Source of the DNA: Candidatus Micrarchaeota archaeon
GTDB taxonomy: Archaea; Micrarchaeota; Micrarchaeia; Norongarragalinales; UBA8480
Length of the DNA: 64,000 nt
Assembly: GCA_043805855.1 (NCBI GenBank)
Contig: JAZDHP010000005.1
Location: 1,132 to 65,131, forward strand
Direction: 5' to 3'
In this document: positions 1 through 64,000 of the stretch, piece after piece
How the letters are laid out: each line of letters begins with the position of its first letter
Numbering within the stretch: position 1 is the stretch's first letter
Program-made: the position numbers and the translations under genes
The notes under the pieces: generated by a model
The model's database searches: none
Told to the model about the DNA's origin: nothing
Seen by the model: the letters and a program-made list of their open reading frames with translations, nothing else

Positions 1-3000
1 ATCTTGGTTTACCCATGCTACAGTCCAGTTCATCTGTGCGTTCATTCTACTAATGTCGAACATGCCGCCACTAGACGCATCTGGGTATCCAGATGAACCA
101 AATTGACCGTTGTACATACCTACGCTATTTTGACCATTCATACCATTCGCGCCATATGCATTTTGCTGCCCAAATGCTCCGTATTGATTTTGTGCAAATG
201 GATCAGTGCCAAGCGCAGCTGACCGCGGCACTCCAACTGCCCCGTATTGTCCAGGTGCCGCTGCATATTGCTGCACTGGATTACCGTATTGATCTGTTAA
301 GCCCATTCTCTGGTAAGTTTGCGCGTAGCCGCCCATTGGAGGGGATAAGTAAGAAGCTGCGTCGGGGAATCGCGGGTCGTACAAATTAGTTGGCTGGTAC
401 GAGCCATAAAACATGTTGGAAAACGTGTCAATTATCAAGCGCGGCGGTTGAAAAACATTTCCGTTAATGTAAATTATTCCATTTGCAGTTGTGTTTCCAT
501 TTGTTGAAGTTGAAGTGCAAGAGTTTTCAATTTGTATAGGCGCGTCTAAACTGCGCGTTCCAGTGCGCGGGTCAGTTGAGCTAATTTCAATTTGACATGA
601 CTCGCGCGAGTTTGGAATAAGCGTCAACACACGCGTACGCCCTGGCTTAAAGTTAGGCAAGCGGTATTCCAATGTTCCGTTTTGCCCACCTTGTGCGCTT
701 ACCTGCGTTAAGCCCGGCCCGTTTACAACAACGCACGCTGGGTCAACGTAAATATCTGCAGTTAGTTCAACGTCAAGATTATTTGTAACACGCAGTTGTG
801 TCGAATTGCAGGATAGAGAAATAAAATCAGGTTGGTCAAATTCAAAAAATAGTGAAACTTTGCTTGTAATTTCTTCAGTTACAGGAACAAACCTATCACG
901 CGAGGCAGTTACAACAAAAGTTCCAGGCGCAACTGTACGTATACGTTTCATTACGTAAATTCCATTTTCGCCGTTGTTAGTTGTACTATCGCCTGTGATT
1001 TGTGCGGGTACGTCGCCGTCAAACGGAGAACCACTCTCTTCTTCAAAAGAAAGCGTGGCATCTGTCACTGGAGAACCACTTGAAGTTTTAATTGTAATTT
1101 TTAAATCTTTTGCTTTTCCAACTTCAAATTCAGAAGGAGTTAACTGCGTTATTGAAAGCGCACCAGTTCCTTGTATAACTGCAAAAGAGCGAGAGTGAGT
1201 TGCAATTGCACCTCGTGCGTCGCCGAATTCAACTGTAAATGGAACAAAGTCAGCTGGAATTGCACCAACTGCGTTTATAGAACCAGTGTACAATTCTTTT
1301 GCCTCTACTAAAAGTACGCGGCTGCTTGTATCATCATCGTTGAACGTCGCCGTACCATCTCCACTGTAATCACTTAAAGTTGCAAGTGGAGTTGTAGATG
1401 AAATTTTTACATATGCGCTTGAACCTTCAACTGCACCAAAGCTACGCACTTCATAATTTAACGTAAATGGCCGGTTTATTGTTGAGATAAACGGAGAGCC
1501 AACTGGTTGCAGCTGCTGGCTAGAAGTAAAGTAAATTGTTATACACGCTGAACCGTCGTCGTTGCAAACGTTGCTTCCCTCTACAAGGCCAAATTCTTTG
1601 TCAATTGTAGTTGCGTAGCACTCGTCTTTTCCCTGGCTTCTACGTTCAAGTTTTAACTCTTCGTCAAAAGGAGCTCTTGCAAATTTACCATTTTGCACTG
1701 CAAATGCACGGTAGTGAAATGCTAATTTATCTTTCGATGGATCTGCAGTTGGCTTTACAAAAACCCTAGCCGTTAGTTCAACTACTCCACTTATTCCATT
1801 GTAGTCAACTTGAACCCATTTCTTCCCCTCACTGTTCACGTCGCTGTTTAGCAAATCATTTGTGCACTCGCTTCCAGCGTTGTAAGTTGTTGAGTGAGTT
1901 GCAACTGGGTTGCCAATTGCCGACGGCGTAAAGGAAAATGCCTTAATTACAATTGGGTCATTTGCAGTTGACTGTTCTTCGCCAACACGTAGGAAAATTC
2001 CCTGGCGGTTTGAACCATTTGCAAAACTCGCTGCGAATTTAGCAGTGTACATTCTGCCTTTTTCAATTGCCGGCGCGTTTAGAATGTCTCTACCTTTGTC
2101 GTCGACAAGTGAAACTAAATTAATTATAGTTTGGTCGCGAAACGCTTGCGCTAAGAGGAAAACGTTAAGTTGCTTAGTTTGATCTGGAGAAACGAAAACT
2201 TTGTCAGAAAGGTAAGATTCAAACCCGTCGCCAGATGCAACTAGGTAAATATCGCGGTTTGCCCAAACTCCTTCAAGTAAACATGAACCTTCACTGTTCG
2301 TAGTGCAGTTTGAAACCGCTTGGCCGCCTTGCGAGTCGACAAAAGCAGTTACGTGGCTGTTTGCAACTGGGTTTGAGTCGACTAAATCTTTTGCAAATAC
2401 CCTTATTGCACCAACTGGACGCGTTAATGTAAATGTAATTACGCGTTCTTCGTTTTCTGAAAATGCAACTTCAAAAACGTCGCTTTGTCCAGTTGCACTG
2501 TCAAGCGTTGCGAATAAACGTAGTGAAACGTCAGTGGGGATTCCTTCAAAAGTAGCTTTTCCATCTGGACCAGTTAATGCAAATATTCCATATAGCCTAC
2601 CAGCTGCGTCTTGTAATTCAATGTGTGCTCCGCTTGCTGGCGTTAAATCTGCGTTTAAAACTTCCGCATCGAATTTAACGTTGTTCCCAGCTGCAAATGC
2701 AACTAACATAAATGTAGAATCACGGTTTGCCACTGTTGAAATTAAAGGAAGAAACCCATCTGCGGTTATTGCAACGTAAATATCTTCAAGTGCAATGTTA
2801 GACGCGAGGTTTAACTCAACGCGACCGTTGTCGTCAGTTACACCACTTGCAATTTGGCGGTTAGAATCACTTGCGAATATCAAAACATTTGCAGCTGGAA
2901 TTTCCGCGCTTGCGTCGTTGTTAACTGTAATGGAAATTTTTTGGCCTGCACCAGCAGTTATTGAAAGTAGTTGAACTGAAAATTCTAACTCTTCATCGGC

Positions 3001-4008
3001 AGTTATTTCGCTGGAATTAGTAGTGTATTGAGAGAGATTATCACTTTGCGGAATTACCTTTACATAAACACTAGTTCCAATTGATGCAACTTCTGGAAAG
3101 CGAGCTACTCCGCTTTCAACTAAATCTTCGGCAAGTGGAGTTGACGTACCATCTTGGAATAACTCTACGCGAGCGTTCACTAAATTACCTTGGCTGTCTG
3201 TAACTCTAACAATTACAGTTCCTTTTATAGATTGGTCACCGCCATTATCGCGGTCGCCGTTCACTTCGGTTAATTGAATTGTAACTTGACCATCATTTGC
3301 CTGTACACTACGCTGTGCGTCTTCAAAATTTTCAGCTTGTACATTTAACGAAAGTACAGTGTCAAGAGAATCTAACTTAAGCACAGCTGTGCCGTCTGGC
3401 TGCGTTTCAACACTCCCCTGCACTCCAGTTGAAAGAGATTGAAAGTTTACAACTGCACCGCGCACTGGCGAATTCGTCGCTGCGCTTATAACCGTGACAA
3501 GAAAATCAACAGTTGTAGGCGTCAGTGAATTTAACCTAACATTTACACTCGTTGCTGCACCGCTAAAAGAAATTCGTTGGTTAACTGGAACAAAGCCATC
3601 TTTAGAAATTTTTACAACTGCTTGTTTGTTAGTTGGAACATTTTCAAAAGTAACAACGCCATTAACTGTATTTTTCGTTGCAAAATCAGTTCCGTCAACT
3701 ACAATTGTCACTGGAATAGTTGAATTTTCAGCTCCTGCAACATGCACAGTTACAGTTGCAGACGAGGGTATAAACGAAGACGAAGCAACGAAGAAAATGC
3801 CACCAAGCACAAGCAGGATAAGCGCAATTGCAACTGGAAATGAAGGAATTCCCCGACTTTCAATTGGCTCAACAAAATACTTGTAAAGGTCAACCCCTTT
3901 GTCGTGCAAATTATCTAGTAAAGCGTAGTACTTGTCTTCGACTTTATAGTAAAAAGCCTTTAATTTTCCAAGTAACCCAGTATCCTCTTCCTCTTGGTCG
4001 TACGGCAT
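1..4008 (-). CDS. Giant surface protein, 5' portion (gene continues beyond window start). N-terminal cytoplasmic tail plus TM anchor, repeated Ig/CARDB-like beta-rich domains, Q/Y/G/N-rich low-complexity tail. Paralogous in architecture to the 14660..21940 protein.
   Basis: Reverse-strand ATG at 4008-4006. Manual translation gives MPYDQEEEDTGLLGKLKAFYYKVEDKYYALLDNLHDKGVDLYKYFVEPIESRGIPSFPVAIALILLVLGGIFF... The frame checked open at 4008, 420, 360 and 60 with no stop. It is absent from the ORF track only because it runs off the edge. Only short plus-strand ORFs are listed in this 4 kb. Confidence 0.8.
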   Translation of the reverse strand, partial: MPYDQEEEDTGLLGKLKAFYYKVEDKYYALLDNLHDKGVDLYKYFVEPIESRGIPSFPVAIALILLVLGGIFFVASSSFIPSSATVTVHVAGAENSTIPVTIVVDGTDFATKNTVNGVVTFENVPTNKQAVVKISKDGFVPVNQRISFSGAATSVNVRLNSLTPTTVDFLVTVISAATNSPVRGAVVNFQSLSTGVQGSVETQPDGTAVLKLDSLDTVLSLNVQAENFEDAQRSVQANDGQVTIQLTEVNGDRDNGGDQSIKGTVIVRVTDSQGNLVNARVELFQDGTSTPLAEDLVESGVARFPEVASIGTSVYVKVIPQSDNLSQYTTNSSEITADEELEFSVQLLSITAGAGQKISITVNNDASAEIPAANVLIFASDSNRQIASGVTDDNGRVELNLASNIALEDIYVAITADGFLPLISTVANRDSTFMLVAFAAGNNVKFDAEVLNADLTPASGAHIELQDAAGRLYGIFALTGPDGKATFEGIPTDVSLRLFATLDSATGQSDVFEVAFSENEERVITFTLTRPVGAIRVFAKDLVDSNPVANSHVTAFVDSQGGQAVSNCTTNSEGSCLLEGVWANRDIYLVASGDGFESYLSDKVFVSPDQTKQLNVFLLAQAFRDQTIINLVSLVDDKGRDILNAPAIEKGRMYTAKFAASFANGSNRQGIFLRVGEEQSTANDPIVIKAFSFTPSAIGNPVATHSTTYNAGSECTNDLLNSDVNSEGKKWVQVDYNGISGVVELTARVFVKPTADPSKDKLAFHYRAFAVQNGKFARAPFDEELKLERRSQGKDECYATTIDKEFGLVEGSNVCNDDGSACITIYFTSSQQLQPVGSPFISTINRPFTLNYEVRSFGAVEGSSAYVKISSTTPLATLSDYSGDGTATFNDDDTSSRVLLVEAKELYTGSINAVGAIPADFVPFTVEFGDARGAIATHSRSFAVIQGTGALSITQLTPSEFEVGKAKDLKITIKTSSGSPVTDATLSFEEESGSPFDGDVPAQITGDSTTNNGENGIYVMKRIRTVAPGTFVVTASRDRFVPVTEEITSKVSLFFEFDQPDFISLSCNSTQLRVTNNLDVELTADIYVDPACVVVNGPGLTQVSAQGGQNGTLEYRLPNFKPGRTRVLTLIPNSRESCQIEISSTDPRTGTRSLDAPIQIENSCTSTSTNGNTTANGIIYINGNVFQPPRLIIDTFSNMFYGSYQPTNLYDPRFPDAASYLSPPMGGYAQTYQRMGLTDQYGNPVQQYAAAPGQYGAVGVPRSAALGTDPFAQNQYGAFGQQNAYGANGMNGQNSVGMYNGQFGSSGYPDASSGGMFDISRMNAQMNWTVAWVNQD

Positions 4009-4041
4009 GTTTTAAACGAGCCCCCCTCTACAAAAGATAGC

Positions 4042-4110
4042 GTTTATAACTATTTAAATGCCATCACCTCCCGAAAATAAGTAACGAGGTGCAGGCGTGG
4101 CCAAAAAGAA
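4042..4110. repeat. Direct repeat copy 1 (gtttataactatttaaatgccatcacc-tcccgaaaataagtaacgaggtgcaggcgtggccaaaaag)
   Basis: Near-identical to 4170..4246. Differences are a 14-C homopolymer in copy 2 versus CCTCCC here, plus a few substitutions. Confidence 0.85.
4051..4058 (-). promoter_or_regulatory. Archaeal TATA-box-like element (TTTAAATA on minus strand) about 43-50 nt upstream of the giant-protein start codon
   Basis: Minus-strand TTTAAATA sits inside the first copy of a duplicated ~70-bp element. Its position fits an archaeal TATA/BRE promoter with a short leader. Confidence 0.35.
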
Positions 4111-4169
4111 ACTATTAGCACTAAGCAATAATTTTGGCGACTCAAAGCACCTTTGTGAAAGGGGCTTTG

Positions 4170-4246
4170 GTTTATAACTATTTAAATGCCATCACCCCCC
4201 CCCCCCCCGAAAATAAGTAAAGAAGTGCAGGCATGGCCAAAGACAA
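4170..4246. repeat. Direct repeat copy 2, containing a C14 homopolymer tract (4195..4208)
   Basis: tttataactatttaaatgccatcacc + C14 + gaaaataagtaaagaagtgcaggcatggccaaagac. It lies between the divergent giant gene (-) and the 4406 gene (+). Confidence 0.85.
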
Positions 4247-4405
4247 AACACCTTAATTTCATTTCTTTTTGTCCACTTTTTACCCCCTTGTTATTAAAAA
4301 CCCAAAAATAGTTACGCTAATATGGTGTTAACGGCCAATACAGAAAACCTTAAATATGACTTCATCACTTTTAGTTATTAATTCGTAATCAGAAGTGATG
4401 TAAAC

Positions 4406-4678
4406 ATGTCTAAAAAAGTAAAAGGAATAAAAAGTGCACCAACGCTAAATACCGTCTTCATGGTGGAAAATGTCTTAAAAAAAATGAACAAAAGTGTTAT
4501 TAAAGTAGCGGAGTTGAAAAAAATGTTACCTCGGCAAGTTAATCACAACACGCTCATTACTATTTTAGAATACCTTGAAGAGAGTAACAAAATTGCCGTT
4601 TCCTTAAAAGGAATTTCTTGGATACATAACGCAAACAAAAATTTAAGGCGCGCCATTAGCCGGGGCTTAGAATTATGA
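4406..4678 (+). CDS. Small DNA-binding-like protein, putative antitoxin partner of the downstream RelE/ParE-like gene
   Basis: 90 aa. It overlaps the next ORF by 4 nt (ATGA). A TATA-like tttaaat sits about 30 nt upstream. Assignment is by operon position only. Confidence 0.35.
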   Translation: MSKKVKGIKSAPTLNTVFMVENVLKKMNKSVIKVAELKKMLPRQVNHNTLITILEYLEESNKIAVSLKGISWIHNANKNLRRAISRGLEL

Positions 4679-5031
4679 ACAAAATCGTCAGAGTAGTACT
4701 TTCTCCAGAAGCTGAAGAAACGTATAAAATCTTGAATAGCCGCGCTGCTAGTTCTAAACTTGACAGTAGTATTTTAAAAGCGATTAACAAAAAAGTGGAA
4801 TTAATAAAAGTAAACACTCATTATGGAAACCCAATTTCAAAAGATAAGATTCCAAAAGAGTATAAACAAAAATACGGTGTGACTAATTTATTTCGAGTTG
4901 AACTGCCTCAATTTTGGCGAATGCTATATTCATTAGTTGACGGCAACTCACAAGTGGAAATAATTGCATTTGTACTAGAAATAAGCAACCACGGCAAATA
5001 CAATAAACTATTCAGGTACCACAAAAAATGA
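4675..5031 (+). CDS. RelE/ParE-superfamily toxin-like protein
   Basis: 118 aa. The C-terminal segment NLFRVELPQFWRMLYSLVDGNSQVEIIAFVLEISNHGKY resembles the RelE/ParE core (LWELR..G.YRIIY.V.D...V.IL.IGHR..Y). Small, with overlapping operon partners. Confidence 0.45.
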   Translation: MNKIVRVVLSPEAEETYKILNSRAASSKLDSSILKAINKKVELIKVNTHYGNPISKDKIPKEYKQKYGVTNLFRVELPQFWRMLYSLVDGNSQVEIIAFVLEISNHGKYNKLFRYHKK

Positions 5032-5459
5032 ACCACGAAGGACACTGGATTGTTGGTTGTATTACTGCACTAATAGCAATGCTTTTACTTCACGTTTTTT
5101 CACTGGAGTTAGTAGCGTTAGCGCTACTTGCCTCTATTTTGCCAGACGTTGATTTACGACACAGCACTGCGAGTAAGATCGTTGTTCCAATTGCTGCAAT
5201 TGCATTGGCTGTTTTTATTCACAATTTTATGACAATTGAAAACTTATCGTTCATAGCATCGTGGCTAGTTGCGCTTATTCTAGCGATTGTTTTACTAGCT
5301 TTATTTTTATTGCCTTTGCGTAAAAAGCACCGCGGAATTACGCATTCTTGGAAAGCAGCTGTTGTTTTTGGAATTACTGGAGGGATTTTTCTCGGTTTTT
5401 CAGGAGGTGTAGTTGCTTTTGCGAGCTACGCTAGCCATTTAATTGTTGACAAACTATAG
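5028..5459 (+). CDS. Membrane-bound metal-dependent hydrolase-like protein (YdjM/DUF457-like)
   Basis: 143 aa, 4 predicted TM segments. HRGITHS motif and an early His/Asp pair (PDVDLRHS) are typical of the YdjM family. Confidence 0.4.
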   Translation: MNHEGHWIVGCITALIAMLLLHVFSLELVALALLASILPDVDLRHSTASKIVVPIAAIALAVFIHNFMTIENLSFIASWLVALILAIVLLALFLLPLRKKHRGITHSWKAAVVFGITGGIFLGFSGGVVAFASYASHLIVDKL

Positions 5460-5481
5460 CACAAGGTTACTGCATTTTATT

Positions 5482-6378
5482 TCACTTTCTTCTCGGGAAA
5501 CGCAGTTCAGTGAAAAGCACTTTTCCAACGCGAGTTTCTTTAAAGCGATTTAAATTAGTTCTTGCAGTTTGTTCAACTATTCTACGCGGTTTTGACTTTT
5601 TGAAATCTGCAAATGCCTGTTTATCTGCAGTGTGTTCCATCAAGTGAGAAAATGCCAGGTAAGGTCCTTGCTTTTGCACAACTTTTTCAGTGAGGGTGAA
5701 AAGTTCCCCCATTCGCGCTAGTATTTTTTTCTTTTGTGCTTCTGATTTTCCGCGAAGTAAGCTCGAGAACTGGCGCCCTAGGGCAACTAGTTCCGCGGGA
5801 TAAATTACCCCTTCAGCGTGTGCTTTGTGCAACGTAACGATTAAACCCGGATTTTTTCTAAGTAACCCCACATAAGTCATTCCCGTGCTTTGAAGCCCAA
5901 CAATGGATTGGTCAACATTTGCTTTAGCTGGAGATAAATCTAGTTGTGTTTTAGGAAGTTGAGTTGTTCCGCTAAATAATTTACTCATCGCCACGTAAAA
6001 TTTGCTTTTTGTAGCTAGGGCAAGGGCTTGTTGGCTAGCTGTGGCTGAAGTTAAAGTGTCAATAGCTTTCGCGTATCGTTTTGCACCTAGATGCTTTTGA
6101 GCATTTAAAAAAACCGCGTCAAGCTGTTGGAGCACTGCTGGTTTTTTCTCAGCTGGTAGACGCGCAAATAAGTTAGCAAAGTTTCTCCCAACCTCTAGCA
6201 ATTCCGCGTCAGTTACGTTGCCAGTTCGATGCGCATTGTGTAAACCAACTAAAAAACTAGGGTCGCGCCTCAGCAAGCCGTGATACGGCATTTTGATTCT
6301 TGCAAAATTTTCAACGGCACTTTTAACCTCGGCAGCAGTTGGTTTTTTCAATTGAACAATAGCCACTAGTGAAAACAC
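5482..6378 (-). CDS. Hypothetical protein with two internal copies of the 'HG(W/L)L' module
   Basis: 298 aa. Internal repeat MPYHGLLRRDPSFLVGLHNAHRTGNVTDAELLEVGRNFANLFARL versus MTYVGLLRKNPGLIVTLHKAHAEGVIYPAELVALGRQFSSLLRGK. Confidence 0.6.
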   Translation of the reverse strand: MFSLVAIVQLKKPTAAEVKSAVENFARIKMPYHGLLRRDPSFLVGLHNAHRTGNVTDAELLEVGRNFANLFARLPAEKKPAVLQQLDAVFLNAQKHLGAKRYAKAIDTLTSATASQQALALATKSKFYVAMSKLFSGTTQLPKTQLDLSPAKANVDQSIVGLQSTGMTYVGLLRKNPGLIVTLHKAHAEGVIYPAELVALGRQFSSLLRGKSEAQKKKILARMGELFTLTEKVVQKQGPYLAFSHLMEHTADKQAFADFKKSKPRRIVEQTARTNLNRFKETRVGKVLFTELRFPRRK

Positions 6379-6381
6379 CTT

Positions 6382-7080
6382 TTACCTTGTTCGCTTTGAC
6401 CTGCGTTCAACTGCATTTAACTGTTTTGCCACTCGCTTCGCTTCTCTTATTCTCACAGCTTCTTCAGCTTTTGCTTTTTTCTCAGCCGTAGTTCGCGAAC
6501 GCCAATCTGCTTTCGATGCAAGATAACCTCTCAAGGCAGCAATGTGTAACTTGTGTCCTTCGTTAGCAGTTGTTAAATTTATAACCGCTTGGTCGATCAA
6601 ACCACTATGCCGCTCGCGGTCAGGTCCTTGTAGTTTAGCCGGTGCAACAAAAGCAAGCAACGTATTTTCCGGAGAGTGCCGCATTCGTTCAACAATTGAC
6701 AAATATTTTGCAACAGTAAAGCCACCTACTGCACCAGAAATTAAGCCAACAGCTGCCGGGTCTATTTTTTTAGCCAAAACTAACCCAACGCCACCTAAAG
6801 CTATAGCCGCGCCAACTGCAGTTTCAATTTTATCTAACCTAGCAGCACGCTTAGTCCTACCAGCAGTCCAAGGAACTTGGCCATCAAGCAAGTTTTCCTT
6901 GTGACTTTTCAACAGTTGGCCTAATCGTAAATTGAAAGCCATTGAATCATTGTGCTGATCGATAAGTCGCTTGGCTCCCCAACCAGTAAAAGGTTCTTTA
7001 CCCAACGCTTTTCCATCAGGAGTAGCGAGCGTTTTTCGCCTAATCCACTTAGTTTTTGCTATTGCTTTTGCATCTGCCAT
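6382..7080 (-). CDS. Hypothetical membrane-associated protein (glycine-zipper hydrophobic segment, basic coiled C-terminus)
   Basis: 232 aa. AVGAAIALGGVGLVLAKKIDPAAVGLISGAVGGF. It sits 3 nt from the upstream gene, which implies an operon. Confidence 0.55.
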   Translation of the reverse strand: MADAKAIAKTKWIRRKTLATPDGKALGKEPFTGWGAKRLIDQHNDSMAFNLRLGQLLKSHKENLLDGQVPWTAGRTKRAARLDKIETAVGAAIALGGVGLVLAKKIDPAAVGLISGAVGGFTVAKYLSIVERMRHSPENTLLAFVAPAKLQGPDRERHSGLIDQAVINLTTANEGHKLHIAALRGYLASKADWRSRTTAEKKAKAEEAVRIREAKRVAKQLNAVERRSKRTR

Positions 7081-7108
7081 TTTTTACATCACCGTTTTGA
7101 ATTTTTAC

Positions 7109-8125
7109 TTAAGGTCTTTCTCTTTCTTTTACCGCCTCAATGGGCTTTTCTAATAAACGTAAATCACATGATTTATTGCGACCAATTACAAACCTTCTCT
7201 CTTTACGCGGGTCAAATGTAAACTCCATATTTGCTGTTGCCCCTATTATCCCTCCAACAAGTGTAACTTTTCTCGGAGAAGCGCGTTTAATTACAAATAT
7301 ATTATGCCCAACACCAAAAGCGTGCCCTTGAGCTAGTTGATACAACGCCCCAACCCAACCACGTCCTTGGCTAGGATCAGACGGAAAAGATTCTTCGACC
7401 GTTTGGCCATCCTTAGTGAGTTTAAAAGTTTCTACTTTTGAATTCCACTTAAATACTGGGGTAAACCCAATTGACGCCTCTAGCCTTTTAGGCTGGGGTT
7501 TAGTATGCAAGTCTCTTACAAAAATTGCGCCGTCTTTGAAAAATACTTCAGCGTGGCGTGGCGAAACAATTGCGTTATCAGCGTGGACAACCGTATTTTT
7601 TCTCATTTCTCGATTTTCACGATAAGCACTAACGGCGGAAAGTATTGCTCTTGAGCCTCTTACAATTGGAGAACGTCGGAATTCAATTAATTTCTTTGCT
7701 GAATGAAGAATTAGCGCTCTTGGCTGGCGTGGTGCGCTAGACACGGCTGTCACTATTGGCAGTTCATCTGTACCGCTAAACCATTCTTGTTCTAACACCT
7801 CTGGTCCAATAAGCTCCGCTGTTCTTTGCAGTAAACGAACAGTAACTTCTCCAATATCGTGAACTCCAACCATAGTTGTTGCATGTGAAAGTGTCTTGGC
7901 AAACGCTTGCTTAGCTTTTTGTCGCTGTACTTCTGGCAGTTTGTCAAGTGTTTCAAAGTAAGTACCTAAACGCAGCAAATTTAAATGAGATACTTGTTTA
8001 GCTTGAGCTGCTTTTGCAAGAGCAGTATATAGTACATCTCCTTTTCCACGTAGCCAGCCGTAGCGTTTCATTTTAAGCCGTTTATAAACCTCTTCAGCTT
8101 CGTGTGGAGAAAATGCTTCAGACAT
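7109..8125 (-). CDS. FHA-domain protein with N-terminal RHGWL-type module
   Basis: 338 aa. N-terminus MKRYGWLRGKGDVLYTAL...LLRLGTYFETLD matches the module of family B. The FHA-like core is IVRGSRAILSAV...NAIVSPRHAEVFFKDGAIFVRDLHTKP, and a second degenerate RFVIGRNKSCDLRL sits at the C-terminus. Confidence 0.55.
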   Translation of the reverse strand: MSEAFSPHEAEEVYKRLKMKRYGWLRGKGDVLYTALAKAAQAKQVSHLNLLRLGTYFETLDKLPEVQRQKAKQAFAKTLSHATTMVGVHDIGEVTVRLLQRTAELIGPEVLEQEWFSGTDELPIVTAVSSAPRQPRALILHSAKKLIEFRRSPIVRGSRAILSAVSAYRENREMRKNTVVHADNAIVSPRHAEVFFKDGAIFVRDLHTKPQPKRLEASIGFTPVFKWNSKVETFKLTKDGQTVEESFPSDPSQGRGWVGALYQLAQGHAFGVGHNIFVIKRASPRKVTLVGGIIGATANMEFTFDPRKERRFVIGRNKSCDLRLLEKPIEAVKERERP

Positions 8126-9265
8126 ACTAATAAAATAGATAAATTACTATTTAACAATATGCACACGGCGCAACGAGTTAGAGAAGTAATAGAACGCCAA
8201 CAGTACGATGATTTGCTATTTTGGAAAAACCCGCTTTTGTTGCGAGAAAAGGGCAGATTAGCAAAAGGCGCAGAAGTGCACGGCAGCGCGTTGTCAATTC
8301 ACAATAAAGGTATAATTATAAGTGGCAAATCTGAATCTGGAAAAACAACAACTTGGTTTAATCTATTGCGCCACGGCGGCAAAGCAATAAGTGAAGATTT
8401 AACAAACTTAGTTTTCACTCCAAGCGCTGCGTTATTGATCTCTCCTGGTACGCGCCATGCATTTAGAATACACGGCAAATATCACCGCAGGTACACGAGT
8501 CAACCTGCGTATGGCGAAGTTGGACAAATGAAAAGCGGCGGCATTATTCCAAAATATATAGAGGCGCCTATGGACCCAACTGCACAGCAAACTGGAAGAC
8601 CGTTACACGCAGTGTTCTATATTGAAAAACAGCGCCTGCACCCTCGCGCCTATCCTCGCGTCGTTTTAATGGACGAAAATAAACTAGTTCACCATTTTCA
8701 AAGTGAAGATACTTCAACTTTTCCCTCTTCGTTCGACTTACCGGAAACGCACACCCGCGAATCAATACGTAGATTAAGCTGGAAAAGAAAAGAAGAAATA
8801 GCGCAGCGTGTGGTGCAACAGTTAAGAAAAGTAGGCGTGAATTTCTTTCAAGTTTACGTTCCAGAAACTAAAGAAGCTAAAAAACAAGCGTTAACTGCAA
8901 CGGCAATATCTAAATTTGCTAGAGGTTTTGTAGGTGGCTTTAAACCTGGGCTAAATTTACTTGCAATTAGTCACGAACATTCAGGCAAAGTTTTTCCAAT
9001 ATCTCGTTCAACAGTTATTGGAACAGCTGGAGACATTCGCTTAAAAGAAGATAAAACAATTGCCAGTAGGCACACTGCGTTTGAAAAAATAAAAGGCAAA
9101 TGGACTGCACGCGATTTAGGTACAAAAGCGCACACGCACATATTGAAAAAAGAACGCGTTGAAGCAGGTAAAGTTGACTGGCGCCGCTTGAAAGGCACAA
9201 TGGAAATTCAAGATGGGGATTTACTTGCAATTGGACACACATTTGTTCAAGTTGTCATAAAATAA
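8102..9265 (+). CDS. HprK-fold P-loop kinase-like domain fused to a C-terminal FHA domain
   Basis: 387 aa. HGSALSIHNKGIIISGKSESGKTTTWFNLLRHGGKAISEDLTNLVF aligns to the HPr kinase C-terminal P-loop (LHG.L....G.GVLI.G.SG.GKS..A..L...G..LV.DD). The C-terminus IGTAGDIRLKEDKTIASRHTAFEKIKGKWTARDLGTKAHTHI...DGDLLAIGHTFVQV is FHA-like. The annotated start overlaps the divergent gene by 24 nt, so the real start may be the Met at 8159. Confidence 0.55.
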   Translation: MWRKCFRHTNKIDKLLFNNMHTAQRVREVIERQQYDDLLFWKNPLLLREKGRLAKGAEVHGSALSIHNKGIIISGKSESGKTTTWFNLLRHGGKAISEDLTNLVFTPSAALLISPGTRHAFRIHGKYHRRYTSQPAYGEVGQMKSGGIIPKYIEAPMDPTAQQTGRPLHAVFYIEKQRLHPRAYPRVVLMDENKLVHHFQSEDTSTFPSSFDLPETHTRESIRRLSWKRKEEIAQRVVQQLRKVGVNFFQVYVPETKEAKKQALTATAISKFARGFVGGFKPGLNLLAISHEHSGKVFPISRSTVIGTAGDIRLKEDKTIASRHTAFEKIKGKWTARDLGTKAHTHILKKERVEAGKVDWRRLKGTMEIQDGDLLAIGHTFVQVVIK

Positions 9266-9320
9266 CACTTAGAAACACAAAACAGTAATCAAAAAAGGAC
9301 AGTTATCGAGGCGAATAAAA

Positions 9321-10103
9321 ATGGCGGTAAAAAATCGAGAAGAAAAGAGAAGGGAACTTGCAGAGTCGCTTATAGCTGGACGAAAAGCAGAGCGTGACGG
9401 TGGTTATGAATTAAGCCGAGGAATAAGCTCGTACAATAAATGGCTCGGGGTTACAATTCAAACTGAAGCACGGAAACTTGCAAAGAAGCATAAAACTCCA
9501 ATTGTAGCGCTTGATGCCGGCGGGGGAATTGGATTCGCAATGGCGGATTTGAAAAGCCGAATGAGAAGCAAATTAAAAACTGCTTACGTAACTAGCTTAA
9601 CCCAACATTTTCCACTCATAGGGGTAACTGACATTGCAACTAGAAAAACAACTTATAGCCCGATGCCTAGACCGTATCCAGCTGAAATCGCTCCAACTAT
9701 GCTCGTGGCGCACACTGAAAAAATACGCCTTCCATCTAGTTCAGTACACTTAATTACATCAGTAAGGGGAGCAACTTGGTACACGCCGCGCACTGTGCAC
9801 CGTTCAATAAAGGAACTTGCGCGTTTGCTAGTGCCGGGTGGAAAGGCGTTCTTGCATTTAACTGAACCTAACAAAGATATGGAAGCTAAGCTAAAACAAA
9901 TATTCAAAGGAGAAAATATCAGAGCACATTACTTATATGGCGTTGTTGCAGCTAAGCGCGGAGAAGGGACAAACGTAGAAAATATACGGCACGTGGTTGA
10001 AACTCAAGCGGAACGGGACAGGCTAGCAGAAGAACTCCAGCGAGGAAAGTACGACTACGTTACTAAATATAGATCACTGCGTTTAGAAAAAAGAAACCCA
10101 TAA
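9321..10103 (+). CDS. Class I SAM-dependent methyltransferase-like protein
   Basis: 260 aa. ALDAGGGIGFAMADL is a motif-I-like GxGxG, and VPGGKAFL is LKPGG-like. Confidence 0.4.
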   Translation: MAVKNREEKRRELAESLIAGRKAERDGGYELSRGISSYNKWLGVTIQTEARKLAKKHKTPIVALDAGGGIGFAMADLKSRMRSKLKTAYVTSLTQHFPLIGVTDIATRKTTYSPMPRPYPAEIAPTMLVAHTEKIRLPSSSVHLITSVRGATWYTPRTVHRSIKELARLLVPGGKAFLHLTEPNKDMEAKLKQIFKGENIRAHYLYGVVAAKRGEGTNVENIRHVVETQAERDRLAEELQRGKYDYVTKYRSLRLEKRNP

Positions 10104-10112
10104 AAGAGGCAA

Positions 10113-11366
10113 TTAACTTTTTTCCATTATGCGCGCAATTGCTTCAGCTGCGGCAGCGCGGTTGTCAAATGGCGTTCCGTGGCGTACGTCGCGCGATGGC
10201 TTTACAACTGGAATTTCTTTCGGGTCTGGCGGAACACGTACACTATAGAACCTTACCCCTTTTTGCGCTAGTTTAGAAACAACTAATTGTGAAAGTGCAA
10301 GTCGCTGTTCTTCATTTAGTTTAGTTTTAAGTGGATAAGTTTGCGGATATCCAAAGACTGTTGGAACGCCAACATCGTCTCGCTTTGCAAGGTAACGTGC
10401 CACGTGTTCTGCATTAACTTCAACAACTGCAGTTGACGGTGCAGCGTGAGTTTCCATGAGAAAAACCGCGTTGAGACGTGCTGGATTTACATTATCATGC
10501 AGTGGCGCGTTTTTAACTGACGGCACTGGCTTTCCTTTGAATATAATTTCAGGGTCCGACCCGTGTTTCCAAAAAGTTTCCTTTACCTCGCGCGGAAAAT
10601 CAGGAGAATCTGGAGAACCAAAAACTCCTTGGTGAAACATCCGTCCTCTTGAATAATATTGACTTGCCGCGCGGAATCCATATTTTCTATAGGGCCCGAC
10701 GACGTTTGCCCCTTTGGTTGAAAAAAGTATATGTACTCGGTCATCAGCGATTATTGAGCACCCGTGTAGATAACTAAGCAGAAAAGATAACCTACCTTTG
10801 CCAATTCGGGGATCTCCAATTAAAGCAAAGGCGCCTTTTTTTCCACACAGTACGTTACCGTGCAGCTCTGCGCCGGTTCTTCCAACTACGTTTTCTTTTT
10901 TCAAAGTGTGCTCTGGATCTTTGTGATAGTGAGTACCGTAAGCTTCTGGGTCAAAAAATTGCTGCTTATTAATTAATCTAGTTAAAGCAGTTGAAACGGA
11001 GCCAAGGTTAGCTTCGGGAACGTCAGAAATTCCCTGCATGGCTATTGGCGTTGCACTTTTTTGTAAATGGTGAAGGTCATCTAGCAATAAACTAGCAGCT
11101 AGAGCTGGATTTTGTTCAACTACTCTAGCGTGAGTTGCGACAAGTGGCAAAACATGTTGACGTACAAAATGATCTCCACGTGCATGGTAAAGCCCTAGAA
11201 TAGCATCGTTTATTCCTTTTACTGTTTTTGCAGCGTCTTCATTTTTTGAACCAATATCTGCAAGGCGAATGGCCATTCGGTCTCCACCGTGGCGCAGTAA
11301 GCCATAGGCGCGGATTCCATTTTTTTCAAACCACATTTTTGCATGTTCCATTTTTTCTATTGTCAT
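10113..11366 (-). CDS. HprK-fold P-loop kinase-like protein with N-terminal HG(L)L module
   Basis: 417 aa. LHGNVLCGKKGAFALIGDPRIGKGRLSFLLSYLHGCSIIADDRVHI aligns position-by-position to the HprK C-domain (degenerate Walker A, GKG). The N-terminus RAYGLLRHGGDRMAIRLADIG resembles the repeats of the 5482 protein. Confidence 0.5.
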   Translation of the reverse strand: MTIEKMEHAKMWFEKNGIRAYGLLRHGGDRMAIRLADIGSKNEDAAKTVKGINDAILGLYHARGDHFVRQHVLPLVATHARVVEQNPALAASLLLDDLHHLQKSATPIAMQGISDVPEANLGSVSTALTRLINKQQFFDPEAYGTHYHKDPEHTLKKENVVGRTGAELHGNVLCGKKGAFALIGDPRIGKGRLSFLLSYLHGCSIIADDRVHILFSTKGANVVGPYRKYGFRAASQYYSRGRMFHQGVFGSPDSPDFPREVKETFWKHGSDPEIIFKGKPVPSVKNAPLHDNVNPARLNAVFLMETHAAPSTAVVEVNAEHVARYLAKRDDVGVPTVFGYPQTYPLKTKLNEEQRLALSQLVVSKLAQKGVRFYSVRVPPDPKEIPVVKPSRDVRHGTPFDNRAAAAEAIARIMEKS

Positions 11367-11384
11367 AAACTTTCACTAGTTAAA

Positions 11385-13070
11385 TTAAACATTTTTAACT
11401 GCAGCTAGCACTTGCGGCCAAGTTTCTATTAAACCGGCATATTCGTGTAAACTTTGATGCATTTTTTCTGGAGGAATTACTGCATCGTAAACTTCGTTTC
11501 TTTTACTTGAACCAAACAGCGCCAAATTCCTTGTCAATTGTAGTGTTGCTTTTCTTAACTTAGGGTCGCCGTGCCACCAACTGCGTTTATCTGCTAACAT
11601 TTGGCTAGAACTTTTCACTTGGCTGTCCCACTTTGCAAATTCAGACGAAACGAGCCTTCGTATTTTTGCATGTCCAACTCGAATTGCCTCTGGAGTTGCG
11701 TTTATTTTTATTTGGCGAGCTAAATGTGCTGGCGAATCAGAGCGAACTATTTGTTTTAATACATCGTAAACTGGAAGAAAACTAATGCTTTGGCCATACT
11801 CGCGAAAGATTCCTCGCGAACTAGCTTTATGATGAAGCACGGGCAAATTAATTCGGTAAACTCCACCGTCAAGTAAACGATGCATTAACATGGACCAAGT
11901 TGAATCTTCACCGCGTAAATTAGCAGTTGGGTAAGGCACACTACGCGCAAGTATATCAGCCCGTAGAGTAACGTTTGCGCCGCCTAGACTTGAAGTTTTT
12001 TCAATTTCAGTTAACACCGGCGCATTTGGATCATAGTAGCGAACTCCTAAATTAAACGCGCCTCTTCGATTTATCCCTTGAGAGTAAGCTGAAAGTAAAC
12101 GAAACGCTTGGTTATAGCGCAAGTGTCGTCCAACTTCAGGCACTTCAGTTAATTGAGACGCTAGCCCACCTACTAACTCAGTTGGTTTTTTACCGCGTGC
12201 AGTTTTAACAAAAAGTCCAACTTTTTCAAGGAAAAACGGTATAAGCCGCTGTGGTTCTTTGATATCTTTAGTTACTCGGCCGCTCACTAATTTCACTCTT
12301 GAATTTGAAAACACTGAGTCAAGTTGGCTAAAGAAATTAAACAAATGGCTACGCGTAGGAACTGTTACTCCATTTGTTTTAGTTAAATGTAAATTTTCAA
12401 GTGCAATGTCATCGTCGAAGAAAGTTACTAAATCAGTGGGAGCAGCGTGGCGCATTGCAACTAGTAGAGATAAGTTGCGTACGCCGCCAAACCCGTGTTT
12501 TAATCTGCTTTTGTCAGGAAAGAGAAAAGGATCTAAACTAACACCCGATTTGGCACCTAAGCGAGAAATAAATTGCGCTTGTTTAGCTTTGTCATAATGC
12601 ACAACTTCAGCTAAGTGCGGGTACTTTTTACCAAAGCGTTCGAGAACCCTGGCATTGGCTTTTTCAAAACGCGGTTCAGTTGAATCATCAACAACCACAA
12701 TTTTTATTTTACGACTGTAACCAAAGCGCCTCATGTTTTCAACGATACTCTCAACACATCGATTCAAAAACAAAGGCCTATTTTGAGTCGGTATAACTAC
12801 TACGTGGCCAAAATTACCACGAGCAGTAGACGTAAAAGTAGCTGCTGGCCGTTGAAGCTGTGATTCGACATGCGGTGGTCTGCCGGGCGTTCCACCAACT
12901 GGCCCAAATAATAGCTGCGCTTTATCTGCAATTGACACTGGCCGCCCAGGTGACAACTGCTCGCGTCTAGCAAGTGGGTTTTGAAGCCCTAACCCGGTTG
13001 CTACAGCTCTAGATTGCTGCTCACGCTCAAGTGGGTTTCGAAGCCCTAAACCCGTTTTTACAACTGCCAT
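11385..13070 (-). CDS. Family 2 glycosyltransferase-like protein with N-terminal tandem peptide repeat
   Basis: 561 aa. VVIPTQNRPLFLNRCVESIVEN...KIKIVVVDDSTEP is the canonical GT2 N-terminus. The N-terminus carries TGLGLRNPLEREQQS/TGLGLQNPLARREQLS, a ~48-bp DNA direct repeat at 12960..13060. Confidence 0.6.
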   Translation of the reverse strand: MAVVKTGLGLRNPLEREQQSRAVATGLGLQNPLARREQLSPGRPVSIADKAQLLFGPVGGTPGRPPHVESQLQRPAATFTSTARGNFGHVVVIPTQNRPLFLNRCVESIVENMRRFGYSRKIKIVVVDDSTEPRFEKANARVLERFGKKYPHLAEVVHYDKAKQAQFISRLGAKSGVSLDPFLFPDKSRLKHGFGGVRNLSLLVAMRHAAPTDLVTFFDDDIALENLHLTKTNGVTVPTRSHLFNFFSQLDSVFSNSRVKLVSGRVTKDIKEPQRLIPFFLEKVGLFVKTARGKKPTELVGGLASQLTEVPEVGRHLRYNQAFRLLSAYSQGINRRGAFNLGVRYYDPNAPVLTEIEKTSSLGGANVTLRADILARSVPYPTANLRGEDSTWSMLMHRLLDGGVYRINLPVLHHKASSRGIFREYGQSISFLPVYDVLKQIVRSDSPAHLARQIKINATPEAIRVGHAKIRRLVSSEFAKWDSQVKSSSQMLADKRSWWHGDPKLRKATLQLTRNLALFGSSKRNEVYDAVIPPEKMHQSLHEYAGLIETWPQVLAAVKNV

Positions 13071-13095
13071 TCAACCGCCAGACTTAATTTTATAT

Positions 13096-14643
13096 TTACT
13101 TGCGCAAAATGCTGCTCACTATGTGCAAACGCTGTTCAGGTGAAAGCGAGTTATTGTGCGCTTCTGCTAAGAAAGCTAAAGCCACCCTTGCTTTATCCTT
13201 TGCATCTACTTCTATTGGCGCAAGTTGAAGGTTGCTAAAGTTCCTTACATTAAGGTTGCGTAACCCGCGACTGTGATAAGCTAATGTTGCTAAACTTTCT
13301 CTTGGCAATTCATGAGGCGCACCTGCAACAGAAGCGCCAACTTTAGCTAGTTGAGCCGACGTGTGAAAGGCAACCATCTGCTTTTGCAAAGGCGTTAACT
13401 TAATCGCATCTTCAGCGGTTTTTCCTATTCTAAGTTCATCTAGATTGTCAACTGAAGGTTTAGCACCTCTTGGACCTATGAAAAACTTATGCCCTTCGGG
13501 AATTAACCGGCTAATTATTTTGCTATTACCCCCTTGTGCCATTATAACCGTCTTTAACCTACTTTGGAAGTTTCTAATACTAGACGTGTTTAAAGCTGCA
13601 TTTGCAAATGACCGCATGTGGTCTGCGTTTATACTAGAACCAAACCCAGCAGCACTGACCTTAGCGCTGAATTCATTTGCATGGTACAGTAACTCATTAA
13701 GAGCATCACTGCGCATTGGTTCTTCGTTGCCAGCAAAGAAATGACGTGAAGGTTTATGAAGTGCTAAACCCCGCATCATTAAAGAGTGTAAGTGTAAATC
13801 TCTATCAGCGTACACTTCTCCCAAAGTGGCTTTAAGTATTCCAGCGCCGCTAGTTGCTTCGCCGCTAACTGCTGCTGGGTCTTCGCCGCTAACTGCCACA
13901 GTTGCAGCTGCACCTGTGCCATCTGGTTCAGAAACGTCAACATGCGCTGCACCCCCATGATCGCCTGGTTCTGATACATCTGGAATGTCGCCACTATGCG
14001 GCGCAGCTTCACCTTCAGAAACATCAACTGGATCTGGGTCAGGATCGTGTTTGTTTGGCTTTAACCCTAGGTCTTCAATTGCAGACAATATACCAGAAGC
14101 GATTTCGTCGCGAGCCGTGCTTTTGCTAAATAGCTCTCTCAAGTTAAAGCCTTTTCTACCTTTTGCAGCTTTCATGTAAACCGCAGCTACGTTTTTGCCA
14201 AAGAATCTCCTTCCGGCCACGTCAACCTGCTCTACAACGTCCTTGTGAGTCAAAACCTTTTCTAAATAACTTTTCCCTTGACGTGCAACTAAACGGCTAA
14301 ACTCCTTCTTAGCTTCAGTTCTACCTTCTTCAGTTGAAAGACTTTCATCTGTAAGTTTATACTTTCTATTTAAATATCTTAACTCTCTCTCTGGCAGTGA
14401 AAGCATAAACGAATGTATAAACGATTCCCGTACAATGGGAGGTCTACTAGCTAGTATCTTACCAGTTTTAAGAATAGCATTTTCCTGCCGGCGAGTCATT
14501 TGACCCATCGTGCCTAAAACGTCTGCAGTGTCTCTAAAGTAGTCCAACCTACCGCCGCGACGAGCCGCAACGAAACCAGGACGCAACCGCCTAACCGTTG
14601 CCTCACTTAAATTTCCCCTAACTGCCTTTTTCCACAAACCCAT
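13096..14643 (-). CDS. Hypothetical protein with acidic low-complexity linker (DPDPDPVDVSEGE...)
   Basis: 515 aa. Co-directional with, and 25 nt from, the GT2 gene. Confidence 0.55.
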   Translation of the reverse strand: MGLWKKAVRGNLSEATVRRLRPGFVAARRGGRLDYFRDTADVLGTMGQMTRRQENAILKTGKILASRPPIVRESFIHSFMLSLPERELRYLNRKYKLTDESLSTEEGRTEAKKEFSRLVARQGKSYLEKVLTHKDVVEQVDVAGRRFFGKNVAAVYMKAAKGRKGFNLRELFSKSTARDEIASGILSAIEDLGLKPNKHDPDPDPVDVSEGEAAPHSGDIPDVSEPGDHGGAAHVDVSEPDGTGAAATVAVSGEDPAAVSGEATSGAGILKATLGEVYADRDLHLHSLMMRGLALHKPSRHFFAGNEEPMRSDALNELLYHANEFSAKVSAAGFGSSINADHMRSFANAALNTSSIRNFQSRLKTVIMAQGGNSKIISRLIPEGHKFFIGPRGAKPSVDNLDELRIGKTAEDAIKLTPLQKQMVAFHTSAQLAKVGASVAGAPHELPRESLATLAYHSRGLRNLNVRNFSNLQLAPIEVDAKDKARVALAFLAEAHNNSLSPEQRLHIVSSILRK

Positions 14644-14659
14644 AATTCAATTCACCTTT

Positions 14660-17600
14660 TCAATCATTATCTCCATTTTTAGCATTGTTACAATTAACGT
14701 CTGGTTTGAAATCTTTTCCTTCAAGCTCATCACTTACTCCATCGTTAGATATGACTGCACATACTTGTGGCAACGTCACTTTATTACCGCTGCGTAAATT
14801 ATACTCTCGCTCTGCGGTTTTTAAAACACGAACTGAAATTCCTGGGCTAAGGCCGCTAGCGGAACAAGATATCGTATCGTCAAGTTTAGCGGGTAAGAAG
14901 AATGGCCCGGGATTTGCAGCTTTCCATAAGTTTTCCACTGAAATTCCGCCAATGGCGCCAGCTAATCCAAGAATTATTGGACACCCAGCAATGTTTGTGC
15001 CCGGAGCAAAGCAAAGTAAACCAAGTGCAAAGCCAGTTAGTCCAATTGAATTGCCTCCACCGCAATTTCGCCCGATGGCTTTTTCATTATCGCGAACTTC
15101 AAACAAGTACTGGCCATTATTATTTCCTGTCCCTACAAACCGTAAGATAGCGGTAGTGCCACTTATCTTAAGCTTTGTAACATCATTTACACTAAAATTG
15201 TAAATTCCTTCGGTATTATCTGAGTCCGAAATTGCAAAATCCGCTAATTTCTTTATTGGTTTTCTAAATTTAACTTGGCGAATTAATTTATCCTCATCGC
15301 TATACACGTCAAAATTATAATGATAGTCTTCATTTAGCCACTTATCAAGTGGACCAAAAACAGAATAGAGTTCAACTTCAGCGACATCGACATCAACGCT
15401 ACCAACCCCCGTAAATGCCTTTGGTTTCTTTTTTAATTGTATAAACTTAGCTAATAAAAGAGGCGTTTCTACATTATCTATAGATTCTCCGCATATACGA
15501 GAATTGCCAACCCCAACACCTTCTCCAGATCGACCTAATACGTCTCCTAAACCTATCGGGTTGTCATAATGCAAATTACAGTCCATTTTATCACTGAATG
15601 CAGGGTCGTAAGCTGTAACAAACTTTATTTCTGGTTTTGATAAGTCAATTCCACCTAATCTAAAGTATTGCCCAGTAGCAAGTTGCACCGAATCACCGAT
15701 TTCTAACTGACATCTTAGCCAGTTTGGATTAGGCGCACTTATCTTTACACAATTTTTATCATAGTAAGCCGTATTATCAAGTCTAAAAGAAGCTTTAGCT
15801 TCACTAGTGTGGCAATCTTCATTTAAGTTTGGCCAATACTTACACATGTACCTTGTAGAGCTAGGCCTACTTTCTATTTCTGCTCTGAATGCAACTGGCT
15901 TTTTCACTTTGATGTGATTATTAGATATAACGTCAGCAGCAAGGAAAGAACTAGCGTCAAATGACACAGAACTGACCCCGTTATATATCTGCTTTGAACC
16001 TAAATCAATTAAACCAATTTGATCTATTTCGTTTTGATATTCAACGCGAAATTTAGCGGTCTCACCATCATATTTTGGATCAGTGCACAAACGTAAGATA
16101 AAACTATCTCCAGGAGCTATAGCATCGCCATCTTTCAAGTAACTAATTGTACCATCTACGTTGGTTTTTTGAAGTTCAATTGCGCTTGTAAGCGGTGCGC
16201 CTATTCTACCGCAAGCGTCGAAAGTTGCTTTGTTTAACTCAGTCGGCAAAGAAAACGGCGTTTCTGGGTAGTTTACAAACGATAACGGCGTAGCTTGCCC
16301 TTCTGCTTTTTGACCTGCCTGAGTCGTAACGATTGTTGGCCTAAAGCAATCAGCTGGATCACCATTCTTTTGCACACATTGATAGTATCGAGTTTCTAGA
16401 GTTGAAACGCCTCCTCCAACAGGCGCAGCTGTTTGTAGTTCTACTTTTATAGTATATTCATTTACCGCGTTTACTCCGACGTCACAACGGGAGAATTCAA
16501 GCGAATCAACTGCAGTTTCAGCAAGTGTTTTGTCAGCAACTTTGTAATTAGGCGCTTTTAGCGTGTACTTCTTTTGGTTTAGCTCGGTTACTTTTTGCGT
16601 TGTTTTATCTTTGCATGAATACTGAACCGCTATATACACGTCTTTTTTTCCTAGCGTTGCTAATCGTGTTTTGTCTAGTTCCACTTTAGTTGACACTTTA
16701 GTTAAACGATTCAAGTGTTCTGGAAAAGTTAGTCGAAAGATGTTAAACGTTGCTGGAGTTGCTGGTTTAAAGTAGCCGGGAGTTATTTTGTCAATTAGTA
16801 ATTGTCGGTCTGTTAAAGTAACTATACAATCATCTGAAACTTTTTGACCTGTTGGGTAAATTGCGCTTGCTTTGAAGCCAAATCTTTGACCCGTATCTCC
16901 TTTTACAGTATACTTTTGAGTATCGGCTTCTTTCGCACCGGTAAATGTTTGTTCATCAGTGAAAGAACCTCCAGTTTGTTGTTTTGTTACAATTACTTTA
17001 CGTTCATTTCCACCAGATGGAAAACTAGATTTTATTGTTAGTTCTTCACCAGACATGGCGTTACCATTGCAAACATCTTTTGTTCCGGCTAAAACTTGAA
17101 TTTTAGGTTGCTTGTTAGACGCACTTACTATTGGAGCCTCCACATGAGCCGGAGGTTCTGCTGGTTCAGCGGGGTTTAATTGTACTTGAGCCTCTGGTGC
17201 TTCTTTTGCTACTTTTGTTTGTTCGTAGGTAGCCATTATTTTAACTTCTACTTTTGCGTTTACATTTTGTGCTGAGGACACAAGTAGCTTTACAAATACT
17301 TTGCCGTCGTTTTCAAGTGCTTTTATTGCTCCTGCGTCGTCTTTAAAGTCGCAGTTTGTAATTAGCTCGTTGTCTTTTAGTTCAGCGTTGCAGCTAGCTT
17401 GTGATAGTTCACTGTTGTCTTTTGTTTGCACTGAAATTATCTTATACTTGTCAAATACAATTGGGCACGTTAGCTGCACTGTGACTGGGCTTGCGAATTT
17501 CCAAGCTGGCGTTACACTGACTTTCCTTGTTTCAGTTTCTCCGCATGCTGCGTCCCAAGTTTGTGCACCAAATGGAATTCCCGTTGGGCCGCCCATCATT

Positions 17601-20600
17601 GGACCTTGTGGTGCTGCAATTACATTTACGCGGATTGTCTTGCGCGCTCCATCTGGAAGTGTAACTTCGAGGTTTCCAGTTGCAGGGTAAGGTTGGCCAA
17701 CAAAGGAATAGTCGGCAGTTACTGTGATTGCGTCTTTTGTGCATTCGTCGATTTGTACAGCGTCTTTAACTGAATTTTGTGAAAACCCGTTGCCCATCTG
17801 GTATTGATTGTAGCCGTTTCCATTGTAATTATTGTAATTTGGCCCATATTGAGAGCCAGGTAATCCAACTGGATACGCACCTGGTCGATTGTACTGGTTT
17901 GCACCGTAGCCGTAATCTTGCCTTAGGATCCCGCCTGTTGAGCGGTCGTAGCTTACTTGTTGTTGCTGGTTGTAAGGTTGAAACGCTTGGTTGTACGGCG
18001 TTTGGTAGCCGTTGTAAGATAAAGGCGACATAAATGCTTGGGCTTGGTAAGCGCCTTGGCCAGTTTGGCACGCGCTGCAAGTTGCGCTAAGATGTACTGG
18101 CAATTGACTGCTTGTTGGTGCAGTTACTGGATTTGGAACGCATGCGCCGCACCCCCATTGCGAGGGAGTAACTTGCTGGCATTGGTTGCATTGCGATTGG
18201 CCGTTCATTGGCATTGTACACGCGGTGCACCACCATAAAACTGGAGTTGGCATTCCGCCTAGCACGCCACCTTGGTAAGTTTGACCGTAACCTTGACCAT
18301 ATCCTTGGCTATAACCTTGCTGGTATTGGCCAGCGTAGTTCATTCTCAAGCCAGATAAACGACAAGTTGGATCTGCTGATAAGCGTAGTGGAATTGAATA
18401 CGAGTCTTGCAAAAATGGCGGCATTGTAATTAATGTAATTGCGCCTGGCAATGGCGATGAATCGCTTCCAGTTGCAGCTGAGTTAATGCAACCTGGGCAT
18501 TCAACATCAACCATTAGAGGCAATTCTTCTGCTACTCTATACGTGCCAGCGCGTGCGGTAAACGTAGCAAGGCAGTTTGTGTTTGAAGTGACGTTGTTGA
18601 GAATTTTCAACGATAGCGTAGAGTCGCTGTTTGGCTCTATTGTTATAGATGTGGGAAATACTTTTAGTGGCACTGGATCGCCACCGCAATTAATTGACGT
18701 AGCAACGCGTATTGGTTCGTTCAATGCATTTGAAAGTGTAACTTGCTGTGCTTGTGGTTCAAGTGAAGACCCGGTAAATTCCATTGACTCGGGGTCAATT
18801 GCCAAGAAGTTTTTACCTTGCACAGTTACAGAGCATGTTTCAAGTGTCTTGAACCCTTCTGCTTCGACGCGGGCGCCGATTTCTCCAAGCCCAGTTGGGT
18901 TAACGTCAACTCGGTAGCGGCCAGTTAAACCATTGTTCTGCGAGCCGTCGCCTAGAAGTTGTTCTGGTTCGTTTCCAGAAAACGGCGAATTAGCACATTC
19001 GTATAAACCAACTGCTGCGGTTTCAACGTAGTTGTTGTTCTTGTCACGCACAACTATAGTTATTTTACTGTCTTGAAGTGCTGGCACTGTTGACGGCGCT
19101 ATTGTTGCTGTAAAGGCGTTTGTTCCAGATACAGTTAATTGCACTGGAATTTGAAATGTTTTACTTCCGCTGCGTAGTGTAAATGTCAACGGCGCGTCTT
19201 GGCTTACTTGCAACGGCGTTAAAGTCATTGACATTTTTGCTTTTTTGTTTGGAAGCGAAGTAAAGGGAAGGTTGAAAGTGCGGCCGCTTGTTGTTATTGC
19301 GCTAGCTGTAGTTGTAGCTGTTCCATCGTCTGCGAATGAAACTTTTTCTAAGCCGCTTAGAGTTTGGCGTGAGTTTTTCACGTTGAAGTGCTCAGTAGTT
19401 AAGCCAAGTGAATCAATTGAAACTGGCGAAAGTAATTCTAGTTCAAAGGTAAAGTCTTTTGCAATTTGCGGTTGGTATGTTGACGGGTTTCCCTGCGATG
19501 CACTATCAAAAAGGATTGCTTTCCAGCAAACGTCATCTTCAGTGCAAGTTAGTGTTTGTTGCGTTACTGGGATTGATTGAGTTACAACGCGCATTTGACA
19601 AGTGTCTTCTGGAGTTAAACGTAAACCTTCATCAATTTGTTGGCGTAGCGAGTCAAGTAGTTCAGTGTCGCTTGGGTAAATTAAAGGTAAGCCGTCTTTG
19701 AATGCAAATGCCTTGTAGTTTATTTTAATTTCAGCTCCTGCTTCTGCGGTTTTTGAAACTTTTACATTAACGACAAATTCTCTTGTGCCTGTAAAGCCAC
19801 GTGGGAACGAGAAGTAAACCCATTTCATTTCTTCACCAGCGTTGGTTTTGCCATTGTAACAAGATGAAGTTGAAGTGGCTGATGTTGACGTGGTTGAATT
19901 ATCTAACTCGCCGTTGTTTTCAGTGCTTTCCACGCTTTTTAATTCAGAGTCACTTTGAACATAAGGCGCGCCGTTGGAGTTGAATGAAGTTATAACCGCT
20001 GAACTCTCCGCAGTTGTTTGTTCGTCGCCAACTTGAACGTAAAACCCGGCGTTTTCGTCAACGTTTTGCGGCATGTTAACTGCGAATTTTGCACTGTACG
20101 TTTCTGCGTTGGCAACTTCTTTTGCTTTTACTCCCCGCGAGTCAAATAAACCAAGGAAGTTTACAGTTGCGCTTTGCGCGAGTGAAACTGGAAATAGTGT
20201 AACTGTTTCTTTTGCCTGTTCTGCTGGCGAAAATGTTTTTGTTGAAGTAACATAAGTTAAATATCCTGGCGCAGTTGCGCGTATTGTAAATTCTTTATTT
20301 GCAGCAACTGGCAAAACACAAGTACCGTTTAGCACGGTGCACGAAGAAACTGGAATTCCCTCTACAAGCGCTTCAATTGCACCGTTTGGGATTAGCTGGT
20401 CTGTTGCTAAATCTTTTAACGTAATTGAAACATTTGCAGGCATCGCAACTAAGTCAACCGTTAAAGATAACGGGGCGCTTGTTACGTCGACAACGTCACT
20501 TTGTCCACTTGCGGATTGTTTGGAAGCCTTTGCGTAAACTTTGTAAGCTGCACCTTCAACGGCTAATGGGATTGTCGCGTTTGCAATTCCTTCTCCGCCG

Positions 20601-21940
20601 GCAGTTAATGCTGGAATACCAAGGAAGTAGCCGCCGAATCTATATAAGGCAACTTCTGCGTTTGAAGCGGGAAACCCATCTTCGCGTACAACTACAGTAA
20701 CTGAAACTGAGTTTCCAGGAAGCACTTCTTCAAGGGCAATTGTTTTAACTGCGCCTGCTGCGATTCCAGCTAGGAAGCCAGGTAAGTAACCTTCACTATA
20801 AGCAGTTGCATATGCGTTTGTACTTTGCGAAACTGTAAATGTTGCTTCGCCGTTTGCGTTTGTATCTTGAGATTCAATTAAATTGTTAGACGCTGCGTCG
20901 AATAATTTTACAACGCCTTCAATTCCAGTTCTCTCGGCGTTTAGCAAAGTTATTGTAATTGTACTTTGCGGTGTTGAACGGCGAGCTAGTTGAATTGGTA
21001 ACTCGTTTGCGTTTGCAGTTGGAGTAAATTCCTGCGAGTAAGTTTCAAACTGCGGGTGCTTTACTTGAACTGTGAAAGCTTCGCCATATGAAACGTTTTC
21101 AAAAACTACACTGCCATCTTGATAAGTGCGTTCTTTTTTCTTTTCAACGCTAGTTGCAACGTCGATTAAAGTTACAACTGCATTTTGTACTCCGCTGCCC
21201 GCGGAAGAAACGTGAATTGTGAAATCTCCAACGCTAGTTGGATCCCGCTGCGTAAGCTGTACTGTTATTGTTATTGGCGTTGTGCTTTCAAGTTGTTCTA
21301 CTGTTACTGGCTGTTGAGTCGCTTGTACTCCAACAGCAGTTACAGAAATTGTTCCCTGCGATAGCATTGACTGCTCAACAGTTATTATCGCGTTGCCGCT
21401 TGCATCGGTTGTTGCCAACGGTGCGAAGTCACCGTTTGCAAATGTTAATTGCACTTGCGCACCTTGAACAGATTGACCTTGCGAGTCAACTACTCTAACA
21501 TTTACATCTTGAGTTTCTGGTTGCAGCGAGCGTAATGTAATCGAACCTGAAAGTGAAGAAACATCACGCGATGCTGGCGTAAATCCGTCTGCACTTACAC
21601 GTATAATTGCATTTACTGGAACGCCTTGTAGGCTAACAGTTCCATCTTGGCCTGCGCGTGTTTCTGAAATCGATTGGTTGTTTACTAGCACTTGTACAAC
21701 TGCTCCTGAAACTGACCTGCCGAGAGTGTCTTTAACTGTTAGTGAAACATTTTTCTTTTCTACAAACACCCCTGGCGCGAGGTAAAAAGCCGCAATTGCG
21801 AGTATTAATATTAAAACAAGCGGCACAATTAAATGTGGAAACGGCAATCCCTTTTCTGCTAGTTTTTCAACTAACTCTAGGTATTTTTCTTTTATATTTT
21901 GTAAAAAGTTTGGTTCAGCTTGTTCGGCCATTACACGCAC
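14660..21940 (-). CDS. Giant (2426 aa) cell-surface protein: N-terminal TM anchor, many Ig/CARDB/carboxypeptidase-regulatory-like beta domains, Cys-rich and Q/Y/G/N-rich low-complexity region
   Basis: Single uninterrupted 7.3-kb ORF. N-terminus ...PFPHLIVPLVLILILAIAAFYLAPGVF is a signal anchor. Motifs such as TVxDxxGxPVxGAxVxL recur. The low-complexity stretch is QYQQGYSQGYGQGYGQTYQGG...YNQAFQPYNQQQQ. Confidence 0.85.
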   Translation of the reverse strand: MRVMAEQAEPNFLQNIKEKYLELVEKLAEKGLPFPHLIVPLVLILILAIAAFYLAPGVFVEKKNVSLTVKDTLGRSVSGAVVQVLVNNQSISETRAGQDGTVSLQGVPVNAIIRVSADGFTPASRDVSSLSGSITLRSLQPETQDVNVRVVDSQGQSVQGAQVQLTFANGDFAPLATTDASGNAIITVEQSMLSQGTISVTAVGVQATQQPVTVEQLESTTPITITVQLTQRDPTSVGDFTIHVSSAGSGVQNAVVTLIDVATSVEKKKERTYQDGSVVFENVSYGEAFTVQVKHPQFETYSQEFTPTANANELPIQLARRSTPQSTITITLLNAERTGIEGVVKLFDAASNNLIESQDTNANGEATFTVSQSTNAYATAYSEGYLPGFLAGIAAGAVKTIALEEVLPGNSVSVTVVVREDGFPASNAEVALYRFGGYFLGIPALTAGGEGIANATIPLAVEGAAYKVYAKASKQSASGQSDVVDVTSAPLSLTVDLVAMPANVSITLKDLATDQLIPNGAIEALVEGIPVSSCTVLNGTCVLPVAANKEFTIRATAPGYLTYVTSTKTFSPAEQAKETVTLFPVSLAQSATVNFLGLFDSRGVKAKEVANAETYSAKFAVNMPQNVDENAGFYVQVGDEQTTAESSAVITSFNSNGAPYVQSDSELKSVESTENNGELDNSTTSTSATSTSSCYNGKTNAGEEMKWVYFSFPRGFTGTREFVVNVKVSKTAEAGAEIKINYKAFAFKDGLPLIYPSDTELLDSLRQQIDEGLRLTPEDTCQMRVVTQSIPVTQQTLTCTEDDVCWKAILFDSASQGNPSTYQPQIAKDFTFELELLSPVSIDSLGLTTEHFNVKNSRQTLSGLEKVSFADDGTATTTASAITTSGRTFNLPFTSLPNKKAKMSMTLTPLQVSQDAPLTFTLRSGSKTFQIPVQLTVSGTNAFTATIAPSTVPALQDSKITIVVRDKNNNYVETAAVGLYECANSPFSGNEPEQLLGDGSQNNGLTGRYRVDVNPTGLGEIGARVEAEGFKTLETCSVTVQGKNFLAIDPESMEFTGSSLEPQAQQVTLSNALNEPIRVATSINCGGDPVPLKVFPTSITIEPNSDSTLSLKILNNVTSNTNCLATFTARAGTYRVAEELPLMVDVECPGCINSAATGSDSSPLPGAITLITMPPFLQDSYSIPLRLSADPTCRLSGLRMNYAGQYQQGYSQGYGQGYGQTYQGGVLGGMPTPVLWWCTACTMPMNGQSQCNQCQQVTPSQWGCGACVPNPVTAPTSSQLPVHLSATCSACQTGQGAYQAQAFMSPLSYNGYQTPYNQAFQPYNQQQQVSYDRSTGGILRQDYGYGANQYNRPGAYPVGLPGSQYGPNYNNYNGNGYNQYQMGNGFSQNSVKDAVQIDECTKDAITVTADYSFVGQPYPATGNLEVTLPDGARKTIRVNVIAAPQGPMMGGPTGIPFGAQTWDAACGETETRKVSVTPAWKFASPVTVQLTCPIVFDKYKIISVQTKDNSELSQASCNAELKDNELITNCDFKDDAGAIKALENDGKVFVKLLVSSAQNVNAKVEVKIMATYEQTKVAKEAPEAQVQLNPAEPAEPPAHVEAPIVSASNKQPKIQVLAGTKDVCNGNAMSGEELTIKSSFPSGGNERKVIVTKQQTGGSFTDEQTFTGAKEADTQKYTVKGDTGQRFGFKASAIYPTGQKVSDDCIVTLTDRQLLIDKITPGYFKPATPATFNIFRLTFPEHLNRLTKVSTKVELDKTRLATLGKKDVYIAVQYSCKDKTTQKVTELNQKKYTLKAPNYKVADKTLAETAVDSLEFSRCDVGVNAVNEYTIKVELQTAAPVGGGVSTLETRYYQCVQKNGDPADCFRPTIVTTQAGQKAEGQATPLSFVNYPETPFSLPTELNKATFDACGRIGAPLTSAIELQKTNVDGTISYLKDGDAIAPGDSFILRLCTDPKYDGETAKFRVEYQNEIDQIGLIDLGSKQIYNGVSSVSFDASSFLAADVISNNHIKVKKPVAFRAEIESRPSSTRYMCKYWPNLNEDCHTSEAKASFRLDNTAYYDKNCVKISAPNPNWLRCQLEIGDSVQLATGQYFRLGGIDLSKPEIKFVTAYDPAFSDKMDCNLHYDNPIGLGDVLGRSGEGVGVGNSRICGESIDNVETPLLLAKFIQLKKKPKAFTGVGSVDVDVAEVELYSVFGPLDKWLNEDYHYNFDVYSDEDKLIRQVKFRKPIKKLADFAISDSDNTEGIYNFSVNDVTKLKISGTTAILRFVGTGNNNGQYLFEVRDNEKAIGRNCGGGNSIGLTGFALGLLCFAPGTNIAGCPIILGLAGAIGGISVENLWKAANPGPFFLPAKLDDTISCSASGLSPGISVRVLKTAEREYNLRSGNKVTLPQVCAVISNDGVSDELEGKDFKPDVNCNNAKNGDND

Positions 21941-22036
21941 CCACTTGCAGCTCTTAAAGCATTTAGTTTAAATTGTCTTTTTCTTAATTTAAAAAGCATC
22001 GTATAACCCACCCTTCCCATTACCGGCAATGGCTTA

Positions 22037-23524
22037 TTATTTAAACTTGAAAGTCATTGTGCTTTGCAAGGCGTTTGATTCATCTTCGTTTACTTTAAAA
22101 CTAGGATCGCCGTCGACAATTTTTACATTTAATTGCAAACTAGCACCTAAATAAGGACTATAACCTTGGCCATCTAGATTGAGAAACGCGTCGCTTTGGT
22201 CGTAAATTACTTTTTTAATCGCGTCTTCACCAGTGCAAGTTACTGCAGTTCCAACGTGCGTACATCGCCCAACTGGAATATTAGCTTGCATAAATTCAAC
22301 GAAAATTAAATCAGGCATTTTGCCAACCGCAGGTTTAACAACCTGTTCGAAAAACCTTTCCACAAGTTTTTCCCGCGCGCCTTCGCGAGTTGCGTCGGTT
22401 ATTGATCCGCTTGACTGTGTGAATCCAATGTCATTTGGTAACGCGTTGGACGCACAAACTGCGCCATGGCACACGCCATCGAGTATTCCTTCTCGATCCA
22501 TATCATTTACTCCAATTTGCGGACCGTATGCTAAAAGTGAATAGAACTTAAACGCTGCATCTTCGTATTTCATTAACGGAAAAGCAATTGGAAGGTAAAA
22601 ATCTGCAGAGTCAGACAACGCGCCGGTGCGTAGATAATTTCCCGCGTCGTCTTTCACTTGCAAGCGCGGTAAACTTGCATAAACTTGGGGATTATTTGGC
22701 GTAACTTTGACAAAGAAAATTCCAGAATCACAACCCGGGATAATATTATCACCTTCGCATATATCGCCCGGATTTAATGTATCACGCTTGCAGCACTGTA
22801 AATTCCCGCGGCTAAATGCAGCGCAGTCAATTGTAACTCCTTGCATTAAATTTTTACAATTTGTAATATAAGTCTGGTAGTCAAAATCAGCACCGTTTCG
22901 CGGGTCAAAAAACTCTTGGAATTTAACAGCATTGCTTGGTGAGAGCGTCATACCTTCAAATTCAAATTTTTGGTTTATATTGCTCAAGAAATTTTGCAAG
23001 CCATACTTGTGGTTATTCATACAAGATGGTTCAGTTGCACGGCAGTCTGCTCGATTTCCACAATTACGATCACATTCAGTATCGCCAAGCGAATCTCCAG
23101 TGCTTGAACAAACTACGCTGTACAAACTATCTCTAATTCTAGTGCAACGCGTAAAACGCTCGGTTTTCAACGCCTCTTCCTTTTCACTTAGCAAATAACT
23201 AGGGCTGTTTGTAACTTCAATTCCGAAAATATCCCAACCTACACTTGTTAACGCTTGTTCAGTAACTGTTTTCAAATCTTCTCTAAATAAAGAACCAGCA
23301 TCGCTGCGGTAAAGTTCAATAATTGCAGAAATTCTATTCTGGTAAGCAGACTGCGCTATTTGCGAAACGGCGTTACTCTCCGCTTTGCTAATGCTAACAA
23401 CAAACACAATCGCAGTTACAAAAATAATCGTGCCAATGAGTGGCGCAGCGATGAAAGCTTTCTTCATGGAAAAAACAACACAAGCGTAATATAAAAAGTA
23501 ACTTCGTAAAACAATTAATGGCAA
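22037..23524 (-). CDS. Cys-rich secreted/anchored protein, unknown function
   Basis: 495 aa. N-terminal TM/signal MKKAFIAAPLIGTIIFVTAIVFVVSISKA, with many Cys in the mature part. Lies immediately upstream of, and co-directional with, the giant gene. Confidence 0.65.
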   Translation of the reverse strand: MPLIVLRSYFLYYACVVFSMKKAFIAAPLIGTIIFVTAIVFVVSISKAESNAVSQIAQSAYQNRISAIIELYRSDAGSLFREDLKTVTEQALTSVGWDIFGIEVTNSPSYLLSEKEEALKTERFTRCTRIRDSLYSVVCSSTGDSLGDTECDRNCGNRADCRATEPSCMNNHKYGLQNFLSNINQKFEFEGMTLSPSNAVKFQEFFDPRNGADFDYQTYITNCKNLMQGVTIDCAAFSRGNLQCCKRDTLNPGDICEGDNIIPGCDSGIFFVKVTPNNPQVYASLPRLQVKDDAGNYLRTGALSDSADFYLPIAFPLMKYEDAAFKFYSLLAYGPQIGVNDMDREGILDGVCHGAVCASNALPNDIGFTQSSGSITDATREGAREKLVERFFEQVVKPAVGKMPDLIFVEFMQANIPVGRCTHVGTAVTCTGEDAIKKVIYDQSDAFLNLDGQGYSPYLGASLQLNVKIVDGDPSFKVNEDESNALQSTMTFKFK

Positions 23525-24228
23525 AAGTTGTTTTGGTTTGGAACGAGCACCCGACTGAAGTTGTTGCGGGTTTCCATGCGAGGAAAGTTGCCGAAATTCT
23601 GAAAAATAAATACGGACACGACGTTGTAATTGAAAAAATTCCAGTTGCCGAGACTAACTATGGCATAATTAGAAATGGAAAGGGAAACAAAGCAAATCAA
23701 TTGCTTGCGCTTAGAGATTCTATAGATTTTTTTCCAAAAGATCCAAGTGGCACAAAGTTTATGTTTAATTTCCACGCTGCACCCGCAGAAAGAATAGGAA
23801 AAAGCACACAAATGCCAGCTAGACTTTTCAAGGTGAGTCATAAAAGATGGCAAGATAATCTTGAAAGATTTGCAACTGAAATTACAATAATTAAAGGAAA
23901 AGGCCGCCAATATGCAATTGAAATGCCTGGATATTTCACTCGCATCCCGGGAAACGCTTATAGAAAAATGCTAGAACAAAAACGAGAATTTGAAACTAAA
24001 GAAAGATCAAAAATTGATAGAAAAATCAGCGCTGGAACATACACCGCTAGAGACATACTTAAGCTAATGGAATTTGCAACTGCAACGCAAAACACTTACA
24101 CTATACAAAGAACCGCACTTCATACTAAAAGACAAAAGAAATTTTTGTCAAGCGACGTTTCCAAAAAAATCGCAGCAGCGATTCACGAGAGAATCAACGC
24201 CAGTAATACCAAACCGCGTAGAACGTAA
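23518..24228 (+). CDS. Paralog family A member 1 (MAKVVLVWNEHPTEVVAGFHARKVA... / ...KIAAAIHERI). Putative metal-hydrolase-like N-terminal domain.
   Basis: 236 aa. One of four paralogs, with 28486, 52914 and 53627. Conserved HxxE (NEHPTE), FNFH, IE(M/L)PG and a C-terminal S.KIAAAIH. A TATA-like gtaatataaaaag lies ~30 nt upstream. Confidence 0.7.
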   Translation: MAKVVLVWNEHPTEVVAGFHARKVAEILKNKYGHDVVIEKIPVAETNYGIIRNGKGNKANQLLALRDSIDFFPKDPSGTKFMFNFHAAPAERIGKSTQMPARLFKVSHKRWQDNLERFATEITIIKGKGRQYAIEMPGYFTRIPGNAYRKMLEQKREFETKERSKIDRKISAGTYTARDILKLMEFATATQNTYTIQRTALHTKRQKKFLSSDVSKKIAAAIHERINASNTKPRRT

Positions 24229-24688
24229 CCAGTCCAATTATGAGCGTTAACCGAAAGAGCACGTCGTGCAGTGGGACAAAAGCAGCTGTACCAAAACTAT
24301 TAATTGTAAACGCGATGCGAGCAGCGTTGAACAGCAAAAAGAAAACCACGCCAACAACAATTCCTTTTATTCTATAGTTGACGCTCCTATCTGCGCTGGC
24401 AGAAATAAAGCCAATTAACAACGCTAGCTCTAAAGCGCCGGAGCACAAGTCGCTAATTTCAATATCTCCACCTGGAATGAGCAAATGAGGAAATAACGGA
24501 GAGCCGGTGAAAACTAGCGAAGCGGATTTTCCAAGGAGCGTGAGGAAGAATTGTGCACCGCGTGCGGCAATTTCGTGGAGGAAAGTTGTGAACGTGAACA
24601 AAAAGTAAAGCGGAACTGCTATTGCAGCGGTTGTCACGATGAATTTAACTGCTTTTTGCAAATCATTAATTGCCATAGCTCTAATCAT
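24194..24688 (-). CDS. Mini archaeosortase/exosortase-like membrane protein
   Basis: 164 aa, about 5 TM segments. A Cys-Ser-Gly motif (DLCSGAL, C82), an Asn-x-x-Arg (FNAARIAF, R124) with Cys-to-Arg spacing of 42 aa, about the 41 aa I recall between the catalytic Cys173 and Arg214 of Haloferax ArtA. The family call is weak. Confidence 0.4.
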   Translation of the reverse strand: MIRAMAINDLQKAVKFIVTTAAIAVPLYFLFTFTTFLHEIAARGAQFFLTLLGKSASLVFTGSPLFPHLLIPGGDIEISDLCSGALELALLIGFISASADRSVNYRIKGIVVGVVFFLLFNAARIAFTINSFGTAAFVPLHDVLFRLTLIIGLVTFYAVWYYWR

Positions 24689-24867
24689 TTTTTACATTAC
24701 TCTTTTTAATTAAATAACCACACACTTTCAGCTGGACACATCGTAATGGAAAAAAGTACATAAAAGTTTCCATTATAATATTACAAATTGAATAAAATTA
24801 ATTTATAGCGGTGTTTTTTAATTAAACAACTTCTTTTATCTATTCAACTTAAGGAGTTTTAGCTACA

Positions 24868-27747
24868 ATGGTTGACTTTACAAGTATAGAAAACAAATGG
24901 CAAAGCAAGTGGTACACTGAAAAGATATTTGAACCAAAAACTGAAAAAAATAAAGAGAAATTCCTTTTTACCGTGCCATACCCGTATGTTTCTGGCGCGT
25001 TGCACGTTGGCCACGGGCGAACCTACGTCAACGGAGATATCGCTGCGCGGTTCAAGCGCATGCTTGGTTACAACGTTATGTGGCCAATTGCGTTTCACAT
25101 AACCGGTACTCCAGTGCTCGCGGTTAGCTCAAAAATTGCAGCTGGCGACGAAGCTACGATTAAACTTTACAACGAATACGTTTCCATCTACGAAGAGGAC
25201 AAGAGCAAAGTTCCCGCGATTGTAAAAAGTTTCACTGAACCATGGAAATTGGTGAATTACTTTTCTAGCAAAATGATTCAGGATTTCAAGTCAATTGGTT
25301 TTTCACTAGATTTGTCGCGTCAATTTACAACTGGCGACAAGGAGTACAACGCGTTTGTCACGTGGCAGTTTCACAAGTACAAAGACGCTGGCTATTTGAA
25401 ACAAGCTAGCTACCCAATTCTATATTGCGTTAATTGCAAAAACGCAGTTGGGGAGGACGACATTCAAGACGCTGACACTGAACCAGTTGAAGTGCAGAAG
25501 TTCACCGCACCGAAATTTAAATTAAAAGGAGAAAAGGCGTTTCTCGTTACCGCCACTTTAAGGCCAGACACAATTTATGGCGTTACTAATCTTTTTGTTA
25601 AACCCGGCGTTACTTACGTTCGCGGCAAAGTGGAAATAAACGGAAACCCCGAAGAGTGGATATTATCACCGCAAGCTGCAGAAAAATTAGCGTTTCAGCA
25701 AATTAAATTTACAAAAATTGCAGAGATAAATGGAGATTCTTTAATTGGTAAAGAAGTTGAAACACCAACTGGTTCTATTGTACCAATTGTACCTGGAGAA
25801 TTTATAGAAGAAGAAACGGGAACTGGAATCGTTCACTCTGAACCTTCAGATGCTCCGTTTGACTTAGTTGCAATTGAAGAGTTGAAACGCGATGAAAAAA
25901 CACTTGCGCAATACCCCGGCTTGAAGGAAAAAGTAAACGCGATAAAATTCAAACAAGTAATTTCATGTTCAGGGTATTCAGAATGCCCCGCGTTGGATTT
26001 AGTGAAAAAGTACAACGTAAAAACTACAAAACAAGCAGATGTGCTTAACAAAATTACTAAACAACTTTACAAAGATGAGTTTTACGGCGGCAAAGTTGTA
26101 AACAGCGGCGAGTTCAATGGATTGCCAGTTGAACAAGCAAAGGAAAAGATGGCAGCTTGGCTTGAAAAAACCGAAAAAGCTCATCACATTTACGAAACTT
26201 CTCGGTTAGCAAAGTGCCGCTGCGGTGGAAAAGTTGTAACCGCTGTTATGAACGACCAGTGGTTTCTTGATTTCAATGCAAAGGGCTGGAAGGAAAAATC
26301 CCACGCTTGCCTAGCGCAGATGAAAATCTACCCGGAAAATTACCGAAAACAATTTGAAGATACATTCGCGTGGCTTGACAAACGTCCATGCGCGCGGCGA
26401 CGCGGGCTAGGAACGCAATTACCGTTTGCAAACGAGTGGATAATTGAATCTCTCTCTGACTCGACAATTTACCCAGCGCTTTACACTGTTATAAAAGAAA
26501 TTCGAGTGAAAAAATTAAAACCAGAACAACTTACGGTTGAATTTTTCGACTACGTTTTCCTCGGAAAAGGAAAACCTGAAGACGTCGCGAAGAAAATAAA
26601 GTGCAAAGCGAAAGATCTTGAAGATATACGCGCGGAGTTCGTTTACTGGTACCCGTGCGACCAGCGGCACACGGCAATTGCACACATTACAAACCATTTA
26701 TCGTTTTACGTTTTTGCCCACGCTGCGATTTTTGACAAAAAATTCTGGCCAAAAGCAATCACAGTAAACGAACTTCTCATCAGCGAAGGTACAAAGATGA
26801 GCAAGAGTAAAGGCAACGTCATAACGCTCGACGCTATTCGTAAAAATTACTCTGCTGACCTTTACCGCTTGTACTCAGTTGCAACTGCTGATTTTGCAAG
26901 CGTGCTTGACTTTCGCAAGGCGGATATTGAAAACTCGCGGAAAAGCTTAACGAGGCTTTACGGCGTGCTGGAAAACTTAATTGAACTTTCAAAGAAGAAA
27001 ACAAGCGCAAAAAGTGGAAAGAAAAAAGAATCAAATTTAACTGCGTGGATTTTAAGCAAATTCGAAAGCCGACTTGAGAAAAGCACAGCTGCAATTGAAG
27101 GGCTTGAATTGCGTTTATATGCACAATCCGCAATTTATGGCATTTTAAACGACTGGGAATATTTCGCGAAGCGCGCAAGCGAAGAAGAAAAAATAACCAC
27201 AGCAAAGCACATTGTCAAAAAATGGATTTTACTGCTAACGCCTTTGATTCCCCACTCGTGCGAGGAGTTGAACGAACAGCTTGGCGAAAAAACCTACGCT
27301 TCCCTATCACAATGGCCTAACGTTGAAAAGAAATTGATAAACCCTAACGTTGAACAGCGCGAGGAGTACGTAAAAAACATTTTTGAAGACGTTACAAAAA
27401 TTAAAGATGTAATCCAGCGCAAGAACAACAAACTGAAATTAACAAAGTGTACGTTAATCGTTGCAAGCGACGCGAAATGGGCTGAACTCTTCGCCGCGTT
27501 GAAGAAAGATTCGCTTGAAAAGGTGAAAACAACAAGCGAAGCAATGCAGAAACACATGGAAAAGCACTTTTACTCACTGCAAGAACAGCACGTTAAGCAA
27601 ATTGACGAAATGGAAGTTATTAACCAAGCTAAAACATTTCTAGAAAAGGAACTCACACTGACAATTGATGTTGAAAGCGAAGAGAAAAGCTCGCATGAAA
27701 AAGCAATTCGCGCAGTGCCGTTGAAACCAAGCATTGTGCTGGAATAA
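24868..27747 (+). CDS. leuS: Leucyl-tRNA synthetase (archaeal/eukaryal type)
   Basis: 959 aa. Class I HIGH motif (PYPYVSGALHVGHGRTY), KMSKS motif (KMSKSKGNV), CP1 editing-domain-sized insertion. GGAG-type RBS 8 nt upstream. Confidence 0.93.
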   Translation: MVDFTSIENKWQSKWYTEKIFEPKTEKNKEKFLFTVPYPYVSGALHVGHGRTYVNGDIAARFKRMLGYNVMWPIAFHITGTPVLAVSSKIAAGDEATIKLYNEYVSIYEEDKSKVPAIVKSFTEPWKLVNYFSSKMIQDFKSIGFSLDLSRQFTTGDKEYNAFVTWQFHKYKDAGYLKQASYPILYCVNCKNAVGEDDIQDADTEPVEVQKFTAPKFKLKGEKAFLVTATLRPDTIYGVTNLFVKPGVTYVRGKVEINGNPEEWILSPQAAEKLAFQQIKFTKIAEINGDSLIGKEVETPTGSIVPIVPGEFIEEETGTGIVHSEPSDAPFDLVAIEELKRDEKTLAQYPGLKEKVNAIKFKQVISCSGYSECPALDLVKKYNVKTTKQADVLNKITKQLYKDEFYGGKVVNSGEFNGLPVEQAKEKMAAWLEKTEKAHHIYETSRLAKCRCGGKVVTAVMNDQWFLDFNAKGWKEKSHACLAQMKIYPENYRKQFEDTFAWLDKRPCARRRGLGTQLPFANEWIIESLSDSTIYPALYTVIKEIRVKKLKPEQLTVEFFDYVFLGKGKPEDVAKKIKCKAKDLEDIRAEFVYWYPCDQRHTAIAHITNHLSFYVFAHAAIFDKKFWPKAITVNELLISEGTKMSKSKGNVITLDAIRKNYSADLYRLYSVATADFASVLDFRKADIENSRKSLTRLYGVLENLIELSKKKTSAKSGKKKESNLTAWILSKFESRLEKSTAAIEGLELRLYAQSAIYGILNDWEYFAKRASEEEKITTAKHIVKKWILLLTPLIPHSCEELNEQLGEKTYASLSQWPNVEKKLINPNVEQREEYVKNIFEDVTKIKDVIQRKNNKLKLTKCTLIVASDAKWAELFAALKKDSLEKVKTTSEAMQKHMEKHFYSLQEQHVKQIDEMEVINQAKTFLEKELTLTIDVESEEKSSHEKAIRAVPLKPSIVLE

Positions 27748-27814
27748 TAGCGAAAGACAAAAAAAACTTTAACGAAAGCCATTCGCTACAACCGCCGATC
27801 TACGAAAGTATGGT

Positions 27815-27838
27815 TTTCATAAAATCGATTTTATGAAA
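27815..27838. promoter_or_regulatory. Perfect 24-nt palindrome TTTCATAAAATCGATTTTATGAAA between leuS and the TA operon
   Basis: Exact inverted repeat, verified by hand. Lies 70 nt upstream of the antitoxin start and 68 nt after the leuS stop. Candidate antitoxin operator or terminator. Confidence 0.4.
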
Positions 27839-27908
27839 GCGACAATTTCACAAAATCTCAACTAAAAGCTTTTTAAATGTATTTTACCATTAATATAATG
27901 GTGATTTA

Positions 27909-28145
27909 ATGGTAATGTTAAGTGTTGAGGTGTACGGCGTCACTGAACAGGTTCTAAACGACTTGGTACTTGCAGGTTACGCTAAAACCAAAACAGAAGC
28001 AGTGAGACAGGCAATTATTCATCTAGGCCAGGAACTTAACTTATTACGCAGCAAAAAACGAACCGAAGATGAGGAATGGCAAGAATTTGCTGCAAGAGAA
28101 GCCTTAGGGGACTGGGACGATGCAAGAAAATTATTCAAGTTTTAA
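27909..28145 (+). CDS. Putative antitoxin of the MazF-type module
   Basis: 78 aa, acidic C-terminus (EDEEWQEFAAREALGDWDD). Overlaps the toxin gene start by 26 nt. Confidence 0.45.
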   Translation: MVMLSVEVYGVTEQVLNDLVLAGYAKTKTEAVRQAIIHLGQELNLLRSKKRTEDEEWQEFAAREALGDWDDARKLFKF

Positions 28146-28476
28146 ACAAGGCGATATTGTTATCATGAAAATGCAATTCTCTACTTTTGAAGAGGCAAAG
28201 ATAAGGCCCGCTCTCGTCATCAGCTCAAATACATATAACCAACACGGCGAAGACATAATACTATTGAAAATAACCTCGCATGGAAAAGATAGACCATATA
28301 GCGTGCCAATCGCACAAAACGATTTGGTCTCAGGTACACTTAACTTAGATAGCTTTGTAAAAGCCGATTTTCCAATTACTGTAAAAAAGGATAAATTATT
28401 CAAAACAATTGGCAAAGTAAGCCCAAAAATCGTGCAACAAACAAAAGAAAAGCTAAAACAAATATTAGAACTGTGA
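28120..28476 (+). CDS. MazF/PemK-family endoribonuclease toxin
   Basis: 118 aa. KQGDIVIMKMQFSTFEEAKIRPALVISS...EDIILLKITSH...SVPI...SFVKADFPITV matches the PemK/MazF signature (GDIV...K.RPALVIS...ITS...V.I). Confidence 0.7.
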   Translation: MQENYSSFKQGDIVIMKMQFSTFEEAKIRPALVISSNTYNQHGEDIILLKITSHGKDRPYSVPIAQNDLVSGTLNLDSFVKADFPITVKKDKLFKTIGKVSPKIVQQTKEKLKQILEL

Positions 28477-28485
28477 ACAAAAAAC

Positions 28486-29193
28486 ATGGCAAAGGTTGTT
28501 TTGGTGTGGAATGAACATCCAACTGAAGTTATTGCAGGACACCACTGCCGGCAAGTTGCAAAACTCTTACGTGAAATGGGACACGAAGTTATTGTAAAGA
28601 AGATAGCCGCTCGCGACACAATATACGGAACAGTACAACACGATAATTACGCAGCTGCTGGGAAAAAATTACTAAACACAAAGCCAACCGCAGAGATTAC
28701 TGAAGAGTTTGCAAAAAATTTTAATGCAATTACTTTTAATTTTCACGGCTATGCTGCAACTGCTTTACGGCGGTATCGAGCTAAAAAACCAGAAAGATTA
28801 AAGATAAAAGAAAAGTTAGGCAAAAGCTCCTTGATAATACGTGGCGATATATGCTTTTATAGAATTTCACCGCATGCGTTTGCAATTGAAATTCCAGGCA
28901 TTATGGAAAAATTGCCAAGAGAAAAAAGAGCGGTTCAAAAAGAACGATTAAACCAAGCGCTATACGGGGCAATCAAAGCAAAGGAAAGGGCAAACGTAGG
29001 CAAATCATTATTAAAACGAATCGGGGATCATTCAATGCAAATGGATCAAATACTAAACACGACTGACGCTAAGTATCACCTAAACCGCATGCCAATGAAT
29101 TTGCCAGCACAGCAGAATTTTAAATCTCCAGTTATTTCTGAAAAAATCGCAGCTGCTATACACGAGCGGCTTACTTCGCAACGCGTAAAGTGA
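28486..29193 (+). CDS. Paralog family A member 2
   Basis: 235 aa. MAKVVLVWNEHPTEVIAGHHCRQVA...FNFHGYA...FAIEIPG...SEKIAAAIHERL. Confidence 0.7.
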   Translation: MAKVVLVWNEHPTEVIAGHHCRQVAKLLREMGHEVIVKKIAARDTIYGTVQHDNYAAAGKKLLNTKPTAEITEEFAKNFNAITFNFHGYAATALRRYRAKKPERLKIKEKLGKSSLIIRGDICFYRISPHAFAIEIPGIMEKLPREKRAVQKERLNQALYGAIKAKERANVGKSLLKRIGDHSMQMDQILNTTDAKYHLNRMPMNLPAQQNFKSPVISEKIAAAIHERLTSQRVK

Positions 29194-29231
29194 AAACGCA
29201 GTCATTAATAGACAAGTTAGCGTAAAAATAA

Positions 29232-29639
29232 TTGGTAACTTTTCAAATGGCTGAAACAAAACGTAGACTCGCTAAACCCAAATTACCAAGAACATTGGCG
29301 CTAGACGAACCAAGCGAATTCGAAAAAGTATTAGACGCAGCTAGGTATTTTGAAAGACACCGTGTGTTTAGCCACAGCTTACTAACTACACATCCACAAT
29401 TAGCAGTTGCAATACACGAAGCAGCTATGCGTAAAAGAATCAAAACCGCGCATCTACTCGAACTTGGAAAACACTTTTTTGATTTATCCCAACACGAAGA
29501 ACAAATTCACGAAATTCTCGCAACAGCAGAAAACAAAATAGTACAAGGGAAAAAAACACCTGCAGTGTTTAAGGAGATGCGCGAAGCAATTAGCCAACTT
29601 CACAAAAAGCACAGCCATCCAGCTAGAACCTGGTGCTAA
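29232..29639 (+). CDS. Small protein carrying a degenerate RH...LxxLGxHF module
   Basis: 135 aa. RHRVFSHSLLTTHPQLAVAIHEAAM...LLELGKHFFDLSQHEEQ parallels RHGWLPGPLKKAI...LREIGNHFVTISDVQ. Confidence 0.45.
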   Translation: MVTFQMAETKRRLAKPKLPRTLALDEPSEFEKVLDAARYFERHRVFSHSLLTTHPQLAVAIHEAAMRKRIKTAHLLELGKHFFDLSQHEEQIHEILATAENKIVQGKKTPAVFKEMREAISQLHKKHSHPARTWC

Positions 29640-29835
29640 CAAAGAAGAAAAATTAAAAAAACTACGCTTGCTTTGAAGTGAAAAGCAAAAAACAGTACAA
29701 AAATAGCTATTATAGCAATTCTGAACAGCATTGTAAATAATTGACAGAATTGCTAGTTGCAATACGCGTTACATAAGCTAAAAAAACTCAGCGTATTGCT
29801 TTAATATATTGCCGCTGTTGTTTTTCTAGATTTTT

Positions 29836-32109
29836 ATGACTGGCGAGTTCGTTATCAAGCAAGAGGGCAGCAAGCGTTTACTAATTATTGACTATAAAGG
29901 CGCGAGCGTTGCCCCAGACATTGCACTTTACCCGCAGGTAATGCGCGACGTTATTGAAAAGTTACAAACAAACGACGCAGACGAAGTTGTACTAGCTGAA
30001 TATTATGAGAGAATTTACAACGCTGAACAAACGTCAATGCTACGCGGAATAGCAGATTTAATTACAAAGATGGAAACTGAAACAGTTTGGAGTCCATCGC
30101 ACTTAGGCGGGGAACACAGTGACAAGAAAACTATCGCAGCGCGGCACGATGCTGTACTCGCAATTGTTAACCAAACGTACGTTGACCCGTTCACTGCTTA
30201 TCTCGAGTTAATAAAATTAGTAAAAGAAGGCGCTGGCAGTTATGCAAAGGCGCAAAGTGCTGGCGATGAAAAGGCTCTTGAAGATTTCAAAATTTTCCTC
30301 GGCACACTGCAGTTCATGAAAAGTTTGTTCGACAACACGTCGTTGATAAAAAAGAGCAAGCAATACCTGGCACAAATTGGTAAGATGCCAGAAGGCCGAG
30401 CGATTTACCACTCAATGTTCGAAAGCGCAATCAAACCGTCATTCATCGGGAGTAGGATTTTCTTCACTGGCGCGGAAACATTAGAGTTAGTTGACCAGTA
30501 CGAAGTGCTCGGCTCAAAAGTTTACATCTATAAACATCCGGAAAAAATCGAGTACCTTTACTACATTAACCCGCCAGAGTACACACTTTCGCCGGATAAA
30601 TACTTCCTCCTCCAGAAGACAAAAGAAGTTGTCGCGGGACATCGGCCAACTAATGTTGGGTTCATGGATATGGGTCAAGCGCGTAAATACTTTAGAAAGA
30701 TTTACGTTGCAACAATTGCAGATATTGCTAACAAGAACGATATTAAATTAACAGTAGACGAAAAAGAAGAGTTGGCAACAATTGTCTCGCGGTATACAAT
30801 TGGCTACGGTATTTTGGAACTGCTACTTTCAGACCGGCAGCTTACTGACGTTTACATTGACTCTCCACTGGGAGACAAGCCAATTTATTTAGTGCACTCA
30901 AAGTACGGACAGTGCCAGACGAACATTATTTTCTCTGAAGAAGAGGCAAAGGCAACTGTTTCGCGTTTCAGAGCTTTGTCAGGACGGCCGTTTGACGAAG
31001 CGCACCCGATTCTTGATTTTGACTTGGCTGATTTGCAAACTCGTATTGCTGCTATTGGAAAGCCACTTGCAGTTGACGGCACAGCGTTTGCGTTGCGTTT
31101 ACACAAGGACACACCGTGGACATTATCGCAGTTCGTAGATTTCAAAATGATGCCAGCATTGGCAGCAGGGCTCCTATCTTACTTCGTAGATGCACAGGCA
31201 TCGATGTTAATAGTCGGCTCTCGTGGTTCTGGAAAGACATCTCTCCTCCAGGCAATGATGCAGGAAATCCCGCAAAACTTGAGGATTATTGTGCAGGAAG
31301 ACACCCAAGAATTACCAATCCCGCAGTTGAAGCAACTTGGCTTTAATGTACAGCGTCTAAAAACACGACCGCCGCTTGGAGCGCAAAGTGACGCTGAAGT
31401 AAGTGCAGAAGATGCGCTGCGTACTGCACTGCGTTTAGGAGATTCAGTGTTAATTGTCGGCGAAGTACGTTCAGGAGAAGCAAAGGCGCTCTATGAGGCC
31501 ATGCGTGTCGGCGCAGTTGGAAACGTCGTCATGGGAACAATCCACGGCGAAAGCGCATATTCAATTTGGGACCGAGTAGTAAACGACTTAGGGGTTCCAA
31601 CAACTTCGTTCAAGGCAACTGACATGGTCATAGTTACAGCACCTATACGATTCAAAGGCTCTCTCAAGAGACAACGTCGTTTAGTTGAAGTTACTGAAGT
31701 TAAAAAAGAATGGACTGAAGACCCAGGAAAGGAAAATGGTTTCTTAAACTGGATGTTGTTCGACGCACACAAGGATAACATGGAGTTGTTCAGAGACGAC
31801 ATTAAGCAAAGCGAATGGATAAAGAAAGTCATGCGCAACCGCGGTATAAATTACGAAGACATCTGGAGCGAAATTGTAACCCGCGCTGCAAGCAAACAAC
31901 ATTTAGTCGACGTGAAGAACAAGCACAATATTCCAAAAATCCTCGAGGCAGAGAACAGTATACGCGCACACACGAAGTTAATGATGCTAGGCGAACGCCA
32001 GCGCGAGGAAAACGGCAAAGTTGACCACAAAGAGTTATTGTCAGAGTGGCAAAAGTGGGTCGACACCGTACTCGCGAAGGAAGTAATTGGATTAAAAACA
32101 CTGGGTTAA
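29836..32109 (+). CDS. Type IV pilus/archaellum-type secretion ATPase (FlaI/TadA/GspE superfamily)
   Basis: 757 aa. Walker A VGSRGSGKTSLLQAMM, Walker B/Asp box DSVLIVGEVRSGE, His box TIHGES. First gene of the pilus-like locus. Confidence 0.85.
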   Translation: MTGEFVIKQEGSKRLLIIDYKGASVAPDIALYPQVMRDVIEKLQTNDADEVVLAEYYERIYNAEQTSMLRGIADLITKMETETVWSPSHLGGEHSDKKTIAARHDAVLAIVNQTYVDPFTAYLELIKLVKEGAGSYAKAQSAGDEKALEDFKIFLGTLQFMKSLFDNTSLIKKSKQYLAQIGKMPEGRAIYHSMFESAIKPSFIGSRIFFTGAETLELVDQYEVLGSKVYIYKHPEKIEYLYYINPPEYTLSPDKYFLLQKTKEVVAGHRPTNVGFMDMGQARKYFRKIYVATIADIANKNDIKLTVDEKEELATIVSRYTIGYGILELLLSDRQLTDVYIDSPLGDKPIYLVHSKYGQCQTNIIFSEEEAKATVSRFRALSGRPFDEAHPILDFDLADLQTRIAAIGKPLAVDGTAFALRLHKDTPWTLSQFVDFKMMPALAAGLLSYFVDAQASMLIVGSRGSGKTSLLQAMMQEIPQNLRIIVQEDTQELPIPQLKQLGFNVQRLKTRPPLGAQSDAEVSAEDALRTALRLGDSVLIVGEVRSGEAKALYEAMRVGAVGNVVMGTIHGESAYSIWDRVVNDLGVPTTSFKATDMVIVTAPIRFKGSLKRQRRLVEVTEVKKEWTEDPGKENGFLNWMLFDAHKDNMELFRDDIKQSEWIKKVMRNRGINYEDIWSEIVTRAASKQHLVDVKNKHNIPKILEAENSIRAHTKLMMLGERQREENGKVDHKELLSEWQKWVDTVLAKEVIGLKTLG

Positions 32110-32161
32110 AACAACTTATTTAAAAACTCGTTTACAGTAAACTACTTTAGGTGAAAACTTT

Positions 32162-32719
32162 ATGCCGCAACGAAGACTGAAGAGAAACGAATTAAGCTCT
32201 GGAGAAATTAGACACTTGTTAACTACTACGAGACACCCGGTTGGACTAGCTGATACAATAGCTAAAGAACGGGGGCCAAAAGCAGCGAGTAAGTTATTGT
32301 TAATAGCTGAACAACAGACAAAAGCACCTTGGTTAAAAGCGCATACAAATTACTGGCCACGCGTAGGCGGTGCGGCTTTTCACACTAGTAATTATTTTGA
32401 GCGCGCTGGGCAGCATAAAGAAGGAGCTGCACTTTTATCTACATTTGGACAACATGTTGTAGCTGCAAGACTACTTGAAAAAGGTGGACACACTGAGCTA
32501 GCTGCAAAAGCGCATGAAAAAGCTGCTCGCGTTTGGCTAAAAGAAAGAAAATATTACCAAGCCGCTCACGCTTTTGAAAAAGCTGGAAAGCTTTTAGATG
32601 CCATGACCGCGTATAAAAGAGACGCTGCAAATGCAAAAAACCCAATAGACCAAGAGGAGTCACTTAACGAGGCAGCTAGACTTGCAAAAGTAACAAAAAG
32701 CCGATGGCAAAGAAAATAG
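32162..32719 (+). CDS. TPR-like helical repeat protein
   Basis: 185 aa. Repeated A/K/E-rich helical hairpins (ELAAKAHEKAARVWLKERKYYQAAHAFEKAGKLLDAMTAYK). Shares a PW(H)LKA motif with the next two genes. Confidence 0.45.
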   Translation: MPQRRLKRNELSSGEIRHLLTTTRHPVGLADTIAKERGPKAASKLLLIAEQQTKAPWLKAHTNYWPRVGGAAFHTSNYFERAGQHKEGAALLSTFGQHVVAARLLEKGGHTELAAKAHEKAARVWLKERKYYQAAHAFEKAGKLLDAMTAYKRDAANAKNPIDQEESLNEAARLAKVTKSRWQRK

Positions 32720-33123
32720 CTAAGTTGAGCACAATGGCCGAACAACTTGAAAAGCCGTGGCACTTGAAAGCTGCAGAAAGTTTAGGCCGCAGCGTAACGC
32801 CTCTATTTTCTGGAAAAGGCAAGTTAAAAGGACATGTAGCTACGTCGCCGGCGTTTGCGCCCTATTCAATTAGTTTTGTTGTGGATAGCAGACATCCTAA
32901 AGCGCAAGTGGTTAAAATAATCAACGGACGCAGCAAACGCGCGTATGTTTCAATTTATCCTGATGGCAGATTTGGTTCTTTAGCGCAGGGCACTCTTGGA
33001 ATAAGAACTTTAGCTGAATTTACAAGAGCAGCGCCTAAATCAAAGTTACTTAGGGACGTCCCGCAGTTAATCGCAGCTGCGAGAGCGGCGAACAAAGCTT
33101 TAAAGCAACACGCGCCCAAATAA
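32704..33123 (+). CDS. Small conserved hypothetical, tandem paralog 1 (PWHLKAA...ALKQHAPK)
   Basis: 139 aa. Aligns end-to-end with 33128..33511. Confidence 0.55.
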   Translation: MAKKIAKLSTMAEQLEKPWHLKAAESLGRSVTPLFSGKGKLKGHVATSPAFAPYSISFVVDSRHPKAQVVKIINGRSKRAYVSIYPDGRFGSLAQGTLGIRTLAEFTRAAPKSKLLRDVPQLIAAARAANKALKQHAPK

Positions 33124-33127
33124 AATT

Positions 33128-33511
33128 ATGGCTGAAGAACCTTGGCATTTGAAAGCTGCTAGAAGTTTAAACGGTGCAGTGAAGCCGTTGCTTATACAAG
33201 ACCGCCGAGTTTATGGTCACAGTGTAGCATTATCTGAACAACCAGTGTACACTGTTAATTTTGCTGATGGAAAAACTAACGGAGTAGAAGGTGCAAAAAT
33301 TCAAAAAGTACACTTAGGGGTATCCAAACGGCTATTAACAGTTACAAGAAATGGCAAGATAAACTGTCGCGTACCGAAATTAACTGGAATAAAGACATTA
33401 GCTGCGTTGAAAAAAGTTGACCCTAGAAAAACTAGTTTGCATGACTTGCCTATTTTAATTAAAATTGCAACTGCAGCGCACGAAGCGTTGAAAGCACATC
33501 AGCCAAAGTGA
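33128..33511 (+). CDS. Small conserved hypothetical, tandem paralog 2
   Basis: 127 aa. EEPWHLKAARSL...LIKIATAAHEALKAHQPK. Confidence 0.55.
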   Translation: MAEEPWHLKAARSLNGAVKPLLIQDRRVYGHSVALSEQPVYTVNFADGKTNGVEGAKIQKVHLGVSKRLLTVTRNGKINCRVPKLTGIKTLAALKKVDPRKTSLHDLPILIKIATAAHEALKAHQPK

Positions 33512-33957
33512 AAAAAATGAACATTCCGGGACTTGAACGACATTTGGGAAGCGTTGAGCTGAACCAACTTTCAAGTACATTGCGGCGTTTAGCAAGTCGA
33601 TTACAAATGGAACAAGTTGACCTTACTCGACAGAATAGAGACTTGGCAACTAGAACACGTGGCGGGGCGTATTACGGCCCAGAAGAAAGAAGGCTAATTG
33701 TCCAAGCAAAAGAGCGTTTAAAAAAAGTAGAAACTGCATTTAGAGCTAGATTTACTCATCGTGGCGAACACCGCACAAAAGTATTTCGTCCATTTGTTGA
33801 AAAAGGTGCGACACACGCTGCTCTAGATATATCTAGCGAAAAAGTTCACTTTTACAAATTGCCAAAAGCACATGCAGGCAGAGTTTACGCGCCAATTGCC
33901 GGTAGCCAAAGATTGCCACTTTTCAAGGAAGTGAAGAAAAAGAGGGAATCAAAATGA
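33508..33957 (+). CDS. Small hypothetical, member of second tandem pair (IPGLE...HFY...P.AHAG)
   Basis: 149 aa. Shares N-terminal IPGLE and C-terminal (K)HFY..LP(K/E)(A/K)H(A/S)G..(Y/F).PI.G with the next ORF. Overlapping start and stop. Confidence 0.5.
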   Translation: MKKMNIPGLERHLGSVELNQLSSTLRRLASRLQMEQVDLTRQNRDLATRTRGGAYYGPEERRLIVQAKERLKKVETAFRARFTHRGEHRTKVFRPFVEKGATHAALDISSEKVHFYKLPKAHAGRVYAPIAGSQRLPLFKEVKKKRESK

Positions 33958-34283
33958 TCCCGGGACTTGAAAAGAAAATTGCAGTTGTGAAAAGAGCTAG
34001 TTTACCGGCTCGTGTTTTTGACGAATTAGTAGTTTTACAACAAACTCAAGCAATGCCAAGCAGAACAATGCGTTATAAAAGAATATTAGAAAGAGACTGC
34101 GCTAATTTAAAAAAAGCAGTTAGAGCAAGTAAAAAACACGCAGAAATTGCACCTGCTATTGCGCGAGGTTCAACTCACTTTTACCACACGCGAAACGGTT
34201 TGGTTTTTGTTAGACTTCCTGAAAAACATTCAGGCAAGGAATTCAAGCCAATAATTGGAAGAACTCGTTTTGCAATAGACTAG
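33954..34283 (+). CDS. Small hypothetical, second member of tandem pair
   Basis: 109 aa. Overlaps the previous gene by 4 nt. Confidence 0.5.
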   Translation: MIPGLEKKIAVVKRASLPARVFDELVVLQQTQAMPSRTMRYKRILERDCANLKKAVRASKKHAEIAPAIARGSTHFYHTRNGLVFVRLPEKHSGKEFKPIIGRTRFAID

Positions 34284-34335
34284 CTCCCCGACGTTACAAC
34301 TAACATATTTATACTTAGTTTGAATTGTTATTGTC

Positions 34336-36423
34336 ATGCCAGTGAAGAAGGAAGTTAAGGGGCTTTACAGCGGAGACAAGCCAACAAAGCAGTACGCTGA
34401 AAAACCGCGCGTCGACTGGTTTGTTAAGTTCGTCAACTTTTCCAACAAATATTTCGACAGTCTTGGAAAAGGCGCGAAGTTAACTAAAGAACAGCGGGAA
34501 GTTTTTGAATTTCTAAACTATAGAATTACTGGCGAGCAGTTCCGCGCAGCTGAAATCGCCGCAATGTTTTTGGGTTTATTCGTAACTATTTTTGCAGTTC
34601 TCGTACTTGCAATTATTTTCGGAACAGGCAGCCCGCTCTTCTTGATAGGTTCGTTGCTGTGCTTTATGGCGCCATTAGCGGCGTTTATGCTAGTTGCATT
34701 TCACCCGCAGCAAGAGGCAAAACGCGAGCAAACAATGGCGCTTGGTTACCTTTCAGAAATTGTTAACTACATGGTTGCTAGTATGCGACTTACTCCCAAC
34801 TTGGAAAAGGCCGTTGAGTTCACTGCATCGCATGGCCGCGGTAAAATCGCGGAGGACATGAAAAAGTTAATTTGGGACGTGCAAATTGGAAAATATTTAT
34901 CAGTTGAAGAGGGGCTTGACGACTTAGCGTACCGCTGGGGAAAGTACAACGAGGATTTCAAGCAAGCGCTGATGTTAATTCGCTCGAGTTTACTTGAGTC
35001 CGACGACGCAAAGCGCGAAATACTCCTAGAAAAAGCATCGGCCGATGTTCTTGAAGGCAGTAAGGAAAAGATGGACCAGTTCGCTCGCGCGCTATCGCAG
35101 CCAACTGTATATTTGTATTACTTTGGCGTGTTGCTACCGCTAATGCTCGCAATTGTGCTGCCAATTGGCGGAACGCTTTCAGGCGGCGATTTTCCACTAG
35201 CTCGTCCAGAGATACTTGCTTTGATTTACATTGTTGCGCTGCCAATTGGAATTTACTTCCTTGGGATTAACATCTTGGGCAACAGGCCGCCGACGTACAT
35301 TGCGCCTGACATTAAAGAAGATTACCCCGGGCTTCCAGCAAAAGGAACAATGAGAATTCTCGGCGCCGAACTTCCAGTTTTGCCAATTGCGTTGCTCGTA
35401 CTAATAGCTGTACTTGGCGCTGGTTTTTACCTAGATCAAATAATTACAGTTGCACCGCTAGAGCTTTACGAAAAAGCTGAAGCGCTAGCTGCGATGCCAC
35501 ACATTGAACTTTTTGGGGTACCGCCATCTGAACTATTTCTAGGACTATTTTCGCTATTAGGAGTAGTTGTTGGGCTCGGTTTTGCAATTTCAATTTACTT
35601 GTACGGCACTTACATCGCTAGGAAGAAAGTGCAAGATGAAATCCGCGCAATGGAGCGGGAGTTTAAAGACGCGATTTACGTTCTGGCAAGTCGACTTGGT
35701 GAGAACCGTCCGCTTGAAGACGCGTTGAAGTATGCAGTTGCGTTTCTTCCAAACAGTAAAGTTGCAAGTAAAGTTTTTAGAAAGATTCTCGACAATGTAA
35801 CAACAATGGGAATGACAATAGACGAAGCTGTGTTTAACCCGCAGTTTGGAGCGTTGAAAAACTTACCGTCAAAAACAATTCAAAGCGGAATGCGAATTAC
35901 AATTGACTCAATTGGACTCGGGGTAAACGTTGCGGCAAAGTCGCTCATTGGCTTAGCTTTACAGTTGAGAAACAGTGAAAAAATTGACTTACTTTTGAAC
36001 AACTTACTATCAAGCGTTACTCAGATGTTAAAAACAATGGGCACTTTCATCGCGCCAATCGTGCTGGGAGTAGTGACGAGTTTACAAGGAGTAATTGTAA
36101 AGGCAATGTCTTCAAACTGCGCTGACACACCAGCAACTTCAACTTCACCTGGCGTTTCGGGTTTTGGTGGCGCGAGTAATTTAAGTTCAATGTTCTGCAG
36201 TAAAACCGGCGAAGCAAATAGTTCAACTGACCCCGCTACGTTTACATTCATAATGGGAATATACGTACTTGAAGTCGTGATTCTACTTACTTATTTCAAC
36301 TCGCAAGTTGAAGACTCAAATAACAAGTTACACACGTACATTGAAATTGCAAAGGCGCTTCCAATCGCTACACTTATATTTGCCGCAGTGGCGTATTTTG
36401 CAGGGACAAGCATAGGCGTATAA
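34336..36423 (+). CDS. Polytopic membrane platform protein, TadC/FlaJ (T2SS-F)-like
   Basis: 695 aa with at least 8 hydrophobic helices in two blocks separated by soluble helical domains. Sits directly downstream of the ATPase and upstream of the pilin genes. Assignment is by architecture and context, with no diagnostic motif. Confidence 0.6.
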   Translation: MPVKKEVKGLYSGDKPTKQYAEKPRVDWFVKFVNFSNKYFDSLGKGAKLTKEQREVFEFLNYRITGEQFRAAEIAAMFLGLFVTIFAVLVLAIIFGTGSPLFLIGSLLCFMAPLAAFMLVAFHPQQEAKREQTMALGYLSEIVNYMVASMRLTPNLEKAVEFTASHGRGKIAEDMKKLIWDVQIGKYLSVEEGLDDLAYRWGKYNEDFKQALMLIRSSLLESDDAKREILLEKASADVLEGSKEKMDQFARALSQPTVYLYYFGVLLPLMLAIVLPIGGTLSGGDFPLARPEILALIYIVALPIGIYFLGINILGNRPPTYIAPDIKEDYPGLPAKGTMRILGAELPVLPIALLVLIAVLGAGFYLDQIITVAPLELYEKAEALAAMPHIELFGVPPSELFLGLFSLLGVVVGLGFAISIYLYGTYIARKKVQDEIRAMEREFKDAIYVLASRLGENRPLEDALKYAVAFLPNSKVASKVFRKILDNVTTMGMTIDEAVFNPQFGALKNLPSKTIQSGMRITIDSIGLGVNVAAKSLIGLALQLRNSEKIDLLLNNLLSSVTQMLKTMGTFIAPIVLGVVTSLQGVIVKAMSSNCADTPATSTSPGVSGFGGASNLSSMFCSKTGEANSSTDPATFTFIMGIYVLEVVILLTYFNSQVEDSNNKLHTYIEIAKALPIATLIFAAVAYFAGTSIGV

Positions 36424-36502
36424 TACACAGCTAAAGTGACATTATACCAATCAATAGCTACTTGGAAACGCTTTTATAAAACCGCTGCTAATTGTAGTAC
36501 AG

Positions 36503-36985
36503 GTGATATTTGTGCAGTTTAGGAAAAGACGCGGTCAAGCTTTCGAGACGATGATGTTAGTTATCAGTGTAATCGTAGCGCTTGCAATTTTAGGTGTGCT
36601 TCTAGGTATTTTAAACACGTTTAGTTTTAGCGGGAGTGACGCGGAGCAAGTGTTTAAAGAAGAGTTGAAAAAAGTCGGGGGAAGTTATTCTCCAGGTTCA
36701 ACACCTAGAGATGCAACTATGAAAGCGGGAAAAATAATCAACGCTCGCGTAGTAACTGAAGACACGACAATTTTAGAAGAGTCAGTTAAATTTGTAGTAG
36801 CAAATGAATTAGAGAGCTCAATAGCCACTGTCGAGGGAGGAGTAAGAGCTACAAAAGACGTTACAGTTACTTTTTCAGTGTGTGGCGACCCAACACTTGG
36901 AAATTCAGGCACTTACGTAATTAGCATTGCTCCGGTAACGCGAGGTACAATTGCAATAGATGCTTGTTTAGCCGCTCTTGGTTAA
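36503..36985 (+). CDS. Pilin-like protein with class III (type IV prepilin-like) signal peptide
   Basis: 160 aa. MIFVQFRKRRGQ|AFETMMLVISVIVALAILGVLLGI: basic n-region, [KR]G[QA] cleavage-like site, then a hydrophobic stretch. Confidence 0.6.
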   Translation: MIFVQFRKRRGQAFETMMLVISVIVALAILGVLLGILNTFSFSGSDAEQVFKEELKKVGGSYSPGSTPRDATMKAGKIINARVVTEDTTILEESVKFVVANELESSIATVEGGVRATKDVTVTFSVCGDPTLGNSGTYVISIAPVTRGTIAIDACLAALG

Positions 36986-37010
36986 ACCTGAAAGTTAAAG
37001 GAATTGAAAT

Positions 37011-37229
37011 ATGAAACTTTTTTCTTTTTTTAAAAACCGAAAGGGCGCTAGTGACTGGTCTTCAATCTACTTGCTGATTGTTGTTATCATTGGCGTCATT
37101 TTGTTGGTTACTCTTATAAAACCAACTTTGAAAGCAGCCGGTCAATCTGCAGTTGCAGGCGGTCAAGAAGCAAAGACAATCGCGGGCATTGGAACTTACT
37201 TCTTGTCAAAGGCACGGCGTCCAAAATAA
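37011..37229 (+). CDS. Minor pilin-like small protein (class III signal peptide)
   Basis: 72 aa. MKLFSFFKNRKGA|SDWSSIYLLIVVIIGVILLV. Confidence 0.5.
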   Translation: MKLFSFFKNRKGASDWSSIYLLIVVIIGVILLVTLIKPTLKAAGQSAVAGGQEAKTIAGIGTYFLSKARRPK

Positions 37230-37366
37230 GGCAAACCACATGAACAAACTGCTATTAGTTGGAATGGCGCTCTGACTACGTGTGGTCAAAAGCGCAGAAA
37301 GCTGTTGTTGAACAGTTTTGACAAAACACTGGAAAAAGCGGTGAGAATAAAAGCAATAAATAGCTA

Positions 37367-38056
37367 ATGGTAACCATGTATAGACGTGGCCAAGCTAGTG
37401 GACCAATTGAACTTGTCGTTGCAGTTATTATTCTAGTTGCGAGCATGAGCTTGGCGTTTATCGTTATGCAAAGCACTAGCGACGCCCAGTGTATTGACAA
37501 GCTGAAGAGTCAAATGCGTGACTTGAACAGCGTAATGATTGACGTTTCTCTAGGTTCTCCTTCTACGTCGCGCGAAGCTAATGTTGAACTCGCTAGTTGC
37601 GGCGGGCAGAGCATTGAAGGAGTTAGAATTGTTTATTTTGAAAACGCACTTTATTGTGGCGCTTGCGGTGCAACTGAAAAAGGTTGCTGGATGATACAGC
37701 CGATAACTTACGATAAAACTGCAAACATATATGGAATTTCTCTACACGCTTCGACTTGCATAAACATGCCGGGCGGCATTGTACTAGAGCAAGATTTAAA
37801 TTGCGACGACGATATTTTAACACCTGGCGAAGTTAGTGCTACAGCTTGTCCATCAAACATTGGAGCGCGAAGTACAAACGATCAAAACTGCGGGTTACCT
37901 CCAGATATAGCAACTTCAAGCACAACTAAATTATTAACAATGTCAAAAGAACCTGGCGAAACCCAGTACAAAGTTAGAATTACAAAAGGGTTTTCAACCG
38001 CAGCTAATGAACCAATGCTTAACGTGTGCTTTTTAAAAAAGGGGCGTAGTTCATGA
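37367..38056 (+). CDS. Pilin-like protein (class III signal peptide), Cys-rich globular domain
   Basis: 229 aa. MVTMYRRGQA|SGPIELVVAVIILVASMSLAFIV. Confidence 0.6.
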   Translation: MVTMYRRGQASGPIELVVAVIILVASMSLAFIVMQSTSDAQCIDKLKSQMRDLNSVMIDVSLGSPSTSREANVELASCGGQSIEGVRIVYFENALYCGACGATEKGCWMIQPITYDKTANIYGISLHASTCINMPGGIVLEQDLNCDDDILTPGEVSATACPSNIGARSTNDQNCGLPPDIATSSTTKLLTMSKEPGETQYKVRITKGFSTAANEPMLNVCFLKKGRSS

Positions 38057-38673
38057 AATCCGCACAAATTGAACTATTTATGCTGACGAAAATGGCAATG
38101 CTATTTTTTATCATTTCACTAGCGTTCATCGCGTTGAACATAAGTAACATGGAAAAAGAAGCTCTATGCGGAGAGCAGGCGCTGTCAACTGCAAAGATAA
38201 TTTCCTCTAACATTAACCAAGCTCTCAACGCGGCAGTTGAAGATAGTAGAACTGTTTACAAATTCGAACCTACAATTTCAACTAGCCGTGAACGATATTC
38301 TCGCTATGTGATTTGGCTAGCTGAACGGGAAACACCAGGAAATGACCGAGTTCAGTTAAGCGTAGTTGTAAAGCCAGAAAGTGAACCCAACTGCATGCGC
38401 AGGGTAAGCGTAGTTTATGACAAAAATAAAATTAAAACAAATTTCGCACAAGATACTAACCCAAAATCACTAGATCCCACTATTAGCCCTGGCGAACAAG
38501 TGTTTGTAATTGAACCAACCAACCGCGAAACTCCATCTAAATTTTTAGTTATTGTAAAATGCAGGGATAAACTTCTACCTCAACAAAGTTACCTCTTTTT
38601 TGACGATTGTAAAAGCAGCAACCCAAGTTCATGCAGCACACTTGAGCCACCAGCATATGATGCGTGTAAATGA
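38053..38673 (+). CDS. Pilin-like protein (class III-like signal)
   Basis: 206 aa. MKSAQ|IELFMLTKMAMLFFIISLAFIAL. Overlaps neighbours by 4 nt. Confidence 0.5.
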   Translation: MKSAQIELFMLTKMAMLFFIISLAFIALNISNMEKEALCGEQALSTAKIISSNINQALNAAVEDSRTVYKFEPTISTSRERYSRYVIWLAERETPGNDRVQLSVVVKPESEPNCMRRVSVVYDKNKIKTNFAQDTNPKSLDPTISPGEQVFVIEPTNRETPSKFLVIVKCRDKLLPQQSYLFFDDCKSSNPSSCSTLEPPAYDACK

Positions 38674-39245
38674 AAATGATGAAAAAACGTGGTTTTATTG
38701 GCCCGCTTGGCGATGACATTCCAAGCATCTTTCCAATAGTTGCCGGCATGTTACTTTTCATCAGCACTATACTTTACGTAAACGCACAAGTTGACACTAG
38801 AAATTTAGACTTGCGTCAAAAAGAAGCAACTCAAAAACTCGCTTACCTCGCAACGCAAAAAGCTTCTTTTCAAATCGGAGAGTTCGACAGCTTGTGCGAA
38901 AATGCACTGCAGCCATTTGCCGAGAATAACGGTTTGAAATTCGCAATTGTAATAAAACGGTTCTGCAACCAAGGCTGTCTAACGTGCACTAAAGGCATAG
39001 ATTTACAAAATTCAAACGCTTTTAACGAGGATGAAATGATAACCAACTCCAATGACTTCAATAAAAATTACGTTTGTACAAATGAAAAGCCAGAAGTTGC
39101 TCTAGAATACGCCGCAGCGAGAGCTAGTAAAGCCGCTGCTCCGAAGAACACAATTACTTTAATTTATCCATTTACCGTACCGTGTCCAGATTATGATTCG
39201 TCTAACAATGGCTTGGCAACGTTGAATGTATTAGTGTGGAAATAA
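38670..39245 (+). CDS. Pilin-like protein (class III signal peptide)
   Basis: 191 aa. MKMMKKRGF|IGPLGDDIPSIFPIVAGMLLFISTILYV. Confidence 0.55.
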   Translation: MKMMKKRGFIGPLGDDIPSIFPIVAGMLLFISTILYVNAQVDTRNLDLRQKEATQKLAYLATQKASFQIGEFDSLCENALQPFAENNGLKFAIVIKRFCNQGCLTCTKGIDLQNSNAFNEDEMITNSNDFNKNYVCTNEKPEVALEYAAARASKAAAPKNTITLIYPFTVPCPDYDSSNNGLATLNVLVWK

Positions 39246-39266
39246 AGTAGAAGAGAAAAATAAAAA

Positions 39267-39989
39267 ATGAAAAAAGCACAGGCAGCAGTGTTTGACGGCA
39301 TCATGTTTCTACTTTTAGTTAGCTTTTCAGTTACGCTTATGTTTTCTTTTCTCTCAGATTATGGCAACGCCCAGGCTAAAACTTTGCAAAGTAGTCACAC
39401 TTTAAACTACGTACAAGGAATTGGTAAAGCGCTTTACACTTTGGATGTTTCAATGTTACAGAGCACGGACTTGGACACGCTGGGCAACTCATGGAACTAC
39501 GAAAATTGCGATACACTTGAAAAGTTTAAATCCAACGCAGTTTCTGATTTAATCAAGCGAGATATAAGCGATGGTTTTTTTAACAATAAGTTTGGCGATA
39601 GCGATGACATAAGCAACGCGCCTGGCAAACTTGCACTGCGCTGTGCTTTGTTTGAGTTAATGAAACCAGTTACAGGTAGTGGTTACGACTATTTAGCAGA
39701 GGTGCTAGATGGAGATAGAAGTCCAAGATTTGCGCCGTTTCCAATAATAAATTCTCCTCAAAATCGCGTTGATTTGGAGCCAGTGTTGGTGACAAATTTA
39801 CCTACGAGCGATTCAATTTACTTCGCTGCTGAAGAAAGCGGGTGCGATAGCGTTTCCCGTACGCTAAAAGGAAAGCAACTAATGGCTGTAGCGACGCCGT
39901 TTCGTGTTTTCGACAAAGACGGAGGGGCGCATGACCACCAGCTACGTATATGCATGTGGCCAAGCGAAAGAATCAACAACAACCCCTAA
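39267..39989 (+). CDS. Pilin-like protein (class III signal peptide)
   Basis: 240 aa. MKKAQA|AVFDGIMFLLLVSFSVTLMF. Confidence 0.55.
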   Translation: MKKAQAAVFDGIMFLLLVSFSVTLMFSFLSDYGNAQAKTLQSSHTLNYVQGIGKALYTLDVSMLQSTDLDTLGNSWNYENCDTLEKFKSNAVSDLIKRDISDGFFNNKFGDSDDISNAPGKLALRCALFELMKPVTGSGYDYLAEVLDGDRSPRFAPFPIINSPQNRVDLEPVLVTNLPTSDSIYFAAEESGCDSVSRTLKGKQLMAVATPFRVFDKDGGAHDHQLRICMWPSERINNNP

Positions 39990-40025
39990 TAGGTTTTTTA
40001 ATCAAAAAACACAAATGTAATCGTT

Positions 40026-41099
40026 ATGGCTAAAGAAGAATTGGAAAAGGCAAGGAAAGCACTAGAAAAAATGCCTAGACACGGCTGGCTGCCTGTACCT
40101 TTGAAAATAGCGCTTTGCAAAAGTCACCTGGATGGCGAAATAACTTCAGCTGAATTAAATTCACTCGGGGAACACTTTGTCACTATTGAAGACCCAAAAG
40201 ACGCGCAAGACATGTTGAAAAGCGCAACTGAACAATTACAAACCACTAACGCCAGAGTTGTGTTTTTAAATTTACATAGAGAAGCTGAAAAACTTGCCCT
40301 TCAAGTTAAAGCAATTAAAAACGCACCAGCTAATGATAGACTTTTCGTTGAAACAGTTGACCGCGATTCAAGACAAAAGTTAGAAATTCTCCCGCTAGAT
40401 TTACTTAATGAACTTAAAGCTGGGTTTGCTGAAAAAAAGCTAGATAAACTCGAGCTTGAAAACGCACGCTACGCGACTAACTTTTTCATTACCTTAGCAA
40501 GGGTAATTCCAAGCCCCTCAACCGCCGCGAAAATCCCCCCCACTTGGAGAAACGCAGTAACCGCAATTGCAAATAAAACAATGGAAATTCCCGAAGTTGA
40601 AGGTAAAGCTAGATACTTACACCGCGCGTTAACTTACATTGCCTATTGCGAAAAAGATTTACCTTTTTGGCACCGGCCTTTGACTCCTCAAGATGCAGTA
40701 CATATTGAAAACTTTGCAAAAGCACAAACCGCGCGGCTTGGAACACGGCACATTTCACCAACTACTTTAAGTGAATTACTTTACGTAAAAGGAATTAAAC
40801 CAAGGGACAAATATGGCCGCACAATTAAACTAAATGGTAGAATGACTTTGAAACATGCAGATATATTTAAACGAGAAATTGAACGTAGGCTTGACCCAAT
40901 TCACTTTAAAGTGCGAGTTGCACAAACTACATTAGAACCAAAGGCAAAAAGAAACATAGAAGTAACCGCACTTAGCTCAGAAGGCGACGATTTCTTAAGT
41001 GAAATAAAAACCCCAATATATCGAAGAAGGGTGGCTTTAACATTTAAAAAAATTACTAGACCTTTGTGGCCAAGGGCAAAAAGAGCAGAATTTAATTAA
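40026..41099 (+). CDS. Paralog family B member 1 (RHGWL module at N-terminus)
   Basis: 357 aa. KMPRHGWLPVPLKIAL...LNSLGEHFVTIEDPKDAQ, and C-terminal LDPIHF. Confidence 0.65.
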   Translation: MAKEELEKARKALEKMPRHGWLPVPLKIALCKSHLDGEITSAELNSLGEHFVTIEDPKDAQDMLKSATEQLQTTNARVVFLNLHREAEKLALQVKAIKNAPANDRLFVETVDRDSRQKLEILPLDLLNELKAGFAEKKLDKLELENARYATNFFITLARVIPSPSTAAKIPPTWRNAVTAIANKTMEIPEVEGKARYLHRALTYIAYCEKDLPFWHRPLTPQDAVHIENFAKAQTARLGTRHISPTTLSELLYVKGIKPRDKYGRTIKLNGRMTLKHADIFKREIERRLDPIHFKVRVAQTTLEPKAKRNIEVTALSSEGDDFLSEIKTPIYRRRVALTFKKITRPLWPRAKRAEFN

Positions 41100-41130
41100 T
41101 AAAAAGCAACAAATAAACTGGTGAAAAACA

Positions 41131-42468
41131 ATGGCAGAAAAAGCAACACCCCTTGAAGAATATTTCGGGTCGATGTCGCGTCATGGTTGGCTTCCTGGCC
41201 CGTTGAAAAAGGCTATTTTCCGCGATTTAGCTGGCAGGCCAGGAACGGCAAAAACGCTACGCGAAATTGGCAACCACTTTGTAACAATAAGCGACGTACA
41301 ACGCGCTCAACCAACAATCACACGAGCAACCCAAATGCTAGCAACACACGGCGCACAAAAAGCGCTACAACACCTGCTAACCGAAACAAAAAAACTAGCG
41401 GCAACTATTCCTTCCCCATTGCCAACTGCAGCTTCAACTGTCAACGCAACAGCAACACGTGCTGCAGCAGCTAAAATTCCACGGCCAAGCGAAAGTCCAA
41501 CTGAACCAACAACAGCTAGAATTCCTAGACCTGGAAATAACCCGCCAGAGTCAAAATCTCTTGTTGGCGGGGTTTCAGTTGTGGAGCTTGAAAAAATAAA
41601 ACCAGTTAGACGTGAAATTCCAATTACAACAGTAGCATATCAAGTTGTACCGTTTGGACAAGAACCTTGGTTCTTGCATGAAACTGAAGCACCAAAGCCA
41701 AAGCTATTACACCAAGCACAACCTTATGCACATGCACTATACCTGCGAGACACGCGCCCAGAAGCACAAGCAACTTTAGAACAATATTTACCAGCACCGC
41801 TATTAGATGAAATTAAAACAGCATATGCCCGCGGTTTGCTTGATAGAAAACTACACGAACCAGGCGATGAATACCACGAAAACGTTTTTCACGAAATAGC
41901 TGACTACTTAGATTATGGCAGTCATAACTCAAACACTTCAAACCATAAACCGCAATGGACTGCCTTATTGCACGCCGTTCTACAGCGAGTTGATAGACAA
42001 AGAAGCACGCGGCACAAAGTAGATTATCTACTTAGCGCATTGAACCGCACGGCTGCAACTGCCAACTTAGAAAACCCATTTGAACTTGGCCTTATAGAAG
42101 CTTTAACAAAAGCGCATGAAAAAGAACTAGGCGTTAGAGGCAAACACATTTCGTCATACGATTTACGCTACTTACTCTACGACGAAGGGTATGCCGTAGC
42201 ACCCCGCAGTGAAGCAGCTAGCATTTCAATCAAACATCCACTAAACACAAAAACTAACCGAATAACAGCGGCGCAATTACAAACTCATCTAGACCCAGTA
42301 CATTTTAGCATACAACGAAATGGGAGAAATGAAGTTTCAATACACGCCAACACAATGGAAGGCGTCGCGTTTATAGATCGAATGGAACTACTGAGAGGAA
42401 AAAGCTTAAGTTTAAGACGCCGCGTAGCTCGCTTGGGCAAAATGGCAAGTCTAAAATTCGGCAAGTAA
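41131..42468 (+). CDS. Paralog family B member 2
   Basis: 445 aa. MSRHGWLPGPLKKAIFRDL...TLREIGNHFVTISDVQRAQP...THGAQKALQHLL, then a Pro-rich linker. The first ~250 nt are near-identical to 49767..50951. Confidence 0.7.
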   Translation: MAEKATPLEEYFGSMSRHGWLPGPLKKAIFRDLAGRPGTAKTLREIGNHFVTISDVQRAQPTITRATQMLATHGAQKALQHLLTETKKLAATIPSPLPTAASTVNATATRAAAAKIPRPSESPTEPTTARIPRPGNNPPESKSLVGGVSVVELEKIKPVRREIPITTVAYQVVPFGQEPWFLHETEAPKPKLLHQAQPYAHALYLRDTRPEAQATLEQYLPAPLLDEIKTAYARGLLDRKLHEPGDEYHENVFHEIADYLDYGSHNSNTSNHKPQWTALLHAVLQRVDRQRSTRHKVDYLLSALNRTAATANLENPFELGLIEALTKAHEKELGVRGKHISSYDLRYLLYDEGYAVAPRSEAASISIKHPLNTKTNRITAAQLQTHLDPVHFSIQRNGRNEVSIHANTMEGVAFIDRMELLRGKSLSLRRRVARLGKMASLKFGK

Positions 42469-42481
42469 AAAACTTAGCTAG

Positions 42482-44509
42482 CTACCCGGCTTTTTTCTTT
42501 ACGTTTACATCTTCGCTGCACTTGGGGCAAGTGTAGACAAAGCTATTTTCAAGTGGTTTAATTGACGGAGAGCAGTTCGCGCACATTCCCGTACCACAAT
42601 ACGGGCAGAAAATTATCCTGCCAGTTTTAGAATGACAAGTTGGACAGCCGGTTGTCTTATCCGCTTGCATTTGTACAAAAGAAACGTCAGACCTTTGCGA
42701 TTCAGGCGCTGCCCGTACAGGAGATTCAGTTGCCTGGGATAACCTTGCAAAAATATCGTTGCCGCCGCTTGAACTTTCAGAGGAAGAAACTGAAGCAGAT
42801 GACATAGCAGCTGAAGTATTTGCAAACAAATCATTACCACCAGTACTGGACGCTGATTCTTGCTTTGGCGCTGGAGAAGAAGCGAATAAATCATTTCCAA
42901 GAATATCTGACACTGACAACCCAACTTCTGGTTTTGTTTGCTGTGCAGCAGCGGCGCTTGCTACCGACGCAGCTGTCCTTACATGCGCGACAGATGCGAC
43001 TGCAGTTGCAACTGGAACTTTCGGCGCGTTCACATTTACAACGTCGCTTGGCTTAACTGCCGGCGTTTTTATTTGCGAGTAAACATCTTGCACCATCAAC
43101 CCGAATTCTTCAGTTTGTGCAACATCTTTATTTGCAATTACATTCACTTCATCACTTAGCAAATAGCGACGGTGAACCGGCCCACTAGTAGTTTGCGCTT
43201 TTATTTGATCTTCTTTTGTAACTGAACTGACTAACTCTTGAATTTCACTTTCTTCTTTTTTCTTAGTTTCAAGCGCCTTACGCTGCGCTTCAAGTTTCTT
43301 GCGCTCAGCTTCCTTTATACCGCGCCACGTCGCAAAACTCGGCGGCTCGTTTGGGTTAACTTTAGCGGGAACCGCTACTACTTTCTTAGTAGGAACAACC
43401 ACGCCCACTTTAGCCGGAACAACCGCCACTTTAACAGGAGTCTGTTTTTTGTTTCCGCCGAATAAAAATCCAAAAAATCCACCGCCACTACTACCTTGCT
43501 TTTTAGGAACTGCTGCAACCGGCACCGGTTTAACTTCAAGTGATTTTTTATCAATAGACGGTTTTAACTGCGAAGCTATTGCAGCTTTACCAACAGCGGG
43601 TTTTGTAACTACTTCACTAGAAACTACAGGATTAACTTCTAGAACCGAAGGTGGGAAAAGCGTTGACGGAGAAGCAATCGCAACTGGCGGCTGTGAAGTA
43701 ATTTGAAATTTTACCTCAACTGGCTTTTCAATTGTTTGTCTTTTCAAGTGTTCAAGCTGCGCTTCGTCTTTTACTTCTCTTGGCTTTTCAATTACAATAG
43801 GCGCAATTTCGACAGGCGCAACGTTGGGCTTTTCAACTTTTGCACTTTTCGCTTCAACTTTTTTAGTTTCAGGCTTTTTAGCATCTACTTTTCTAGTTTC
43901 TATTTTTTTCACTTCAACTTTTTTCGTTTCTGCTTTTTTTATTTCAACAACCCGTTGTTGAACTTTTTCAACATAAGTTTGCGTTTCGCCAATCGAAGTC
44001 ATTAGCCTTTCTTTTCTCGCTTCATTTTTCTTAACTTCTTTATCTTCAACTTTTTTAATTTCTGCAAGTGCAACTTTACTTGCTTTTAACGTGACTTTTT
44101 GCGCTTTTCCAGAGGCACTAGAGGCAGCTACATGTACAGCCGTTGGAATTGGAGCAATTGGAATTCCAACTGTTACAAATTTACGCGAAGTTGCGCCAAA
44201 TAGGAAAAACACACGCATTACTAAGAAATAGAATAGCATAACAATGAACAATAGCGGCATTGCAAATGAATCTAGTTTAAACGCGCGTTGTCCAGATATG
44301 CCAAAGTCAAGCAGAAACGCAGTAAACGCAATTGCAAGCGAAACCACTATAACCGTGACTAATTTTTTCTTACTGTCAAAAGTTCTTATCTCAGGATATA
44401 CAAAACGCAGGACAAGATAACCTATTGAAAAAGCGCCTGCTAGATAAAATAAAATAAACACAGCGGCAATTGCTTCTTCTAACATAGATAAAAAAACACA
44501 GAGGCGCAA
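42482..44509 (-). CDS. Membrane protein with K/E/V/P-rich repetitive linker, three GGND(L/I)FA repeats and a C-terminal double zinc ribbon
   Basis: 675 aa. Four N-terminal TM helices. C-terminus CPTCHSKTGRIIFCPYCGTGMCANC...YTCPKCSEDV. Confidence 0.6.
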   Translation of the reverse strand: MRLCVFLSMLEEAIAAVFILFYLAGAFSIGYLVLRFVYPEIRTFDSKKKLVTVIVVSLAIAFTAFLLDFGISGQRAFKLDSFAMPLLFIVMLFYFLVMRVFFLFGATSRKFVTVGIPIAPIPTAVHVAASSASGKAQKVTLKASKVALAEIKKVEDKEVKKNEARKERLMTSIGETQTYVEKVQQRVVEIKKAETKKVEVKKIETRKVDAKKPETKKVEAKSAKVEKPNVAPVEIAPIVIEKPREVKDEAQLEHLKRQTIEKPVEVKFQITSQPPVAIASPSTLFPPSVLEVNPVVSSEVVTKPAVGKAAIASQLKPSIDKKSLEVKPVPVAAVPKKQGSSGGGFFGFLFGGNKKQTPVKVAVVPAKVGVVVPTKKVVAVPAKVNPNEPPSFATWRGIKEAERKKLEAQRKALETKKKEESEIQELVSSVTKEDQIKAQTTSGPVHRRYLLSDEVNVIANKDVAQTEEFGLMVQDVYSQIKTPAVKPSDVVNVNAPKVPVATAVASVAHVRTAASVASAAAAQQTKPEVGLSVSDILGNDLFASSPAPKQESASSTGGNDLFANTSAAMSSASVSSSESSSGGNDIFARLSQATESPVRAAPESQRSDVSFVQMQADKTTGCPTCHSKTGRIIFCPYCGTGMCANCSPSIKPLENSFVYTCPKCSEDVNVKKKAG

Positions 44510-44587
44510 TAAAAACTTGCACTTTTACATGGCAAAGGAGTTTAAAGCCGAAAATCGTAACAAGAATAGCAAAAAAAGTGGTTTTGT

Positions 44588-44839
44588 ATGATTGACTTCA
44601 GTGCATTGCTTTCCCAAAGTTGGTTCATTTTACTATTATCTCTACTATTAACGCTCATTACCTTGCCATTTGTGCTAGTATTTTCATTTGTTTATGACTA
44701 TCTAATAAAGCACCATTCTAAAACGCCGAAAATCCTAGTTATGTTAATTTGTACGTTTCTAGCAGTTCTAATCGCGGTTATAATAATTGAAATTTATCTA
44801 GGGTACACCCTACCCCAGCTATTTACCGCTACGAGCTAA
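44588..44839 (+). CDS. Small two-TM membrane protein
   Basis: 83 aa, entirely hydrophobic. May be a leader/ORF-like small protein. Low confidence. Confidence 0.3.
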   Translation: MIDFSALLSQSWFILLLSLLLTLITLPFVLVFSFVYDYLIKHHSKTPKILVMLICTFLAVLIAVIIIEIYLGYTLPQLFTATS

Positions 44840-44893
44840 CTGCCCAAGAGGTATTTAAAGTAAAAACTCCTTTGTATTTACTGAAACACTCCC

Positions 44894-47800
44894 ATGAATT
44901 TAAAAGGCAATTTAAGCGCATTTTTCATAATTATATTTACTCTTGAAATCTTCTCTCCATTAGCGTTCGCTTATACTCCGCTTCCACTTGGTTCGCCAGC
45001 AACAACAATACCAACTACAATTGGCTCGCGTTACAACGTTCCTGGCCAGTGTGAAGTTAATGAAATGACTCCCGAACAAGTGCAACTATTCTGGATACAA
45101 ACGCAGAACTTCCGCGGCGACCAAATTAACTCAAAAACAGACGAGGCGTTAATGACTACAAAACCATCTGGAACTACGATTAATTTAAACGTCAATAATT
45201 TTCCAGCTGACTCTGGCGAAAAAGTCCATCCATTTGTAGATATTGCACGGTTATTAGGCCTAGATGAAAAAAAGAGAAAAGAAGCAGCGCAGTTTCTTGG
45301 AAAAAGAGAAACAGATCGGATAAGCAACAAAGAAGCGCATCAACTTGCAAAGAAATATGAAAAAAACGAAGGTGAGTTCGGCACTTTGTTAGATGCTTTC
45401 CGCGGAACTGCAAGTGAAGAGAGTCCTGCTTATGAAAGCTATAAGTTGAAAACTAATGGCGGCGGCGAAATTCCTTCAACTGCATTGCAAGGCAAGACGC
45501 CAATTGACGAGTGTATAATTAACAACGCGCACGTGCAAGGCAAAGCTTCTTACGTTGTGTCAACTTCCAAAGACGTTGCAATTGCAGCTGACAGTTCCCA
45601 AACTCAAAGCGAAAAAGTAAACTTTTTACATTCAACTAACACGCTTGGCAGTTTAGACTTGCAAGGCGCAAGCACGTTGATAATACCAAAGCACTATAAG
45701 GAACTTGTAACTAGATTAAAAAAATGGCTAGCAGCTGACTTATTAGCTTCAATTGGGCAAACTACTGTTTTCTTTGGTGAAAAAAATGCACTTAGCAAAA
45801 GCCAAGAGAAGCTAAAGGAAATTGTAGAACGCAAAAGAGACTTTGGTTTAGACCAAATCGCTTTTAGCCGCATTCAAGACAGCCCACTGAAACTGGAAGT
45901 TTATGGACTCGGGAGTAGGCTAAGCGTTACAAAAAGCGAGCTACAACAGTCTGTTGAAAAAATGCAACTTAATTTCATACGAATGCATGCGGGAAACGTA
46001 GAAATCACAGACGACGTCATTGCGCGGTTAAACACAGACCCGCAGTTTGCAACGCGTTATAATTCATTGCAAAAAATTCAAAATGAACTTGAAAGTGCTA
46101 CGTCACTTAAACCAACTGACCCTGCAGATGATATTTATCAAAAGTATAAAAATGACCTTCACGGAGTAGCAGGAATAAATGACGCCGATCAAATTGAAAT
46201 TCAAAATGCGCAAGAACGATTAAGGACAAATCAAGATTATGTTAAAACACTTAATGATTTAAATGGAAAAACTTACAAAGCTGATCTAGAAAAGGTTAAA
46301 AGAAAACTGGCAGGTAGAACTGGGGAGTCTTGGTTTCGTTTAGCAATGGGAATGGCGTGGCTTGGACCTGGCCGCTTTGTGTTTGAATTAGCTGATGGCG
46401 TTGACTTTGTTCCAATTTCAAACAAGGCATTTGCAGAAAACTACGTTACAATAATGGCAGATAATACCGACTTAGCGGGAGAATTCAGGCGAGCAACAAA
46501 CTGGGTGTTATCTGGAACAGTTACTGACATGCTTTCAGATGCAACTGGCGAAGGCATTCCAACTGCAGCGTACCGCGTTGGGAATTTAATTATAGTTAAC
46601 AACCCAGTTGAAGATCAGACGGTAACCGGCACTTCAGTTACTAGCTTACAAAACAACGGCGGCAAATGGAACATAGGCACAGAATGGAAAGGAAAGTCAG
46701 ATGCATTAGTTGCAGAACAGCTAACAACTGAAAATGAATACGCTCGCTTGCCAATGGAAGTAAAAGGACAAGCTTGGAATTTGAAAATAAGGGCAAGGCA
46801 AGAATTTTCTACTTTTTATGACACAATGATATACCTAGCGCCGCTACTAAGTTGGCGAATACTAGGCGCAACAGATTATGCTGTAACAATTTTTAGAGTA
46901 GCAGTTTATGACTTTTACGTTACAGATTTTGTTAACCCTGCCGCGTTTAAGAAAGACGAAGTTTGCTCAGATGAAGAAATTGACAAATATGTAAATTGGT
47001 ATATGGGAGCAACTTTGGTAAACCAAGGCTTAGGTTGGGCGCCAATCTTAACCCCCTGGTTTAAAGGACTCAGTACAGTTACAAAAGTAAGCGCTGCTCT
47101 AAACAGCAAGACGAAGATTTTTACAGGGCCATTTATTGATAAATACGTAAAGTCAATAGGAAAGGTGCTTGACCCAGTTACCTTAGCACAGATGTACATT
47201 GCAGGTGAAGCATTGGACTACGCTTCAAATTGCAAGGACGACCAGTATACTATTTTAGCATACCAGCAGTTAAAGAAAAAGAGCGCAGCTACAATTTCAG
47301 ACAGATTACAGTCAATTGGAGGTAGTGATTTCTTAAGCAAGTTAAACGTCGGACAAGCAGTAAAGGGAGTTGGCCAGCAAGTTGACACAGCTACAATGTC
47401 TGAATACGTTAACTTCCGAGCTGTTTTGGAAAACCAAGTTTCTTCAATAACTGCAGATGAAATTTACTTCCTGCACTTTAAAGGCGATTCAATAGAATGG
47501 ATTAACAACATAAAAACAAACACGGCACAACCAGAAATGTGCCAACGCGAGTGCCTTGACAGTAAAACTAAAGTTTGCTGTAGAGATGCAACTGGAACCG
47601 AATGCACAGATAAAGCAACCGGCGTAAAAACACAAATAGCCGGCAAAGAAAGAAGTTTAATGGCAAAAAGATTTACCAACTTAGCGTTGGTTTTAACTCC
47701 AAACAAGTACATTTCAACTTCGCTTGGCGGCTGCCCCGGAAATATTTTACAAATTGACAGTAGTAAAAACATTCAATTAACAAGCGGTACAACTTGCACC

Positions 47801-48958
47801 GGCGGAACGTGCATCTTGAATCAATTACAGTATTTAACCGGCAGGCAAGTGAACAGTGACTTGACAAGCGTGCTTGGAAAAGTTACTGGAATTTACACTA
47901 CTAGCGGTTCAGTTCAAATTTCAGATGGAGCAATTAGGTTCAACCCGAGCGAAGCAATTAATGACCAAATGGAAATAAGAAGCCCAGGCGCAGGCGTAAT
48001 ACAAACCGCAAGTTCAAGCGAAGAGTTGGCTTACAAACAAGCAGCGATGCTTGCAATTGACAACAACGGCGGCGTTACACTCAGCGGTTACATTACTTCT
48101 AAATCACCTGAACAAGTGCCAGCCGGCGAACTTATAACAATAATGACCGAACGCGGTCGCATAAACTATATGGGCGGCGGGAGAGTACAAATATTCTTAC
48201 ACACACTAGCACAGGGAGACGCTGGTTTGATAAATGGATTTACAACAATGCCAGTTCAATACAACCAATGCCCCGGCTACAACGCACCTGGAATAAAAAT
48301 ATCTAATTTACAGGGATACGCTGGCCCCGGCGACCAAGTTGCCGCACAGTTAAACGCAGCTTTACAACAAATTCAAGGCTGTAACGGAATGCAAGTGCTT
48401 GAAACAAAAGATAAGAAAATAATGTTCGGAACAAACGCAAACGGAGAACCAGTTTTGAGAATTATTGACAAAAACACAGGAGAAGTTACCGAAGCGCGTA
48501 TAAATGGTCCAATTCGCCGAGAGGGTAACGAAATTATAGTTCCAACTGACAAGGGAGAATTTAGGTTCAATATAGGAATGGGCGAAAACGGCCAGCCAAT
48601 GCTTTCACTAACAGGACCAAACGGGTTACAAGAAAATGGCCCATTGTTAAGAGCAAATGGACTTGGCGGCATGTTAGTTTTTGACCCGGCAACAGGACAA
48701 TGGCATGTGTTAAACGGCCAAGATTTGGCAATGAACGACAACTTTGCAAAGTACGGCACATCATACGGCCGCGATACAAAAGGAAACTTCGTCGGCTCAC
48801 CTGGAGCAGACTTCCTGTCACCTTCATCTAAAAGAGTTTCAACAAGCGGCAACTCACTCGCTTCGCTACCTTCATGGCCAGAGGAATCGCCAATTTTGCT
48901 AGTAGTTATTGTACTTACGTTGTTAGCCGTTGCGTTTGTACGCTGGAGAAAAGTTTAA
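44894..48958 (+). CDS. Large secreted protein (1354 aa) with N-terminal signal peptide and C-terminal motif-TM-basic tail (sortase-type sorting-signal architecture)
   Basis: N-terminus MNLKGNLSAFFIIIFTLEIFSPLAFAYTP. C-terminus ...SLASLPSWPEESPILLVVIVLTLLAVAFVRWRKV-stop. Confidence 0.75.
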   Translation: MNLKGNLSAFFIIIFTLEIFSPLAFAYTPLPLGSPATTIPTTIGSRYNVPGQCEVNEMTPEQVQLFWIQTQNFRGDQINSKTDEALMTTKPSGTTINLNVNNFPADSGEKVHPFVDIARLLGLDEKKRKEAAQFLGKRETDRISNKEAHQLAKKYEKNEGEFGTLLDAFRGTASEESPAYESYKLKTNGGGEIPSTALQGKTPIDECIINNAHVQGKASYVVSTSKDVAIAADSSQTQSEKVNFLHSTNTLGSLDLQGASTLIIPKHYKELVTRLKKWLAADLLASIGQTTVFFGEKNALSKSQEKLKEIVERKRDFGLDQIAFSRIQDSPLKLEVYGLGSRLSVTKSELQQSVEKMQLNFIRMHAGNVEITDDVIARLNTDPQFATRYNSLQKIQNELESATSLKPTDPADDIYQKYKNDLHGVAGINDADQIEIQNAQERLRTNQDYVKTLNDLNGKTYKADLEKVKRKLAGRTGESWFRLAMGMAWLGPGRFVFELADGVDFVPISNKAFAENYVTIMADNTDLAGEFRRATNWVLSGTVTDMLSDATGEGIPTAAYRVGNLIIVNNPVEDQTVTGTSVTSLQNNGGKWNIGTEWKGKSDALVAEQLTTENEYARLPMEVKGQAWNLKIRARQEFSTFYDTMIYLAPLLSWRILGATDYAVTIFRVAVYDFYVTDFVNPAAFKKDEVCSDEEIDKYVNWYMGATLVNQGLGWAPILTPWFKGLSTVTKVSAALNSKTKIFTGPFIDKYVKSIGKVLDPVTLAQMYIAGEALDYASNCKDDQYTILAYQQLKKKSAATISDRLQSIGGSDFLSKLNVGQAVKGVGQQVDTATMSEYVNFRAVLENQVSSITADEIYFLHFKGDSIEWINNIKTNTAQPEMCQRECLDSKTKVCCRDATGTECTDKATGVKTQIAGKERSLMAKRFTNLALVLTPNKYISTSLGGCPGNILQIDSSKNIQLTSGTTCTGGTCILNQLQYLTGRQVNSDLTSVLGKVTGIYTTSGSVQISDGAIRFNPSEAINDQMEIRSPGAGVIQTASSSEELAYKQAAMLAIDNNGGVTLSGYITSKSPEQVPAGELITIMTERGRINYMGGGRVQIFLHTLAQGDAGLINGFTTMPVQYNQCPGYNAPGIKISNLQGYAGPGDQVAAQLNAALQQIQGCNGMQVLETKDKKIMFGTNANGEPVLRIIDKNTGEVTEARINGPIRREGNEIIVPTDKGEFRFNIGMGENGQPMLSLTGPNGLQENGPLLRANGLGGMLVFDPATGQWHVLNGQDLAMNDNFAKYGTSYGRDTKGNFVGSPGADFLSPSSKRVSTSGNSLASLPSWPEESPILLVVIVLTLLAVAFVRWRKV

Positions 48959-49011
48959 AACCTCCTTGCAAGTAATATTTACGAAATTAGCAATCACCCA
49001 CCGTGAATTAA

Positions 49012-49719
49012 ATGGAAGAAGAAACCCAATTGCAAATCACCCAAGAGAATCTAAACTTAGAAACGCTAGTCCTGGAACCAACTTGGCGCGAAATTTTACT
49101 CGAATTAGTTCGCACTAACCAAATGAACCCATGGGACCTTGACCTTGTTCTAATCGCTGACAGTTATTTACAAAAAGTACGCGAAATAGCTTCAATTGAC
49201 TTACGCCTACCGGCAAATGTTATACTTGCAACTTCCCTACTCCTACGTTTCAAGGCAGACGCGCTTTCACTAGAGGAAACAGTGCAAGATGAATTGTTCG
49301 TCGAGGAAACTACACCGCGGGAATTAATCCAAGAAGAGATACCGCAACTAATCTTACGCACGAACAACGCACGTAGCCGCAAAGTAACTCTCTCTGAATT
49401 GCTAAGCGCAGTTGAAGAAGTAATCAACAGTACAAACACAACGCAACTAATGTTGCCTGTCCCAAAGATACTTGAACTTGAATTGCCAAAAGAAGACTTA
49501 CACGAGTTAATTAAAAAAATATACGCGCTGGCAAACGAGTTGAAAGACGAAAATGGAACAACTTTATTTTCTTCACTGCTTGACCCAATTCTATTACAAC
49601 GAAACAAAGGCCACCACGTTGCAAGCCGGCTAATTCCCCTCCTCCATTTAGTGCAAGAGAGAAAGGCAGACGTGTGGCAAGAACAAATGTTCGGCGAAAT
49701 TAAGATTAAAGTACTGTAG
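49012..49719 (+). CDS. scpA: Segregation and condensation protein A (kleisin ScpA)-like
   Basis: 235 aa. The N-terminus EPTWREILLELVRTNQMNPWDLDLVLIADSYLQKVREIASIDLRLPANVILATSLLLRFKADAL matches the ScpA N-domain pattern (PLDLLL.LI....LDI..I.I..I.DQYL.Y........L..A..YLVMAA.L..IKS..L). Confidence 0.65.
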   Translation: MEEETQLQITQENLNLETLVLEPTWREILLELVRTNQMNPWDLDLVLIADSYLQKVREIASIDLRLPANVILATSLLLRFKADALSLEETVQDELFVEETTPRELIQEEIPQLILRTNNARSRKVTLSELLSAVEEVINSTNTTQLMLPVPKILELELPKEDLHELIKKIYALANELKDENGTTLFSSLLDPILLQRNKGHHVASRLIPLLHLVQERKADVWQEQMFGEIKIKVL

Positions 49720-49766
49720 AAAAAGCCACAAAGCATTTTTATAAACTGCTCCTCTTATTTTAAAGT

Positions 49767-50951
49767 ATGGCAACTGTTGAAACTCCTGAAAGTAGATTTT
49801 TTGCGCCGATGTCTAGGCATGGTTGGCTTCCTGGCGCGTTTAAAACCGCGATTCATCGCGATCTTGGCAAAAAGCCGGAAACGGCACAAACGCTACGCGA
49901 AATTGGCAACCACTTTGTAACAATAAGCAACGTACAACTCGCCAAACCAGCAATTGAACAAGCAACCCAAACGCTCAAAACACACGGCGCACAAAAAGCA
50001 CTACAACACTTATTGAGAGAAGCTAAGCGTATTGCAACTGAATCACAACCTGTTGCTCCGAAAAGAGTTCTGCGTCCTCCAAAACCCCCGGCTTCTTCAA
50101 GCGCAACTGGAGAAAGATTATCACAAGACCCTGCGGTACCAATAGCCGAAAGCGACATAGTTGAAGCTACTTCTATTCCAATTCCACGCGGTCCACCTAG
50201 ACCTGGAGAAAAACCGCCCGCGCCTGACCGCGCTTTAAAAGTACCGCAACGCGCTTTTGACGAACGCTTACTTTCGTTCAGAATTTCTGCAATTGACCAC
50301 CAAACTCTTCAAGGCGCATTGCCAAAGCAGTTACTTGAAGAAATTATAAAAGAGGATATAACAGGTTTTAGATTAAAGAACATCGCAGACAATGTACGCA
50401 GGGCAACAACCGCCACTCCTTTAATTGAACGTAGCTTTAGAACCACACTAGGCGCAGTTGTTTTGCGAACAGAAACTTTAAAGACACCTGCAGAAAAGCT
50501 TACGCACTTAAAACAACAAATTGAAACTCTAGCAACTTGGGCACAGCACTATGCAGATAACAGAAAAATTCACCCGTACGCACTTGATGCGCTCACACAA
50601 GCACATGGAAAGAGACTCGGCTCAAAAACACACGTTACGCCAGAAACACTTGCAAGTGACTTACAAGCAGATGGACTGAAATACAACTGCGTTTCAGAAC
50701 CAGGCACTGAAAGTATCTTAATCTCACCAAACTCAATCAAAGCCAGACGGAACAAAACTTCTCTAATCGCTGCAGTTGTAGGCGAATTTGACCCAACGCA
50801 CTTTAATGCAACTCCGTATATGCTTAATTCAGACAAACTAATAGTTCTCCCAAGAACAGAACAAGCTAGAAAATTCTTAAGAGCAATTCCAAGACAGCCA
50901 ACCTGGAGAGAAAAACTAGCAAAAATCTTTACACGCAAAAAGAAAAAGTGA
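49767..50951 (+). CDS. Paralog family B member 3
   Basis: 394 aa. MSRHGWLPGAFKTAIHRDL...TLREIGNHFVTISNVQLAKP...THGAQKALQHLL, Pro-rich linker, C-terminal FDPTHF. Confidence 0.7.
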   Translation: MATVETPESRFFAPMSRHGWLPGAFKTAIHRDLGKKPETAQTLREIGNHFVTISNVQLAKPAIEQATQTLKTHGAQKALQHLLREAKRIATESQPVAPKRVLRPPKPPASSSATGERLSQDPAVPIAESDIVEATSIPIPRGPPRPGEKPPAPDRALKVPQRAFDERLLSFRISAIDHQTLQGALPKQLLEEIIKEDITGFRLKNIADNVRRATTATPLIERSFRTTLGAVVLRTETLKTPAEKLTHLKQQIETLATWAQHYADNRKIHPYALDALTQAHGKRLGSKTHVTPETLASDLQADGLKYNCVSEPGTESILISPNSIKARRNKTSLIAAVVGEFDPTHFNATPYMLNSDKLIVLPRTEQARKFLRAIPRQPTWREKLAKIFTRKKKK

Positions 50952-50969
50952 ATTTACAAACGATTTAAT

Positions 50970-51509
50970 ATGCCAAAAATATTATCTGAGAAGACAACCC
51001 ACGTCGGTAAACTTTTCCACGTGAAGCAAGTTAAGCTGCGATTTCCTAGTGGCGAGTACCTCCATGAGTATACTGATTCCAACACGAGAAAAAGCGCCAT
51101 GATAGTTCCCGTTGATGACAATGGAAAAATAATTTTAATAGAAACTTATTGCACCGCGATGAAAAAGCGAGAGTTAATGTGTCCAGTTGGACTAATTGAA
51201 AAAAGCGAAACTGCGGCTCAAGCCGCGCGGCGCGAGTGTCAAGAAGAAATTGGCTTTCTACCGCGAACATTGCAACACATCGGCGCAGTTGAAACTTCTC
51301 CTAGTTACATTGTGCACACGAGCGAGTTGTTCATTGGAACACAATTAGTTCCTAGCAAGCTAGAGGGAGACGAGCCTGAAGAAATGAAAATCGTGCGCGT
51401 TTCGTGGAAGCAAATTGCACAGTTGATAAAGAAAAAGAAAATCCAATACGCAACAACAATAGCAGCGCTGCTAATGGCGGAAAAAATATTAAAGCGAAAT
51501 ACAAAATGA
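50970..51509 (+). CDS. NUDIX hydrolase
   Basis: 179 aa. Nudix box GLIEKSETAAQAARRECQEEIGF (Gx5Ex7REuxEExGu). Confidence 0.75.
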   Translation: MPKILSEKTTHVGKLFHVKQVKLRFPSGEYLHEYTDSNTRKSAMIVPVDDNGKIILIETYCTAMKKRELMCPVGLIEKSETAAQAARRECQEEIGFLPRTLQHIGAVETSPSYIVHTSELFIGTQLVPSKLEGDEPEEMKIVRVSWKQIAQLIKKKKIQYATTIAALLMAEKILKRNTK

Positions 51510-51524
51510 GGTGACTAAGCTTGT

Positions 51525-51806
51525 ATGAAACTATATAAAATTAGAATTATTAAGCAGGACGAAAGAGGAATAATTTATGATTGTGGCAAGTCGCGTTTTA
51601 TTTCTCGAAAGAAAAATACAGTTAGCGCCAATCATAAACACAAAGATTCTGAAATCGGGTATCTAGTTAAAGGAGAAGTGGAATTAACAATTGGCAATGA
51701 GACAAAAATTATCAAAGCGCCAATAAGGTTCAAAATGGGCGCCAATATTTACCATAAACTAGTTGCGCTAAGCGATATAGAGATCGTTATTGAACGGAAC
51801 TACTGA
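51525..51806 (+). CDS. Small beta-rich (cupin-like?) protein
   Basis: 93 aa. No diagnostic motif. Call is by size and composition only. Confidence 0.25.
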   Translation: MKLYKIRIIKQDERGIIYDCGKSRFISRKKNTVSANHKHKDSEIGYLVKGEVELTIGNETKIIKAPIRFKMGANIYHKLVALSDIEIVIERNY

Positions 51807-51971
51807 GTTTTCAGAAAAAATTAGCTAAACAGCTATCTATACCTGGATGAGCAAGCAAAAGCTCACACTGACTAATTTTTAAAAATAATTCGAAAAAAGT
51901 TTTTAAGGCACAAAACCTAGTGCCTACGTTTAACCACTATATTTAAATATAAGTAGGCACCATGTTTAGCT

Positions 51972-52892
51972 ATGGCATTTGTTCGGAGAAAGAAAAAGGG
52001 GAACACTTTCTTTTATGAATTAGTTGAAAATACGTGGGAAAAGGGAAAAACAAAACAAAAGGTAGTACAATATTTCCCTACACTGGAAGCGGCTAATCTT
52101 TATTGCGAGCAAAGGGGAATACACAAACTAGAAACAAAGCTACTAATTTCACCACACTTAGAAAAACAATTAAACGAAAATTTAGATATCCTAAACAAAG
52201 CGAGGCCGTTGCCAGAAAGTACCCTTAAGAACTTGAAGGACATTTTTGAAATCGAAATAACATATAACTCCAATGCAATCGAGGGAAATAGGTTAACGCT
52301 TCGAGAAACTTGGCTCGTTATTAGAAAGGGAATGACAATCGGCGGTAAAACTGTTGAAGAACACCTGGAAGCAAAAAATCACGCTGAAGCACTTGAATTT
52401 TTGTACGAATTAGTTGACAAGGGAAGAGAAATTAAAGAAAATGACGTTTTACAGTTGCATAAGCTAGTGCTTGACAAAATTAGTTCAGAGTACGCTGGAA
52501 AATACCGAGACAGGCAAGTTTTCATTTCAGGCGCAACGCATATTCCCCCTGCGGCTTCTGAAGTTCCTAAGCTAATGAAACAAGTTATTATTGAACTGAA
52601 CAATCGCGACAAAAAAACAAAGGCAGTTATTTCAGCATCTAAAGTACATTACTTAACAACTAAAATTCACCCGTTTATTGATGGCAACGGGAGAGTAGCG
52701 AGGCTGTTGCTAAACTTGCGCTTAATGCGCGCAGGGTTTCCGCCAGTTGTATTACACAAAACTGAGAGAAGGAGTTACTACTCTGCACTTGAAAAAGCCG
52801 ACGATGGCGACTTATACCCAATAACAACCTTAATAGCAAAGAACATAGAAAAATCACTAGAAACTTACCTAAGTGCACTGGAAAAAAAGTAA
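51972..52892 (+). CDS. Fic/Doc family protein (AMPylation-type Fido domain)
   Basis: 306 aa. Canonical Fic motif HPFIDGNGRVARLLLNL (HPFx[DE]GNGR). Confidence 0.8.
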   Translation: MAFVRRKKKGNTFFYELVENTWEKGKTKQKVVQYFPTLEAANLYCEQRGIHKLETKLLISPHLEKQLNENLDILNKARPLPESTLKNLKDIFEIEITYNSNAIEGNRLTLRETWLVIRKGMTIGGKTVEEHLEAKNHAEALEFLYELVDKGREIKENDVLQLHKLVLDKISSEYAGKYRDRQVFISGATHIPPAASEVPKLMKQVIIELNNRDKKTKAVISASKVHYLTTKIHPFIDGNGRVARLLLNLRLMRAGFPPVVLHKTERRSYYSALEKADDGDLYPITTLIAKNIEKSLETYLSALEKK

Positions 52893-52913
52893 AATAAAGT
52901 GAAAAAATAAAAA

Positions 52914-53621
52914 ATGGCAAAAGTTGTACTTGTTTGGAACGAGCACCCGACAGAAGTAGTTGCGGGTTTCCACGCGAGGAAAGTTGCTGAAATTCTGCGC
53001 GAAAAATATGGACACGAAGTTATACTAGAAAAGATTCCAGTAAGCGAAACGAATTATGGAATAATCCGAGACGAACCTAGTCCAAAAGTTGCAGCAGAGC
53101 GTCTAGCAAAACTTAAAGGCTCAAGTTTAATTGCAGAGGACTACGCTAGAAAATACGGCGCGCCTGCATTTAACTTTCATGCATCACCCACTATGGCTCA
53201 AGGACAATCTGGCAGAAAACCGGCGTGGCGGTTTAAAGTGGGCAAAACAGACCCAACTAAAAGAACCTGGACTCAACATGAAATTGACTTTTTACCTTGG
53301 AAACAAGGAACTGTAATCGAATTACCTGGAGAGTTATACGCCTCAGGCGCGGGCTCCCTTGGAAGAATGGAAGTAAAACGAACAAGAGTTGAAGATGAAG
53401 CGAAAAAACTTCAAGGAGATGCTAAGATAGTTGCAGAAATGGCAAGTCAAATTAACTACGTTAGTTTGTCAATGCCGTTGCATGAAGAAACGCAAAAGAA
53501 GTATTTATCGCCAATAATTTCCCGCAAAATAGCGGCGGCCATTCATAAACAAGTTACCGGGGAGAAATGGTTCCACATTGGGAGAAAATTGAAAAGAGTT
53601 ATAAACCGTAATCGAGTCTGA
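52914..53621 (+). CDS. Paralog family A member 3
   Basis: 235 aa. The first ~150 nt are about 95% identical to member 4, 5 nt downstream. The middle is unrelated. C-terminal KKYLSPIISRKIAAAIHKQV. Confidence 0.7.
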   Translation: MAKVVLVWNEHPTEVVAGFHARKVAEILREKYGHEVILEKIPVSETNYGIIRDEPSPKVAAERLAKLKGSSLIAEDYARKYGAPAFNFHASPTMAQGQSGRKPAWRFKVGKTDPTKRTWTQHEIDFLPWKQGTVIELPGELYASGAGSLGRMEVKRTRVEDEAKKLQGDAKIVAEMASQINYVSLSMPLHEETQKKYLSPIISRKIAAAIHKQVTGEKWFHIGRKLKRVINRNRV

Positions 53622-53626
53622 AAAAC

Positions 53627-54319
53627 ATGGCAAAAGTAGTACTTGTTTGGAACGAGCACCCGACAGAAGTAGTTGCGGGTTTCCACGCGAGGAAAGTTGC
53701 TGCGATTCTGCGCGAAAAATATGGACACGAAGTTGTATTAGAAAAAATCCCAGTAAAAGAAACTAACTATGGAATTGCTACAGCTTTAGATTCCGGAACA
53801 TCAGCACTAAATATAGCTGCTAAAATAGATAAATTAAAACCATCCATACAAAGGGCTCGAGAACTTGCAGAAAAGCACAGTGCAGTTGTATTCAATTTTC
53901 ACGCAGCTGAATCTGCTAGAATGGCAGACGCAGATAAGAAAGAACCAAAAGAATTTCGCGTTATGAATATTAAAGATAGCGAAGAACATTATCCCGCAGA
54001 AATCACAATACAAGCCAAAGATAGAGAACAAAAACACCACGTAATCGAATTACCAGGAATACAAATAAATTTGCCAACTAAAAAAAGAGAAAAGGCACTT
54101 GAACGAATTAGAAAAATTCTAGAAGCTGCAAAACACTTAAAAAGATCAGACCCCGTAGAGAAATACATTACACAAGTAAGGCTTAATGTCGAACTACACG
54201 AATACTATCACGCGCAAAGAATGGCAGTAACCGATTCAGCACAAAAAAAATACCTTTCGCCAGCAATTTCTGAAAAAATCGCAGCCGCAATCCACGAACG
54301 AATAACAAGACAGCGCTAG
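53627..54319 (+). CDS. Paralog family A member 4
   Basis: 230 aa. Tandem with member 3. C-terminal KKYLSPAISEKIAAAIHERI. Confidence 0.7.
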   Translation: MAKVVLVWNEHPTEVVAGFHARKVAAILREKYGHEVVLEKIPVKETNYGIATALDSGTSALNIAAKIDKLKPSIQRARELAEKHSAVVFNFHAAESARMADADKKEPKEFRVMNIKDSEEHYPAEITIQAKDREQKHHVIELPGIQINLPTKKREKALERIRKILEAAKHLKRSDPVEKYITQVRLNVELHEYYHAQRMAVTDSAQKKYLSPAISEKIAAAIHERITRQR

Positions 54320-54705
54320 CGCTAATCTAATTCTAAATTAAAATAAAAAGTTTCGAAAAAAGTTTTTAAGGCTGATATTTAACGAGCTGTTAAGCAGGAT
54401 TAGAGGGAAGAGAAAAGCCAGTATTAATAATAATTTTGGCAATGGCAGTGTAGATATTACTATGTTTTTTGTATTGACCTTTAGTGACCGTTAGCTCGCC
54501 ACTCGCCCTTACGGGCTCGCGGTTTACACTTCGATTCTATCAAACCCATCTGCTATGGGCGGTCTAAGCTGGCTCGTTTTAGGATTGACTTCGTCCTTAG
54601 ATGCTTTCAGGACTTATCCAAATAGCGCGTGGCTACGCTGCGTGCCGTTTAAATCCAATTGACAACAGCTTAACTAGCGGCGCCGATTCCCCGTTCCTCT
54701 CGTAC

Positions 54706-55404
54706 TTAGGGAGTCTTACCCTCAGCCAGCAATGCACTTCTAGGAGATGCCACCGAACTGTCTTTGTCGCCTTTCTTAACAGCTTTCAACAATTCAAAAC
54801 GTAAAATCTTGTCATTATGACAAGAACCAACAAAATTATAGAATTTCAAAACTTCAGCACTTCCATGAATAATCAAGGCATACATCTTTACAGAAGTGCC
54901 TTTTTTCACGTAAGGGCCGCATACGCGGCCACACTTGATTCCAAAATTCAATATTATTTTTCTTATTTCTTCAAGAACACCTTTATTGGCCTGAGCGAGG
55001 TAAATTCGAATGTTTGCTTCAGGAACTATTCCCATTTTTTCAAAAGAGTTTATACTTCCTTCAGCGTCGAAAAAACCTTTAACATAAGCTGCTTTTACTT
55101 CTTGCGAACCACAATAAATCCAACTTGGAGTTAACCAAGTAGCTTGATCGCCCGTAAATTCAGCTAATTTTGAAAGTTTTTGAAAAACTTCCTTTGATGT
55201 TATACTCAAGCACCAGACACCATGTCTCTTGTCAAGATAAAAACTTGGTTTTTTGTTAAAATTATTTATTATAATTCTAGAAAGAACCTCAAGCCATTCT
55301 TTATTTTTTTGATAAAGCCGAATGCGATAAATTCCTTCTTTAGGAACGATGGAAAAACTTCCATCTCGCAGTGTCCCAATCAAATAAGCTACTTCTTTAT
55401 TCAT
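54706..55404 (-). CDS. LAGLIDADG homing endonuclease (intron-encoded, double-motif)
   Basis: 232 aa. YLIGTLRDGS and KGFFDAEGSI motifs. C-terminus reads into the downstream exon. Confidence 0.75.
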   Translation of the reverse strand: MNKEVAYLIGTLRDGSFSIVPKEGIYRIRLYQKNKEWLEVLSRIIINNFNKKPSFYLDKRHGVWCLSITSKEVFQKLSKLAEFTGDQATWLTPSWIYCGSQEVKAAYVKGFFDAEGSINSFEKMGIVPEANIRIYLAQANKGVLEEIRKIILNFGIKCGRVCGPYVKKGTSVKMYALIIHGSAEVLKFYNFVGSCHNDKILRFELLKAVKKGDKDSSVASPRSALLAEGKTP

Positions 55405-55493
55405 AGCTTGAGAACGGATTTTTAGTTTTTAAATCTTAAGCGACACGTGCTTGCCGGTGTTCCAGTGAATTGTTTACTTTTTGCTAAGAGAGG
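54768..55493 (-). mobile_element. 23S intron 1 (rRNA 3'-proximal) carrying a LAGLIDADG homing endonuclease ORF
   Basis: Conserved block GGGTTCAGAACGTCGCGA is interrupted (E. coli ~2595 region) and resumes at GACAGTTCGGTG. Boundaries +/-10 nt. Confidence 0.6.
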
Positions 55494-55651
55494 TCGCGAC
55501 GTTCTGAACCCAACTAACGTGACTTTTTAATGGATGAACAACCCAACCCTTGGTGGCTCCTGCACCACCAGGATAAGTCGAGCCGATAGCGATGTACCAA
55601 ACCGCGCCGTCGATATATTCAATCGAAAACACCTTTGCAGATGTTTTATCA

Positions 55652-56600
55652 AAACCGCAGAAGAAAAATAAATTCACTTCCGGATTCTGAAACGAACAAA
55701 CGGAGCCTACGAGTCGTATGGTTCAAATGTTCTTGCGTTTCTCCCTTTTTTACAAAGTTAACACTGATCTGAAAAAGCCACTAACAATTAAATTAATTCC
55801 TAGTTGCAATTCTATCTAGTGCAACTTTGCCAAGGAAAAACGAAGACTTTGAATAAACTCGTTGGTTCTATTGCCGAATGTTCATGAAAAATGAACTCTC
55901 GGGCGCGACGAGCCTGTATAGAGTTTTCGATTTCAATTCATCACTAGCAAATTAAAATAATTTGTTTAAAGCATTTAGCTTTTCTGGATGCTCGATGCCA
56001 ATACAATCGCGAAAACGTGCAATGTTCTGCACGCCGCGTATGTTTAGCTGCCCAATGTCTCTGGAATTAGTTATCTTGTTAGAAACTATTCCAAAACTTT
56101 CAAGCATCTGCGCTATAAGCGCAAGTTTCAACGTGTCTTTTTGGTATATTTCAATTCTATAAGACGTTCCAGGTTTTCTTTTTGGAACGCTCCCCTCTGC
56201 GTCGAAAAATCCCCTTATGAAATGTGCTTTCACTTGAAGATCTTCATCCAACAGAGAAGGTAGATTTTGCATTGCGTTTTTTATTTCAAAAAACGCTTGC
56301 TTTGAATATATCCTTACTCGATAAAGTTCGCCTTTTGCCTCGCGTTTTCTAACTTTTGTATATTTGCCATAGACTTTTTCAAATCTAGGTAAAATAGAAT
56401 TAGCGAGCCAAGCGGCTACTTTCTGCTCATACTCAATACAATATTCCCCTCTTGCCTTGCATTGATACAAACAACCATCACCAAAAGCGCCTAGTAAATA
56501 GGCGAAATCTTGATTCATATTGATTGCAAGGAAATGTTGAATTTAAAGCTTGAGCTACACGTCGTTGCCAGTGATTTTGCGAATTGAAAACGAAATTACC
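55652..56600 (-). mobile_element. 23S intron 2 carrying a LAGLIDADG ORF. Inserted after GCTACCCTGGGGGTAA (the I-CreI/I-DmoI-type region of domain V).
   Basis: The exon sequence GGGGAUAACAGG is broken after GGGGGTAA at ~56600 and homology resumes near 55650 (..ATATCGACGGCGCGGTTTGGTACATCGCTATCGGCTC). Boundaries +/-25 nt. Confidence 0.55.
55952..56518 (-). CDS. LAGLIDADG homing endonuclease (intron-encoded)
   Basis: 188 aa. YLLGAFGDGC and RGFFDAEGSV motifs. Confidence 0.75.
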   Translation of the reverse strand: MNQDFAYLLGAFGDGCLYQCKARGEYCIEYEQKVAAWLANSILPRFEKVYGKYTKVRKREAKGELYRVRIYSKQAFFEIKNAMQNLPSLLDEDLQVKAHFIRGFFDAEGSVPKRKPGTSYRIEIYQKDTLKLALIAQMLESFGIVSNKITNSRDIGQLNIRGVQNIARFRDCIGIEHPEKLNALNKLF

Positions 56601-56811
56601 CCCAGGGTAGCTTGTCTGTCAGAAAGGACTCCCATTAACGGAGATGCCTTTGTTCGTTAAGCCCCACTTTCGTGTCTGCGTTCCATTTTGTTAAGAACAC
56701 AGTCAGGCCAGCATTTGTCTTTAACCCTCTACAGCGGATTTCTAACCCGCTTGAGCTGACCATTAGGCGCCTTTGTTATTTTTTCGAAGGCGTACCGCTT
56801 ACTGGCTTTCC

Positions 56812-57590
56812 ATAGCAAGCAAAAGTCCATAAAAAATATTTTACTTAACGAAGCAAATGCTTCGTTAAGGCCTTACACCTTTTAAGGTGTAAGTTAACCG
56901 GCACGGAGGTGTCGGTTAAAGTTTAAAAGCAACTAACTTCATCTCTTTGGTCGATGGATGAAAATTTAGCTACGCTTATTGGCATGTTATTGTCAGATGG
57001 ATCTGTATATTTCGACAAATCCAAGGGAACCTATTGTATTCAGTTCACTAACAAAAACAGCCAAATGCTTGAGTATTTCAAATTTTTAGTTCTCCAATGT
57101 TTTGGACGGCGCAATTTTCACATTAATAAATGTAAAAACGCGGTTTCTGTTCGCTTCTTCTCTAAAGGAATTGCTGAATTTCTTTTTACATTTTCTCCAT
57201 CTTTCAGAACCTTGCGGTTTAAAAATGGAACGTATCCAGAAACTAGAATTCCAAAAGAAGTGTTTGCTGAACAAAAATTCGCCGTTGCATTTCTACGCGC
57301 TTATGCGTCTTGCGATGGATGTATTTATTCCAACGAAAGTCACAACGCAGTTATAGAAATTGCATGCGTTCATCCTAAATTGAAACAGCAACTTTTTGAG
57401 TTACTTGAAACTCTCGGAATCGAAAGTTTAGTAACTGCAAAAGGAATTCGAATTTATCGTAGAAGCGAAGTTGAAAAATTCGCAACTACAATTCGTTTCC
57501 TTCCAGAAAGTACCGTTGTTCAATCTAGTTCTCCTAACTTAGGAAAACTAAAGAATGAAATTTTGGACTCTTGTTTATCTTGCCACAAGA
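56812..57590 (-). mobile_element. 23S intron 3. Its homing endonuclease ORF is on the plus strand, antisense to the rRNA.
   Basis: Exon homology (GGTGGATAGTTTGACTGGG, ~E. coli 2235-2255) stops near 57590 and resumes near 56810 (GAAAGCCAGTAAGCGGTACGCC). The rRNA-3' side of the intron carries the 60-nt element shared with the 16S ORF-less intron. Confidence 0.5.
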
Positions 57591-57619
57591 AAACACCCAG
57601 TCAAACTATCCACCTGTAG
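56954..57619 (+). CDS. LAGLIDADG homing endonuclease encoded antisense to the 23S rRNA
   Basis: 221 aa. LIGMLLSDGSVYF and LRAYASCDGCIY motifs. Last ~10 codons overlap the exon. Confidence 0.65.
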   Translation: MDENLATLIGMLLSDGSVYFDKSKGTYCIQFTNKNSQMLEYFKFLVLQCFGRRNFHINKCKNAVSVRFFSKGIAEFLFTFSPSFRTLRFKNGTYPETRIPKEVFAEQKFAVAFLRAYASCDGCIYSNESHNAVIEIACVHPKLKQQLFELLETLGIESLVTAKGIRIYRRSEVEKFATTIRFLPESTVVQSSSPNLGKLKNEILDSCLSCHKKTPSQTIHL

Positions 57620-57908
57620 CTGTTCCACTTCTTACATGAAGTGGTGAGATTCGCAGTCAAAGCAGAGCAGTGTTACACTTTCGCCTATTCGCACCCCGGA
57701 AGGTGCGACATAGCGGCTCCTGCTTACGCTGTGCAGTTTCAACCGTGAATCAACCACAGGCTATAGTTAAGCTCCATGGGGTCTTCGTTTCCCCCTAGAA
57801 GTTCCTGGCATGTTCACCAGGTAGTAAGTTCACCAGGTCCAAAGCAGGGACAGTGGGAGGCTCGTTACGCCATTCATGCGAGCCGCCAATTAAGCGGCGA
57901 GGTATTAC

Positions 57909-58628
57909 GCTCATGTCTGTTACACGCGTTTAAAAAATACGCGGGGTCAACCATTTCTGTTGACCTCTGCATATCGCTATGCAGATCGGACTATATCTTC
58001 ACCATTTCTGGCGTTTAGCGTATAGTCTCTGAGGATTCTAAATAAAACGGAATCGTCTTTCTGTTCATTGTGGAAATTATTCCAGCTATTTTGTCAAGTC
58101 CTTCCTTTGTTAAGTGTTGCTTTGCTTCCATGATTGAAAGAATTTCTGCAAATTTTTCCAAGTTCTTTTGTTTGGAAGTTTGCAATTTGTACCGTTTGAA
58201 GAATTCTACTATTAATTTCAAATTCTTTAAACCGCGTACGCGAAATTCTTTTCGATCACCGTGGTTTACAGTTACTTCTCCAAAACCAAAATATTCTTTG
58301 ATTCGGTAAAGCACTTGTTCATCACGTTGATGCTGCACAACTCTAAATTCTGGAAGAACCGTCCAGCCGGCGGACATTTTCTCTAGCTTGTTTATAGCTA
58401 CATGAAAACATCCTTCTCCGTCAACGAACCCAACGATCCAGTTTGGATTTAGTCTTTCCTGCTGATTGTCTGCACTCATAACATTGTCATTACAGCTCAC
58501 GTGTTTTTGATTTAAATTTAAATCGCAACACGTCATTGCCGGTAATAGTTTGAGATACCCCAGAGTTTCCAGCATATAGCTAAATTTTGTTAAGGCAAAT
58601 GTAATCTTACCTTAAGAGACTCAGAGTT
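57909..58628 (-). mobile_element. 23S intron 4 carrying a LAGLIDADG ORF. Inserted after ..CTTAAGGTA (E. coli ~1917 region, a known archaeal LSU intron site).
   Basis: CCUAAGGUA|GCGAAAUUCC is interrupted. The exon resumes at GCGTAATACCTCGCCGCTTAATTGGCGGCTCGCATGAATGGCGTAACGA (~57905). Confidence 0.55.
58015..58575 (-). CDS. LAGLIDADG homing endonuclease (intron-encoded)
   Basis: 186 aa. WIVGFVDGEGCFHV motif. Confidence 0.7.
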   Translation of the reverse strand: MLETLGYLKLLPAMTCCDLNLNQKHVSCNDNVMSADNQQERLNPNWIVGFVDGEGCFHVAINKLEKMSAGWTVLPEFRVVQHQRDEQVLYRIKEYFGFGEVTVNHGDRKEFRVRGLKNLKLIVEFFKRYKLQTSKQKNLEKFAEILSIMEAKQHLTKEGLDKIAGIISTMNRKTIPFYLESSETIR

Positions 58629-59227
58629 TAGACTGTCAGAGTTCCGTAGAACGCTGAATTAGTCCCGCTCTTTAGCAGTCCTTCATTGGGTTGAAACCCA
58701 ACTTCAGATACTACCAGTGAGCAGGCGTCACCCTCCGTACAAAACGTTTCCATCTTGCGGAGAGCTGTGTTTTTGATAAACAGTCGACCTCCCCTAGTTA
58801 TTGCAACCTACAGGTCCATACTTGATGTAATCTCGTACAAAAGTGTAGGCACCCCTTTTCCCGAAGTTACGGGGCTGACTTGCCGAGTTCCCTTGCTTTG
58901 GTTCTCCTGCCACGTCTTGGCTTTCTCTGCCAGGGGCACCTGTACTGGTTCTAGGTACGATCTCACGACTCGCTTCTTGCACTGTTTTCAGGGGCTCATG
59001 GATTCGGTTTGTATTTCCTAGCTTGAACAAGTGCTCTTCACAACGAAACTTCCTTGTTCTATTCTAGTTAAACGCTCAAGGAAATGAGCGCCAAACTTAT
59101 CCACAAGCGTCTAATGCAAGCTTGTGTTACCACGAGCTGTCGCGAGGCACACGAATATTAACGTGTTTCCCTTTCCGCTTTAATCACCGTTACGTGTAGC
59201 GTTAGGATCGGCTTACTCTTGGTCGAC

Positions 59228-59330
59228 TCGCTGAACCTTTTCTTTCTCAAAGAAATAAAACGTTCACGAAAAGAAAGATTTTAATTTTCTTTTCCGTAGA
59301 CGCTTTTCTTTTCCCAAAAGAAAAGGGTCT
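59228..59330. repeat. Cluster of three short A/T hairpins (CTTTTCTTT-N-AAAGAAAAG type) forming an expansion segment inside 23S
   Basis: ccttttctttctcaaagaaataaaacg / cgaaaagaaagattttaattttcttttccg / cgcttttcttttcccaaaagaaaaggg. Same hairpin family as in the ITS and tRNA introns. Confidence 0.6.
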
Positions 59331-60961
59331 CTAGCGTTGCCAAGAAACCCGTGCCCTTCCGACGTTGGAGTTTCTCACTCCAAATTGATGCTACTAATAC
59401 CAAGATATTCATTACTATTTAGTCCACACGTCCTCACGAACGTGCTTCGACCCAAACAGTACGCCCTCCTACCAAATCTACGCTTGTCTGCGTAGTTTTA
59501 CAGTATCGGTGACTGACTTTAGTCCCGATAGTTTGCAGCGCTTCGATTCTTGATGGATCCGCTGTTACGCGTTGTTTAAAGGATGGCTGCTTCTGAGCCT
59601 ACCTCTCCACTGTCTGAGAATCAAAACGCCTTTTGTTTACACTTAGCCAGTACTTTGGGACCTTAACTACAATAGGGGTCGTTCCCCTTCAGGAGTACGC
59701 GCTTACCTCGTACATCCCAACTCCCACCTTCTAAGGCAATACTAGCTTCGGAGTTCGACAAGAAAGTGAGGATTTTACTCCCCGCTCTTTCTGATCGGTC
59801 GCTCTACCTAGTATTCGCCTCCAGCGAGGCTGTCCTGCGGGACACTTCGGAGGGAACCTGCTAATGCCCAGCTCGAATGAACTTTCATCCCTAAACCCGA
59901 GTCACCCGATCGGATAAACCAGAAACGGTTGCAGGCCTCCACCAACCTGTAGGTCGGCTTCGCCTTACTCGGGCATAGATCGCATGGGCTTCAGGTTTCA
60001 CAATAGTGACTTATGGCCAGTTACGACCACTCTCCTGGCGTCTTGCGACGTTGCGAGAATTTTGGTTTCCCTGTGCATATTGCTCGCCACTCTCGTGAAC
60101 TCCTTGGCTCTTGCTTCGAGAAGTATGACGCAACGCTGGTCCCCCTTGCGGAGGTCCTTTCACGCCGCGCCTTCTTGTTACCATTTAGTTTCAGGCACTT
60201 TGAACTCCCCTTTCGGGGTTCTTTTCAGTTTTCCCTCTCGGTACTTAATTCACTATCGGTCTTGAGTTATATTTAGCGTTGCAAGTTAATACTCGCGCGT
60301 TCACATTCCCAAATCGGGGAACGCTACTCTGGACACTCGCACACCTTGAACTTCAGCGCTTACAGGGCTATCACCTTGTTGCGCGAAACTTTCCAGTTCT
60401 CTTCAGCTAAGAAATTCAAGTGTTAAAAGCGAGGCCAAACACCACATGTACGCCTCCTTGCGGGGCGAATTCGGTTTGCACTATTCTGCGTTCGTTCGCA
60501 CTAATAACAGAATCTCGAGTTTGATTTCTTTTCCTCTCCCTACTAAGATATTTCAATTCAGGAGGTTCGCAATCCTTTCGGATCAATTAAGACACCCACG
60601 GTTCAATGCCTGCATGCGGCTACCCGTGGCTTTTCGCAGCTTGCCGCGTCCTTCATCGCTACTCAAGCCTAACCATCCACTAAACGGTTTTAAAAGCAAG
60701 TAACATCTATTCTACCATTGCCAAAACGTATTTGAAACTTATACTTCTAAGTTTAAAATTGTTTTAACGTGGCTTTTTCTTCCCTCTAATTTTTGCCTAC
60801 TTAACAGCTTCACGTCTACAGCGGCTCGGAGCCACTGCATTATCAGCCTTATTCAGATTTAGCAAAGCCCGCATAAGAGGAACGGGTTTATATTTTGCAA
60901 ACCTACATTTTTTCGAACAACAAAACGCGCCATTTAAACGCATTCTATTTAGAAACTTGAA

Positions 60962-61225
60962 TGGACTCGACGGGATTTCCTTCACCCGTTTTCTTTTAAG
61001 GCAAAAGGCCTTTCATTCCAAAAGAAAAAAAATCAAAACAGTTTTTATGAAAACTATTTTTTCTTTTGGGGGTGACGGACCTTTTCTTTGTAAAAGAAAA
61101 GGGATGTCTTTGAACCCGCGACCTCCTGCTTTTCTGAGAAAAGAAATTTTCTTTTCGTCGACGTTTTCTTTTTGAAAAGAAAAGGTCGCTGCAAAGCAGG
61201 CGCGCTACCACTGCGCTACGAGCCC
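60962..61225 (-). tRNA. tRNA-Ala (anticodon UGC) with two introns: canonical 37/38 (59 nt, 61131..61189) and T-loop 59/60 (133 nt, 60976..61108). No encoded CCA.
   Basis: Hand-folded. Exon 1 GGGCUCGUAGCGCAGUGGUAGCGCGCCUGCUUUGCA (61225..61190). Exon 2 AGCAGGAGGUCGCGGGUUCAAA (61130..61109). Exon 3 UCCCGUCGAGUCCA (60975..60962). Gives a 7-bp acceptor with the G3:U70 Ala identity pair, 4-bp D stem, 5-bp anticodon stem (CCUGC/GCAGG), and T stem GCGGG/CCCGU. Lies in the 16S-23S spacer, as in typical archaeal rRNA operons. Confidence 0.7.
60976..61190. repeat. ITS / tRNA-intron hairpin repeats (CTTTTCTTTT-N4-8-AAAAGAAAAG family)
   Basis: ccttttctttgtaaaagaaaaggg (61080-61103), cgttttctttttgaaaagaaaagg (61161-61185), ttttcttttaaggcaaaaggcc / ccaaaagaaaaaaaatc (60988-61035). 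Both tRNA introns are built largely from these hairpins. Confidence 0.6.
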
Positions 61226-61929
61226 ATTTATTGTAAATAGAGTTTTTTGAAATTGTTTTTGGAAAGAAATGGCGTTTGAAAATTTAGGGACTAGATCTAG
61301 TCTGTATTCTATCGATTGCACAAAAAATGTTTGGAGGTGATCTAACCGCAGGTTCCCCTACGGTTACCTTGTTACGACTTAACCCTCCTCACGAACTAAT
61401 AGCTTGAATCAATCCGTTGGACTGAGCCTCACTAAAAGCTCGCTTGGGTGGCTTGACGGGCGGTGTGTGCAAGGAGCGGGGACATATTCACCGCGCGATG
61501 ATGACACGCGATTACTAGTCATTCCAGCTTCACGAGGATGAGTTTCAACCCTCGATCCGAACTTAGGTAAAGTTTTGGGGATTGCCTTCGCCTTTCGGCG
61601 TCGGAACTCATTGTCTTTACCATTGTATGCCACGTGTGGCCCAGGAAATTCAGGCCATACTGACCTAGCGTCGCCTTCTCCTTCCTCCCACTTAACGTAG
61701 GCAGTCTTCACAGAGTGCCCCTTACATTACTGTAAAGGTAGCAACTGTAAACGAAGATCTCGCTCGTTGCAGGACTTAACCTGACACCTCACGGCACGAG
61801 CTGACGCTGGCCATGCAACACTTCTCAGCTTGTCGGCCAAGATCTTTAGTCTGGGCTTCATTCTGCTGTCTTTCCTGGTGAGTTTCCCGGCGTTGAGTCC
61901 AATTGAACCGCAGCTTATGGAGCTAAGAG

Positions 61930-62242
61930 AAACACGGAAAATAATTATTAAATTTTCCCAACTAAGTTTATAAAAAAAGCTAAATGCTAATTTTTATTTT
62001 TTTAAAAATAGATATTAGTGGCTACAGGTTATTTAGTAAAAAAGTTAACTTACACCTTTTAAGGTGTAAGGCCTTAACGAAGCGAAAGCTTCGTTAAGTA
62101 AACTGGAAATTTTTGCGATCAATTGGCATATTGAGCTCGCTGAATTTTGTTGGTAACTTTACGTGTGGTAAATTTACCTTACAGTTTTCTTTTTAATTTA
62201 CGAAATAAAATGTAGCAGTGTATTCTCGAAGCTTATCCACGA
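61930..62242 (-). mobile_element. 16S intron B (~310 nt, no ORF), inserted after GCACCACAAG (E. coli ~920 region)
   Basis: The exon continues canonically to CACAAG at 62243. Homology resumes at ..CTCCATAAGCTGCGGTTCAATTGGACTCAACGCCGG (~61925). The intron contains the palindromic 60-nt element shared with 23S intron 3. Lower boundary +/-10 nt. Confidence 0.55.
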
Positions 62243-62278
<36 letters not shown>

Positions 62279-62384
62279 ATCTTGCGACCGTACTCCCCAA
62301 GTGGCAGACTAAACGGCTTCCCTACGGCACTGCATTCGCTCGAAGCAAATGCAACGCCAAGTCTGCATAATTTACTGCTAGGAC

Positions 62385-63011
62385 TTTCCGGCACTAGCTA
62401 GCTATATAAAAAGTTAAACCTATTCACGTTCAACGCGCCTGTGATGTCTATTCTAAAGCCACCATCAGAGCATCGACTGAGCGAACAGGCAATTTTATCT
62501 GCTTTTAACACTTTCACTATTTTCGTTATCGCTTTCTCGTTGTATATCTCAAAAGCGATACGTGGTTTGTTTCTCCACAGATAGCTATAAGCTTCTGCAT
62601 CGAATAAACCTTTTGTAAAAGCGCGGAAAAACTTTTTATTACTAAAATTTGGAATCACAAAAGTTTTACTTTTGTTTCTACCTTGGCAATGTAATAATTT
62701 TCTCAATTCAGCTTCAATTTTTACTGAATAAATTGAAATTAAATACATTTCGTGACCGTCGGAATATTTTCTCTTTTTTACTATTGGTTTTTTGCCAAAA
62801 ACTCTTTGCATTAGTTCAGCAATTTCAACTGACCTTTGTAAATATTTTGTACCAATAGAAATTCCGCGGCTTTGAAACCACCCATCTCCGGCAAATAATC
62901 CAAGTAAATAACAAAAATCCTTTGAATACATAGATTAGTTATTTGTATTGAATTATTAAGCTCATCGAGACAGGTCGTTGCCGGTGATTCCGGCTAATTA
63001 GCTAACTAGTG
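62385..63011 (-). mobile_element. 16S intron A (~627 nt) with LAGLIDADG ORF, inserted between GGATTAGATACCCGGGTA and GTCCTAGC (E. coli ~800 region)
   Basis: Exon homology breaks at 63011 and resumes at 62384 (GTCCTAGCAGTAAATTATGC). Confidence 0.6.
62398..62931 (-). CDS. LAGLIDADG homing endonuclease (16S intron-encoded)
   Basis: 177 aa. YLLGLFAGDGW and KGLFDAEAYS motifs. Confidence 0.75.
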   Translation of the reverse strand: MYSKDFCYLLGLFAGDGWFQSRGISIGTKYLQRSVEIAELMQRVFGKKPIVKKRKYSDGHEMYLISIYSVKIEAELRKLLHCQGRNKSKTFVIPNFSNKKFFRAFTKGLFDAEAYSYLWRNKPRIAFEIYNEKAITKIVKVLKADKIACSLSRCSDGGFRIDITGALNVNRFNFLYS

Positions 63012-64000
63012 TACCCGGGTATCTAATCCGGTTTGCTCCCCTAGCCTTCGCCCCTCACCGTCGGACGTGTCTTGGTACGACGCTTTCGCCACTGGTGGTC
63101 CTGCAAGGATTACAACATTTTACCGTTCCCCCTGCAGTACCTCGTACCTCCTCCACTCCCTAGTCTGGTAGTGTTCCCTGCTCGCCTCTAAGTTAAGCTT
63201 AGAGATTTGACAGGAAATTTTCCAAACCGGCTACGGGCGCTTTAGACTCAATATTCGTGGACACCACTCGTGCTACCTGTATTACCGCGGCGGCTGGCAC
63301 AGGATTTACCCACCACTTATTCTCCAAGCTATTCAAGCTTAGTAAAAGAATCCCTTTCGGGAATCACTCGGATTACCCCCGTCACGCTTTCGCGCATTGC
63401 GGAATTTTCGCGCCTGCTGCACCCCGGAGGGCTTGGGCCCTTGTCTCAGTGCCCATCTGGGGGCCATCACTCCCATGACCCCTACTGATTATAGGTTTGG
63501 GGGTCCGTTACACCTCCAACAGCCTAATCAGCCGCAGTCCCATCCTAGAGCGAAACCATTCCAATTCATGGCTCTTTTTACTCTTTCACCATTCCAGGTT
63601 GAAAGAGCTATGCAGTATTAGCGACACTTTCGCGTCGTTATTCCACTCTCTAGGGTAGGTTGACTACGTGTTATTCAGCCGTACGCCAAGACTCGAAGTC
63701 GAGTCTTTAGACTTGCATGGCTTAATCGCAATCCGATAGCGGTGTCCTCCAGCAGGATCAACTGGTGTTGAAGAACCGGTTTACCCGGTTCTCTGCTTGA
63801 GTCGCAATTTCAAGTAGGAATTGACTTTCTCTACTCCGCTAAATTTTTTTCTCACCCATTTCTTTCGAAATTTCAAAAAACCCTACGTCAAACCCAAGAC
63901 GAATGACTACGCGGTAGTTTGACTCGTTTAATTGAGTTTCCATAAAAAACTAGCACAGCTCGTAAACGTTTACTCGCCGAAGGAGAAACCTAAAGGTTCC

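Follow-up and report, generated by a model that had tools for sequence, protein, structure and literature searches.

The exosortases and archaeosortases are polytopic membrane cysteine endopeptidases and probable transpeptidases, and the archaeosortase systems decide the anchoring of archaeal surface proteins. To our knowledge, ArtA of Haloferax is the only archaeosortase that has been studied experimentally; ArtD has PIP-CTERM as its signal. In Haloferax volcanii, ArtA has nine predicted targets, the S-layer glycoprotein among them, and the proposed targets of the ArtA/PGF-CTERM system are secreted proteins that end with a signature followed by a helix and a basic cluster. An ectodomain, then a helix, then a basic stop-transfer end is the build of any type I membrane protein, and the tripartite architecture alone is therefore weak evidence for sorting. 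[quoted passage not shown]

The product of the gene at 24194..24688 (minus strand) in the 64-kb stretch of DNA analysed here as a whole (the window), a protein of 164 amino acids, resembles ArtA by belonging to the TIGR04178 superfamily and by a Cys and an Arg spaced about 41-42 residues apart, and its proposed target has the same C-terminal layout. However, ArtA is about twice as long (profile of 271 positions) and its model scores the 164-aa protein at 20.4 bits against a cutoff of 75; the signature is PGF for ArtA and ASLPxWPx[ED] for the Micrarchaeota candidate, and one candidate target was found here versus the nine predicted in H. volcanii. Closer in size are ArtD (TIGR04175), ArtE, XrtM and XrtX, as well as the pacearchaeosortase (NF033505), a short enzyme of DPANN archaea, which nevertheless gives 15.7 bits with the 164-aa protein against a cutoff of 80 and weak matches in 36 of 133 homologs (best E 4e-10), as a separate subfamily. 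The suggestion of the earlier note that 164 aa would be a new minimal core is not supported, since NCBIfam contains profiles of 150 (ArtD and XrtM), 153 (ArtE), 167 (pacearchaeosortase) and 168 (XrtX) positions and small size is, therefore, not new. Short forms of archaeosortases are thus already known from NCBIfam, as is from GenBank the family name of this very protein, which is listed there as an exact copy from a Candidatus Micrarchaeota MAG under the name "exosortase/archaeosortase family protein".

Family assignment and conserved residues

Judged by profile matches and residue pattern, the product of 24194..24688 is a genuine short member of the exosortase/archaeosortase family. Of the exosortase profiles by which the resemblance had been proposed to be judged, the NCBIfam signature TIGR04178 stood above its curated cutoff (35.6 bits versus 23, E = 8.5e-9), whereas Pfam PF09721 remained under its gathering cutoff (21.6 bits versus 25.7, E = 1.6e-4). 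The shortfall of PF09721 alone and the lack of a solved-structure relative by PDB sequence search and by Foldseek against PDB could be taken to mean that the likeness to archaeosortases is coincidental, as the earlier note had allowed; this is effectively refuted by the TIGR04178 score, by the matches of the same signature to 133 of 133 diverse homologs scanned (two sets, 38 and 95), by six subfamily models that match the protein at E < 1e-3 in the expected register, by the NCBI annotation, which agrees with the archaeosortase family, and by residues that are near-invariant in 155 homologs.

The protein is part of an unnamed subfamily whose members are about 160-200 aa long, and the 12 relatives that a profile scan with a 16-sequence alignment found in the genome collection are all Candidatus Micrarchaeota (DPANN). 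No cutoff of a named NCBIfam subfamily (ArtA-ArtH, pacearchaeosortase, heimdallarchaeosortase, XrtA-XrtY) was reached by it: the best-scoring one, ArtD, gave 34.8 bits, far under its cutoff of 125, followed by XrtX (23.8, cutoff 170), XrtM (22.3, cutoff 125), ArtA and ArtE (20.2, cutoff 95) and the pacearchaeosortase. Likewise, none of the 133 homologs came near any named subfamily cutoff, the best E-value being 2e-17. The sortase family comprises about 160 clusters at 50% identity.

The polytopic character of the protein and its Cys-Ser-Gly motif, followed 42 residues later by N-A-A-R, had been noticed earlier and are borne out by the reading frame, and the spacing of Cys173 and Arg214 in ArtA, which had been given for comparison, agrees with PMC9263693. 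The C-S-G motif starts with Cys82 (24443..24445, this and the following residues on the minus strand) and the N-A-A-R motif with Asn121 (24326..24328) and ends with Arg124 (24317..24319), while Glu87 (24428..24430), His141 (24266..24268) and Arg146 (24251..24253) are also kept in the homologs. Among 155 homologs, the conservation amounts to 100% for Cys82 and Asn121, 99% for Arg124, His141 and Glu87, and 90% for Arg146, so that the positions of the suspected catalytic triad (Cys82, Arg124, His141) are present and near-invariant. With a mean column identity of only 20-36% among these about 155 sequences, this is the pattern expected of a retained catalytic site.

Four hydrophobic spans were found by a Kyte-Doolittle scan (residues 13-36, 78-96, 102-120 and 135-156), and the AlphaFold2 model, confident with a mean pLDDT of 90.4, is helical (2-33, 36-51, 85-97, 103-130, 137-162) with a short beta unit at 57-77. 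By the spans and the model together, the conserved residues of the polytopic protein are placed at or near the membrane surface, which is a trait of the superfamily. We infer that Cys82, Asn121, Arg124 and His141 are each located at the end of a membrane helix; these ends would face outwards, given the positive-inside rule and the basic loop at 100-108.

Conserved gene neighbourhood

The operon-like arrangement of the genes for the sortase, a pilin-like protein and a giant surface protein, absent from the earlier note, is the strongest contextual signal. In most Micrarchaeota loci these genes follow one another directly or overlap, and the conserved order is leucyl-tRNA synthetase (LeuRS), sortase, pilin-like protein and giant surface protein, beside type IV pilus-like genes. 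The LeuRS gene (24868..27747, plus strand), used as a synteny marker, is divergent from the sortase gene in the window and also in L003, L006, L011, L012, L017-L022 and L024. The pilin-like protein of 476 aa (22037..23467, minus strand) begins with M-K-K-A-F-I-A-A-P-L-I-G-T and a subsequent hydrophobic helix, which resembles a class III (type IV pilin-like) signal of archaea, the assignment being made from this N-terminal motif only, with no Pfam match; its homologs directly follow the sortase in L003, L004, L006, L007, L011, L012, L016-L020, L022 and L024.

The third conserved gene of the cluster encodes the giant protein of 2423 aa (14660..21931, minus strand), with CarboxypepD_reg and Ig-like domains by Pfam, an N-terminal helix anchor and no C-terminal membrane helix in the hydrophobic-segment map. 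Its homologs follow the sortase in the same loci as those of the 476-aa protein and in L008, and in L033 its position is occupied by a 1968-aa protein, likened to it by the same faint Pfam families (Big_1, CarboxypepD_reg, SpaA). A Gly-rich hydrophobic stretch about 100 residues before the C-terminus of the giant protein was considered as an internal sorting signal, as in the Tat substrate of ArtA, and rejected, because it lacks a basic cluster and has no counterpart in the distant orthologs of L017, L018 and L020.

The type IV pilus-like locus (29836..39989, plus strand) lies between the sortase and the candidate substrate and encodes a T2SSE ATPase (29836..32109, plus strand; Pfam T2SSE E = 1.2e-22), a T2SSF/PilC-like membrane protein (34336..36423, plus strand; T2SSF E = 4.5e-4, under the cutoff) and five small proteins with pilin-like N-termini by inspection (36551..39989, plus strand). 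Such genes flank the sortase in L006, L011, L013-L015 and L033. A protein of the exosortase fold that is conserved between the pilus-machinery genes and the giant surface proteins might have lost the role of a sorting peptidase and serve instead, for example, in the structure or the assembly of the type IV pilus-like or giant-adhesin apparatus. This would agree with the scores of the 164-aa protein below the Pfam gathering cutoff and every named subfamily cutoff, as well as with a multi-protein target set not having been found in the 64-kb window and 393 kb of loci; we nevertheless regard it as improbable, the near-invariance of Cys, Arg and His across such divergent homologs speaking against a lost peptidase function.

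The Micrarchaeota are host-dependent DPANN archaea, the cell-surface biology of which is largely unknown, so that an unnamed short archaeosortase subfamily conserved across them would be useful. The fixed place of the sortase beside the pilus-like and giant genes gives a concrete handle on how the attachment surface is built. In the broadest reading, which we consider rather unlikely, a Micrarchaeota-specific surface-assembly module would combine a minimal archaeosortase in an operon with the pilin-like protein and the giant adhesin, beside the type IV pilus-like machinery, and the enzyme would process one dedicated anchor protein through a previously undescribed ASLPxWPx[ED]-CTERM signal. If true, the module would be a candidate builder of the structure for DPANN symbiont-host attachment.

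The 1354-aa secreted protein and its tail

The candidate dedicated substrate, a secreted protein of 1354 aa (44894..48958, plus strand), ends with ...NSLASLPSWPEESPILLVVIVLTLLAVAFVRWRKV, and the motif, transmembrane helix and basic tail that had been described for it earlier are indeed present in the reading frame. By inspection, it starts with the Sec-type signal peptide MNLKGNLSAFFIIIFTLEIFSPLAFA, followed by YTP and ending near ...SPLAFA at about 44971, and its N-terminal hydrophobic span covers residues 5-28. The tripartite tail (48851..48955, plus strand, as are its parts) is composed of the signature N-S-L-A-S-L-P-S-W-P-E-E-S-P (48851..48892), the hydrophobic helix ILLVVIVLTLLAVAFV (48893..48940, residues 1334-1349) and the basic end RWRKV (48941..48955, residues 1350-1354). 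No Pfam or NCBIfam domain was detected in the protein, nor a relative by PDB sequence search. The S-layer protein of 'Ca. Micrarchaeum harzensis' has S-layer domains of the TIGR01564 type; the identification of the 1354-aa protein as the S-layer protein of Micrarchaeota was rejected on the missing Pfam and NCBIfam matches.

At least six orthologs with an overall identity of 48-53%, and at least seven clusters of the tailed protein, were found by a word-based search. The tail consensus N-x-[LF]-A-S-L-P-[SAG]-W-P-x-[ED], followed by the transmembrane helix and Arg/Lys, is kept in 8 of the 8 orthologous sequences examined, and N, A-S-L-P, W-P and the first Arg past the helix are invariant in seven. 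Preceded by a variable linker, the motif stands out by its conservation and ranks 10th among the conserved 10-residue windows. As had been stated before, it is not PGF, PEF or VPXXXP: no NCBIfam CTERM model, including these three, PIP and Loki-CTERM, reached its cutoff in a scan of five tails at E <= 10, with sub-threshold matches in one tail (PEF-CTERM and Loki-CTERM, 13.9 bits each, cutoffs 23 and 19.9) and none in the other four. On this comparison, ASLPxWPx[ED] appears to be a previously undescribed tail motif.

The tail was considered by the Haft criteria for a tripartite C-terminal sorting signal (bioRxiv 10.1101/2023.06.07.544157). Its hydrophobic helix and the basic cluster after it stand at the very end of the protein (criteria 1, 4 and 5), and the orthologs have this layout too; the signature is conserved, with N, A, S, L, P, W and P invariant in seven sequences, all orthologs of one protein; and the N-terminal signal peptide is present by inspection (criterion 6). 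Homologs of other lineages without the signal or with a different one (criterion 8) are represented by a single example, L033, in which the distant homolog ends with ...TATTTPTGK-IALILFIATILGGVIAI-RKKGKK... and has not kept ASLPxWP. Several carriers per genome and carriers among unrelated proteins (criteria 2 and 7) were not found in the 64-kb window, 393 kb of loci and a metagenome scan, since the motif occurs only in orthologs of one protein. It was met once among the window ORFs of at least 100 aa; no LPxWP-type tail was present outside these orthologs in the 393 kb of related loci, and the metagenome scan for Nx[LF]ASLP[SAG]WP confirmed two loci, both with orthologs of the 1354-aa protein. 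A tail-profile search of a 5.8-billion-protein collection gave no match at E <= 10, the seeds included, a collection of this size probably being too large for a short hydrophobic profile to become significant.

The earlier note had named a tail not shared by other secreted proteins as an argument against its proposal of a new archaeosortase subtype with its own signal, and in the sequences scanned only the orthologs carry it. A tail without other secreted carriers counts against a general sorting signal and leaves only a one-to-one dedicated system.

Proposed enzyme-substrate pairing

It is plausible that the 1354-aa protein is the dedicated substrate of the 164-aa sortase, and since the motif is confined to its orthologs, such a link would require that the enzyme serve a single target. 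The case for such one-to-one pairing is circumstantial. In the window, 20 kb and 23 proteins separate the two genes, which share a contig; a second MAG, GCA_053535675.1, carries both families, on two contigs; in L033, distant homologs of the sortase and of the 1354-aa protein are encoded about 8 kb apart, the latter likewise with a helix plus RKKGKK at its end. Also in favour, a 45%-identical sortase in L008 is flanked by two large secreted proteins that have in common a tail of APRAAG(V)GLD, a helix and then basic residues. In none of the cases seen are the sortase and tailed-protein genes adjacent. The JDVT-CTERM/myxosortase MrtJ system would be comparable in having one target per genome with nearby enzyme and target genes, but MrtJ belongs to the unrelated Rce1-like glutamic protease family (bioRxiv 10.1101/2023.06.07.544157); its pairs are typically adjacent genes, in contrast to the distances of 20 kb and, in L033, 8 kb in Micrarchaeota.

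The reading that we tentatively prefer, at a probability falling just short of even, is that the short archaeosortase, within its surface-structure cluster, processes the 1354-aa protein as a dedicated target. Export of the protein would run through Sec, with the C-terminal helix retaining it for a time; the sortase would cut within or beside the ASLPxWPx[ED] signature, which abuts this helix, and, by analogy with ArtA of Haloferax, the mature protein might be left on a membrane lipid or another surface moiety. The enzyme and the protein would make up a dedicated pair, the sortase belonging at the same time to a conserved surface cluster of type IV pilus-like machinery, the pilin-like protein and the giant N-anchored adhesin-like proteins.

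It is quite possible, though we would sooner expect otherwise, that the sortase is real and the tail of the 1354-aa protein is a permanent type I anchor with a conserved juxtamembrane motif, the true targets being other proteins, which could be encoded by unlinked genes of the genome or be the products of the operon partners processed non-canonically. This would be consistent with the confinement of the motif to one orthologous family, with the 20 kb that separate the tailed gene from a sortase whose pilin-like and giant partners are consecutive or overlapping with it in most loci, with the different juxtamembrane sequence of the distant homolog in L033 and with the far wider spread of the sortase (about 160 clusters at 50% identity versus at least seven). 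Yet the spread of the tailed protein may appear narrow owing to the word-based search, which took in at most 8000 candidates, and conservation is much stronger in the signature beside the helix than in the preceding linker, which is unusual in a passive anchor. Also against this reading, the sortase-linked pilin-like and giant proteins lack both a helix and a basic cluster at the C-terminus, and the sub-terminal hydrophobic stretch of the giant is missing in its distant orthologs.

If the dedicated link to the 1354-aa protein is confirmed, another enzyme/signal pair would be added to the catalogue, together with a usable annotation rule; in itself, this would enlarge a familiar theme and introduce no new principle.

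Family Assignment of the Short Archaeosortase

The 164-residue protein encoded at 24194..24688 on the minus strand can be assigned with high confidence, from its sequence, to the exosortase/archaeosortase family. Its C-S-G motif starts at residue 82 and the N-A-A-R motif at residue 121, with a Cys82-Arg124 spacing of 42 residues, and a hydropathy scan placed four membrane spans at 13-36, 78-96, 102-120 and 135-156, in accordance with the polytopic protein described in an earlier note; the residues Cys173 and Arg214 given there for ArtA agree with the published data, by which Arg253 is also critical (PMC9263693). The NCBIfam exosortase/archaeosortase signature TIGR04178 matched at 35.6 bits (curated cutoff 23, E = 8.5e-9), while Pfam PF09721 aligned in the right register at 21.6 bits, under its gathering score of 25.7, so that the profile search proposed in that note was passed by the first model and remained sub-threshold for the second. 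The search of 1.84 billion representative proteins returned 161 relatives at E <= 1e-3, with a length of about 160-200 aa for most of the best 150 of the 161. The alignment of 155 of these relatives shows Cys82 and Asn121 in 100% of the sequences, Arg124, His141, Glu87 and Phe145 in 99%, and Arg146 in 90%. [quoted passage not shown] A non-catalytic role of a protein with the sortase fold is unlikely in view of the invariant Cys, Arg and His. A coincidental resemblance to archaeosortases was considered as well and is excluded.

The AlphaFold2 model, built with 18 homologs as input, is confident (mean pLDDT 90.4). Its helices are long, and a small beta unit, residues 57-77, stands immediately ahead of Cys82. 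By the basic loop 100-108, the helix ends that bear Cys82, Asn121, Arg124 and His141 would face outwards.

The enzyme is already annotated, the identical sequence being deposited in GenBank as MFH0714064.1, 'MAG: exosortase/archaeosortase family protein [Candidatus Micrarchaeota archaeon]'. Enzymes this small are known as well, and the suggestion of a minimal core novel by size is not supported, since the short subfamilies ArtD and XrtM (150 positions each), ArtE (153), pacearchaeosortase (167) and XrtX (168) are curated in NCBIfam. The protein falls far under every named subfamily cutoff in the NCBIfam scan, such as ArtD (34.8 bits, cutoff 125), XrtX (23.8 bits, cutoff 170), ArtE (20.2 bits, cutoff 95) and pacearchaeosortase (15.7 bits, cutoff 80). 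The general signature TIGR04178 was matched by 133 of 133 scanned homologs, for which the named-subfamily models gave nothing better than E = 2e-17. All 12 loci found in the one-genome-per-species scan belong to Candidatus Micrarchaeota or Micrarchaeia MAGs (37-60% identity). The protein is a member of a subfamily that is unnamed and apparently centred on Micrarchaeota, within a well-known family, which is a modest novelty; the literature searched on Micrarchaeota with exosortase and on DPANN with archaeosortase contains passing mentions only.

Conserved Surface-Structure Gene Cluster

On the minus strand, the sortase gene (24688 down to 24194) is followed by the genes of a 476-aa protein (22037..23467) and of a giant 2423-aa surface protein (14660..21931), with the leucyl-tRNA synthetase gene divergently transcribed on the opposite flank. 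This order, overlooked in the earlier note, is repeated in related loci (L003, L004, L006, L007, L011, L012, L016-L020, L022 and L024), with intergenic gaps of 40-60 bp or gene overlap in several of them. In the locus L008, a giant homolog lies downstream of a sortase 45% identical to that of the window; in L033, a much more distant sortase homolog is followed by a 1968-aa protein, which resembles the giant by the same faint Pfam families only. The 476-aa protein, which has no Pfam match, always starts with a basic residue, [AG]-F-[IV]-A-A-P-L-[ILM]-G-T and a hydrophobic helix, and this N-terminal motif looks like a class III signal, the type IV pilin-like kind of archaea. The giant protein has an N-terminal helix as an anchor, CarboxypepD_reg and Ig-like domains; a C-terminal helix is absent from both proteins. 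The other flank of the sortase gene carries a type IV pilus-like locus (29836..39989) with a T2SSE ATPase, a PilC-like protein and five small pilin-like proteins, and genes of this kind are found next to the sortase in L006, L011, L013-L015 and L033 too. The neighbours recur across the loci, and the sortase is therefore a constant member of a gene cluster for surface structures. A modest novelty is that, in a DPANN lineage, a short archaeosortase has a conserved link with pilus-like machinery, a pilin-like protein and giant surface proteins.

The window's two paralogous giants, at 1..4008(-) and 14660..21931(-), are 25% identical over about 1000 aa, and both have a cytoplasmic segment at the N-terminus, one helix and repeats of CarboxypepD_reg; the first extends past the window start, its C-terminus lying outside. 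In the relatives, two or three giant genes stand in tandem downstream of the sortase. The T2SSE ATPase is of about 1257 aa in L003 (1..2882), where part of it is an intein bearing a LAGLIDADG domain, and in L011 (2235..6011, a 1258-aa ORF); the 757-aa ATPase of the window (29836..32109) is intein-free.

The 1354-aa Protein and Its C-Terminal Tail

The 1354-aa protein (44894..48958, plus strand), which bears a Sec-type signal peptide by inspection, ends in NSLASLPSWPEESP-ILLVVIVLTLLAVAFV-RWRKV, that is, in the motif, transmembrane helix and basic tail reported previously. No recognisable domain was found in it with Pfam and NCBIfam, and no relative in the PDB. Six orthologs (48-53% identity), and two metagenomic loci that also encode orthologs (one is the match of ortholog P0023, the other apparently the contig of ortholog P0025), were identified. 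The tail of all orthologs reads N-x-[LF]-A-S-L-P-[SAG]-W-P-x-[ED]-x-x, followed by a helix of 16-19 residues and Arg, after which most orthologs have additional basic residues. Among the conserved 10-residue windows of the 1418-column alignment, the signature takes 10th place, and it is preceded by a variable linker, and for these reasons it represents a conserved island rather than drift-level similarity. The NCBIfam models of C-terminal sorting domains gave no match to the tails of the family, a single tail having sub-threshold PEF-CTERM and Loki-CTERM matches; the candidate signature ASLPxWPx[ED] is undescribed and new.

Judged against Haft's published criteria for C-terminal sorting signals, the tail combines a C-terminal location, an invariant signature and a helix with a basic cluster, the protein has an N-terminal signal peptide, and a homolog elsewhere bears a different tail. 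A general signal is also expected several times per genome and on unrelated proteins, which was not seen in the sequences covered: no second such tail occurs among the window ORFs of at least 100 aa, the tail is confined to the 1354-aa orthologs across 393 kb of related loci, and 60 pattern matches in the metagenome scan were reduced to two confirmed loci, both encoding these orthologs. By the refuting condition set in the earlier note, this confinement of the tail to one orthologous family in the sequences covered counts against a general sorting signal.

The alternative to a general signal is a dedicated one-to-one pair, for which regular co-occurrence as nearby genes is expected. The sortase and 1354-aa genes lie on one contig, 20 kb or 23 proteins apart, and both families occur in the MAG GCA_053535675.1, on two contigs. 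About 8 kb separate the distant sortase homolog of L033 from a protein with a membrane-proximal domain distantly homologous to the 1354-aa family (pairwise E = 3e-7, reciprocal matches to all orthologs); TPTGK, a helix and RKKGKK form the end of that protein. Two large secreted paralogs beside the L008 sortase have the common tail APRAAG(V)GLD, helix and basic residues, possibly another signature of this sortase family. These paralogs (52..3555(-) and 4348..7974(+)) are of about 1200 aa each, and one has an extra proline-rich extension of 45 residues beyond the helix. Tailed large secreted proteins thus recur near these sortases, with the signature shifting as the enzyme diverges, a pattern that would fit co-evolving enzyme-signal pairs and also lineage-specific membrane anchors. 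As the main rival, the tail may be a plain anchor, with the sortase targets elsewhere, possibly among the operon partners linked non-canonically; this is given an appreciable likelihood, well below even. The co-occurrence in support of the dedicated pair is suggestive but thin, and that the 1354-aa protein is the specific substrate of this sortase comes close to an even chance. In such a pair, the tail signature would adjoin the helix of the target on the same membrane side as the conserved residues of the sortase, which, by analogy with ArtA, would cleave at the signature and leave the target attached to a lipid or other surface moiety.

Other Gene Families and the rRNA Operon

Four paralogs of about 230-236 aa with the N-terminus MAKVVLVWNEHPTEV[VI]AG[FH]H are encoded on the plus strand at 23518..24228, 28486..29193, 52914..53621 and 53627..54319, the first two, which were scanned, having no Pfam or NCBIfam family. 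One copy occupies the gap between the sortase and pilin-like genes; in the window's clade either this multi-copy gene or toxin-antitoxin genes are inserted there, and the gap looks like an insertion hot spot because the relatives carry toxin-antitoxin modules in it. Another multi-copy family (340-445 aa, N-terminal (S/P)RHGWLPG) is found at 40026..41099, 41131..42468 and 49767..50951 (+), these three copies having no Pfam match, and possibly at 7109..8125 (-). The tandem paralogs of 139 and 127 aa (32704..33123 and 33128..33511, both +) have in common E(K/E)PWHLKAA close to the N-terminus and, as the C-terminal motif, ...AA..A(N/H).ALK.H.PK. A NUDIX hydrolase (50970..51509) and a Fic/DOC-family protein (51972..52892), both on the plus strand, are flanked by ScpA-side genes and a paralog pair.

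The archaeal rRNA operon at 56452..63768(-) contains large insertions, the 16S match (61332..63768, -) taking 2437 nt against a 1478-position model and the 23S match (56452..60704, -) 4253 nt against 2987 positions. Three ORFs of LAGLIDADG endonucleases are located within the two matches (62398..62931(-), 58015..58575(-) and 56954..57619(+)) and two just downstream of them (55952..56518(-) and 54706..55404(-)); the insertions probably represent introns of the rRNA genes that encode homing endonucleases.

Follow-up and report, generated by a model that had tools for sequence, protein, structure and literature searches.

A non-archaellum type IV pilus operon in a Micrarchaeota genome with a putative clade-specific insert of small basic proteins between its ATPase and platform genes

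In the window analysed here, a 64,000-nt stretch of a Micrarchaeota (DPANN) genome, a chromosomal type IV pilus-like locus encodes five small basic soluble proteins between its ATPase and its platform protein. This arrangement raises the question of what kind of pilus the locus specifies and what the small proteins contribute to it. All 13 ORFs of positions 29836–39989 were present at these coordinates on the plus strand, in the order ATPase, five small proteins (families A–C), platform and six prepilin-like genes, and are numbered in that order. These genes and their surroundings, including members of a further family (D), are listed below, with a slash at each predicted prepilin cleavage site.

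5482–6378, minus strand: family D copy
7109–8125, minus strand: family D copy
29232–29639, plus strand: short family D copy of 135 aa, located immediately before the ATPase gene (HMM match, E = 1.4e-25)
29836–32109, plus strand: secretion/pilus-assembly ATPase of the FlaI/TadA/GspE2 family, 757 aa (PF00437, PDB matches, Walker motifs)
32162–32719, plus strand: g2, family A, basic soluble helical protein, 185 aa, pI 10.2 (sub-threshold helical-repeat matches)
32704–33123, plus strand: g3, family B copy 1 (PWHLKA), 139 aa, true start likely M11 at 32734
33128–33511, plus strand: g4, family B copy 2 (PWHLKA), 127 aa
33508–33957, plus strand: g5, family C copy 1 (IPGLE), 149 aa by longest ORF
33954–34283, plus strand: g6, family C copy 2 (IPGLE), 109 aa
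34336–36423, plus strand: polytopic membrane platform, TadC/FlaJ/T2SSF-like, 695 aa (10 hydrophobic segments; PF00482 in orthologs)
36503–36985, plus strand: p8, prepilin-like, 160 aa (RG/QAFETMMLVISVIVALAILGVLL nearly invariant, 19 orthologs)
37011–37229, plus strand: p9, tiny prepilin-like, 72 aa, ~60 aa mature (KG/ASDWSSIYLLIVVIIGVILLV conserved, 18 loci)
37367–38056, plus strand: p10, prepilin-like, 229 aa, 10 Cys (RG/QASGPIELVVAVIILV conserved)
38053–38673, plus strand: p11, prepilin-like, 206 aa, 6 Cys (KSA/QIELFMLTKMAMLFFIISL; orthologs K[GAS]/Q[IL]EL)
38670–39245, plus strand: p12, prepilin-like, 191 aa, 6 Cys (RG/FIGPLGDDIPSIFPIVAGMLLF conserved, 12 loci)
39267–39989, plus strand: p13, prepilin-like, 240 aa (KA/QAAVFDGIMFLLLVSFSV conserved, 11 loci)
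40026–42468, plus strand: two paralogs of family D (357 and 445 aa), an insertion separating p13 from the Zn-ribbon gene
42482–44509, minus strand: membrane protein of 675 aa with a Cys-rich Zn-ribbon at its C-terminus, neighbouring the pilin block in convergent orientation
49767–50951: family D copy

The initial annotation had read these genes as a type IV pilus-like locus: one for a FlaI/TadA-like ATPase, one for a TadC/FlaJ-like platform and six prepilin-like ones. Sequence matches and motifs support this description. The ATPase matched the Pfam profile PF00437 (T2SSE) above the cutoff (E = 1.2e-22), and its best solved relatives were Archaeoglobus fulgidus GspE2 (2oap, E = 2e-33), CpaF (E ~ 6e-31) and FlaI. 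These alignments begin at residue ~276–319, after an N-terminal extension of ~290 aa, and the protein contains no intein. Walker A (GSRGSGKT, 461–468), Walker B (VLIVGE, 538–543) and the Asp/His-box regions are present, and full-length orthologs with 64%–88% identity were found in 17 Micrarchaeota genomes. The result for the platform was more mixed: the window copy scored 20.6 bits against PF00482 (T2SSF; residues 148–276), below the cutoff of 25.2, whereas 32 of 36 orthologs matched the model (best E = 8.5e-10). A second T2SSF domain was not demonstrated, with an hhalign E of 0.14 and nothing returned by a PDB profile search. At least 234 homolog clusters were found for the platform; those with a source name belong to Micrarchaeota or Norongarragalinales, and some bear the name T2SS F family. 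In at least 14 Micrarchaeota loci (platform identity 53%–95%), the order of the platform and the six pilin-like genes is unchanged, and this recurrence argues that the core is an ordinary archaeal non-archaellum type IV pilus operon. Operons of this kind are already known, as type IV pilus loci have been reported for Micrarchaeota (PMC5498576).

The six consecutive genes for proteins of 72–240 aa with class III signal peptides were likewise borne out, as the cleavage motif of each is conserved across 11–19 orthologs. Five of the ORFs matched a FlaFind-like regular expression followed by a hydrophobic helix, a pattern that just three other ORFs of ≥ 50 aa in the window also match. This expression did not recover p11 (MKSA/QIEL), which is supported instead by its alignment with orthologs bearing K[GAS]/Q[IL]EL. 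No match was found for p8–p13 among the curated pilin and archaellin families of Pfam and NCBIfam (including DUF361/Class_IIIsignal, Pilin_N and archaellin), and the N-terminal segment of p12 is atypical and acidic. The C-terminal domain of p8 is hypervariable among orthologs: comparison of the window with locus L018 shows 95% identity for the platform and 94% for p10 but just 24% for the p8 C-domain, and the L018 domain is 56%–61% identical to those of L020, L034 and L027. The exposed domain of p8 has thus been exchanged among lineages. With an N-terminal helix that hardly varies and an exposed domain that is hypervariable and recombining, p8 is most likely the major pilin that forms the filament body. 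An alternative candidate for the major pilin or a core subunit is p9, whose length is close to the ~70 aa of the major pilins in clade 1 archaeal type IV pili (PMC4858521). The proposed division into a major pilin, minor pilins and a tip adhesin is plausible as a prediction, and the Cys-rich, tightly packed p10–p13 block most likely represents an initiation or tip complex of minor pilins.

As the initial annotation had stated, the window contains no prepilin peptidase candidate: its multi-TM ORFs resemble YdjM or exosortase or lack a Pfam match, and none has a GxGD motif. This absence in cis appears to be normal, since the single FlaK-like peptidase of the Micrarchaeon Mia14 is also encoded apart from both of its type IV pilus loci (PMC5498576). 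The label "complete" was nevertheless too strong, because the peptidase is absent. The claim that neighbouring genes overlap by 4 nt holds, by longest-ORF coordinates, for four junctions (g4/g5, g5/g6, g10/g11 and g11/g12); the others have gaps of 4–137 nt or a 16-nt overlap. The g4/g5 overlap (GTGA) is itself probably spurious and g5 probably starts at ATG 33517, because all family C members begin with M(N/R)IPGLE and the NCBI product has 146 aa.

The five small proteins include the two tandem paralog pairs proposed earlier: g3 and g4 are 35% identical (E = 7e-21) and have PWHLKA in common, and g5 and g6 are 23% identical (E = 5e-6) and both contain IPGLE. For g2, described earlier as TPR-like, all helical-repeat matches are sub-threshold (E = 0.02–0.06). 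All five are basic (pI 10.2–10.9) and lack a TM segment. Searches of families A–C against known families and folds gave no match, and predicted folds yielded nothing informative. Among the PHROGs (phage) and PADLOC (defence) profiles, only a sub-threshold PHROG match was found, for g4 (E = 0.086), and the family B model had no significant viral fold match. Families A–C are wholly absent from the orthologous loci of most Micrarchaeota, being restricted to close relatives (platform identity ≥ 73%), and even among these their copy number varies (0 to 5). A family A homolog was found in L020, L021 and L025 only, at the same position with 38% identity. The families diverge far faster (~30%–38% identity, about 35%) than the core (~80%). 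These proteins thus appear to be a dispensable insert, specific to one clade and quick to evolve, in the variable slot that separates the ATPase and platform genes. The earlier view of a lineage-specific set without recognisable relatives is retained; the standing it gave them, comparable to that of FlaC-H or AapX/F, is not, given that most orthologous loci lack them, that their number ranges from 0 to 5 and that a distant PWHLKA homolog (P0127) is encoded apart from pilus genes.

How this insert relates to the pilus allows several readings. The one we favour, and consider fairly probable, combines a non-archaellum type IV pilus operon with small proteins that may act in the cytoplasm, as modulators of the ATPase and platform or as adaptors between them. 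The modulator role is suggested by gene order: A–B–C is kept in L020 at ~35% identity (core ~80%), and family C lies directly upstream of the platform gene in all six distinct loci concerned. Alternatively, families A–C and D could be passengers with no role in the pilus: fast-evolving orphans gathered at recombination or insertion hotspots on either side of the platform gene, while the core works unchanged. This is possible, if distinctly less likely. The ATPase gene lies right next to that of the platform in L001, L003, L011 and L027, it is unlinked in L006, L008, L010, L013, L014 and L017 and inverted in L036, and the slots carry unrelated cargo elsewhere, namely an N6/N4 DNA methyltransferase (L033), a protein of 400 aa with a membrane anchor at its N-terminus (L002), a minus-strand ORF (L035), Bro-N (L036) and other orphans. 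Moreover, P0127 is encoded in a neighbourhood of PIN/RHH and HerA/NurA genes that includes no pilus gene, at least seven copies of family D are scattered over the window, and TATA-like boxes upstream of g2 and g7 weakly suggest separate transcription units. A mere collection of passengers is, however, less easily reconciled with the gene order conserved despite such divergence, with the shared strand and the short gaps or overlaps of the A–C genes, or with a GC content like that of the surroundings and the lack of mobile-element hallmarks and of above-threshold phage or defence profile matches.

It is improbable that the filament is instead a short pseudopilus serving DNA uptake or transfer, or protein export, in exchange with a host, with the basic small proteins handling nucleic acid or cargo. 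Type IV pili have been proposed to act in DNA uptake and host interaction in DPANN and CPR (PMC9938205), and DNA exchange through them has been the subject of speculation (PMC5498576). The strongly basic A–C proteins would suit such a device, but many others encoded here, unrelated to them, also have a high pI, g00 and family D for example. In the PDB and NCBIfam comparisons, CpaF/TadA and FlaI are about equally close to the ATPase; however, the locus lacks a retraction ATPase, searches detected in it no domain of the ComEC/DprA-like, nuclease or DNA-binding kind, and a surface filament accords better with six conserved pilins and a hypervariable exposed p8 domain. That the locus is a degenerate archaellum (motility) operon is effectively refuted. 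Although the FlaI model is the best NCBIfam match of the ATPase (E = 2.5e-43), the score of 148.6 is far below the cutoff of 550, archaellin (PF01917), FlaH, FlaG/F and FlaC/D/E went undetected in Pfam/NCBIfam profile searches, and Mia14 also has no archaellum genes (PMC5498576).

The initial annotation overlooked two points about the genes past the pilin block. The two genes past p13 belong to family D, which fills the same variable slots in relatives, including that between platform and p8. Beyond them lies the conserved Zn-ribbon membrane protein, which has four TM segments and no Pfam match. Its convergent gene usually adjoins the conserved platform and pilin block: homologs directly follow p13 or D genes in L003, L009, L016, L020, L028, L029, L034 and L035, and one adjoins the platform in L036.

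Under the favoured reading of an ordinary pilus with modulators, and from established knowledge of type IV, Tad and archaeal pili, the six prepilin-like proteins would be inserted into the membrane, and an A24 prepilin peptidase, its gene located at another place in the genome, would remove their short basic leaders by cleavage after [KR][GAS]. The ATPase, as a hexamer, would dock on the platform and use ATP to lift pilins from the membrane into the filament, while the A–C proteins might tune this pair. In an ectosymbiont, such a pilus would probably serve attachment to host cells or surfaces.

The closest known counterparts are the type IV pilus loci MIA14_0170-0177 and MIA14_0252-0260 of "Ca. 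Mancarchaeum acidiphilum" Mia14 (Golyshina et al. 2017, PMC5498576), from the same phylum, with clusters of ATPase, platform and pilin genes and no archaellum. Such clusters of ~8–9 genes are said to be common to many Micrarchaea; families A–C, limited here to a narrow subclade, are not mentioned in that paper. The locus also follows the euryarchaeal "grand plan" of an ATPase/TadC module with major and minor pilins (Makarova, Koonin & Albers 2016, PMC4858521), exemplified by the Epd pili of M. maripaludis with their ~70-aa major pilins, in having a VirB11/FlaI-type ATPase, a TadC-like platform and several adjacent pilin genes. It differs in the N-terminal extension of the ATPase and in pilins without Pfam/NCBIfam model matches. 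Further points in common are the semi-independent evolution of the two modules and the presence of Zn-ribbon proteins and of lineage-specific uncharacterised cytoplasmic proteins; the latter, like ATPase/TadC operons with several pilins, are typical of archaeal type IV pili (PMC4858521). The archaellum shares a homologous ATPase (FlaI/ArlI) and platform (FlaJ/ArlJ), and its accessory genes adjoining the ATPase were the source of the earlier analogy; the window lacks archaellins, FlaH and FlaG/F, and its small proteins are dispensable across orthologous loci, whereas FlaC-H is present in all archaellated archaea (PMC4858521).

Like the bacterial Tad/Flp pilus, the locus combines a CpaF-related ATPase with a T2SSF-type platform and no retraction ATPase, and the very short p9 is reminiscent of Flp. 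In contrast to TadB/TadC, the platform is a single fused protein, TadZ/CpaE, a secretin and TadD are absent, and the pilins have class III signal peptides of the archaeal kind in place of the Flp motif G/XXXXEY. Four of the six pilins have Q at +1, resembling the EppA substrates reportedly described by Szabo and colleagues in 2007. A parallel for variable accessory genes beside a conserved pilus operon, with exchange of the exposed domain of the major pilin, is offered by Pseudomonas aeruginosa, in which Kus and colleagues are said to have distinguished pilA-linked groups (tfpO/tfpW-Z) in 2004. Those genes adjoin the pilin gene and have roles in pilin glycosylation or stability; here, families A–C lie between ATPase and platform, and family D alone adjoins p8, with at most a putative link to its alleles.

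All 13 ORFs that the initial annotation had placed in the pilus-like locus at 29836–39989 were recovered on the plus strand at their coordinates. The locus and the genes following it are arranged as follows.

29836–32109 (+): ATPase (g1)
32162–32719 (+): small soluble protein of family A (g2)
32704–33511 (+): two small soluble proteins of family B, PWHLKA motif (g3/g4)
33508–34283 (+): two small soluble proteins of family C, IPGLE motif (g5/g6)
34336–36423 (+): platform protein, 695 aa (g7)
36503–39989 (+): six prepilin-like genes (p8–p13)
40026–41099 and 41131–42468: two paralogs of the orphan family D
42482–44509 (−): 675-aa membrane protein with a C-terminal Cys-rich Zn-ribbon

Synteny was assessed in 36 related loci (L001–L036), with family HMMs from iterative building mapped onto every ORF in them. 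The closest relatives of the locus were all 'Candidatus Micrarchaeota/Micrarchaeia' MAGs; together with the archaeal 23S and 16S rRNA genes of the window, this identifies the source as a DPANN archaeon. The order platform-p8-p9-p10-p11-p12-p13 was kept in at least 14 loci, over a range of platform identity from 53% to 95%, and the Zn-ribbon gene, which lies outside the coordinates of the initial annotation, recurred as a convergent neighbour in nine loci. With the ATPase, the conserved core comprises eight genes, plus this neighbour. The ATPase and platform genes are neighbours in the window, L001, L003, L011, L027 and others, the ATPase directly abutting the platform in the more distant orthologous loci L003 and L011. 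The ATPase gene stands alone in L006, L008, L010, L013, L014 and L017, and in L036 it follows the pilins in inverted orientation, in keeping with the modular evolution reported for archaeal type IV pili (T4P) (PMC4858521).

The ATPase matched PF00437 (T2SSE) above the gathering score (80.6 bits, cutoff 24.9, E = 1.2e-22; Pfam), in support of its earlier description as FlaI/TadA-like. The motifs read off the translation were intact (Walker A GSRGSGKT at 461–468, Asp box IIVQEDTQEL, Walker B VLIVGE at 538–543 and His box GTIHG), and the similar solved hexameric ATPases were Archaeoglobus fulgidus GspE2 (2oap, E = 2.2e-33), CpaF (E = 6e-31) and FlaI (E = 4e-24). Judged by sequence, the protein is a member of the secretion ATPase superfamily (T2SSE/VirB11) in the FlaI/TadA/GspE2 branch. 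Its alignment with these structures starts only at residue ~276–319, leaving an extra N-terminal region of ~290 residues. Many orthologs carry one or two inteins (Pfam Intein_splicing and LAGLIDADG_3), as in L013, L016, L019, L020 and L035 (~1257 aa), L033 (934 aa) and L014 and L017 (~1780 aa). The insertion sites lie near the Asp box (residues ~485–490), with further sites in L014 and L017. Since the window ATPase is intein-free, alleles of this gene differ in intein occupancy.

The platform protein is polytopic, with 10 hydrophobic segments (19-mers). PF00482 (T2SSF) aligned only to residues 148–276 at 20.6 bits, slightly under the cutoff of 25.2, and the same family matched 32 of the 36 platform orthologs at E ≤ 0.01 (best E = 8.5e-10); several orthologs carry the source name 'type II secretion system F family protein'. 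A profile-profile comparison of residues 120–300 with 420–600 for internal duplication was non-significant (E = 0.14), the platform profile matched no PDB sequence, and a second T2SSF domain was not demonstrated.

The six downstream genes had been described as consecutive genes with class III signal peptides, that is, a short basic leader, a [KRDE][GA(S)] cleavage motif and a hydrophobic helix of ~20 residues (FlaFind logic). With an approximate FlaFind-like regular expression, five of the six matched, each followed by a strongly hydrophobic stretch, and the motif of p11 was seen through ortholog alignment; the description therefore holds within the accuracy of this expression. Just three other ORFs of at least 50 aa in the whole 64 kb window matched the pattern with a hydrophobic stretch. 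Furthermore, each of the six genes has its own conserved cleavage region, kept in 11–19 orthologs each (from up to 19 related loci).

Conserved N-terminal motifs of the prepilin-like proteins from ortholog alignments (↓, cleavage position)
p8: [KR]G↓QAFETMMLVISVIVA
p9: KG↓(A/S)(S/E)W..IY(L/M)L
p10: [GAS]↓Q.S(A/G)PIEL
p11: K[GAS]↓Q[IL]EL (window, KSA↓QIEL)
p12: [GA]↓F(I/V)GP(L/I)GDDIPS(I/V)FPIV
p13: [GA]↓QAA.FDGIMFL

None of the six matched the curated pilin and archaellin families (PF04021, PF07790, PF01917 and NCBIfam pilins) at E ≤ 1 in Pfam or E ≤ 0.1 in NCBIfam. They are accordingly termed pilin-like through their predicted N-terminal architecture, position and conservation, not through family membership. 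Genes p10–p13 are tightly packed, with two ATGA overlaps, and encode Cys-rich proteins (4–10 Cys each). Outside the locus, class III-like N-termini were found in a 2426-aa surface protein with CarboxypepD_reg and Big_1 domains (14660–21940, minus strand; EKG↓LPFPHLIVPLVLIL) and in a 495-aa protein conserved in L016 and L034 (22037–23524, minus strand; KKA↓FIAAPLIGTIIFV), and both proteins may be further substrates of a prepilin peptidase.

Among the six, p8 is a concrete candidate for the major pilin, with signs of diversifying exchange. Its N-terminal helix is nearly invariant in all loci; the C-terminal domain varies more than any other part of the locus and disagrees with the adjacent genes in its similarities. 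The L018 platform and p10 share 95% and 94% identity with their window counterparts, respectively, against just 24% for the p8 C-domain, which shares 56%–61% with the corresponding domain in L020, L034 and L027. Such a pattern would typify an exposed major subunit that is swapped through recombination. The alternative major pilin is p9, with ~60 aa in its mature form; clade 1 archaeal T4P include major pilins of ~70 aa (PMC4858521).

The locus has three variable slots, located between the ATPase and the platform, between the platform and p8, and between p13 and the Zn-ribbon gene. The first contains families A–C in variable numbers, as well as other cargo.

Content of the slot between the ATPase and platform genes
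Window: A, B, B, C, C
L018: B, B, B, C, C
L020: A, an orphan, B, C
L016 and L002: one B
L019, L026, L034: one C
L001, L027: none
Other cargo, L033: N6/N4 DNA methyltransferase and a 235-aa orphan
Other cargo, L035: 312-aa minus-strand ORF
Other cargo, L002: 400-aa protein with an N-terminal membrane anchor

The other two slots carry family D. Between the platform and p8, its genes occur in L018, L019, L020 (three), L033 (two) and L034, and a Bro-N protein occupies this position in L036. HMM mapping located further copies in the window at 29232–29639, 5482–6378 (−), 7109–8125 (−) and 49767–50951, giving at least seven members in 64 kb. They share an N-terminal helical domain of ~90 aa (motif PRHG/PRYS ... 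LH.A ... LG.HF), which is sometimes tandemly repeated, and the copy at 7109–8125 is fused to an FHA domain. Assignment of this domain to ankyrin or TPR repeats was rejected, as its profile gave only weak PDB matches (designed TPR, E = 0.011; ankyrin, E = 0.18 and weaker). A second orphan paralog family, with four members, was noted at 28486–29193, 23518–24228 and 52914–54319.

Zn-ribbon membrane proteins have been linked to some archaeal T4P loci (PMC4858521), and the one found here may belong to the pilus system. It is adjoined by a 1354-aa ORF (44894–48958, plus strand) without a Pfam match, conserved in L028, L029 and L036; the two could be further parts of the system. TATA-like A/T boxes (TTTAATATAT, TTATTTAAAA, TTTATAC and TTTTATAAAA) were observed ~18–40 nt ahead of the start of each of g1, g2, g7 and p8, in the intergenic stretches 29640–29835, 32110–32161, 34284–34335 and 36424–36502. 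In this DNA of 42% GC, they hint faintly at several short-leader transcription units, not one operon.

The five small proteins are basic (pI 10.2–10.9) and lack TM segments. The two tandem paralog pairs recognised initially were borne out (g3/g4, 35% identity, E = 7e-21; g5/g6, 23% identity, E = 5e-6). The description of g2 as TPR-like was not, as its best TPR or helical-repeat matches in Pfam were all sub-threshold (E = 0.02–0.06, 14–15 bits, cutoffs 27–29). A stretch of family A, KAPWLKAH (ARWLKK in L020), resembles the family B signature EPWHLKAA, which may reflect a shared short motif or chance. A full scan of 1.84 billion representative proteins with the g3+g4 profile yielded six real clusters of family B, one spurious repetitive protein being left out of the count, and a word-indexed search with g3 recovered g3 alone. 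Family C was found only in related loci already fetched, a word-indexed search with its alignment returning no more than the six input sequences, and family A in one other lineage besides the window. All three families are confined to relatives that share at least 73% platform identity with the window, and they evolve faster than the core, with ~31%–38% identity where the ATPase and platform have 80%–87%. AlphaFold models of moderate confidence were obtained for family B (pLDDT 80.5; a six-stranded antiparallel sheet preceded by two N-terminal helices and followed by a C-terminal one) and family C (pLDDT 74; a long helical hairpin and a small sheet). No informative structural neighbours of either were found: the family B model matched no viral structure at E ≤ 0.001, and the family C model matched only generic helical hairpins in the PDB.

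The narrow distribution, variable counts and fast evolution, and a distant family B homolog (P0127) that has PIN/RHH and HerA/NurA genes as neighbours and no pilus gene close by, mark families A–C as genuine, restricted to this lineage and dispensable to the conserved machinery. The initial annotation had proposed a lineage-specific accessory set; the lineage specificity stands, as does the lack of known relatives, but the absence of these proteins from orthologous loci marks them as optional add-ons, not motor parts. Families A–C lie on the same strand with tight spacing, the order A-B-C is retained, and family C is always immediately upstream of the platform. These pointers to a tie with the pilus incline us, without great confidence, to regard them as cytoplasmic modulators of the ATPase/platform pair, in preference to unrelated passengers in a hotspot. 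The passenger explanation, which would sit with the off-locus P0127 and the miscellaneous cargo of the same slot, appears rather doubtful given the fixed order and position.

Known cytoplasmic T4P accessories (FlaH/KaiC-like, FleN/MinD, TadZ and AapX/UpsX) showed no sequence or fold similarity to families A–C, for which Pfam, NCBIfam, PHROGs and PADLOC also yielded no match above threshold. The last three databases were equally silent for family D, and a phage-derived or known-defence reading of A–D was therefore rejected as unsupported. A bolder version of the modulator reading, which we consider quite improbable, holds that A-B-C form a new clade-specific set of cytoplasmic adaptors for a DPANN pilus motor, and that the slots flanking the platform co-diversify with the exchangeable exposed domain of p8 as a host-range cassette. 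For example, the helical hairpin of family C could couple the ATPase hexamer to the platform, by analogy with FliJ/YscO of type III systems, and the duplicated B and C proteins could form heteromers.

Elsewhere in the window, the archaeal 23S and 16S rRNA genes on the minus strand (56452–60704, 4253 nt; 61332–63768, 2437 nt) are longer than their models of 2987 and 1478 positions. LAGLIDADG endonuclease ORFs lie within them (58015–58575, 62398–62931 and 56954–57619), and another (55952–56518) overlaps the 3′ end of the 23S gene. The excess length and these ORFs indicate several rRNA introns. Also noted were a PemK/MazF toxin preceded by a small ORF (27909–28476) and, upstream of LeuRS, an exosortase/archaeosortase-like membrane protein (24194–24688, minus strand) that is conserved in L033 and L034.

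The foremost candidates for host attachment and exchange of material in DPANN archaea are type IV pili, whose parts are scarcely known. The present analysis adds an eight-gene core with its Zn-ribbon neighbour, a major-pilin candidate, the optional status of families A–C and variable slots at the platform junctions. Should A–C bind the motor, they would be T4P regulators of a new type; otherwise they would be orphan passengers. Among known systems, the archaellum was rejected: none of the 13 ORFs had a Pfam or NCBIfam match to archaellins (PF01917), FlaH, FlaG/FlaF, FlaC/D/E or FlaX, and the ATPase fell far under the cutoff of the archaellum FlaI equivalog (NF058587, 148.6 bits against 550). 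The closer parallel is Mia14 ('Ca. Mancarchaeum acidiphilum'), reported to lack an archaellum and to have two T4P loci 'shared by many Ca. Micrarchaea' and a single FlaK-like peptidase at a separate site (PMC5498576). The window likewise lacks a prepilin peptidase gene, as had been noticed initially; a GxGD and multi-TM screen of the 64 kb gave no candidate, as expected from the separate location of the Mia14 enzyme. In Micrarchaeota genomes, the core locus is to be expected. Archaeal T4P loci are known to carry uncharacterised lineage-specific cytoplasmic proteins (PMC4858521), and the A–C insert makes the locus a minor clade-specific variant of the known archaeal T4P.

Follow-up and report, generated by a model that had tools for sequence, protein, structure and literature searches.

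The stretch of DNA analysed here, referred to as the window, comprises 64,000 nucleotides from a Candidatus Micrarchaeota archaeon and contains several copies of one small domain, hereafter the module. This NCBI label bears out the first-pass guess of a DPANN source. Three of its carriers, B1 to B3, are encoded on the forward strand. B1 (40026-41099, 357 amino acids) has the module at residues 8-90 (40047..40295); this copy was an HMM seed, reached 103 bits in the library search and was modelled by AF2 with a pLDDT of 96.1. In B2 (41131-42468, 445 amino acids) it spans residues 8-89 (41152..41397) and is followed by a Pro-rich linker and a B-family C-terminal domain, and in B3 (49767-50951, 394 amino acids) it again covers residues 8-89 (49788..50033), with 67-68% identity to the B2 copy. 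Also on the forward strand lies p135 (ORF 29232-29639; the NCBI version starts at 29247 and has 130 amino acids), a module-only protein with its copy at 29337..29600. The reverse strand encodes FHA338 (7109-8125, 338 amino acids), in which the module at residues 10-103 (7817..8098) precedes a C-terminal FHA-type region, as well as p298 (5482-6378), a protein with two tandem modules, the first at 6043..6318 (80.5 bits) and the second at 5632..5901 (73.1 bits). Finally, p417 (10113-11366, 417 amino acids) has a divergent N-terminal copy at 11058..11354 on the same strand. The first-pass annotation had assigned the recurrence to 40026-42468, an interval that holds only the copies of B1 and B2, while the remaining ones lie elsewhere in the window.

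The recurrence is readily recovered by profile searches. An HMM built from B1-B3 alone and compared with 623 six-frame ORFs retrieved FHA338 (E = 1.7e-4), p135 (9.4e-4) and p298 (3.7e-3), the next match having an E-value of 0.8. When one family at a time was left out of the model, FHA338 scored 31.7 bits, p135 35.4 and p298 37.8; a model lacking all B proteins returned B1 at 24.1 bits, B3 at 12.8 and B2 at only 4.9. As a control 12,460 shuffled ORFs were scored, the best of which reached 8.4-9.4 bits depending on the model. With left-out proteins at up to 37.8 bits against at most 9.4 for the best shuffle, the recurrence is real and well beyond chance. Seven copies in six proteins are secure, to which p417 probably adds an eighth copy and a seventh protein.

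By HMM alone the N-terminus of p417 stays below significance (9.8 bits, E = 0.03, versus 10.4 bits for the best shuffle). An hhalign comparison of the N-termini of the p417 family with a 50-sequence alignment of the module gives a probability of 92.7% (E = 4.3e-7, 93 columns). Moreover, the positional ortholog of p417 in a syntenic cluster, P0030, carries a clear module, and the kinase-like parts of the two proteins are homologous (E = 9e-10). A conserved neighbour in the cluster, p387 (8102..9265, forward strand), combines an HprK-like P-loop domain with FHA at the C-terminus and lacks the module. A weak match of about 10 bits, given by a small profile, vanished with a richer one and is not counted as a copy.

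The B proteins are related beyond the module. B1-B3 are full-length paralogs (BLASTP of B1 against B2: E = 2e-11 over 252 amino acids) that share a C-terminal domain of some 230 residues, which is weakly conserved and located approximately at 40383..41096 (forward strand) in B1, with counterparts at about 41713-42465 in B2 and 50259-50948 in B3. Its motifs are LP..LL.E.K, H[IV][ST]P..L and LDP.HF; it aligns with P0016, P0036, P0074 and P0028 and has no match in Pfam or the PDB. What had been described as variable C-terminal domains are thus homologous by BLASTP and alignment; the Pro-rich linkers ascribed to all three proteins are found in B2 and B3 but not in B1.

The module itself measures about 85-95 residues instead of the roughly 60 first proposed, and comprises a short N-terminal helix (a0), a loop with the conserved motif M-x-R-[YH]-G-[WFL]-L and, in the AF2 model, a compact four-helix bundle. 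Given the 50-sequence alignment, all five AF2 models were all-helical with pLDDT values of 94-96 and a pTM of 0.84; for the B2 copy, modelled from a seven-sequence alignment, the best model reached a pLDDT of 94.4 and the other four 58-75. Among 54 copies, the Arg of MxR is kept in 44, the His of 'ALH' in 42 and the Tyr/His in 43. The best structural matches of the model are closed four-helix bundles. Pfam and NCBIfam gave no matches; among 50 copies compared with Pfam at E ≤ 1 no family was hit by more than two, and none of the matches was to a catalytic family. Sequence and fold searches of the PDB returned nothing specific, in line with the first-pass impression that this is no recognised domain: the profile matches to STI1, a de novo designed protein and 1u61 (E = 0.007), obtained with the 7- and 50-sequence alignments, are at chance level. 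Nor did a literature search on Micrarchaeota or DPANN archaea with FHA, HPr kinase or pili yield a description of the module.

Two known types of helical domain deserve a closer comparison. The module's a1-a2-a3 hairpin resembles TPR_12-type repeats in its unit-like pattern 'A.H....G....L..LG..F..L' and in weak profile matches, which raises the question of whether it is a degenerate TPR-type repeat pair and thereby a member of the TPR superfamily. Of 79 library matches, 32 are long and multi-stretch, and the eight inspected, seven with Pfam and one by eye, are all TPR-repeat proteins matching profile positions of about 25-60; hhalign against a TPR_12-type repeat alignment yields 50.7% probability (E = 1.6e-4, 46 columns). 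However, no single repeat exceeds 17 bits, significance arises only by summing 3-13 repeats, just one of the 50 modules has a weak Pfam TPR match (E = 0.03), and the model shows a closed bundle whose N-terminal loop motif is specific to the family. Membership in the TPR superfamily therefore appears very improbable. The 32 long matches, repeat proteins whose scores add up from weak repeats, were excluded as family members, and the hhalign result is marginal.

The second comparison is with helix-turn-helix proteins, that is, a module that binds nucleic acid or another ligand in a regulatory role. By eye the stretch 'TLREIGNHFVTIS' is similar to sigma-70 region 4.2, the module has a basic median pI of 9.9 and a net charge of +5, and the B-family genes adjoin those of ScpA and a large SMC-sized protein. 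The charge was rejected as evidence for DNA binding, because a basic pI is general among the cytoplasmic proteins here (proteome median 9.5). Against this reading, Pfam HTH and sigma families are matched by none of the 50 copies, and the invariant Gly sits within helix a2 of the AF2 model and not in a turn, which departs from HTH geometry; closed bundles, not HTH folds, are the best structural matches. We regard such a binding role as improbable.

The kinase-like and FHA proteins suggest yet another possibility. p417 is HprK-like, but its Walker A motif (GDPRIGKG) is degenerate and it has no Pfam match. In p387 the Walker A motif is canonical (GKSESGKTT), and its Pfam matches fall just below the curated cut-offs, both for Hpr_kinase_C (E = 6.4e-6, 26.2 bits versus 33.3) and for FHA (E = 1e-3). 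P0030, in which the module is fused to an HprK-like P-loop domain, has a similar Hpr_kinase_C-type score of 26.3 bits and is related to p387 by BLASTP (E = 1e-20); an ortholog of p387 is present in L003. FHA338 matches Pfam FHA (PF00498) with 23.3 bits, above the cut-off of 20.7. As only residues 176-208 are matched and the 'F.IGR..S.DLRLL' element is found at the very end of the protein, its FHA domain is atypical; the orthologs P0048 and P0064 have the identical architecture. The link to kinase-like and FHA proteins noticed in the window is corroborated by these direct fusions in relatives, to an HprK-like domain, to FHA-type regions and also to PP2C (P0014, P0029 and P0038; PP2C 48 bits).

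With kinase, reader and phosphatase domains co-occurring with and fused to the module, the module could be their substrate: the HprK-like kinase would phosphorylate helix a2 at its N-cap Ser/Thr, a mark that FHA would read and PP2C erase, loosely as for HPr Ser46. This position is Ser or Thr in 28 of the 54 copies. A conservation of about 52% is, however, what is expected of an ordinary helix N-cap, and there is no further conserved Ser/Thr in these copies. A substrate domain fused alike to kinase, phosphatase and reader would also be unusual, and the module is all-alpha and not HPr-like, so that a phospho-acceptor role seems quite improbable.

How widely is the module distributed? Among 1.84 billion protein representatives, searched exhaustively, there were only 47 carriers, and all those traceable to a named genome belong to Micrarchaeota MAGs. 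A match labelled 'Pseudomonadota' (L013) turned out to be a chance pattern in a 46-residue ORF inside a glycosyltransferase gene on the opposite strand. Narrower scans gave nothing: a B2/B3/P0011 sub-alignment in GTDB representatives and JGI metagenomes, a FHA338/P0048 alignment in JGI metagenomes, and the module in viral contigs. A word-indexed protein search returned p135 itself only, although the collection includes the other window proteins, and is uninformative on distribution. The module is N-terminal in all carriers, its first copy starting by residue 37, so that the earlier description of it as always N-terminal or repeated extends to all carriers found. It is joined to about 20 different, unrelated C-terminal regions. 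In addition to the fusions mentioned above these include a Beta-lactamase2 domain (78 bits) behind a TM helix, a weak Bud32-like kinase, a methyltransferase and the B-family domain, while nine proteins are module-only and four tandem-only. The module is therefore a real, unannotated, confidently folded, narrowly distributed and promiscuously fused N-terminal domain.

The genomic context adds to this picture. The module proteins p417, FHA338 and p298 belong to a cluster that is syntenic in two other genomes and comprises genes for the giant protein, GT2, HprK-like, methyltransferase, HprK+FHA, FHA and tandem-module proteins. Each of the two counterparts has four module proteins, namely the methyltransferase, P0048, a 142-residue protein and P0010 in L003, and P0030 with three more in L004; P0008, P0009 and P0010 are tandem-module orthologs of p298. 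Neighbours in the window include a giant Ig-like surface protein and T2SSE/T2SSF pilus genes. The module is not limited to the phospho-signalling cluster, as it also occurs beside the pilus-like ATPase and ScpA and fused to a beta-lactamase-like domain. p135 is directly upstream of a T2SSE/FlaI-like (type IV pilus-like) ATPase gene (29836-32109), and the order LeuRS, module protein, ATPase is common to the window, L016 (P0013) and L015 (P0036). B3 is directly downstream of ScpA, a conserved placement for a module protein, and B1, B2 and P0016 directly follow pilin genes. Subtypes of the module group by orthologous architecture across genomes and not by neighbourhood: the modules in FHA338, p135 and p298 are each closest to the orthologous copies of other genomes, and B2/B3 are the only recent paralogs.

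DPANN archaea depend on host contact, and a constant N-terminal domain in front of about 20 C-terminal regions, encoded next to pilin genes and, in three genomes, directly upstream of a T2SSE ATPase, might be a trafficking or targeting domain that marks variable cargo for an export machine such as the adjacent T2SSE/T2SSF system. In polymorphic toxins and effectors such as LXG, a constant helical N-terminal domain is likewise combined with many alternative C-terminal domains, and the module is similarly conserved, helical, N-terminal and rich in C-terminal partners. Its partners differ, however, from fast-changing toxins: they are conserved, housekeeping-like FHA, PP2C and kinase-like proteins in stable synteny. 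Tandem-only and module-only proteins would be poor cargo, and both charge and TM topology suggest the cytoplasm. The module proteins have a pI of 9.7-10.4 like the cytoplasmic proteins here, in contrast to about 5 for the pilins and the giant surface protein. In P0012 the module is followed by a basic stretch and then a TM helix, and a module that precedes the TM helix in some carriers is left in the cytoplasm. A targeting role is thus unlikely, and from membrane-anchored fusion topology and protein charge a cytoplasmic location is likely. We consider the module best explained as a previously undescribed cytoplasmic domain family that is lineage-specific to Micrarchaeota.

For a small non-enzymatic domain that is N-terminal on many unrelated proteins, a shared docking handle, one of the roles proposed in the first-pass annotation, is the most likely role. 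We therefore favor, with about an even chance of being right, the interpretation that the module is a cytoplasmic protein-protein coupling adaptor specific to this lineage. We infer that it binds proteins, whether in a homotypic or heterotypic manner or through a peptide ligand. It would recruit the proteins that carry it to one shared partner or bring them together, among them the HprK-like kinase or pseudokinase, FHA, PP2C, methyltransferase, membrane-anchored beta-lactamase-like and B-family proteins, while proteins of one, two or three modules only, such as p135, p298 and their relatives, may be bridges or regulators. Some observations run against the adaptor interpretation. If adjacent copies simply paired homotypically, they would not be expected to group by ortholog, the conserved Arg, His and Tyr/His could belong to a site for a small ligand, phosphate or nucleic acid and not to a protein interface, the four-helix-bundle fold is generic and gives no functional indication by itself, and the module is present beyond the signalling cluster too.

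Adaptors with a four-helix bundle are among the closest known systems, examples being the DAXX helical bundle (PDB 5y18) and the FAT domain. So are effector-associated domains (EADs) and bacterial Death-like domains, described by Kaur, Burroughs, Iyer and Aravind (eLife 2020, PMC7159879) as the coupling adaptors of prokaryotic conflict and signalling systems: small, mostly all-alpha terminal domains that occur as duplicates in adjacent genes, joined to signalling or effector domains. None of the weak Pfam matches of the 50 copies is to an EAD or Death family, in a Pfam copy that we take to include the EAD families. The module is likewise small (about 90 residues), non-enzymatic, all-alpha and terminal, neighbouring genes encode copies that are joined to signalling or enzymatic domains differing from one gene to the next, and it shows lineage-specific paralog expansion with stand-alone and multi-copy forms. 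In contrast to these families it has no Pfam match and occurs in DPANN archaea, its neighbours are HprK-like, FHA, PP2C, GT2, methyltransferase, giant-surface-protein, pilus and ScpA genes and not MoxR-vWA, STAND or GAP1 NTPase, and copies in adjacent genes are not each other's closest relatives. On our best reading the module would work like EAD or Death-like domains, yet it is a member of neither family.

One may go further and picture the module as the assembly domain of an archaeal Death-domain-like network. Homotypic or heterotypic module-module contacts would then wire the HprK-like/FHA/PP2C phospho-signalling set to the type IV pilus-like apparatus, the giant surface adhesin cluster and chromosome-segregation genes of an ultra-small, symbiotic archaeon, and tandem and module-only proteins would bridge or inhibit in the manner of FADD/ASC and CARD-only proteins. 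This bolder version of the adaptor idea is speculative and, in our judgement, rather unlikely.

The genomes of DPANN archaea such as Micrarchaeota are tiny, about half of their genes are without known function, and we know of no account of how their host contact is regulated. Here, a new compact domain family, clearly delimited, modelled with confidence and occurring in about 20 architectures, links otherwise unconnected genes: kinase-like, FHA, PP2C, methyltransferase, membrane-anchored beta-lactamase-like, pilus-operon and ScpA-adjacent. Should the module be no more than a structural N-terminal cap, the practical gain would be confined to annotating 47 protein clusters better. As a coupling adaptor, it would give direct access to a signalling or assembly network of an uncultivated lineage, which could be mapped through this one small domain, and the logic of bacterial conflict systems and animal Death domains would extend to archaeal symbionts.

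An HMM built from the first 95 residues of the paralogous carriers B1, B2 and B3 alone retrieved three further proteins from a six-frame ORF set of the window (623 ORFs, minimum length 40 aa). These are the 338-aa module–FHA protein FHA338 (E 1.7e-4), the module-only protein p135 (E 9.4e-4) and the tandem-module protein p298 (E 3.7e-3), and no other ORF fell below E 0.8. The alignments agree with those drawn in the first-pass annotation. In a leave-one-family-out approach B1, FHA338, p135 and p298 still scored 24.1, 31.7, 35.4 and 37.8 bits, compared with a maximum of 8.4–9.4 bits among 12,460 shuffled ORFs; with all B proteins omitted, B3 reached 12.8 bits and B2 just 4.9 bits. Given these leave-out scores against the shuffled maximum, seven module copies in six proteins are secure, and the recurrence noticed by the first-pass annotation is thereby confirmed.

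That annotation had counted eight copies, the last at the N-terminus of the HprK-like protein p417. This region escaped a 7-copy profile (E 6), and with a 54-copy profile it scored 9.8 bits (E 0.03), under the best shuffle of 10.4 bits. Comparing the p417 family (p417 and its ortholog at locus L003 of another genome) with a 50-sequence module alignment by hhalign gave 92.7% probability (E 4.3e-7) over 93 collinear columns. Moreover, P0030, which occupies the p417 position in the syntenic cluster of another assembly, bears a 60-bit module before a homologous HprK-like domain. Based on the hhalign match and this syntenic position we accept p417 as a probable, divergent eighth copy, less certain than the other seven.

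The alignment of 54 copies defines a module of about 85–95 aa. It opens with a short helix in which an Ala and a Phe are conserved, and continues through the loop M-x-R-[YH]-G-[WFL]-L to a helix a1 ending in 'L.VALH'. This is followed by a Gly-containing loop, frequently with an N-capping Ser or Thr for the next helix, a2 ('L..LG..F..L', Gly invariant), and by two further helices with conserved Ala and Leu. From a 7-copy alignment one of the five AlphaFold2 models was good (pLDDT 94) and the remaining four were poor; with 50 sequences all five models reached pLDDT 94–96 (pTM 0.84).

Can this fold be traced to a known family? The module region of the window proteins has no Pfam or NCBIfam match at E<=1, no Pfam family was matched by more than two of 50 modules scanned singly, and profile searches against PDB sequences gave chance-level matches only. 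The earlier statement that the module corresponds to no recognised domain thus stands. A reading of 'TLREIGNHFVTIS' as a sigma-70 region-4-type helix-turn-helix found no support in the Pfam, NCBIfam and PDB searches, and the model places the invariant Gly inside a helix. A degenerate TPR pair has to be weighed as well, since the library search also returned 32 long proteins (563–1,627 aa). Each of the seven that were scanned combines TPR_12 repeats with CHAT or NB-ARC domains, and inspection by eye places an eighth, P0025, among TPR-repeat proteins as well. Their single stretches score at most 17 bits, significance arising from the sum of 3–13 repeats, and hhalign of the module against TPR_12-type repeats is marginal (50.7% probability, 46 columns). 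These proteins were therefore rejected as family members, and we read the resemblance as a local TPR-like hairpin pattern.

The search itself, an exhaustive HMMER run over 1.84 billion cluster representatives at E<=1e-3, yielded 79 proteins that separate cleanly into these 32 and 47 carriers. The latter, including the six window proteins, have one to three full-length matches of 25–97 bits each. B1, B2, B3, FHA338, p135 and p417 are each deposited as singleton clusters. Named module-bearing genomes are the Candidatus Micrarchaeota isolates nzgw33 (3 loci) and nzgw34 (5 loci). An apparent 'Pseudomonadota' carrier was rejected as a chance match inside another gene, and neither the viral contigs nor the JGI metagenomes, the latter searched with two sub-family queries, contained relatives. 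From the carriers, the isolate loci and these empty searches, the family is, as far as can be seen, rare and restricted to Micrarchaeota.

In all 47 carriers the first module begins within residues 1–37, and tandem-only proteins exist, in line with the description of the module as always N-terminal or repeated. What follows is diverse: BLAST separates the C-terminal regions into about 20 groups without similarity to one another. B1, B2, P0016, P0036 and P0074 have the B-family domain, and multi-sequence alignment adds B3 and P0028. PP2C phosphatases follow the module in P0014 and P0029 (46–48 bits) and, from C-terminal similarity, in P0038; Beta-lactamase2 domains follow a membrane helix in P0012 (78 bits) and, from C-terminal similarity, in P0041 and P0053. 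The noted link to kinase-like and FHA proteins is borne out by the HprK-like P-loop fusion P0030 and the FHA-type fusions FHA338, P0048 and P0064. There is also a weak Bud32-like kinase match in P0026 (E 0.002) and an HExxH-containing region, by eye, in P0079; numerous other C-terminal regions are of no recognised type. Nine proteins are module-only (85–150 aa) and four consist of two or three modules (p298, P0008–P0010). The methyltransferase of the L003 cluster bears a module (20 bits), that of the window does not.

Some carriers show further features. In FHA338 (7109–8125, minus strand) the FHA match spans just residues 176–208, and the usual opening element 'F.IGR..S.DLRLL' lies at the extreme C-terminus, as in its ortholog P0048, which suggests that the FHA domain of FHA338, P0048 and P0064 is circularly permuted or split. 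A basic C-terminal tail, L.[FLK]P[RK].[FH][RK]K, recurs among tandem-module and module-only proteins, for example 'TELRFPRRK' in p298 (5482–5560, minus), 'VKLPRFHKK' in P0010 and 'LTKPRSFRKS' in P0008, and 'IPRP' is repeated in the Pro-rich linkers of B2 (~41410–41610) and B3 (~50040–50250). Both motifs are candidate peptide ligands of the bundle.

Module genes lie in three conserved neighbourhoods. The first runs from a giant surface protein through a ~500-aa protein, a GT2, the HprK-like p417/P0030, a methyltransferase, the HprK-like+FHA protein p387, FHA338/P0048, a small protein and a tandem-module protein to YdjM. Its order is kept in the window, L003 and L004 (the downstream half of L004 being more divergent), with three to five module-bearing proteins per version. 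In the second, a module protein sits between LeuRS and the T2SSE ATPase in the window (p135), L016 (P0013) and L015 (P0036), and in both the window and the P0016 contig a B-family gene comes after the pilin genes. In the third, ScpA and a 1,345–1,354-aa protein adjoin a B-family gene in the window and L014. In two assemblies, moreover, a module–PP2C gene has a class II aminoacyl-tRNA synthetase gene as its neighbour. Module subtypes track orthologous positions across genomes, and the sole recent paralogs are B2 and B3 (67–68% identity).

Several neighbours merit a remark. The Walker A motif of p387 (8102–9265, plus) is a canonical GKSESGKTT, that of p417 (10113–11366, minus) GDPRIGKG and that of its L003 ortholog GDPRVGKG, a difference that suggests an active kinase paired with a pseudokinase. 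Between FHA338 and p298 a 232-aa protein (6382–7080, minus) has hydrophobic, possibly membrane-spanning stretches and a sub-threshold match (22.7 bits, cut-off 24.3) to CyanoTRADDas_TM, a TM domain described from bacterial Death/TRADD-N conflict systems; L003 has a 142-aa module-only protein at this position. The 1,354-aa protein (44894–48958, plus), directly upstream of ScpA and with its 1,345-aa counterpart near ScpA in L014, has no Pfam match at E<=1, SMC_N included, and could be an SMC-like protein that has diverged strongly.

The window, part of a 75,479-nt MAG contig (locus tags V1722_00xxx; NCBI: Candidatus Micrarchaeota archaeon), contains an archaeal rRNA operon, the LeuRS and ScpA genes and a 2,426-aa Ig-like surface protein. 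Its type IV pilus-like operon comprises the T2SSE ATPase (29836–32109, plus), a T2SSF-like membrane protein (34336–36423) and pilin-like genes reaching 39989. The 757-aa ATPase has no intein-family match; its counterparts in L015 and the P0016 contig are intein-bearing (934–1,258 aa), one with a LAGLIDADG domain. The operon also holds two small adjacent paralogs (32704–33123, 139 aa; 33128–33511, 127 aa; both plus) with a common 'EKPWHLKAA.SL', of which the one scanned had no Pfam match. A second lineage-specific family comprises four ~235-aa proteins (23518–24228, 28486–29193, 52914–53621 and 53627–54319, all plus) with almost identical N-termini (MAKVVLVWNEHPTEV.AG.H.R.VA) and a kept C-terminal 'S..IS.KIAAAIHER'; the two scanned had no Pfam match. 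The 23S and 16S rRNA genes (56452–60704 and 61332–63768, both minus) exceed their Rfam models by ~1.27 kb and ~0.96 kb. Three homing-endonuclease-like ORFs, by eye, lie inside their spans (58015–58575, 56954–57619, 62398–62931) and two further ones at 54706–55404 and 55952–56518. The over-long genes and internal ORFs are consistent with rRNA introns carrying homing endonucleases.

Where, then, does the module act? Predicted cytoplasmic proteins of the window are basic (pI 9–11, median 9.5) and pilins and surface proteins have pI ~5–6, a split usable as a rough localisation indicator for this organism. Module proteins, at pI 9.7–10.4, match the former, which suggests that they are cytoplasmic. 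The module has no signal peptide, and the beta-lactamase-like fusions place it ahead of a strongly basic stretch and then the membrane helix. Charge and topology speak against an export or targeting tag, the latter among the roles first proposed. A nucleic-acid or ligand binder might be argued from the basic charge, yet cytoplasmic proteins here are basic generally, so DNA binding on that ground was rejected. A phospho-acceptor domain, to be considered beside the kinase-like and phosphatase fusions, likewise faces specific counter-evidence of its own. Together with the degenerate TPR pair, these readings keep a low probability each.

The coupling adaptors of prokaryotic systems, effector-associated and Death-like domains, are thought to work through homotypic binding (PMC7159879). 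Like them, the module is small, all-alpha, non-enzymatic and terminal, is duplicated over neighbouring genes, is fused to varied signalling and enzymatic domains, and has domain-only and tandem forms. It matches neither family in sequence, however, their core NTPases are not among its associates, and copies in adjacent genes are not mutual closest relatives; judged by these features, it is not a member of them. Because the pattern matches the coupling-adaptor definition we favour a protein–protein coupling domain, at roughly even odds. The analysis establishes that the domain exists, with its limits, fold model, distribution, architectures and synteny; that it binds, and what, we infer. The interpretation offered in the first-pass annotation is partly supported, and the recurrence on which it was built now extends beyond the window. 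The module represents a new domain family whose logic is of a familiar kind, a useful and moderately interesting addition for a poorly understood archaeal lineage.

Follow-up and report, generated by a model that had tools for sequence, protein, structure and literature searches.

In the PE/PPE proteins of mycobacteria and the LXG toxins of Firmicutes a conserved N-terminal helical domain is followed by a variable C-terminus, and both groups are linked to type VII secretion. UpsX and AapX of Sulfolobus are lineage-specific cytoplasmic accessory proteins of archaeal type IV filament loci. Lineage-specific accessory genes are usual in such loci (bioRxiv 10.64898/2026.04.22.720090). Gene conversion on the scale of a domain is, as a process, textbook. 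The locus described here resembles segmental gene conversion in its discontinuous synonymous divergence, its incongruent trees and the presence of paralogs that are closer to one another than to their positional orthologs, all of this in two lineages. It differs in that the exchanged stretch matches the extent of an entire structural domain, in an archaeal family as yet uncharacterised, in that donor and acceptor lie 8.6 kb apart at fixed syntenic positions, and in that the event is moderately old (dS ~0.5) rather than part of an ongoing high-frequency process.

The window, that is, the whole stretch analysed, comprises 64,000 nucleotides from a Candidatus Micrarchaeota archaeon (GCA_043805855.1, contig JAZDHP010000005.1). 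The genes of interest, all on the + strand, are A (40026..41099, 357 aa, NCBI tag V1722_00380), B (41131..42468, 445 aa, V1722_00385) and C (49767..50951, 394 aa, V1722_00410). In A, an N-module of about aa 11-95 is joined directly to an 'LDPxHF' body of about aa 101-343 (HMM spans), and A is an old tandem paralog of B. In B, the N-module and a Pro/Ala/Thr-rich linker take up aa 1 to ~146 and a P0005-like pre-body and body ~150-445, with the body HMM spanning aa 198-439. In C, the N-module (aa 10-94) is of the B-like kind, and a linker rich in Pro separates it from an 'LDPxHF' body (aa 163-391) that has diverged strongly. We propose, with a probability of roughly 0.7, that segmental conversion produced a chimeric B within a homologous two-domain family, of which A, B and C would be full-length, Micrarchaeota-specific and predicted cytoplasmic paralogs.

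The original prediction placed B and C 8.6 kb apart and noted long identical runs in their 5' ends, and both statements are borne out: the ORF starts are separated by 8636 nt, and the exact runs measure 41, 21 and 18 nt. The 41-mer it quoted (+ strand, 41252..41292 in B and 49888..49928 in C) occurs exactly twice in the window, with 0 occurrences expected by chance, and codes for (K/Q)TLREIGNHFVTIS, the helix of the module that is best conserved; the second quoted string falls inside the 21-nt run. The homogenised tract extends on the + strand from 41160 to 41390 in B and from 49796 to 50026 in C, with 79% identity according to the repeat finder and 81.6% over 217 nt according to blastn (E 1e-55). 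To call these 5' ends near-identical was too strong, as identity is 77-82% in the tract and only 49% in the first 13 codons; the upstream regions of B and C are unrelated. Likewise, the sharing ascribed to the first ~250 nt corresponds to a real tract, yet the C-like tract in B may reach ~420 nt. It may extend to about codon 146 because a second patch, located in the linker (PRPGNNPP) at 41524..41546 on the + strand, is 87% identical to 50196-50218. This patch, which alone is not significant (blastn E 0.25), may show how far the exchange extended in the 3' direction, and the crossover to P0005-like sequence is found just past it, at ~41550-41580.

The identity of the tract exceeds what the protein sequence demands. 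The dS of B and C is 0.51 in codons 14-90 (Nei-Gojobori) and at least 1.0 elsewhere in the gene pair, body values being unreliable at such divergence, and dN of the tract is ~0.2. Synonymous sites are unsaturated in the tract and saturated outside it; expressed as pS, the module gives 0.37 compared to 0.55-0.70 in the body. At 57 identical degenerate residues B and C use the same codon 41 times, as against the 22.0 +/- 3.5 expected from the codon usage of the window, whereas the control pairs are at expectation (10 vs 11.1 for B-A, 10 vs 9.1 for C-A). It is conceivable that such an excess reflects constraint on the nucleic acid itself, in the form of 5' mRNA structure, a small RNA, a binding site or an overlapping gene. 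The 41-nt run is indeed longer than mismatch density predicts (permutation p = 2.5e-4 given 55 mismatches in 241 nt), albeit with p = 0.03 when the permutation is restricted to synonymous sites. We nevertheless regard this explanation as exceedingly improbable: the similarity does not reach the first 13 codons or the sequence upstream of them, gene A lacks it as well, alternative-frame and antisense ORFs are not common to both copies, the P0007/P0008 pair described below shows the same excess with a different module sequence, and neither tree incongruence nor a chimeric protein would be explained. An RNA element was rejected on an Rfam search of 39900-51100 that returned no match at E <= 1. 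A diversity-generating retroelement target was rejected as well, on the mismatch spectrum; the mismatches of the tract are 28 transitions and 27 transversions and show no adenine bias, with A in B at 16 and A in C at 18 of the 55.

The bodies had been said to diverge completely apart from a DP(V/T)HF motif. The motif is real and turns out to be the most conserved of the family, but one and the same domain of ~240 aa is present in A, B and C at 18-25% identity, predicted to be helical plus alpha/beta and with 'LDPxHF' invariant. Alignment by body HMM and in pairs finds the bodies homologous, which does away with the notion of a variable body. The HMM covers A, B and C over their full length, alongside 9 outside relatives; A and B align at 26% over 252 aa (E 2e-11), and the bodies of B and C at 29% over 76 aa (E 1e-3).

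Judged from sequence comparison, B is a chimera, C-like in residues 1 to ~146 and P0005-orthologous from ~150 on. B and C are 67% identical over aa 1-90 and near background after that, and in a sliding window the best match of B changes from C to P0005 near codon 150. From residue 151 on, windows of 30 residues of B are 17-43% identical to P0005, most of them 33-43%, and the blastp alignment of the two covers aa 40-441 (E 2e-42). The trees disagree in the same way: that of the N-module joins B and C with 100% bootstrap and places P0005, 14% identical to B, in the other major clade, whereas that of the body joins B and P0005 at 94% and excludes C. Both are neighbour-joining trees with 200 bootstraps of very divergent sequences (15-35% identity), in which the C body forms a long branch. 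The breakpoint is bracketed only loosely, to codons ~93-150 in the low-complexity linker; the formal test applied was the run-length permutation given above. The contig that carries P0005 (L001) is collinear with the window from 32.7 to 49.7 kb, at identities of 80% for T2SSF, 46-67% for the pilins and 76% for ScpA, and P0005, only 30% identical to B, stands there in place of A and B. P0004 and P0007 hold the same syntenic position in related genomes, and P0008 of GCA_053535655.1 precedes a NUDIX and a Fic gene as does C, downstream of which these positional markers are found at 50970-51509 and 51972-52892 (both +). The positions of the family around the locus are conserved in four related genomes.

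Could B and C instead stem from a whole-gene duplication in the lineage of the window, with the N-module held by purifying selection, an ultra-fast C body and no recombination? The long branch of the C body, whose best outside match is P0005, a B-type ortholog (E 1e-7), would fit, and we estimate that a neutral body at dN ~0.5 would already be down to ~30% amino-acid identity; moreover, the whole family is fast-evolving, positional orthologs being 14-38% identical as compared to 50-87% for their neighbours. Such a history would, however, need dN well above dS across a folded 240-aa domain that has retained all family motifs. It is also at odds with the grouping of the B body with P0005 to the exclusion of C, with the higher pS of the body, and with a B-C body identity of 18%, which is the level of forced alignments of unrelated sequence. 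Finally, since the site upstream of the NUDIX-Fic genes already holds a family member in GCA_053535655.1, the C locus is older than the similarity between the B and C modules. Duplication without recombination thus seems to us quite unlikely.

In the account that we favour, the 5' module would have been exchanged non-reciprocally between two loci that had diverged long before, by segmental gene conversion or recombination over a tract from about codon 10 to ~93-150. This would have left B with a C-type N-module and a body whose orthologs in related genomes occupy the syntenic position of B. The evidence for the exchange comprises the discontinuous synonymous divergence, the tree incongruence, the best-match switch and a repeat of the pattern in a second genome. 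There, the N-modules of P0007 and P0008 are 49-55% identical in amino acids and 70% in nucleotides, are sisters at 98-100% bootstrap and use the same codon in 40 of 56 cases, with 22.4 +/- 3.5 expected. Accordingly, modules within a genome (67% for B-C, 49-55% for P0007-P0008) are more alike than those at the same position across genomes (14-32%). The homogenisation of P0007 and P0008 indicates recurrent segmental gene conversion; as the same two positions appear to have been homogenised independently, the N-module would evolve in concert within a genome as the bodies diverge. The B-C exchange in the window lineage itself is supported by one genome only, and scans of genome and metagenome contigs with peptide patterns or the 26-nt core of the run found no closer relative of the window genome.

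As to timing, the same-codon fraction is 0.72 in the B-C module and 0.49-0.54 between orthologs of different genomes, and on these grounds the exchange took place after the related genomes had split off. The original prediction had spoken of recent gene conversion or recombination; exchange of the 5' module is supported, but at dS ~0.5 it would not have been recent, though it would postdate that split.

The family is specific to Micrarchaeota, with ~20 relatives among 1.8 billion representatives. Searches with the A/B/C profile, the N-module profile or C alone yielded no proteins other than those of the same MAG, and a look-up of contigs encoding B and C themselves came back empty. Comparison of A, B, C and their orthologs with Pfam, NCBIfam, PADLOC and PHROGs gave nothing meaningful, Foldseek against PDB and BFVD gave no match at E below 0.2, and among PDB sequence profiles only designed TPR or helical proteins appeared, at E 0.004 or weaker; compared with these six resources, this is an unannotated, Micrarchaeota-restricted family for which two new domains are now defined. 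The AF2 model of gene A has a pLDDT of 83 and a pTM of 0.69, and that of gene B, built from only 3 sequences, is poor outside the N-module (pLDDT 53). The module, ~85 aa long, is basic and predicted to form a bundle of four to five helices; its net charge is positive in 27 of 28 cases, with a median pI of 10.1, the background median in the window being +1. The Pro-rich disordered linker between module and body is optional in the family. Besides the 'LDPxHF' body, the module is fused to an FHA domain, to a Beta-lactamase2 domain (78 bits) behind a TM helix and to an HprK_C-like domain, and it is found in tandem and on its own. In the window, a protein encoded at 7109..8125 on the - strand joins it to FHA (hhalign E 5e-4, supported by HMM; Pfam FHA 23.4 bits at a cut-off of 20.7), and another at 5482..6378 on the - strand has two tandem modules (domain E-values 1.4e-8 and 3.6e-9 before profile inclusion). 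The TPR proteins P0016 and P0018, which the exhaustive search had brought up, were discarded as repeat-driven false positives. P0019 has what looks like a kinase motif and P0020 one resembling JAB, but neither was confirmed by Pfam or counted as evidence.

Genes A and B stand at the end of a type IV filament locus (29836..39989, +) recognised from its ORFs, Pfam matches and synteny. It includes a T2SSE ATPase (29836-32109, +), a T2SSF-like platform protein (34336-36423, +) and a last stretch of pilin-like ORFs (36503-39989, +), with more pilin-like ORFs between ATPase and platform protein. A and B follow the pilin-like genes in the same orientation, with intergenic gaps of 36 nt before A and 31 nt before B; C and P0006 sit outside any such locus. 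In this respect A and B resemble archaeal filament accessory proteins, which are soluble and encoded at the end of or beside the ATPase-platform-pilin operon, in the same orientation, with short gaps and at a position conserved in related genomes. Here, too, the genes are at the edge of an ATPase-platform-pilin cluster, co-oriented with it and conserved in position (P0005, P0004, P0007), an association that rests on syntenic and hence non-independent genomes. The family differs from those proteins in lacking homology to any described accessory family, in being multi-copy with copies outside the locus, and in evolving far faster than the core genes.

Tentatively, and with less than even confidence, we suggest a cytoplasmic role for the N-module, as a docking or adaptor domain. 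Through it the LDPxHF body, FHA, the HprK-like P-loop domain and the TM-anchored beta-lactamase-like domain would be tethered to one co-evolving partner, plausibly a part of the adjacent type IV filament machinery, and homogenisation of the module may be tolerated or favoured because this proposed partner is shared. The same conversion history is compatible with another function, in which the module would bind nucleic acid and the family would consist of one-component-type regulators whose sensor or output domains vary, ToxR-like members anchored in the membrane among them. ToxR- and EmbR-type regulators offer architectural parallels for module-TM and module+FHA proteins; the module-TM-extracytoplasmic and module+FHA architectures do resemble them, the basic charge of the modules fits nucleic-acid binding equally well, and the genes flank operons. 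On the other hand, no HTH or wHTH match was found in Pfam, the helix with the LGxHF motif is predicted to be continuous rather than a helix-turn-helix, and the profile resemblance to TPR repeats, weak as it is, speaks for protein binding. We consider a regulator family unlikely.

It had further been suggested that these genes may belong to a polymorphic effector, toxin or antigen-variation family of an episymbiont, in which a constant delivery module is recombined onto variable host-interaction cargo. Several observations would suit this: across the family the module is truly combined with unrelated C-terminal domains, it has been exchanged between loci, neighbouring genes evolve much more slowly than the family, and the genes adjoin the filament/secretion-ATPase locus and a 1354-aa surface protein. 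Micrarchaeota are, moreover, host-associated DPANN archaea (PMC5498576). The likeness to polymorphic toxins, pilE/pilS, vls and DGR targets is superficial, consisting of a constant N-terminus with a dissimilar remainder and recombination at the module boundary. A, B and C lack both a signal peptide and a TM segment (KD19 peaks below 0.9) and match no toxin, defence or phage family (Pfam, NCBIfam, PADLOC, PHROGs), and their bodies are one homologous domain rather than alternative cargos. The 64 kb hold full-length genes only and no silent cassettes or promoterless fragments (tblastn and HMM, six frames). Adenine-biased mismatches, as said, are absent, positions are syntenically fixed, and neither the gene after B, a convergent 675-aa gene, nor that after C, the conserved NUDIX gene, is placed like an immunity gene. 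In P0006 and P0023 a TM helix follows the N-module, and by inspection the residues leading up to that helix are richer in K/R, which suggests a cytoplasmic rather than surface-exposed module; the fused FHA and HprK-like domains are also of the intracellular signalling type. An effector or antigen-variation reading is thus currently unsupported, and we hold it to be very unlikely.

By analogy, and unlikely as we judge it to be, the ~85-aa module might be an undescribed cytoplasmic targeting or docking domain in Micrarchaeota that recruits a shifting range of cargo and regulator domains to the type IV filament machine. Some of its bearers might then be delivered to the host cell, and gene conversion would keep all modules of a genome in step with a receptor that co-evolves rapidly; if true, the system would be a functional analogue of PE/PPE-ESX or LXG-T7SS in Micrarchaeota. 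As an analogy only, the likeness lies in a short conserved helical N-module ahead of diverse C-terminal domains, with several paralogs per genome near a secretion/filament ATPase locus and a homogenised module. In contrast to PE, PPE and LXG, to which the module has no sequence or fold match, the proteins here carry no secretion signal or sign of export, the apparatus is an archaeal type IV filament and not a T7SS, and the C-terminal domains are signalling-like and not toxins, with no immunity-placed gene after B or C.

The promiscuous, concertedly evolving module is placed around what is, in these host-dependent archaea, the sole obvious locus for a cell-surface filament. The genes outpace their neighbours several-fold in evolutionary rate, which makes it reasonable to consider them for a part in regulating or assembling the attachment apparatus in a lineage-specific way. 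Essentially the module alone makes up a small protein of the window, a 135-aa ORF at 29232..29639 on the + strand (V1722_00310; E 6e-11 before profile inclusion). This ORF immediately precedes the T2SSE ATPase gene; in a related genome, P0009 occupies the corresponding place.

Genes A (40026-41099, 357 aa), B (41131-42468, 445 aa) and C (49767-50951, 394 aa) lie on the same strand, and the starts of B and C are 8636 nt apart. A repeat finder matches 41160-41390 with 49796-50026 at 79% identity, blastn aligns the 5' tract of the two genes at 81.6% over 217 nt (E 1e-55), a 41-mer quoted in the original prediction has exactly two copies in the window, at 41252-41292 and 49888-49928 (0 expected by chance), and B and C have two more stretches in common without mismatch, of 21 and 18 nt; the shared 5' segment is therefore real. 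The segment is, however, only 77-82% identical rather than near-identical as had been claimed, and B and C are unrelated in their first 13 codons and in the sequence preceding each gene. As 41 of the 57 identical degenerate residues within the first 95 codons use the same codon in B and C, compared with 22.0 ± 3.5 expected from the codon usage of the window, the nucleotide identity exceeds that required by the protein; the control comparisons are at expectation (B-A, 10 vs 11.1; C-A, 10 vs 9.1).

The best-supported reading of our data is that a domain-sized tract, the 5' module, passed non-reciprocally between two old paralogous loci, and that this took place in at least two lineages and made B a chimera. 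In 30-residue windows, residues 1-90 of B match C at 57-73% identity and P0005, a protein encoded at the corresponding position of a related genome, at 0-30%, whereas from residue 151 onwards the identity of B to P0005 is 17-43% (mostly 33-43%) and that to C is close to background. The blastp alignment of B with P0005 spans residues 40-441 (E 2e-42) and takes in the pre-body stretch ELEKIKPVRRE / ELERIKPLRKRE. Neighbour-joining trees (200 bootstraps, very divergent sequences) are incongruent: that of the N-terminal module (N-module) joins B with C at 100% support and places P0005 in the other major clade, while that of the body joins B with P0005 at 94% and leaves C outside. The incongruence of the trees and the switch of match from C to P0005 bear out the proposal that the 5' module was exchanged by recombination or conversion. 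It is a minor possibility that B and C are instead a whole-gene duplicate that diverged fast, as the body of C forms a long branch and has P0005 as its best outside match. In the favoured exchange the crossover lies between codons ~93 and ~150 of B, within a Pro/Ala/Thr-rich linker that is predicted by AF2 to be disordered. A second patch (41524-41546 vs 50196-50218, 87% nucleotide identity), not significant alone, suggests that the C-like tract of B may reach ~codon 146.

The exchange was originally thought to be recent. Codons 14-90 of B and C show a dS of 0.51 and a dN of 0.20 by the Nei-Gojobori method (dS ≥ 1 in all other B-C blocks), so the exchange cannot be called recent. The event nonetheless post-dates the divergence from the closest genomes available, because the same-codon fraction is 0.72 in the B-C module and 0.49-0.54 in the orthologous neighbours T2SSE, T2SSF, ScpA and LeuRS; no closer relative of the window genome was found in any collection searched.

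A second genome, GCA_053535655.1, independently shows the same pattern. P0007 and P0008, which hold its first and second family positions, have N-modules that are sisters (98-100% bootstrap), identical at 55% of amino acids and 70% of nucleotides, with the same codon in 40 of 56 conserved residues (22.4 ± 3.5 expected); elsewhere in the two genes the excess is no more than weak (39 vs 30.1 ± 4.0 expected). N-modules at the same position in different genomes are only 14-32% identical, and in the N-module tree all five modules seen on L001, the contig encoding P0005, form one clade with both modules of L004, the contig encoding P0007 (89%), whereas those of A, B and C form another (100%). Together these results mark the N-module as evolving in concert through repeated segmental conversion.

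The bodies of the three genes had been described as completely diverged, yet they are homologous when aligned with a body HMM, in which the three align over ~240 residues together with nine proteins from elsewhere; by the terms set in the original prediction, this refutes that part of it. They share the motifs LExYLPxxLLxElK, WxxAxxAIxxRA and AQxxxLGkxHiTPexL, and LDPxHF is invariant. Pairwise, the identity is 26% over 252 aa for A and B (E 2e-11) and 29% over 76 aa for B and C (E 1e-3).

The L001 contig is collinear with window 32.7-49.7 kb (identities of 80% for T2SSF, 46-67% for the pilin-like genes, 51% for a 1354-aa protein and 76% for ScpA), with P0005, only 30% identical to B, in place of A and B; the same position is also held by P0004 (L005) and P0007. 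P0008 precedes NUDIX and Fic genes exactly like C, and P0009 is encoded between the LeuRS and T2SSE ATPase genes, the place taken in the window by a module-only ORF (29232-29639). Therefore the family occupies at least three conserved positions around the type-IV-filament locus and, because of this synteny, its genes are fixed loci and not cassettes. No silent cassettes were found within the 64-kb window. The idea of a polymorphic toxin, effector or antigen-variation family fails on each of the defining features open to testing: A, B and C carry no export signal, their bodies are homologous rather than alternative, no toxin domain was found in the family proteins, and neither B, followed by a convergent 675-aa gene, nor C, followed by the conserved NUDIX gene, has an immunity-like gene downstream. 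Mismatches between B and C show no adenine bias.

Iterated local HMMs define the N-module as ~85 aa with the consensus xFxxxGMxRhGWLPxxLxVAlHxAxxxGxxxxxxLxxLGxHF. The window encodes seven in six genes: one each in A, B and C, one alone (29232-29639), one joined to FHA (7109-8125, minus strand) and two in tandem (5482-6378, minus strand), with E-values of 1e-8 to 6e-11 prior to entering the profile. The latter two genes form a cluster, with an unassigned 232-aa ORF (6382-7080) between them. Further copies in the window genome were sought within the 64 kb; one more member, P0020 (V1722_04750), is on a different contig of this MAG. When 1.84 billion representative proteins were searched exhaustively by HMM, only ~20 true relatives emerged, and where their sources are named these point to Candidatus Micrarchaeota MAGs; two TPR proteins (P0016 and P0018) were rejected as repeat-driven false matches. 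Pfam, NCBIfam, PADLOC and PHROGs gave no family match. In the relatives the N-module is joined to a TM helix and a Beta-lactamase2 domain (P0023, 78 bits), an HprK_C-like P-loop (P0021, E 6e-6) or an unrelated TM-containing C-terminus (P0006). Additional N-module genes with unrelated, unannotated C-termini occur at L001 3621-6370, L003 2193-3416 and L004 7301-8107 (minus strand); L001 has three N-module genes in tandem immediately after T2SSF, and of the other extra genes one lies beside P0006 and one beside ScpA.

The AF2 model of A (12-sequence alignment; pLDDT 83, pTM 0.69) shows an N-terminal helical bundle (helices 2-12, 24-35, 41-54, 57-70 and 76-98; pLDDT ~95), a helical middle and a C-terminal beta-beta-alpha-beta-beta-alpha unit. 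No hydrophobic segment was found in A, B or C (maximum KD19 < 0.9). P0006 and P0023 have a single TM helix after the N-module, and K/R residues, read by eye, are denser just before it, which suggests that the N-module is cytoplasmic. The N-module profile weakly matches P0016, P0018 and the designed consensus TPR 7obi_A (E 0.004). Its promiscuity, likely cytoplasmic site, helical-bundle fold, weak TPR-like resemblance and filament-locus association suggest, as far as function can be inferred, that it serves for docking or as an adaptor, through which C-terminal domains of different kinds would reach a single shared partner; homogenising the modules of one genome would then keep every copy matched to that partner. 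The main functional rival is a nucleic-acid binder in one-component-like regulators. In its favour, N-modules are consistently basic (median net charge +6.5, compared with a window background median of +1; median pI 10.1; 27 of 28 from the window and related loci are net positive) and some architectures resemble those of ToxR- and EmbR-type regulators, but no HTH was detected.

The locus preceding A (29836-39989) is a complete-looking archaeal type-IV-filament locus, collinear with contigs of three related Micrarchaeota genomes. The T2SSE ATPase gene (29836-32109) comes first in it and is followed by four small ORFs (32162-33957), then by the gene for a T2SSF-like platform protein (34336-36423) and, at 36503-39989, by five pilin-like ORFs whose N-termini resemble class III signals. 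The T2SSE of the window (757 aa) is without an intein, its tblastn alignment being split at residues 485-490, and orthologs in related genomes (L008 11700-14504; the P0004 contig) carry inteins: one ATPase is 934 aa long and matches Pfam Intein_splicing, and another, at 1258 aa, matches both Intein_splicing and LAGLIDADG. The 675-aa membrane protein convergent to B (42482-44509, minus strand) has 15-nt periodic, lysine-rich (KKxEx) repeats at 43831-43954 and a Cys-rich, zinc-ribbon-like C-terminus, and shares only 42-72% identity with its orthologs in L001, L002 and L005. The 1354-aa protein (44894-48958, plus strand), with an N-terminal signal-like segment, a C-terminal TM anchor and no Pfam match, adjoins ScpA in L001 and L004 (49-51% identical) and is likely a major surface protein. 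The NUDIX and Fic genes (50970-52892; L007 8276-9800) follow C or P0008 in a three-gene arrangement kept in two genomes. A giant 2426-aa ORF (14660-21940, minus strand) has a 2323-aa counterpart in L008 with faint bMG3 and CarboxypepD_reg matches.
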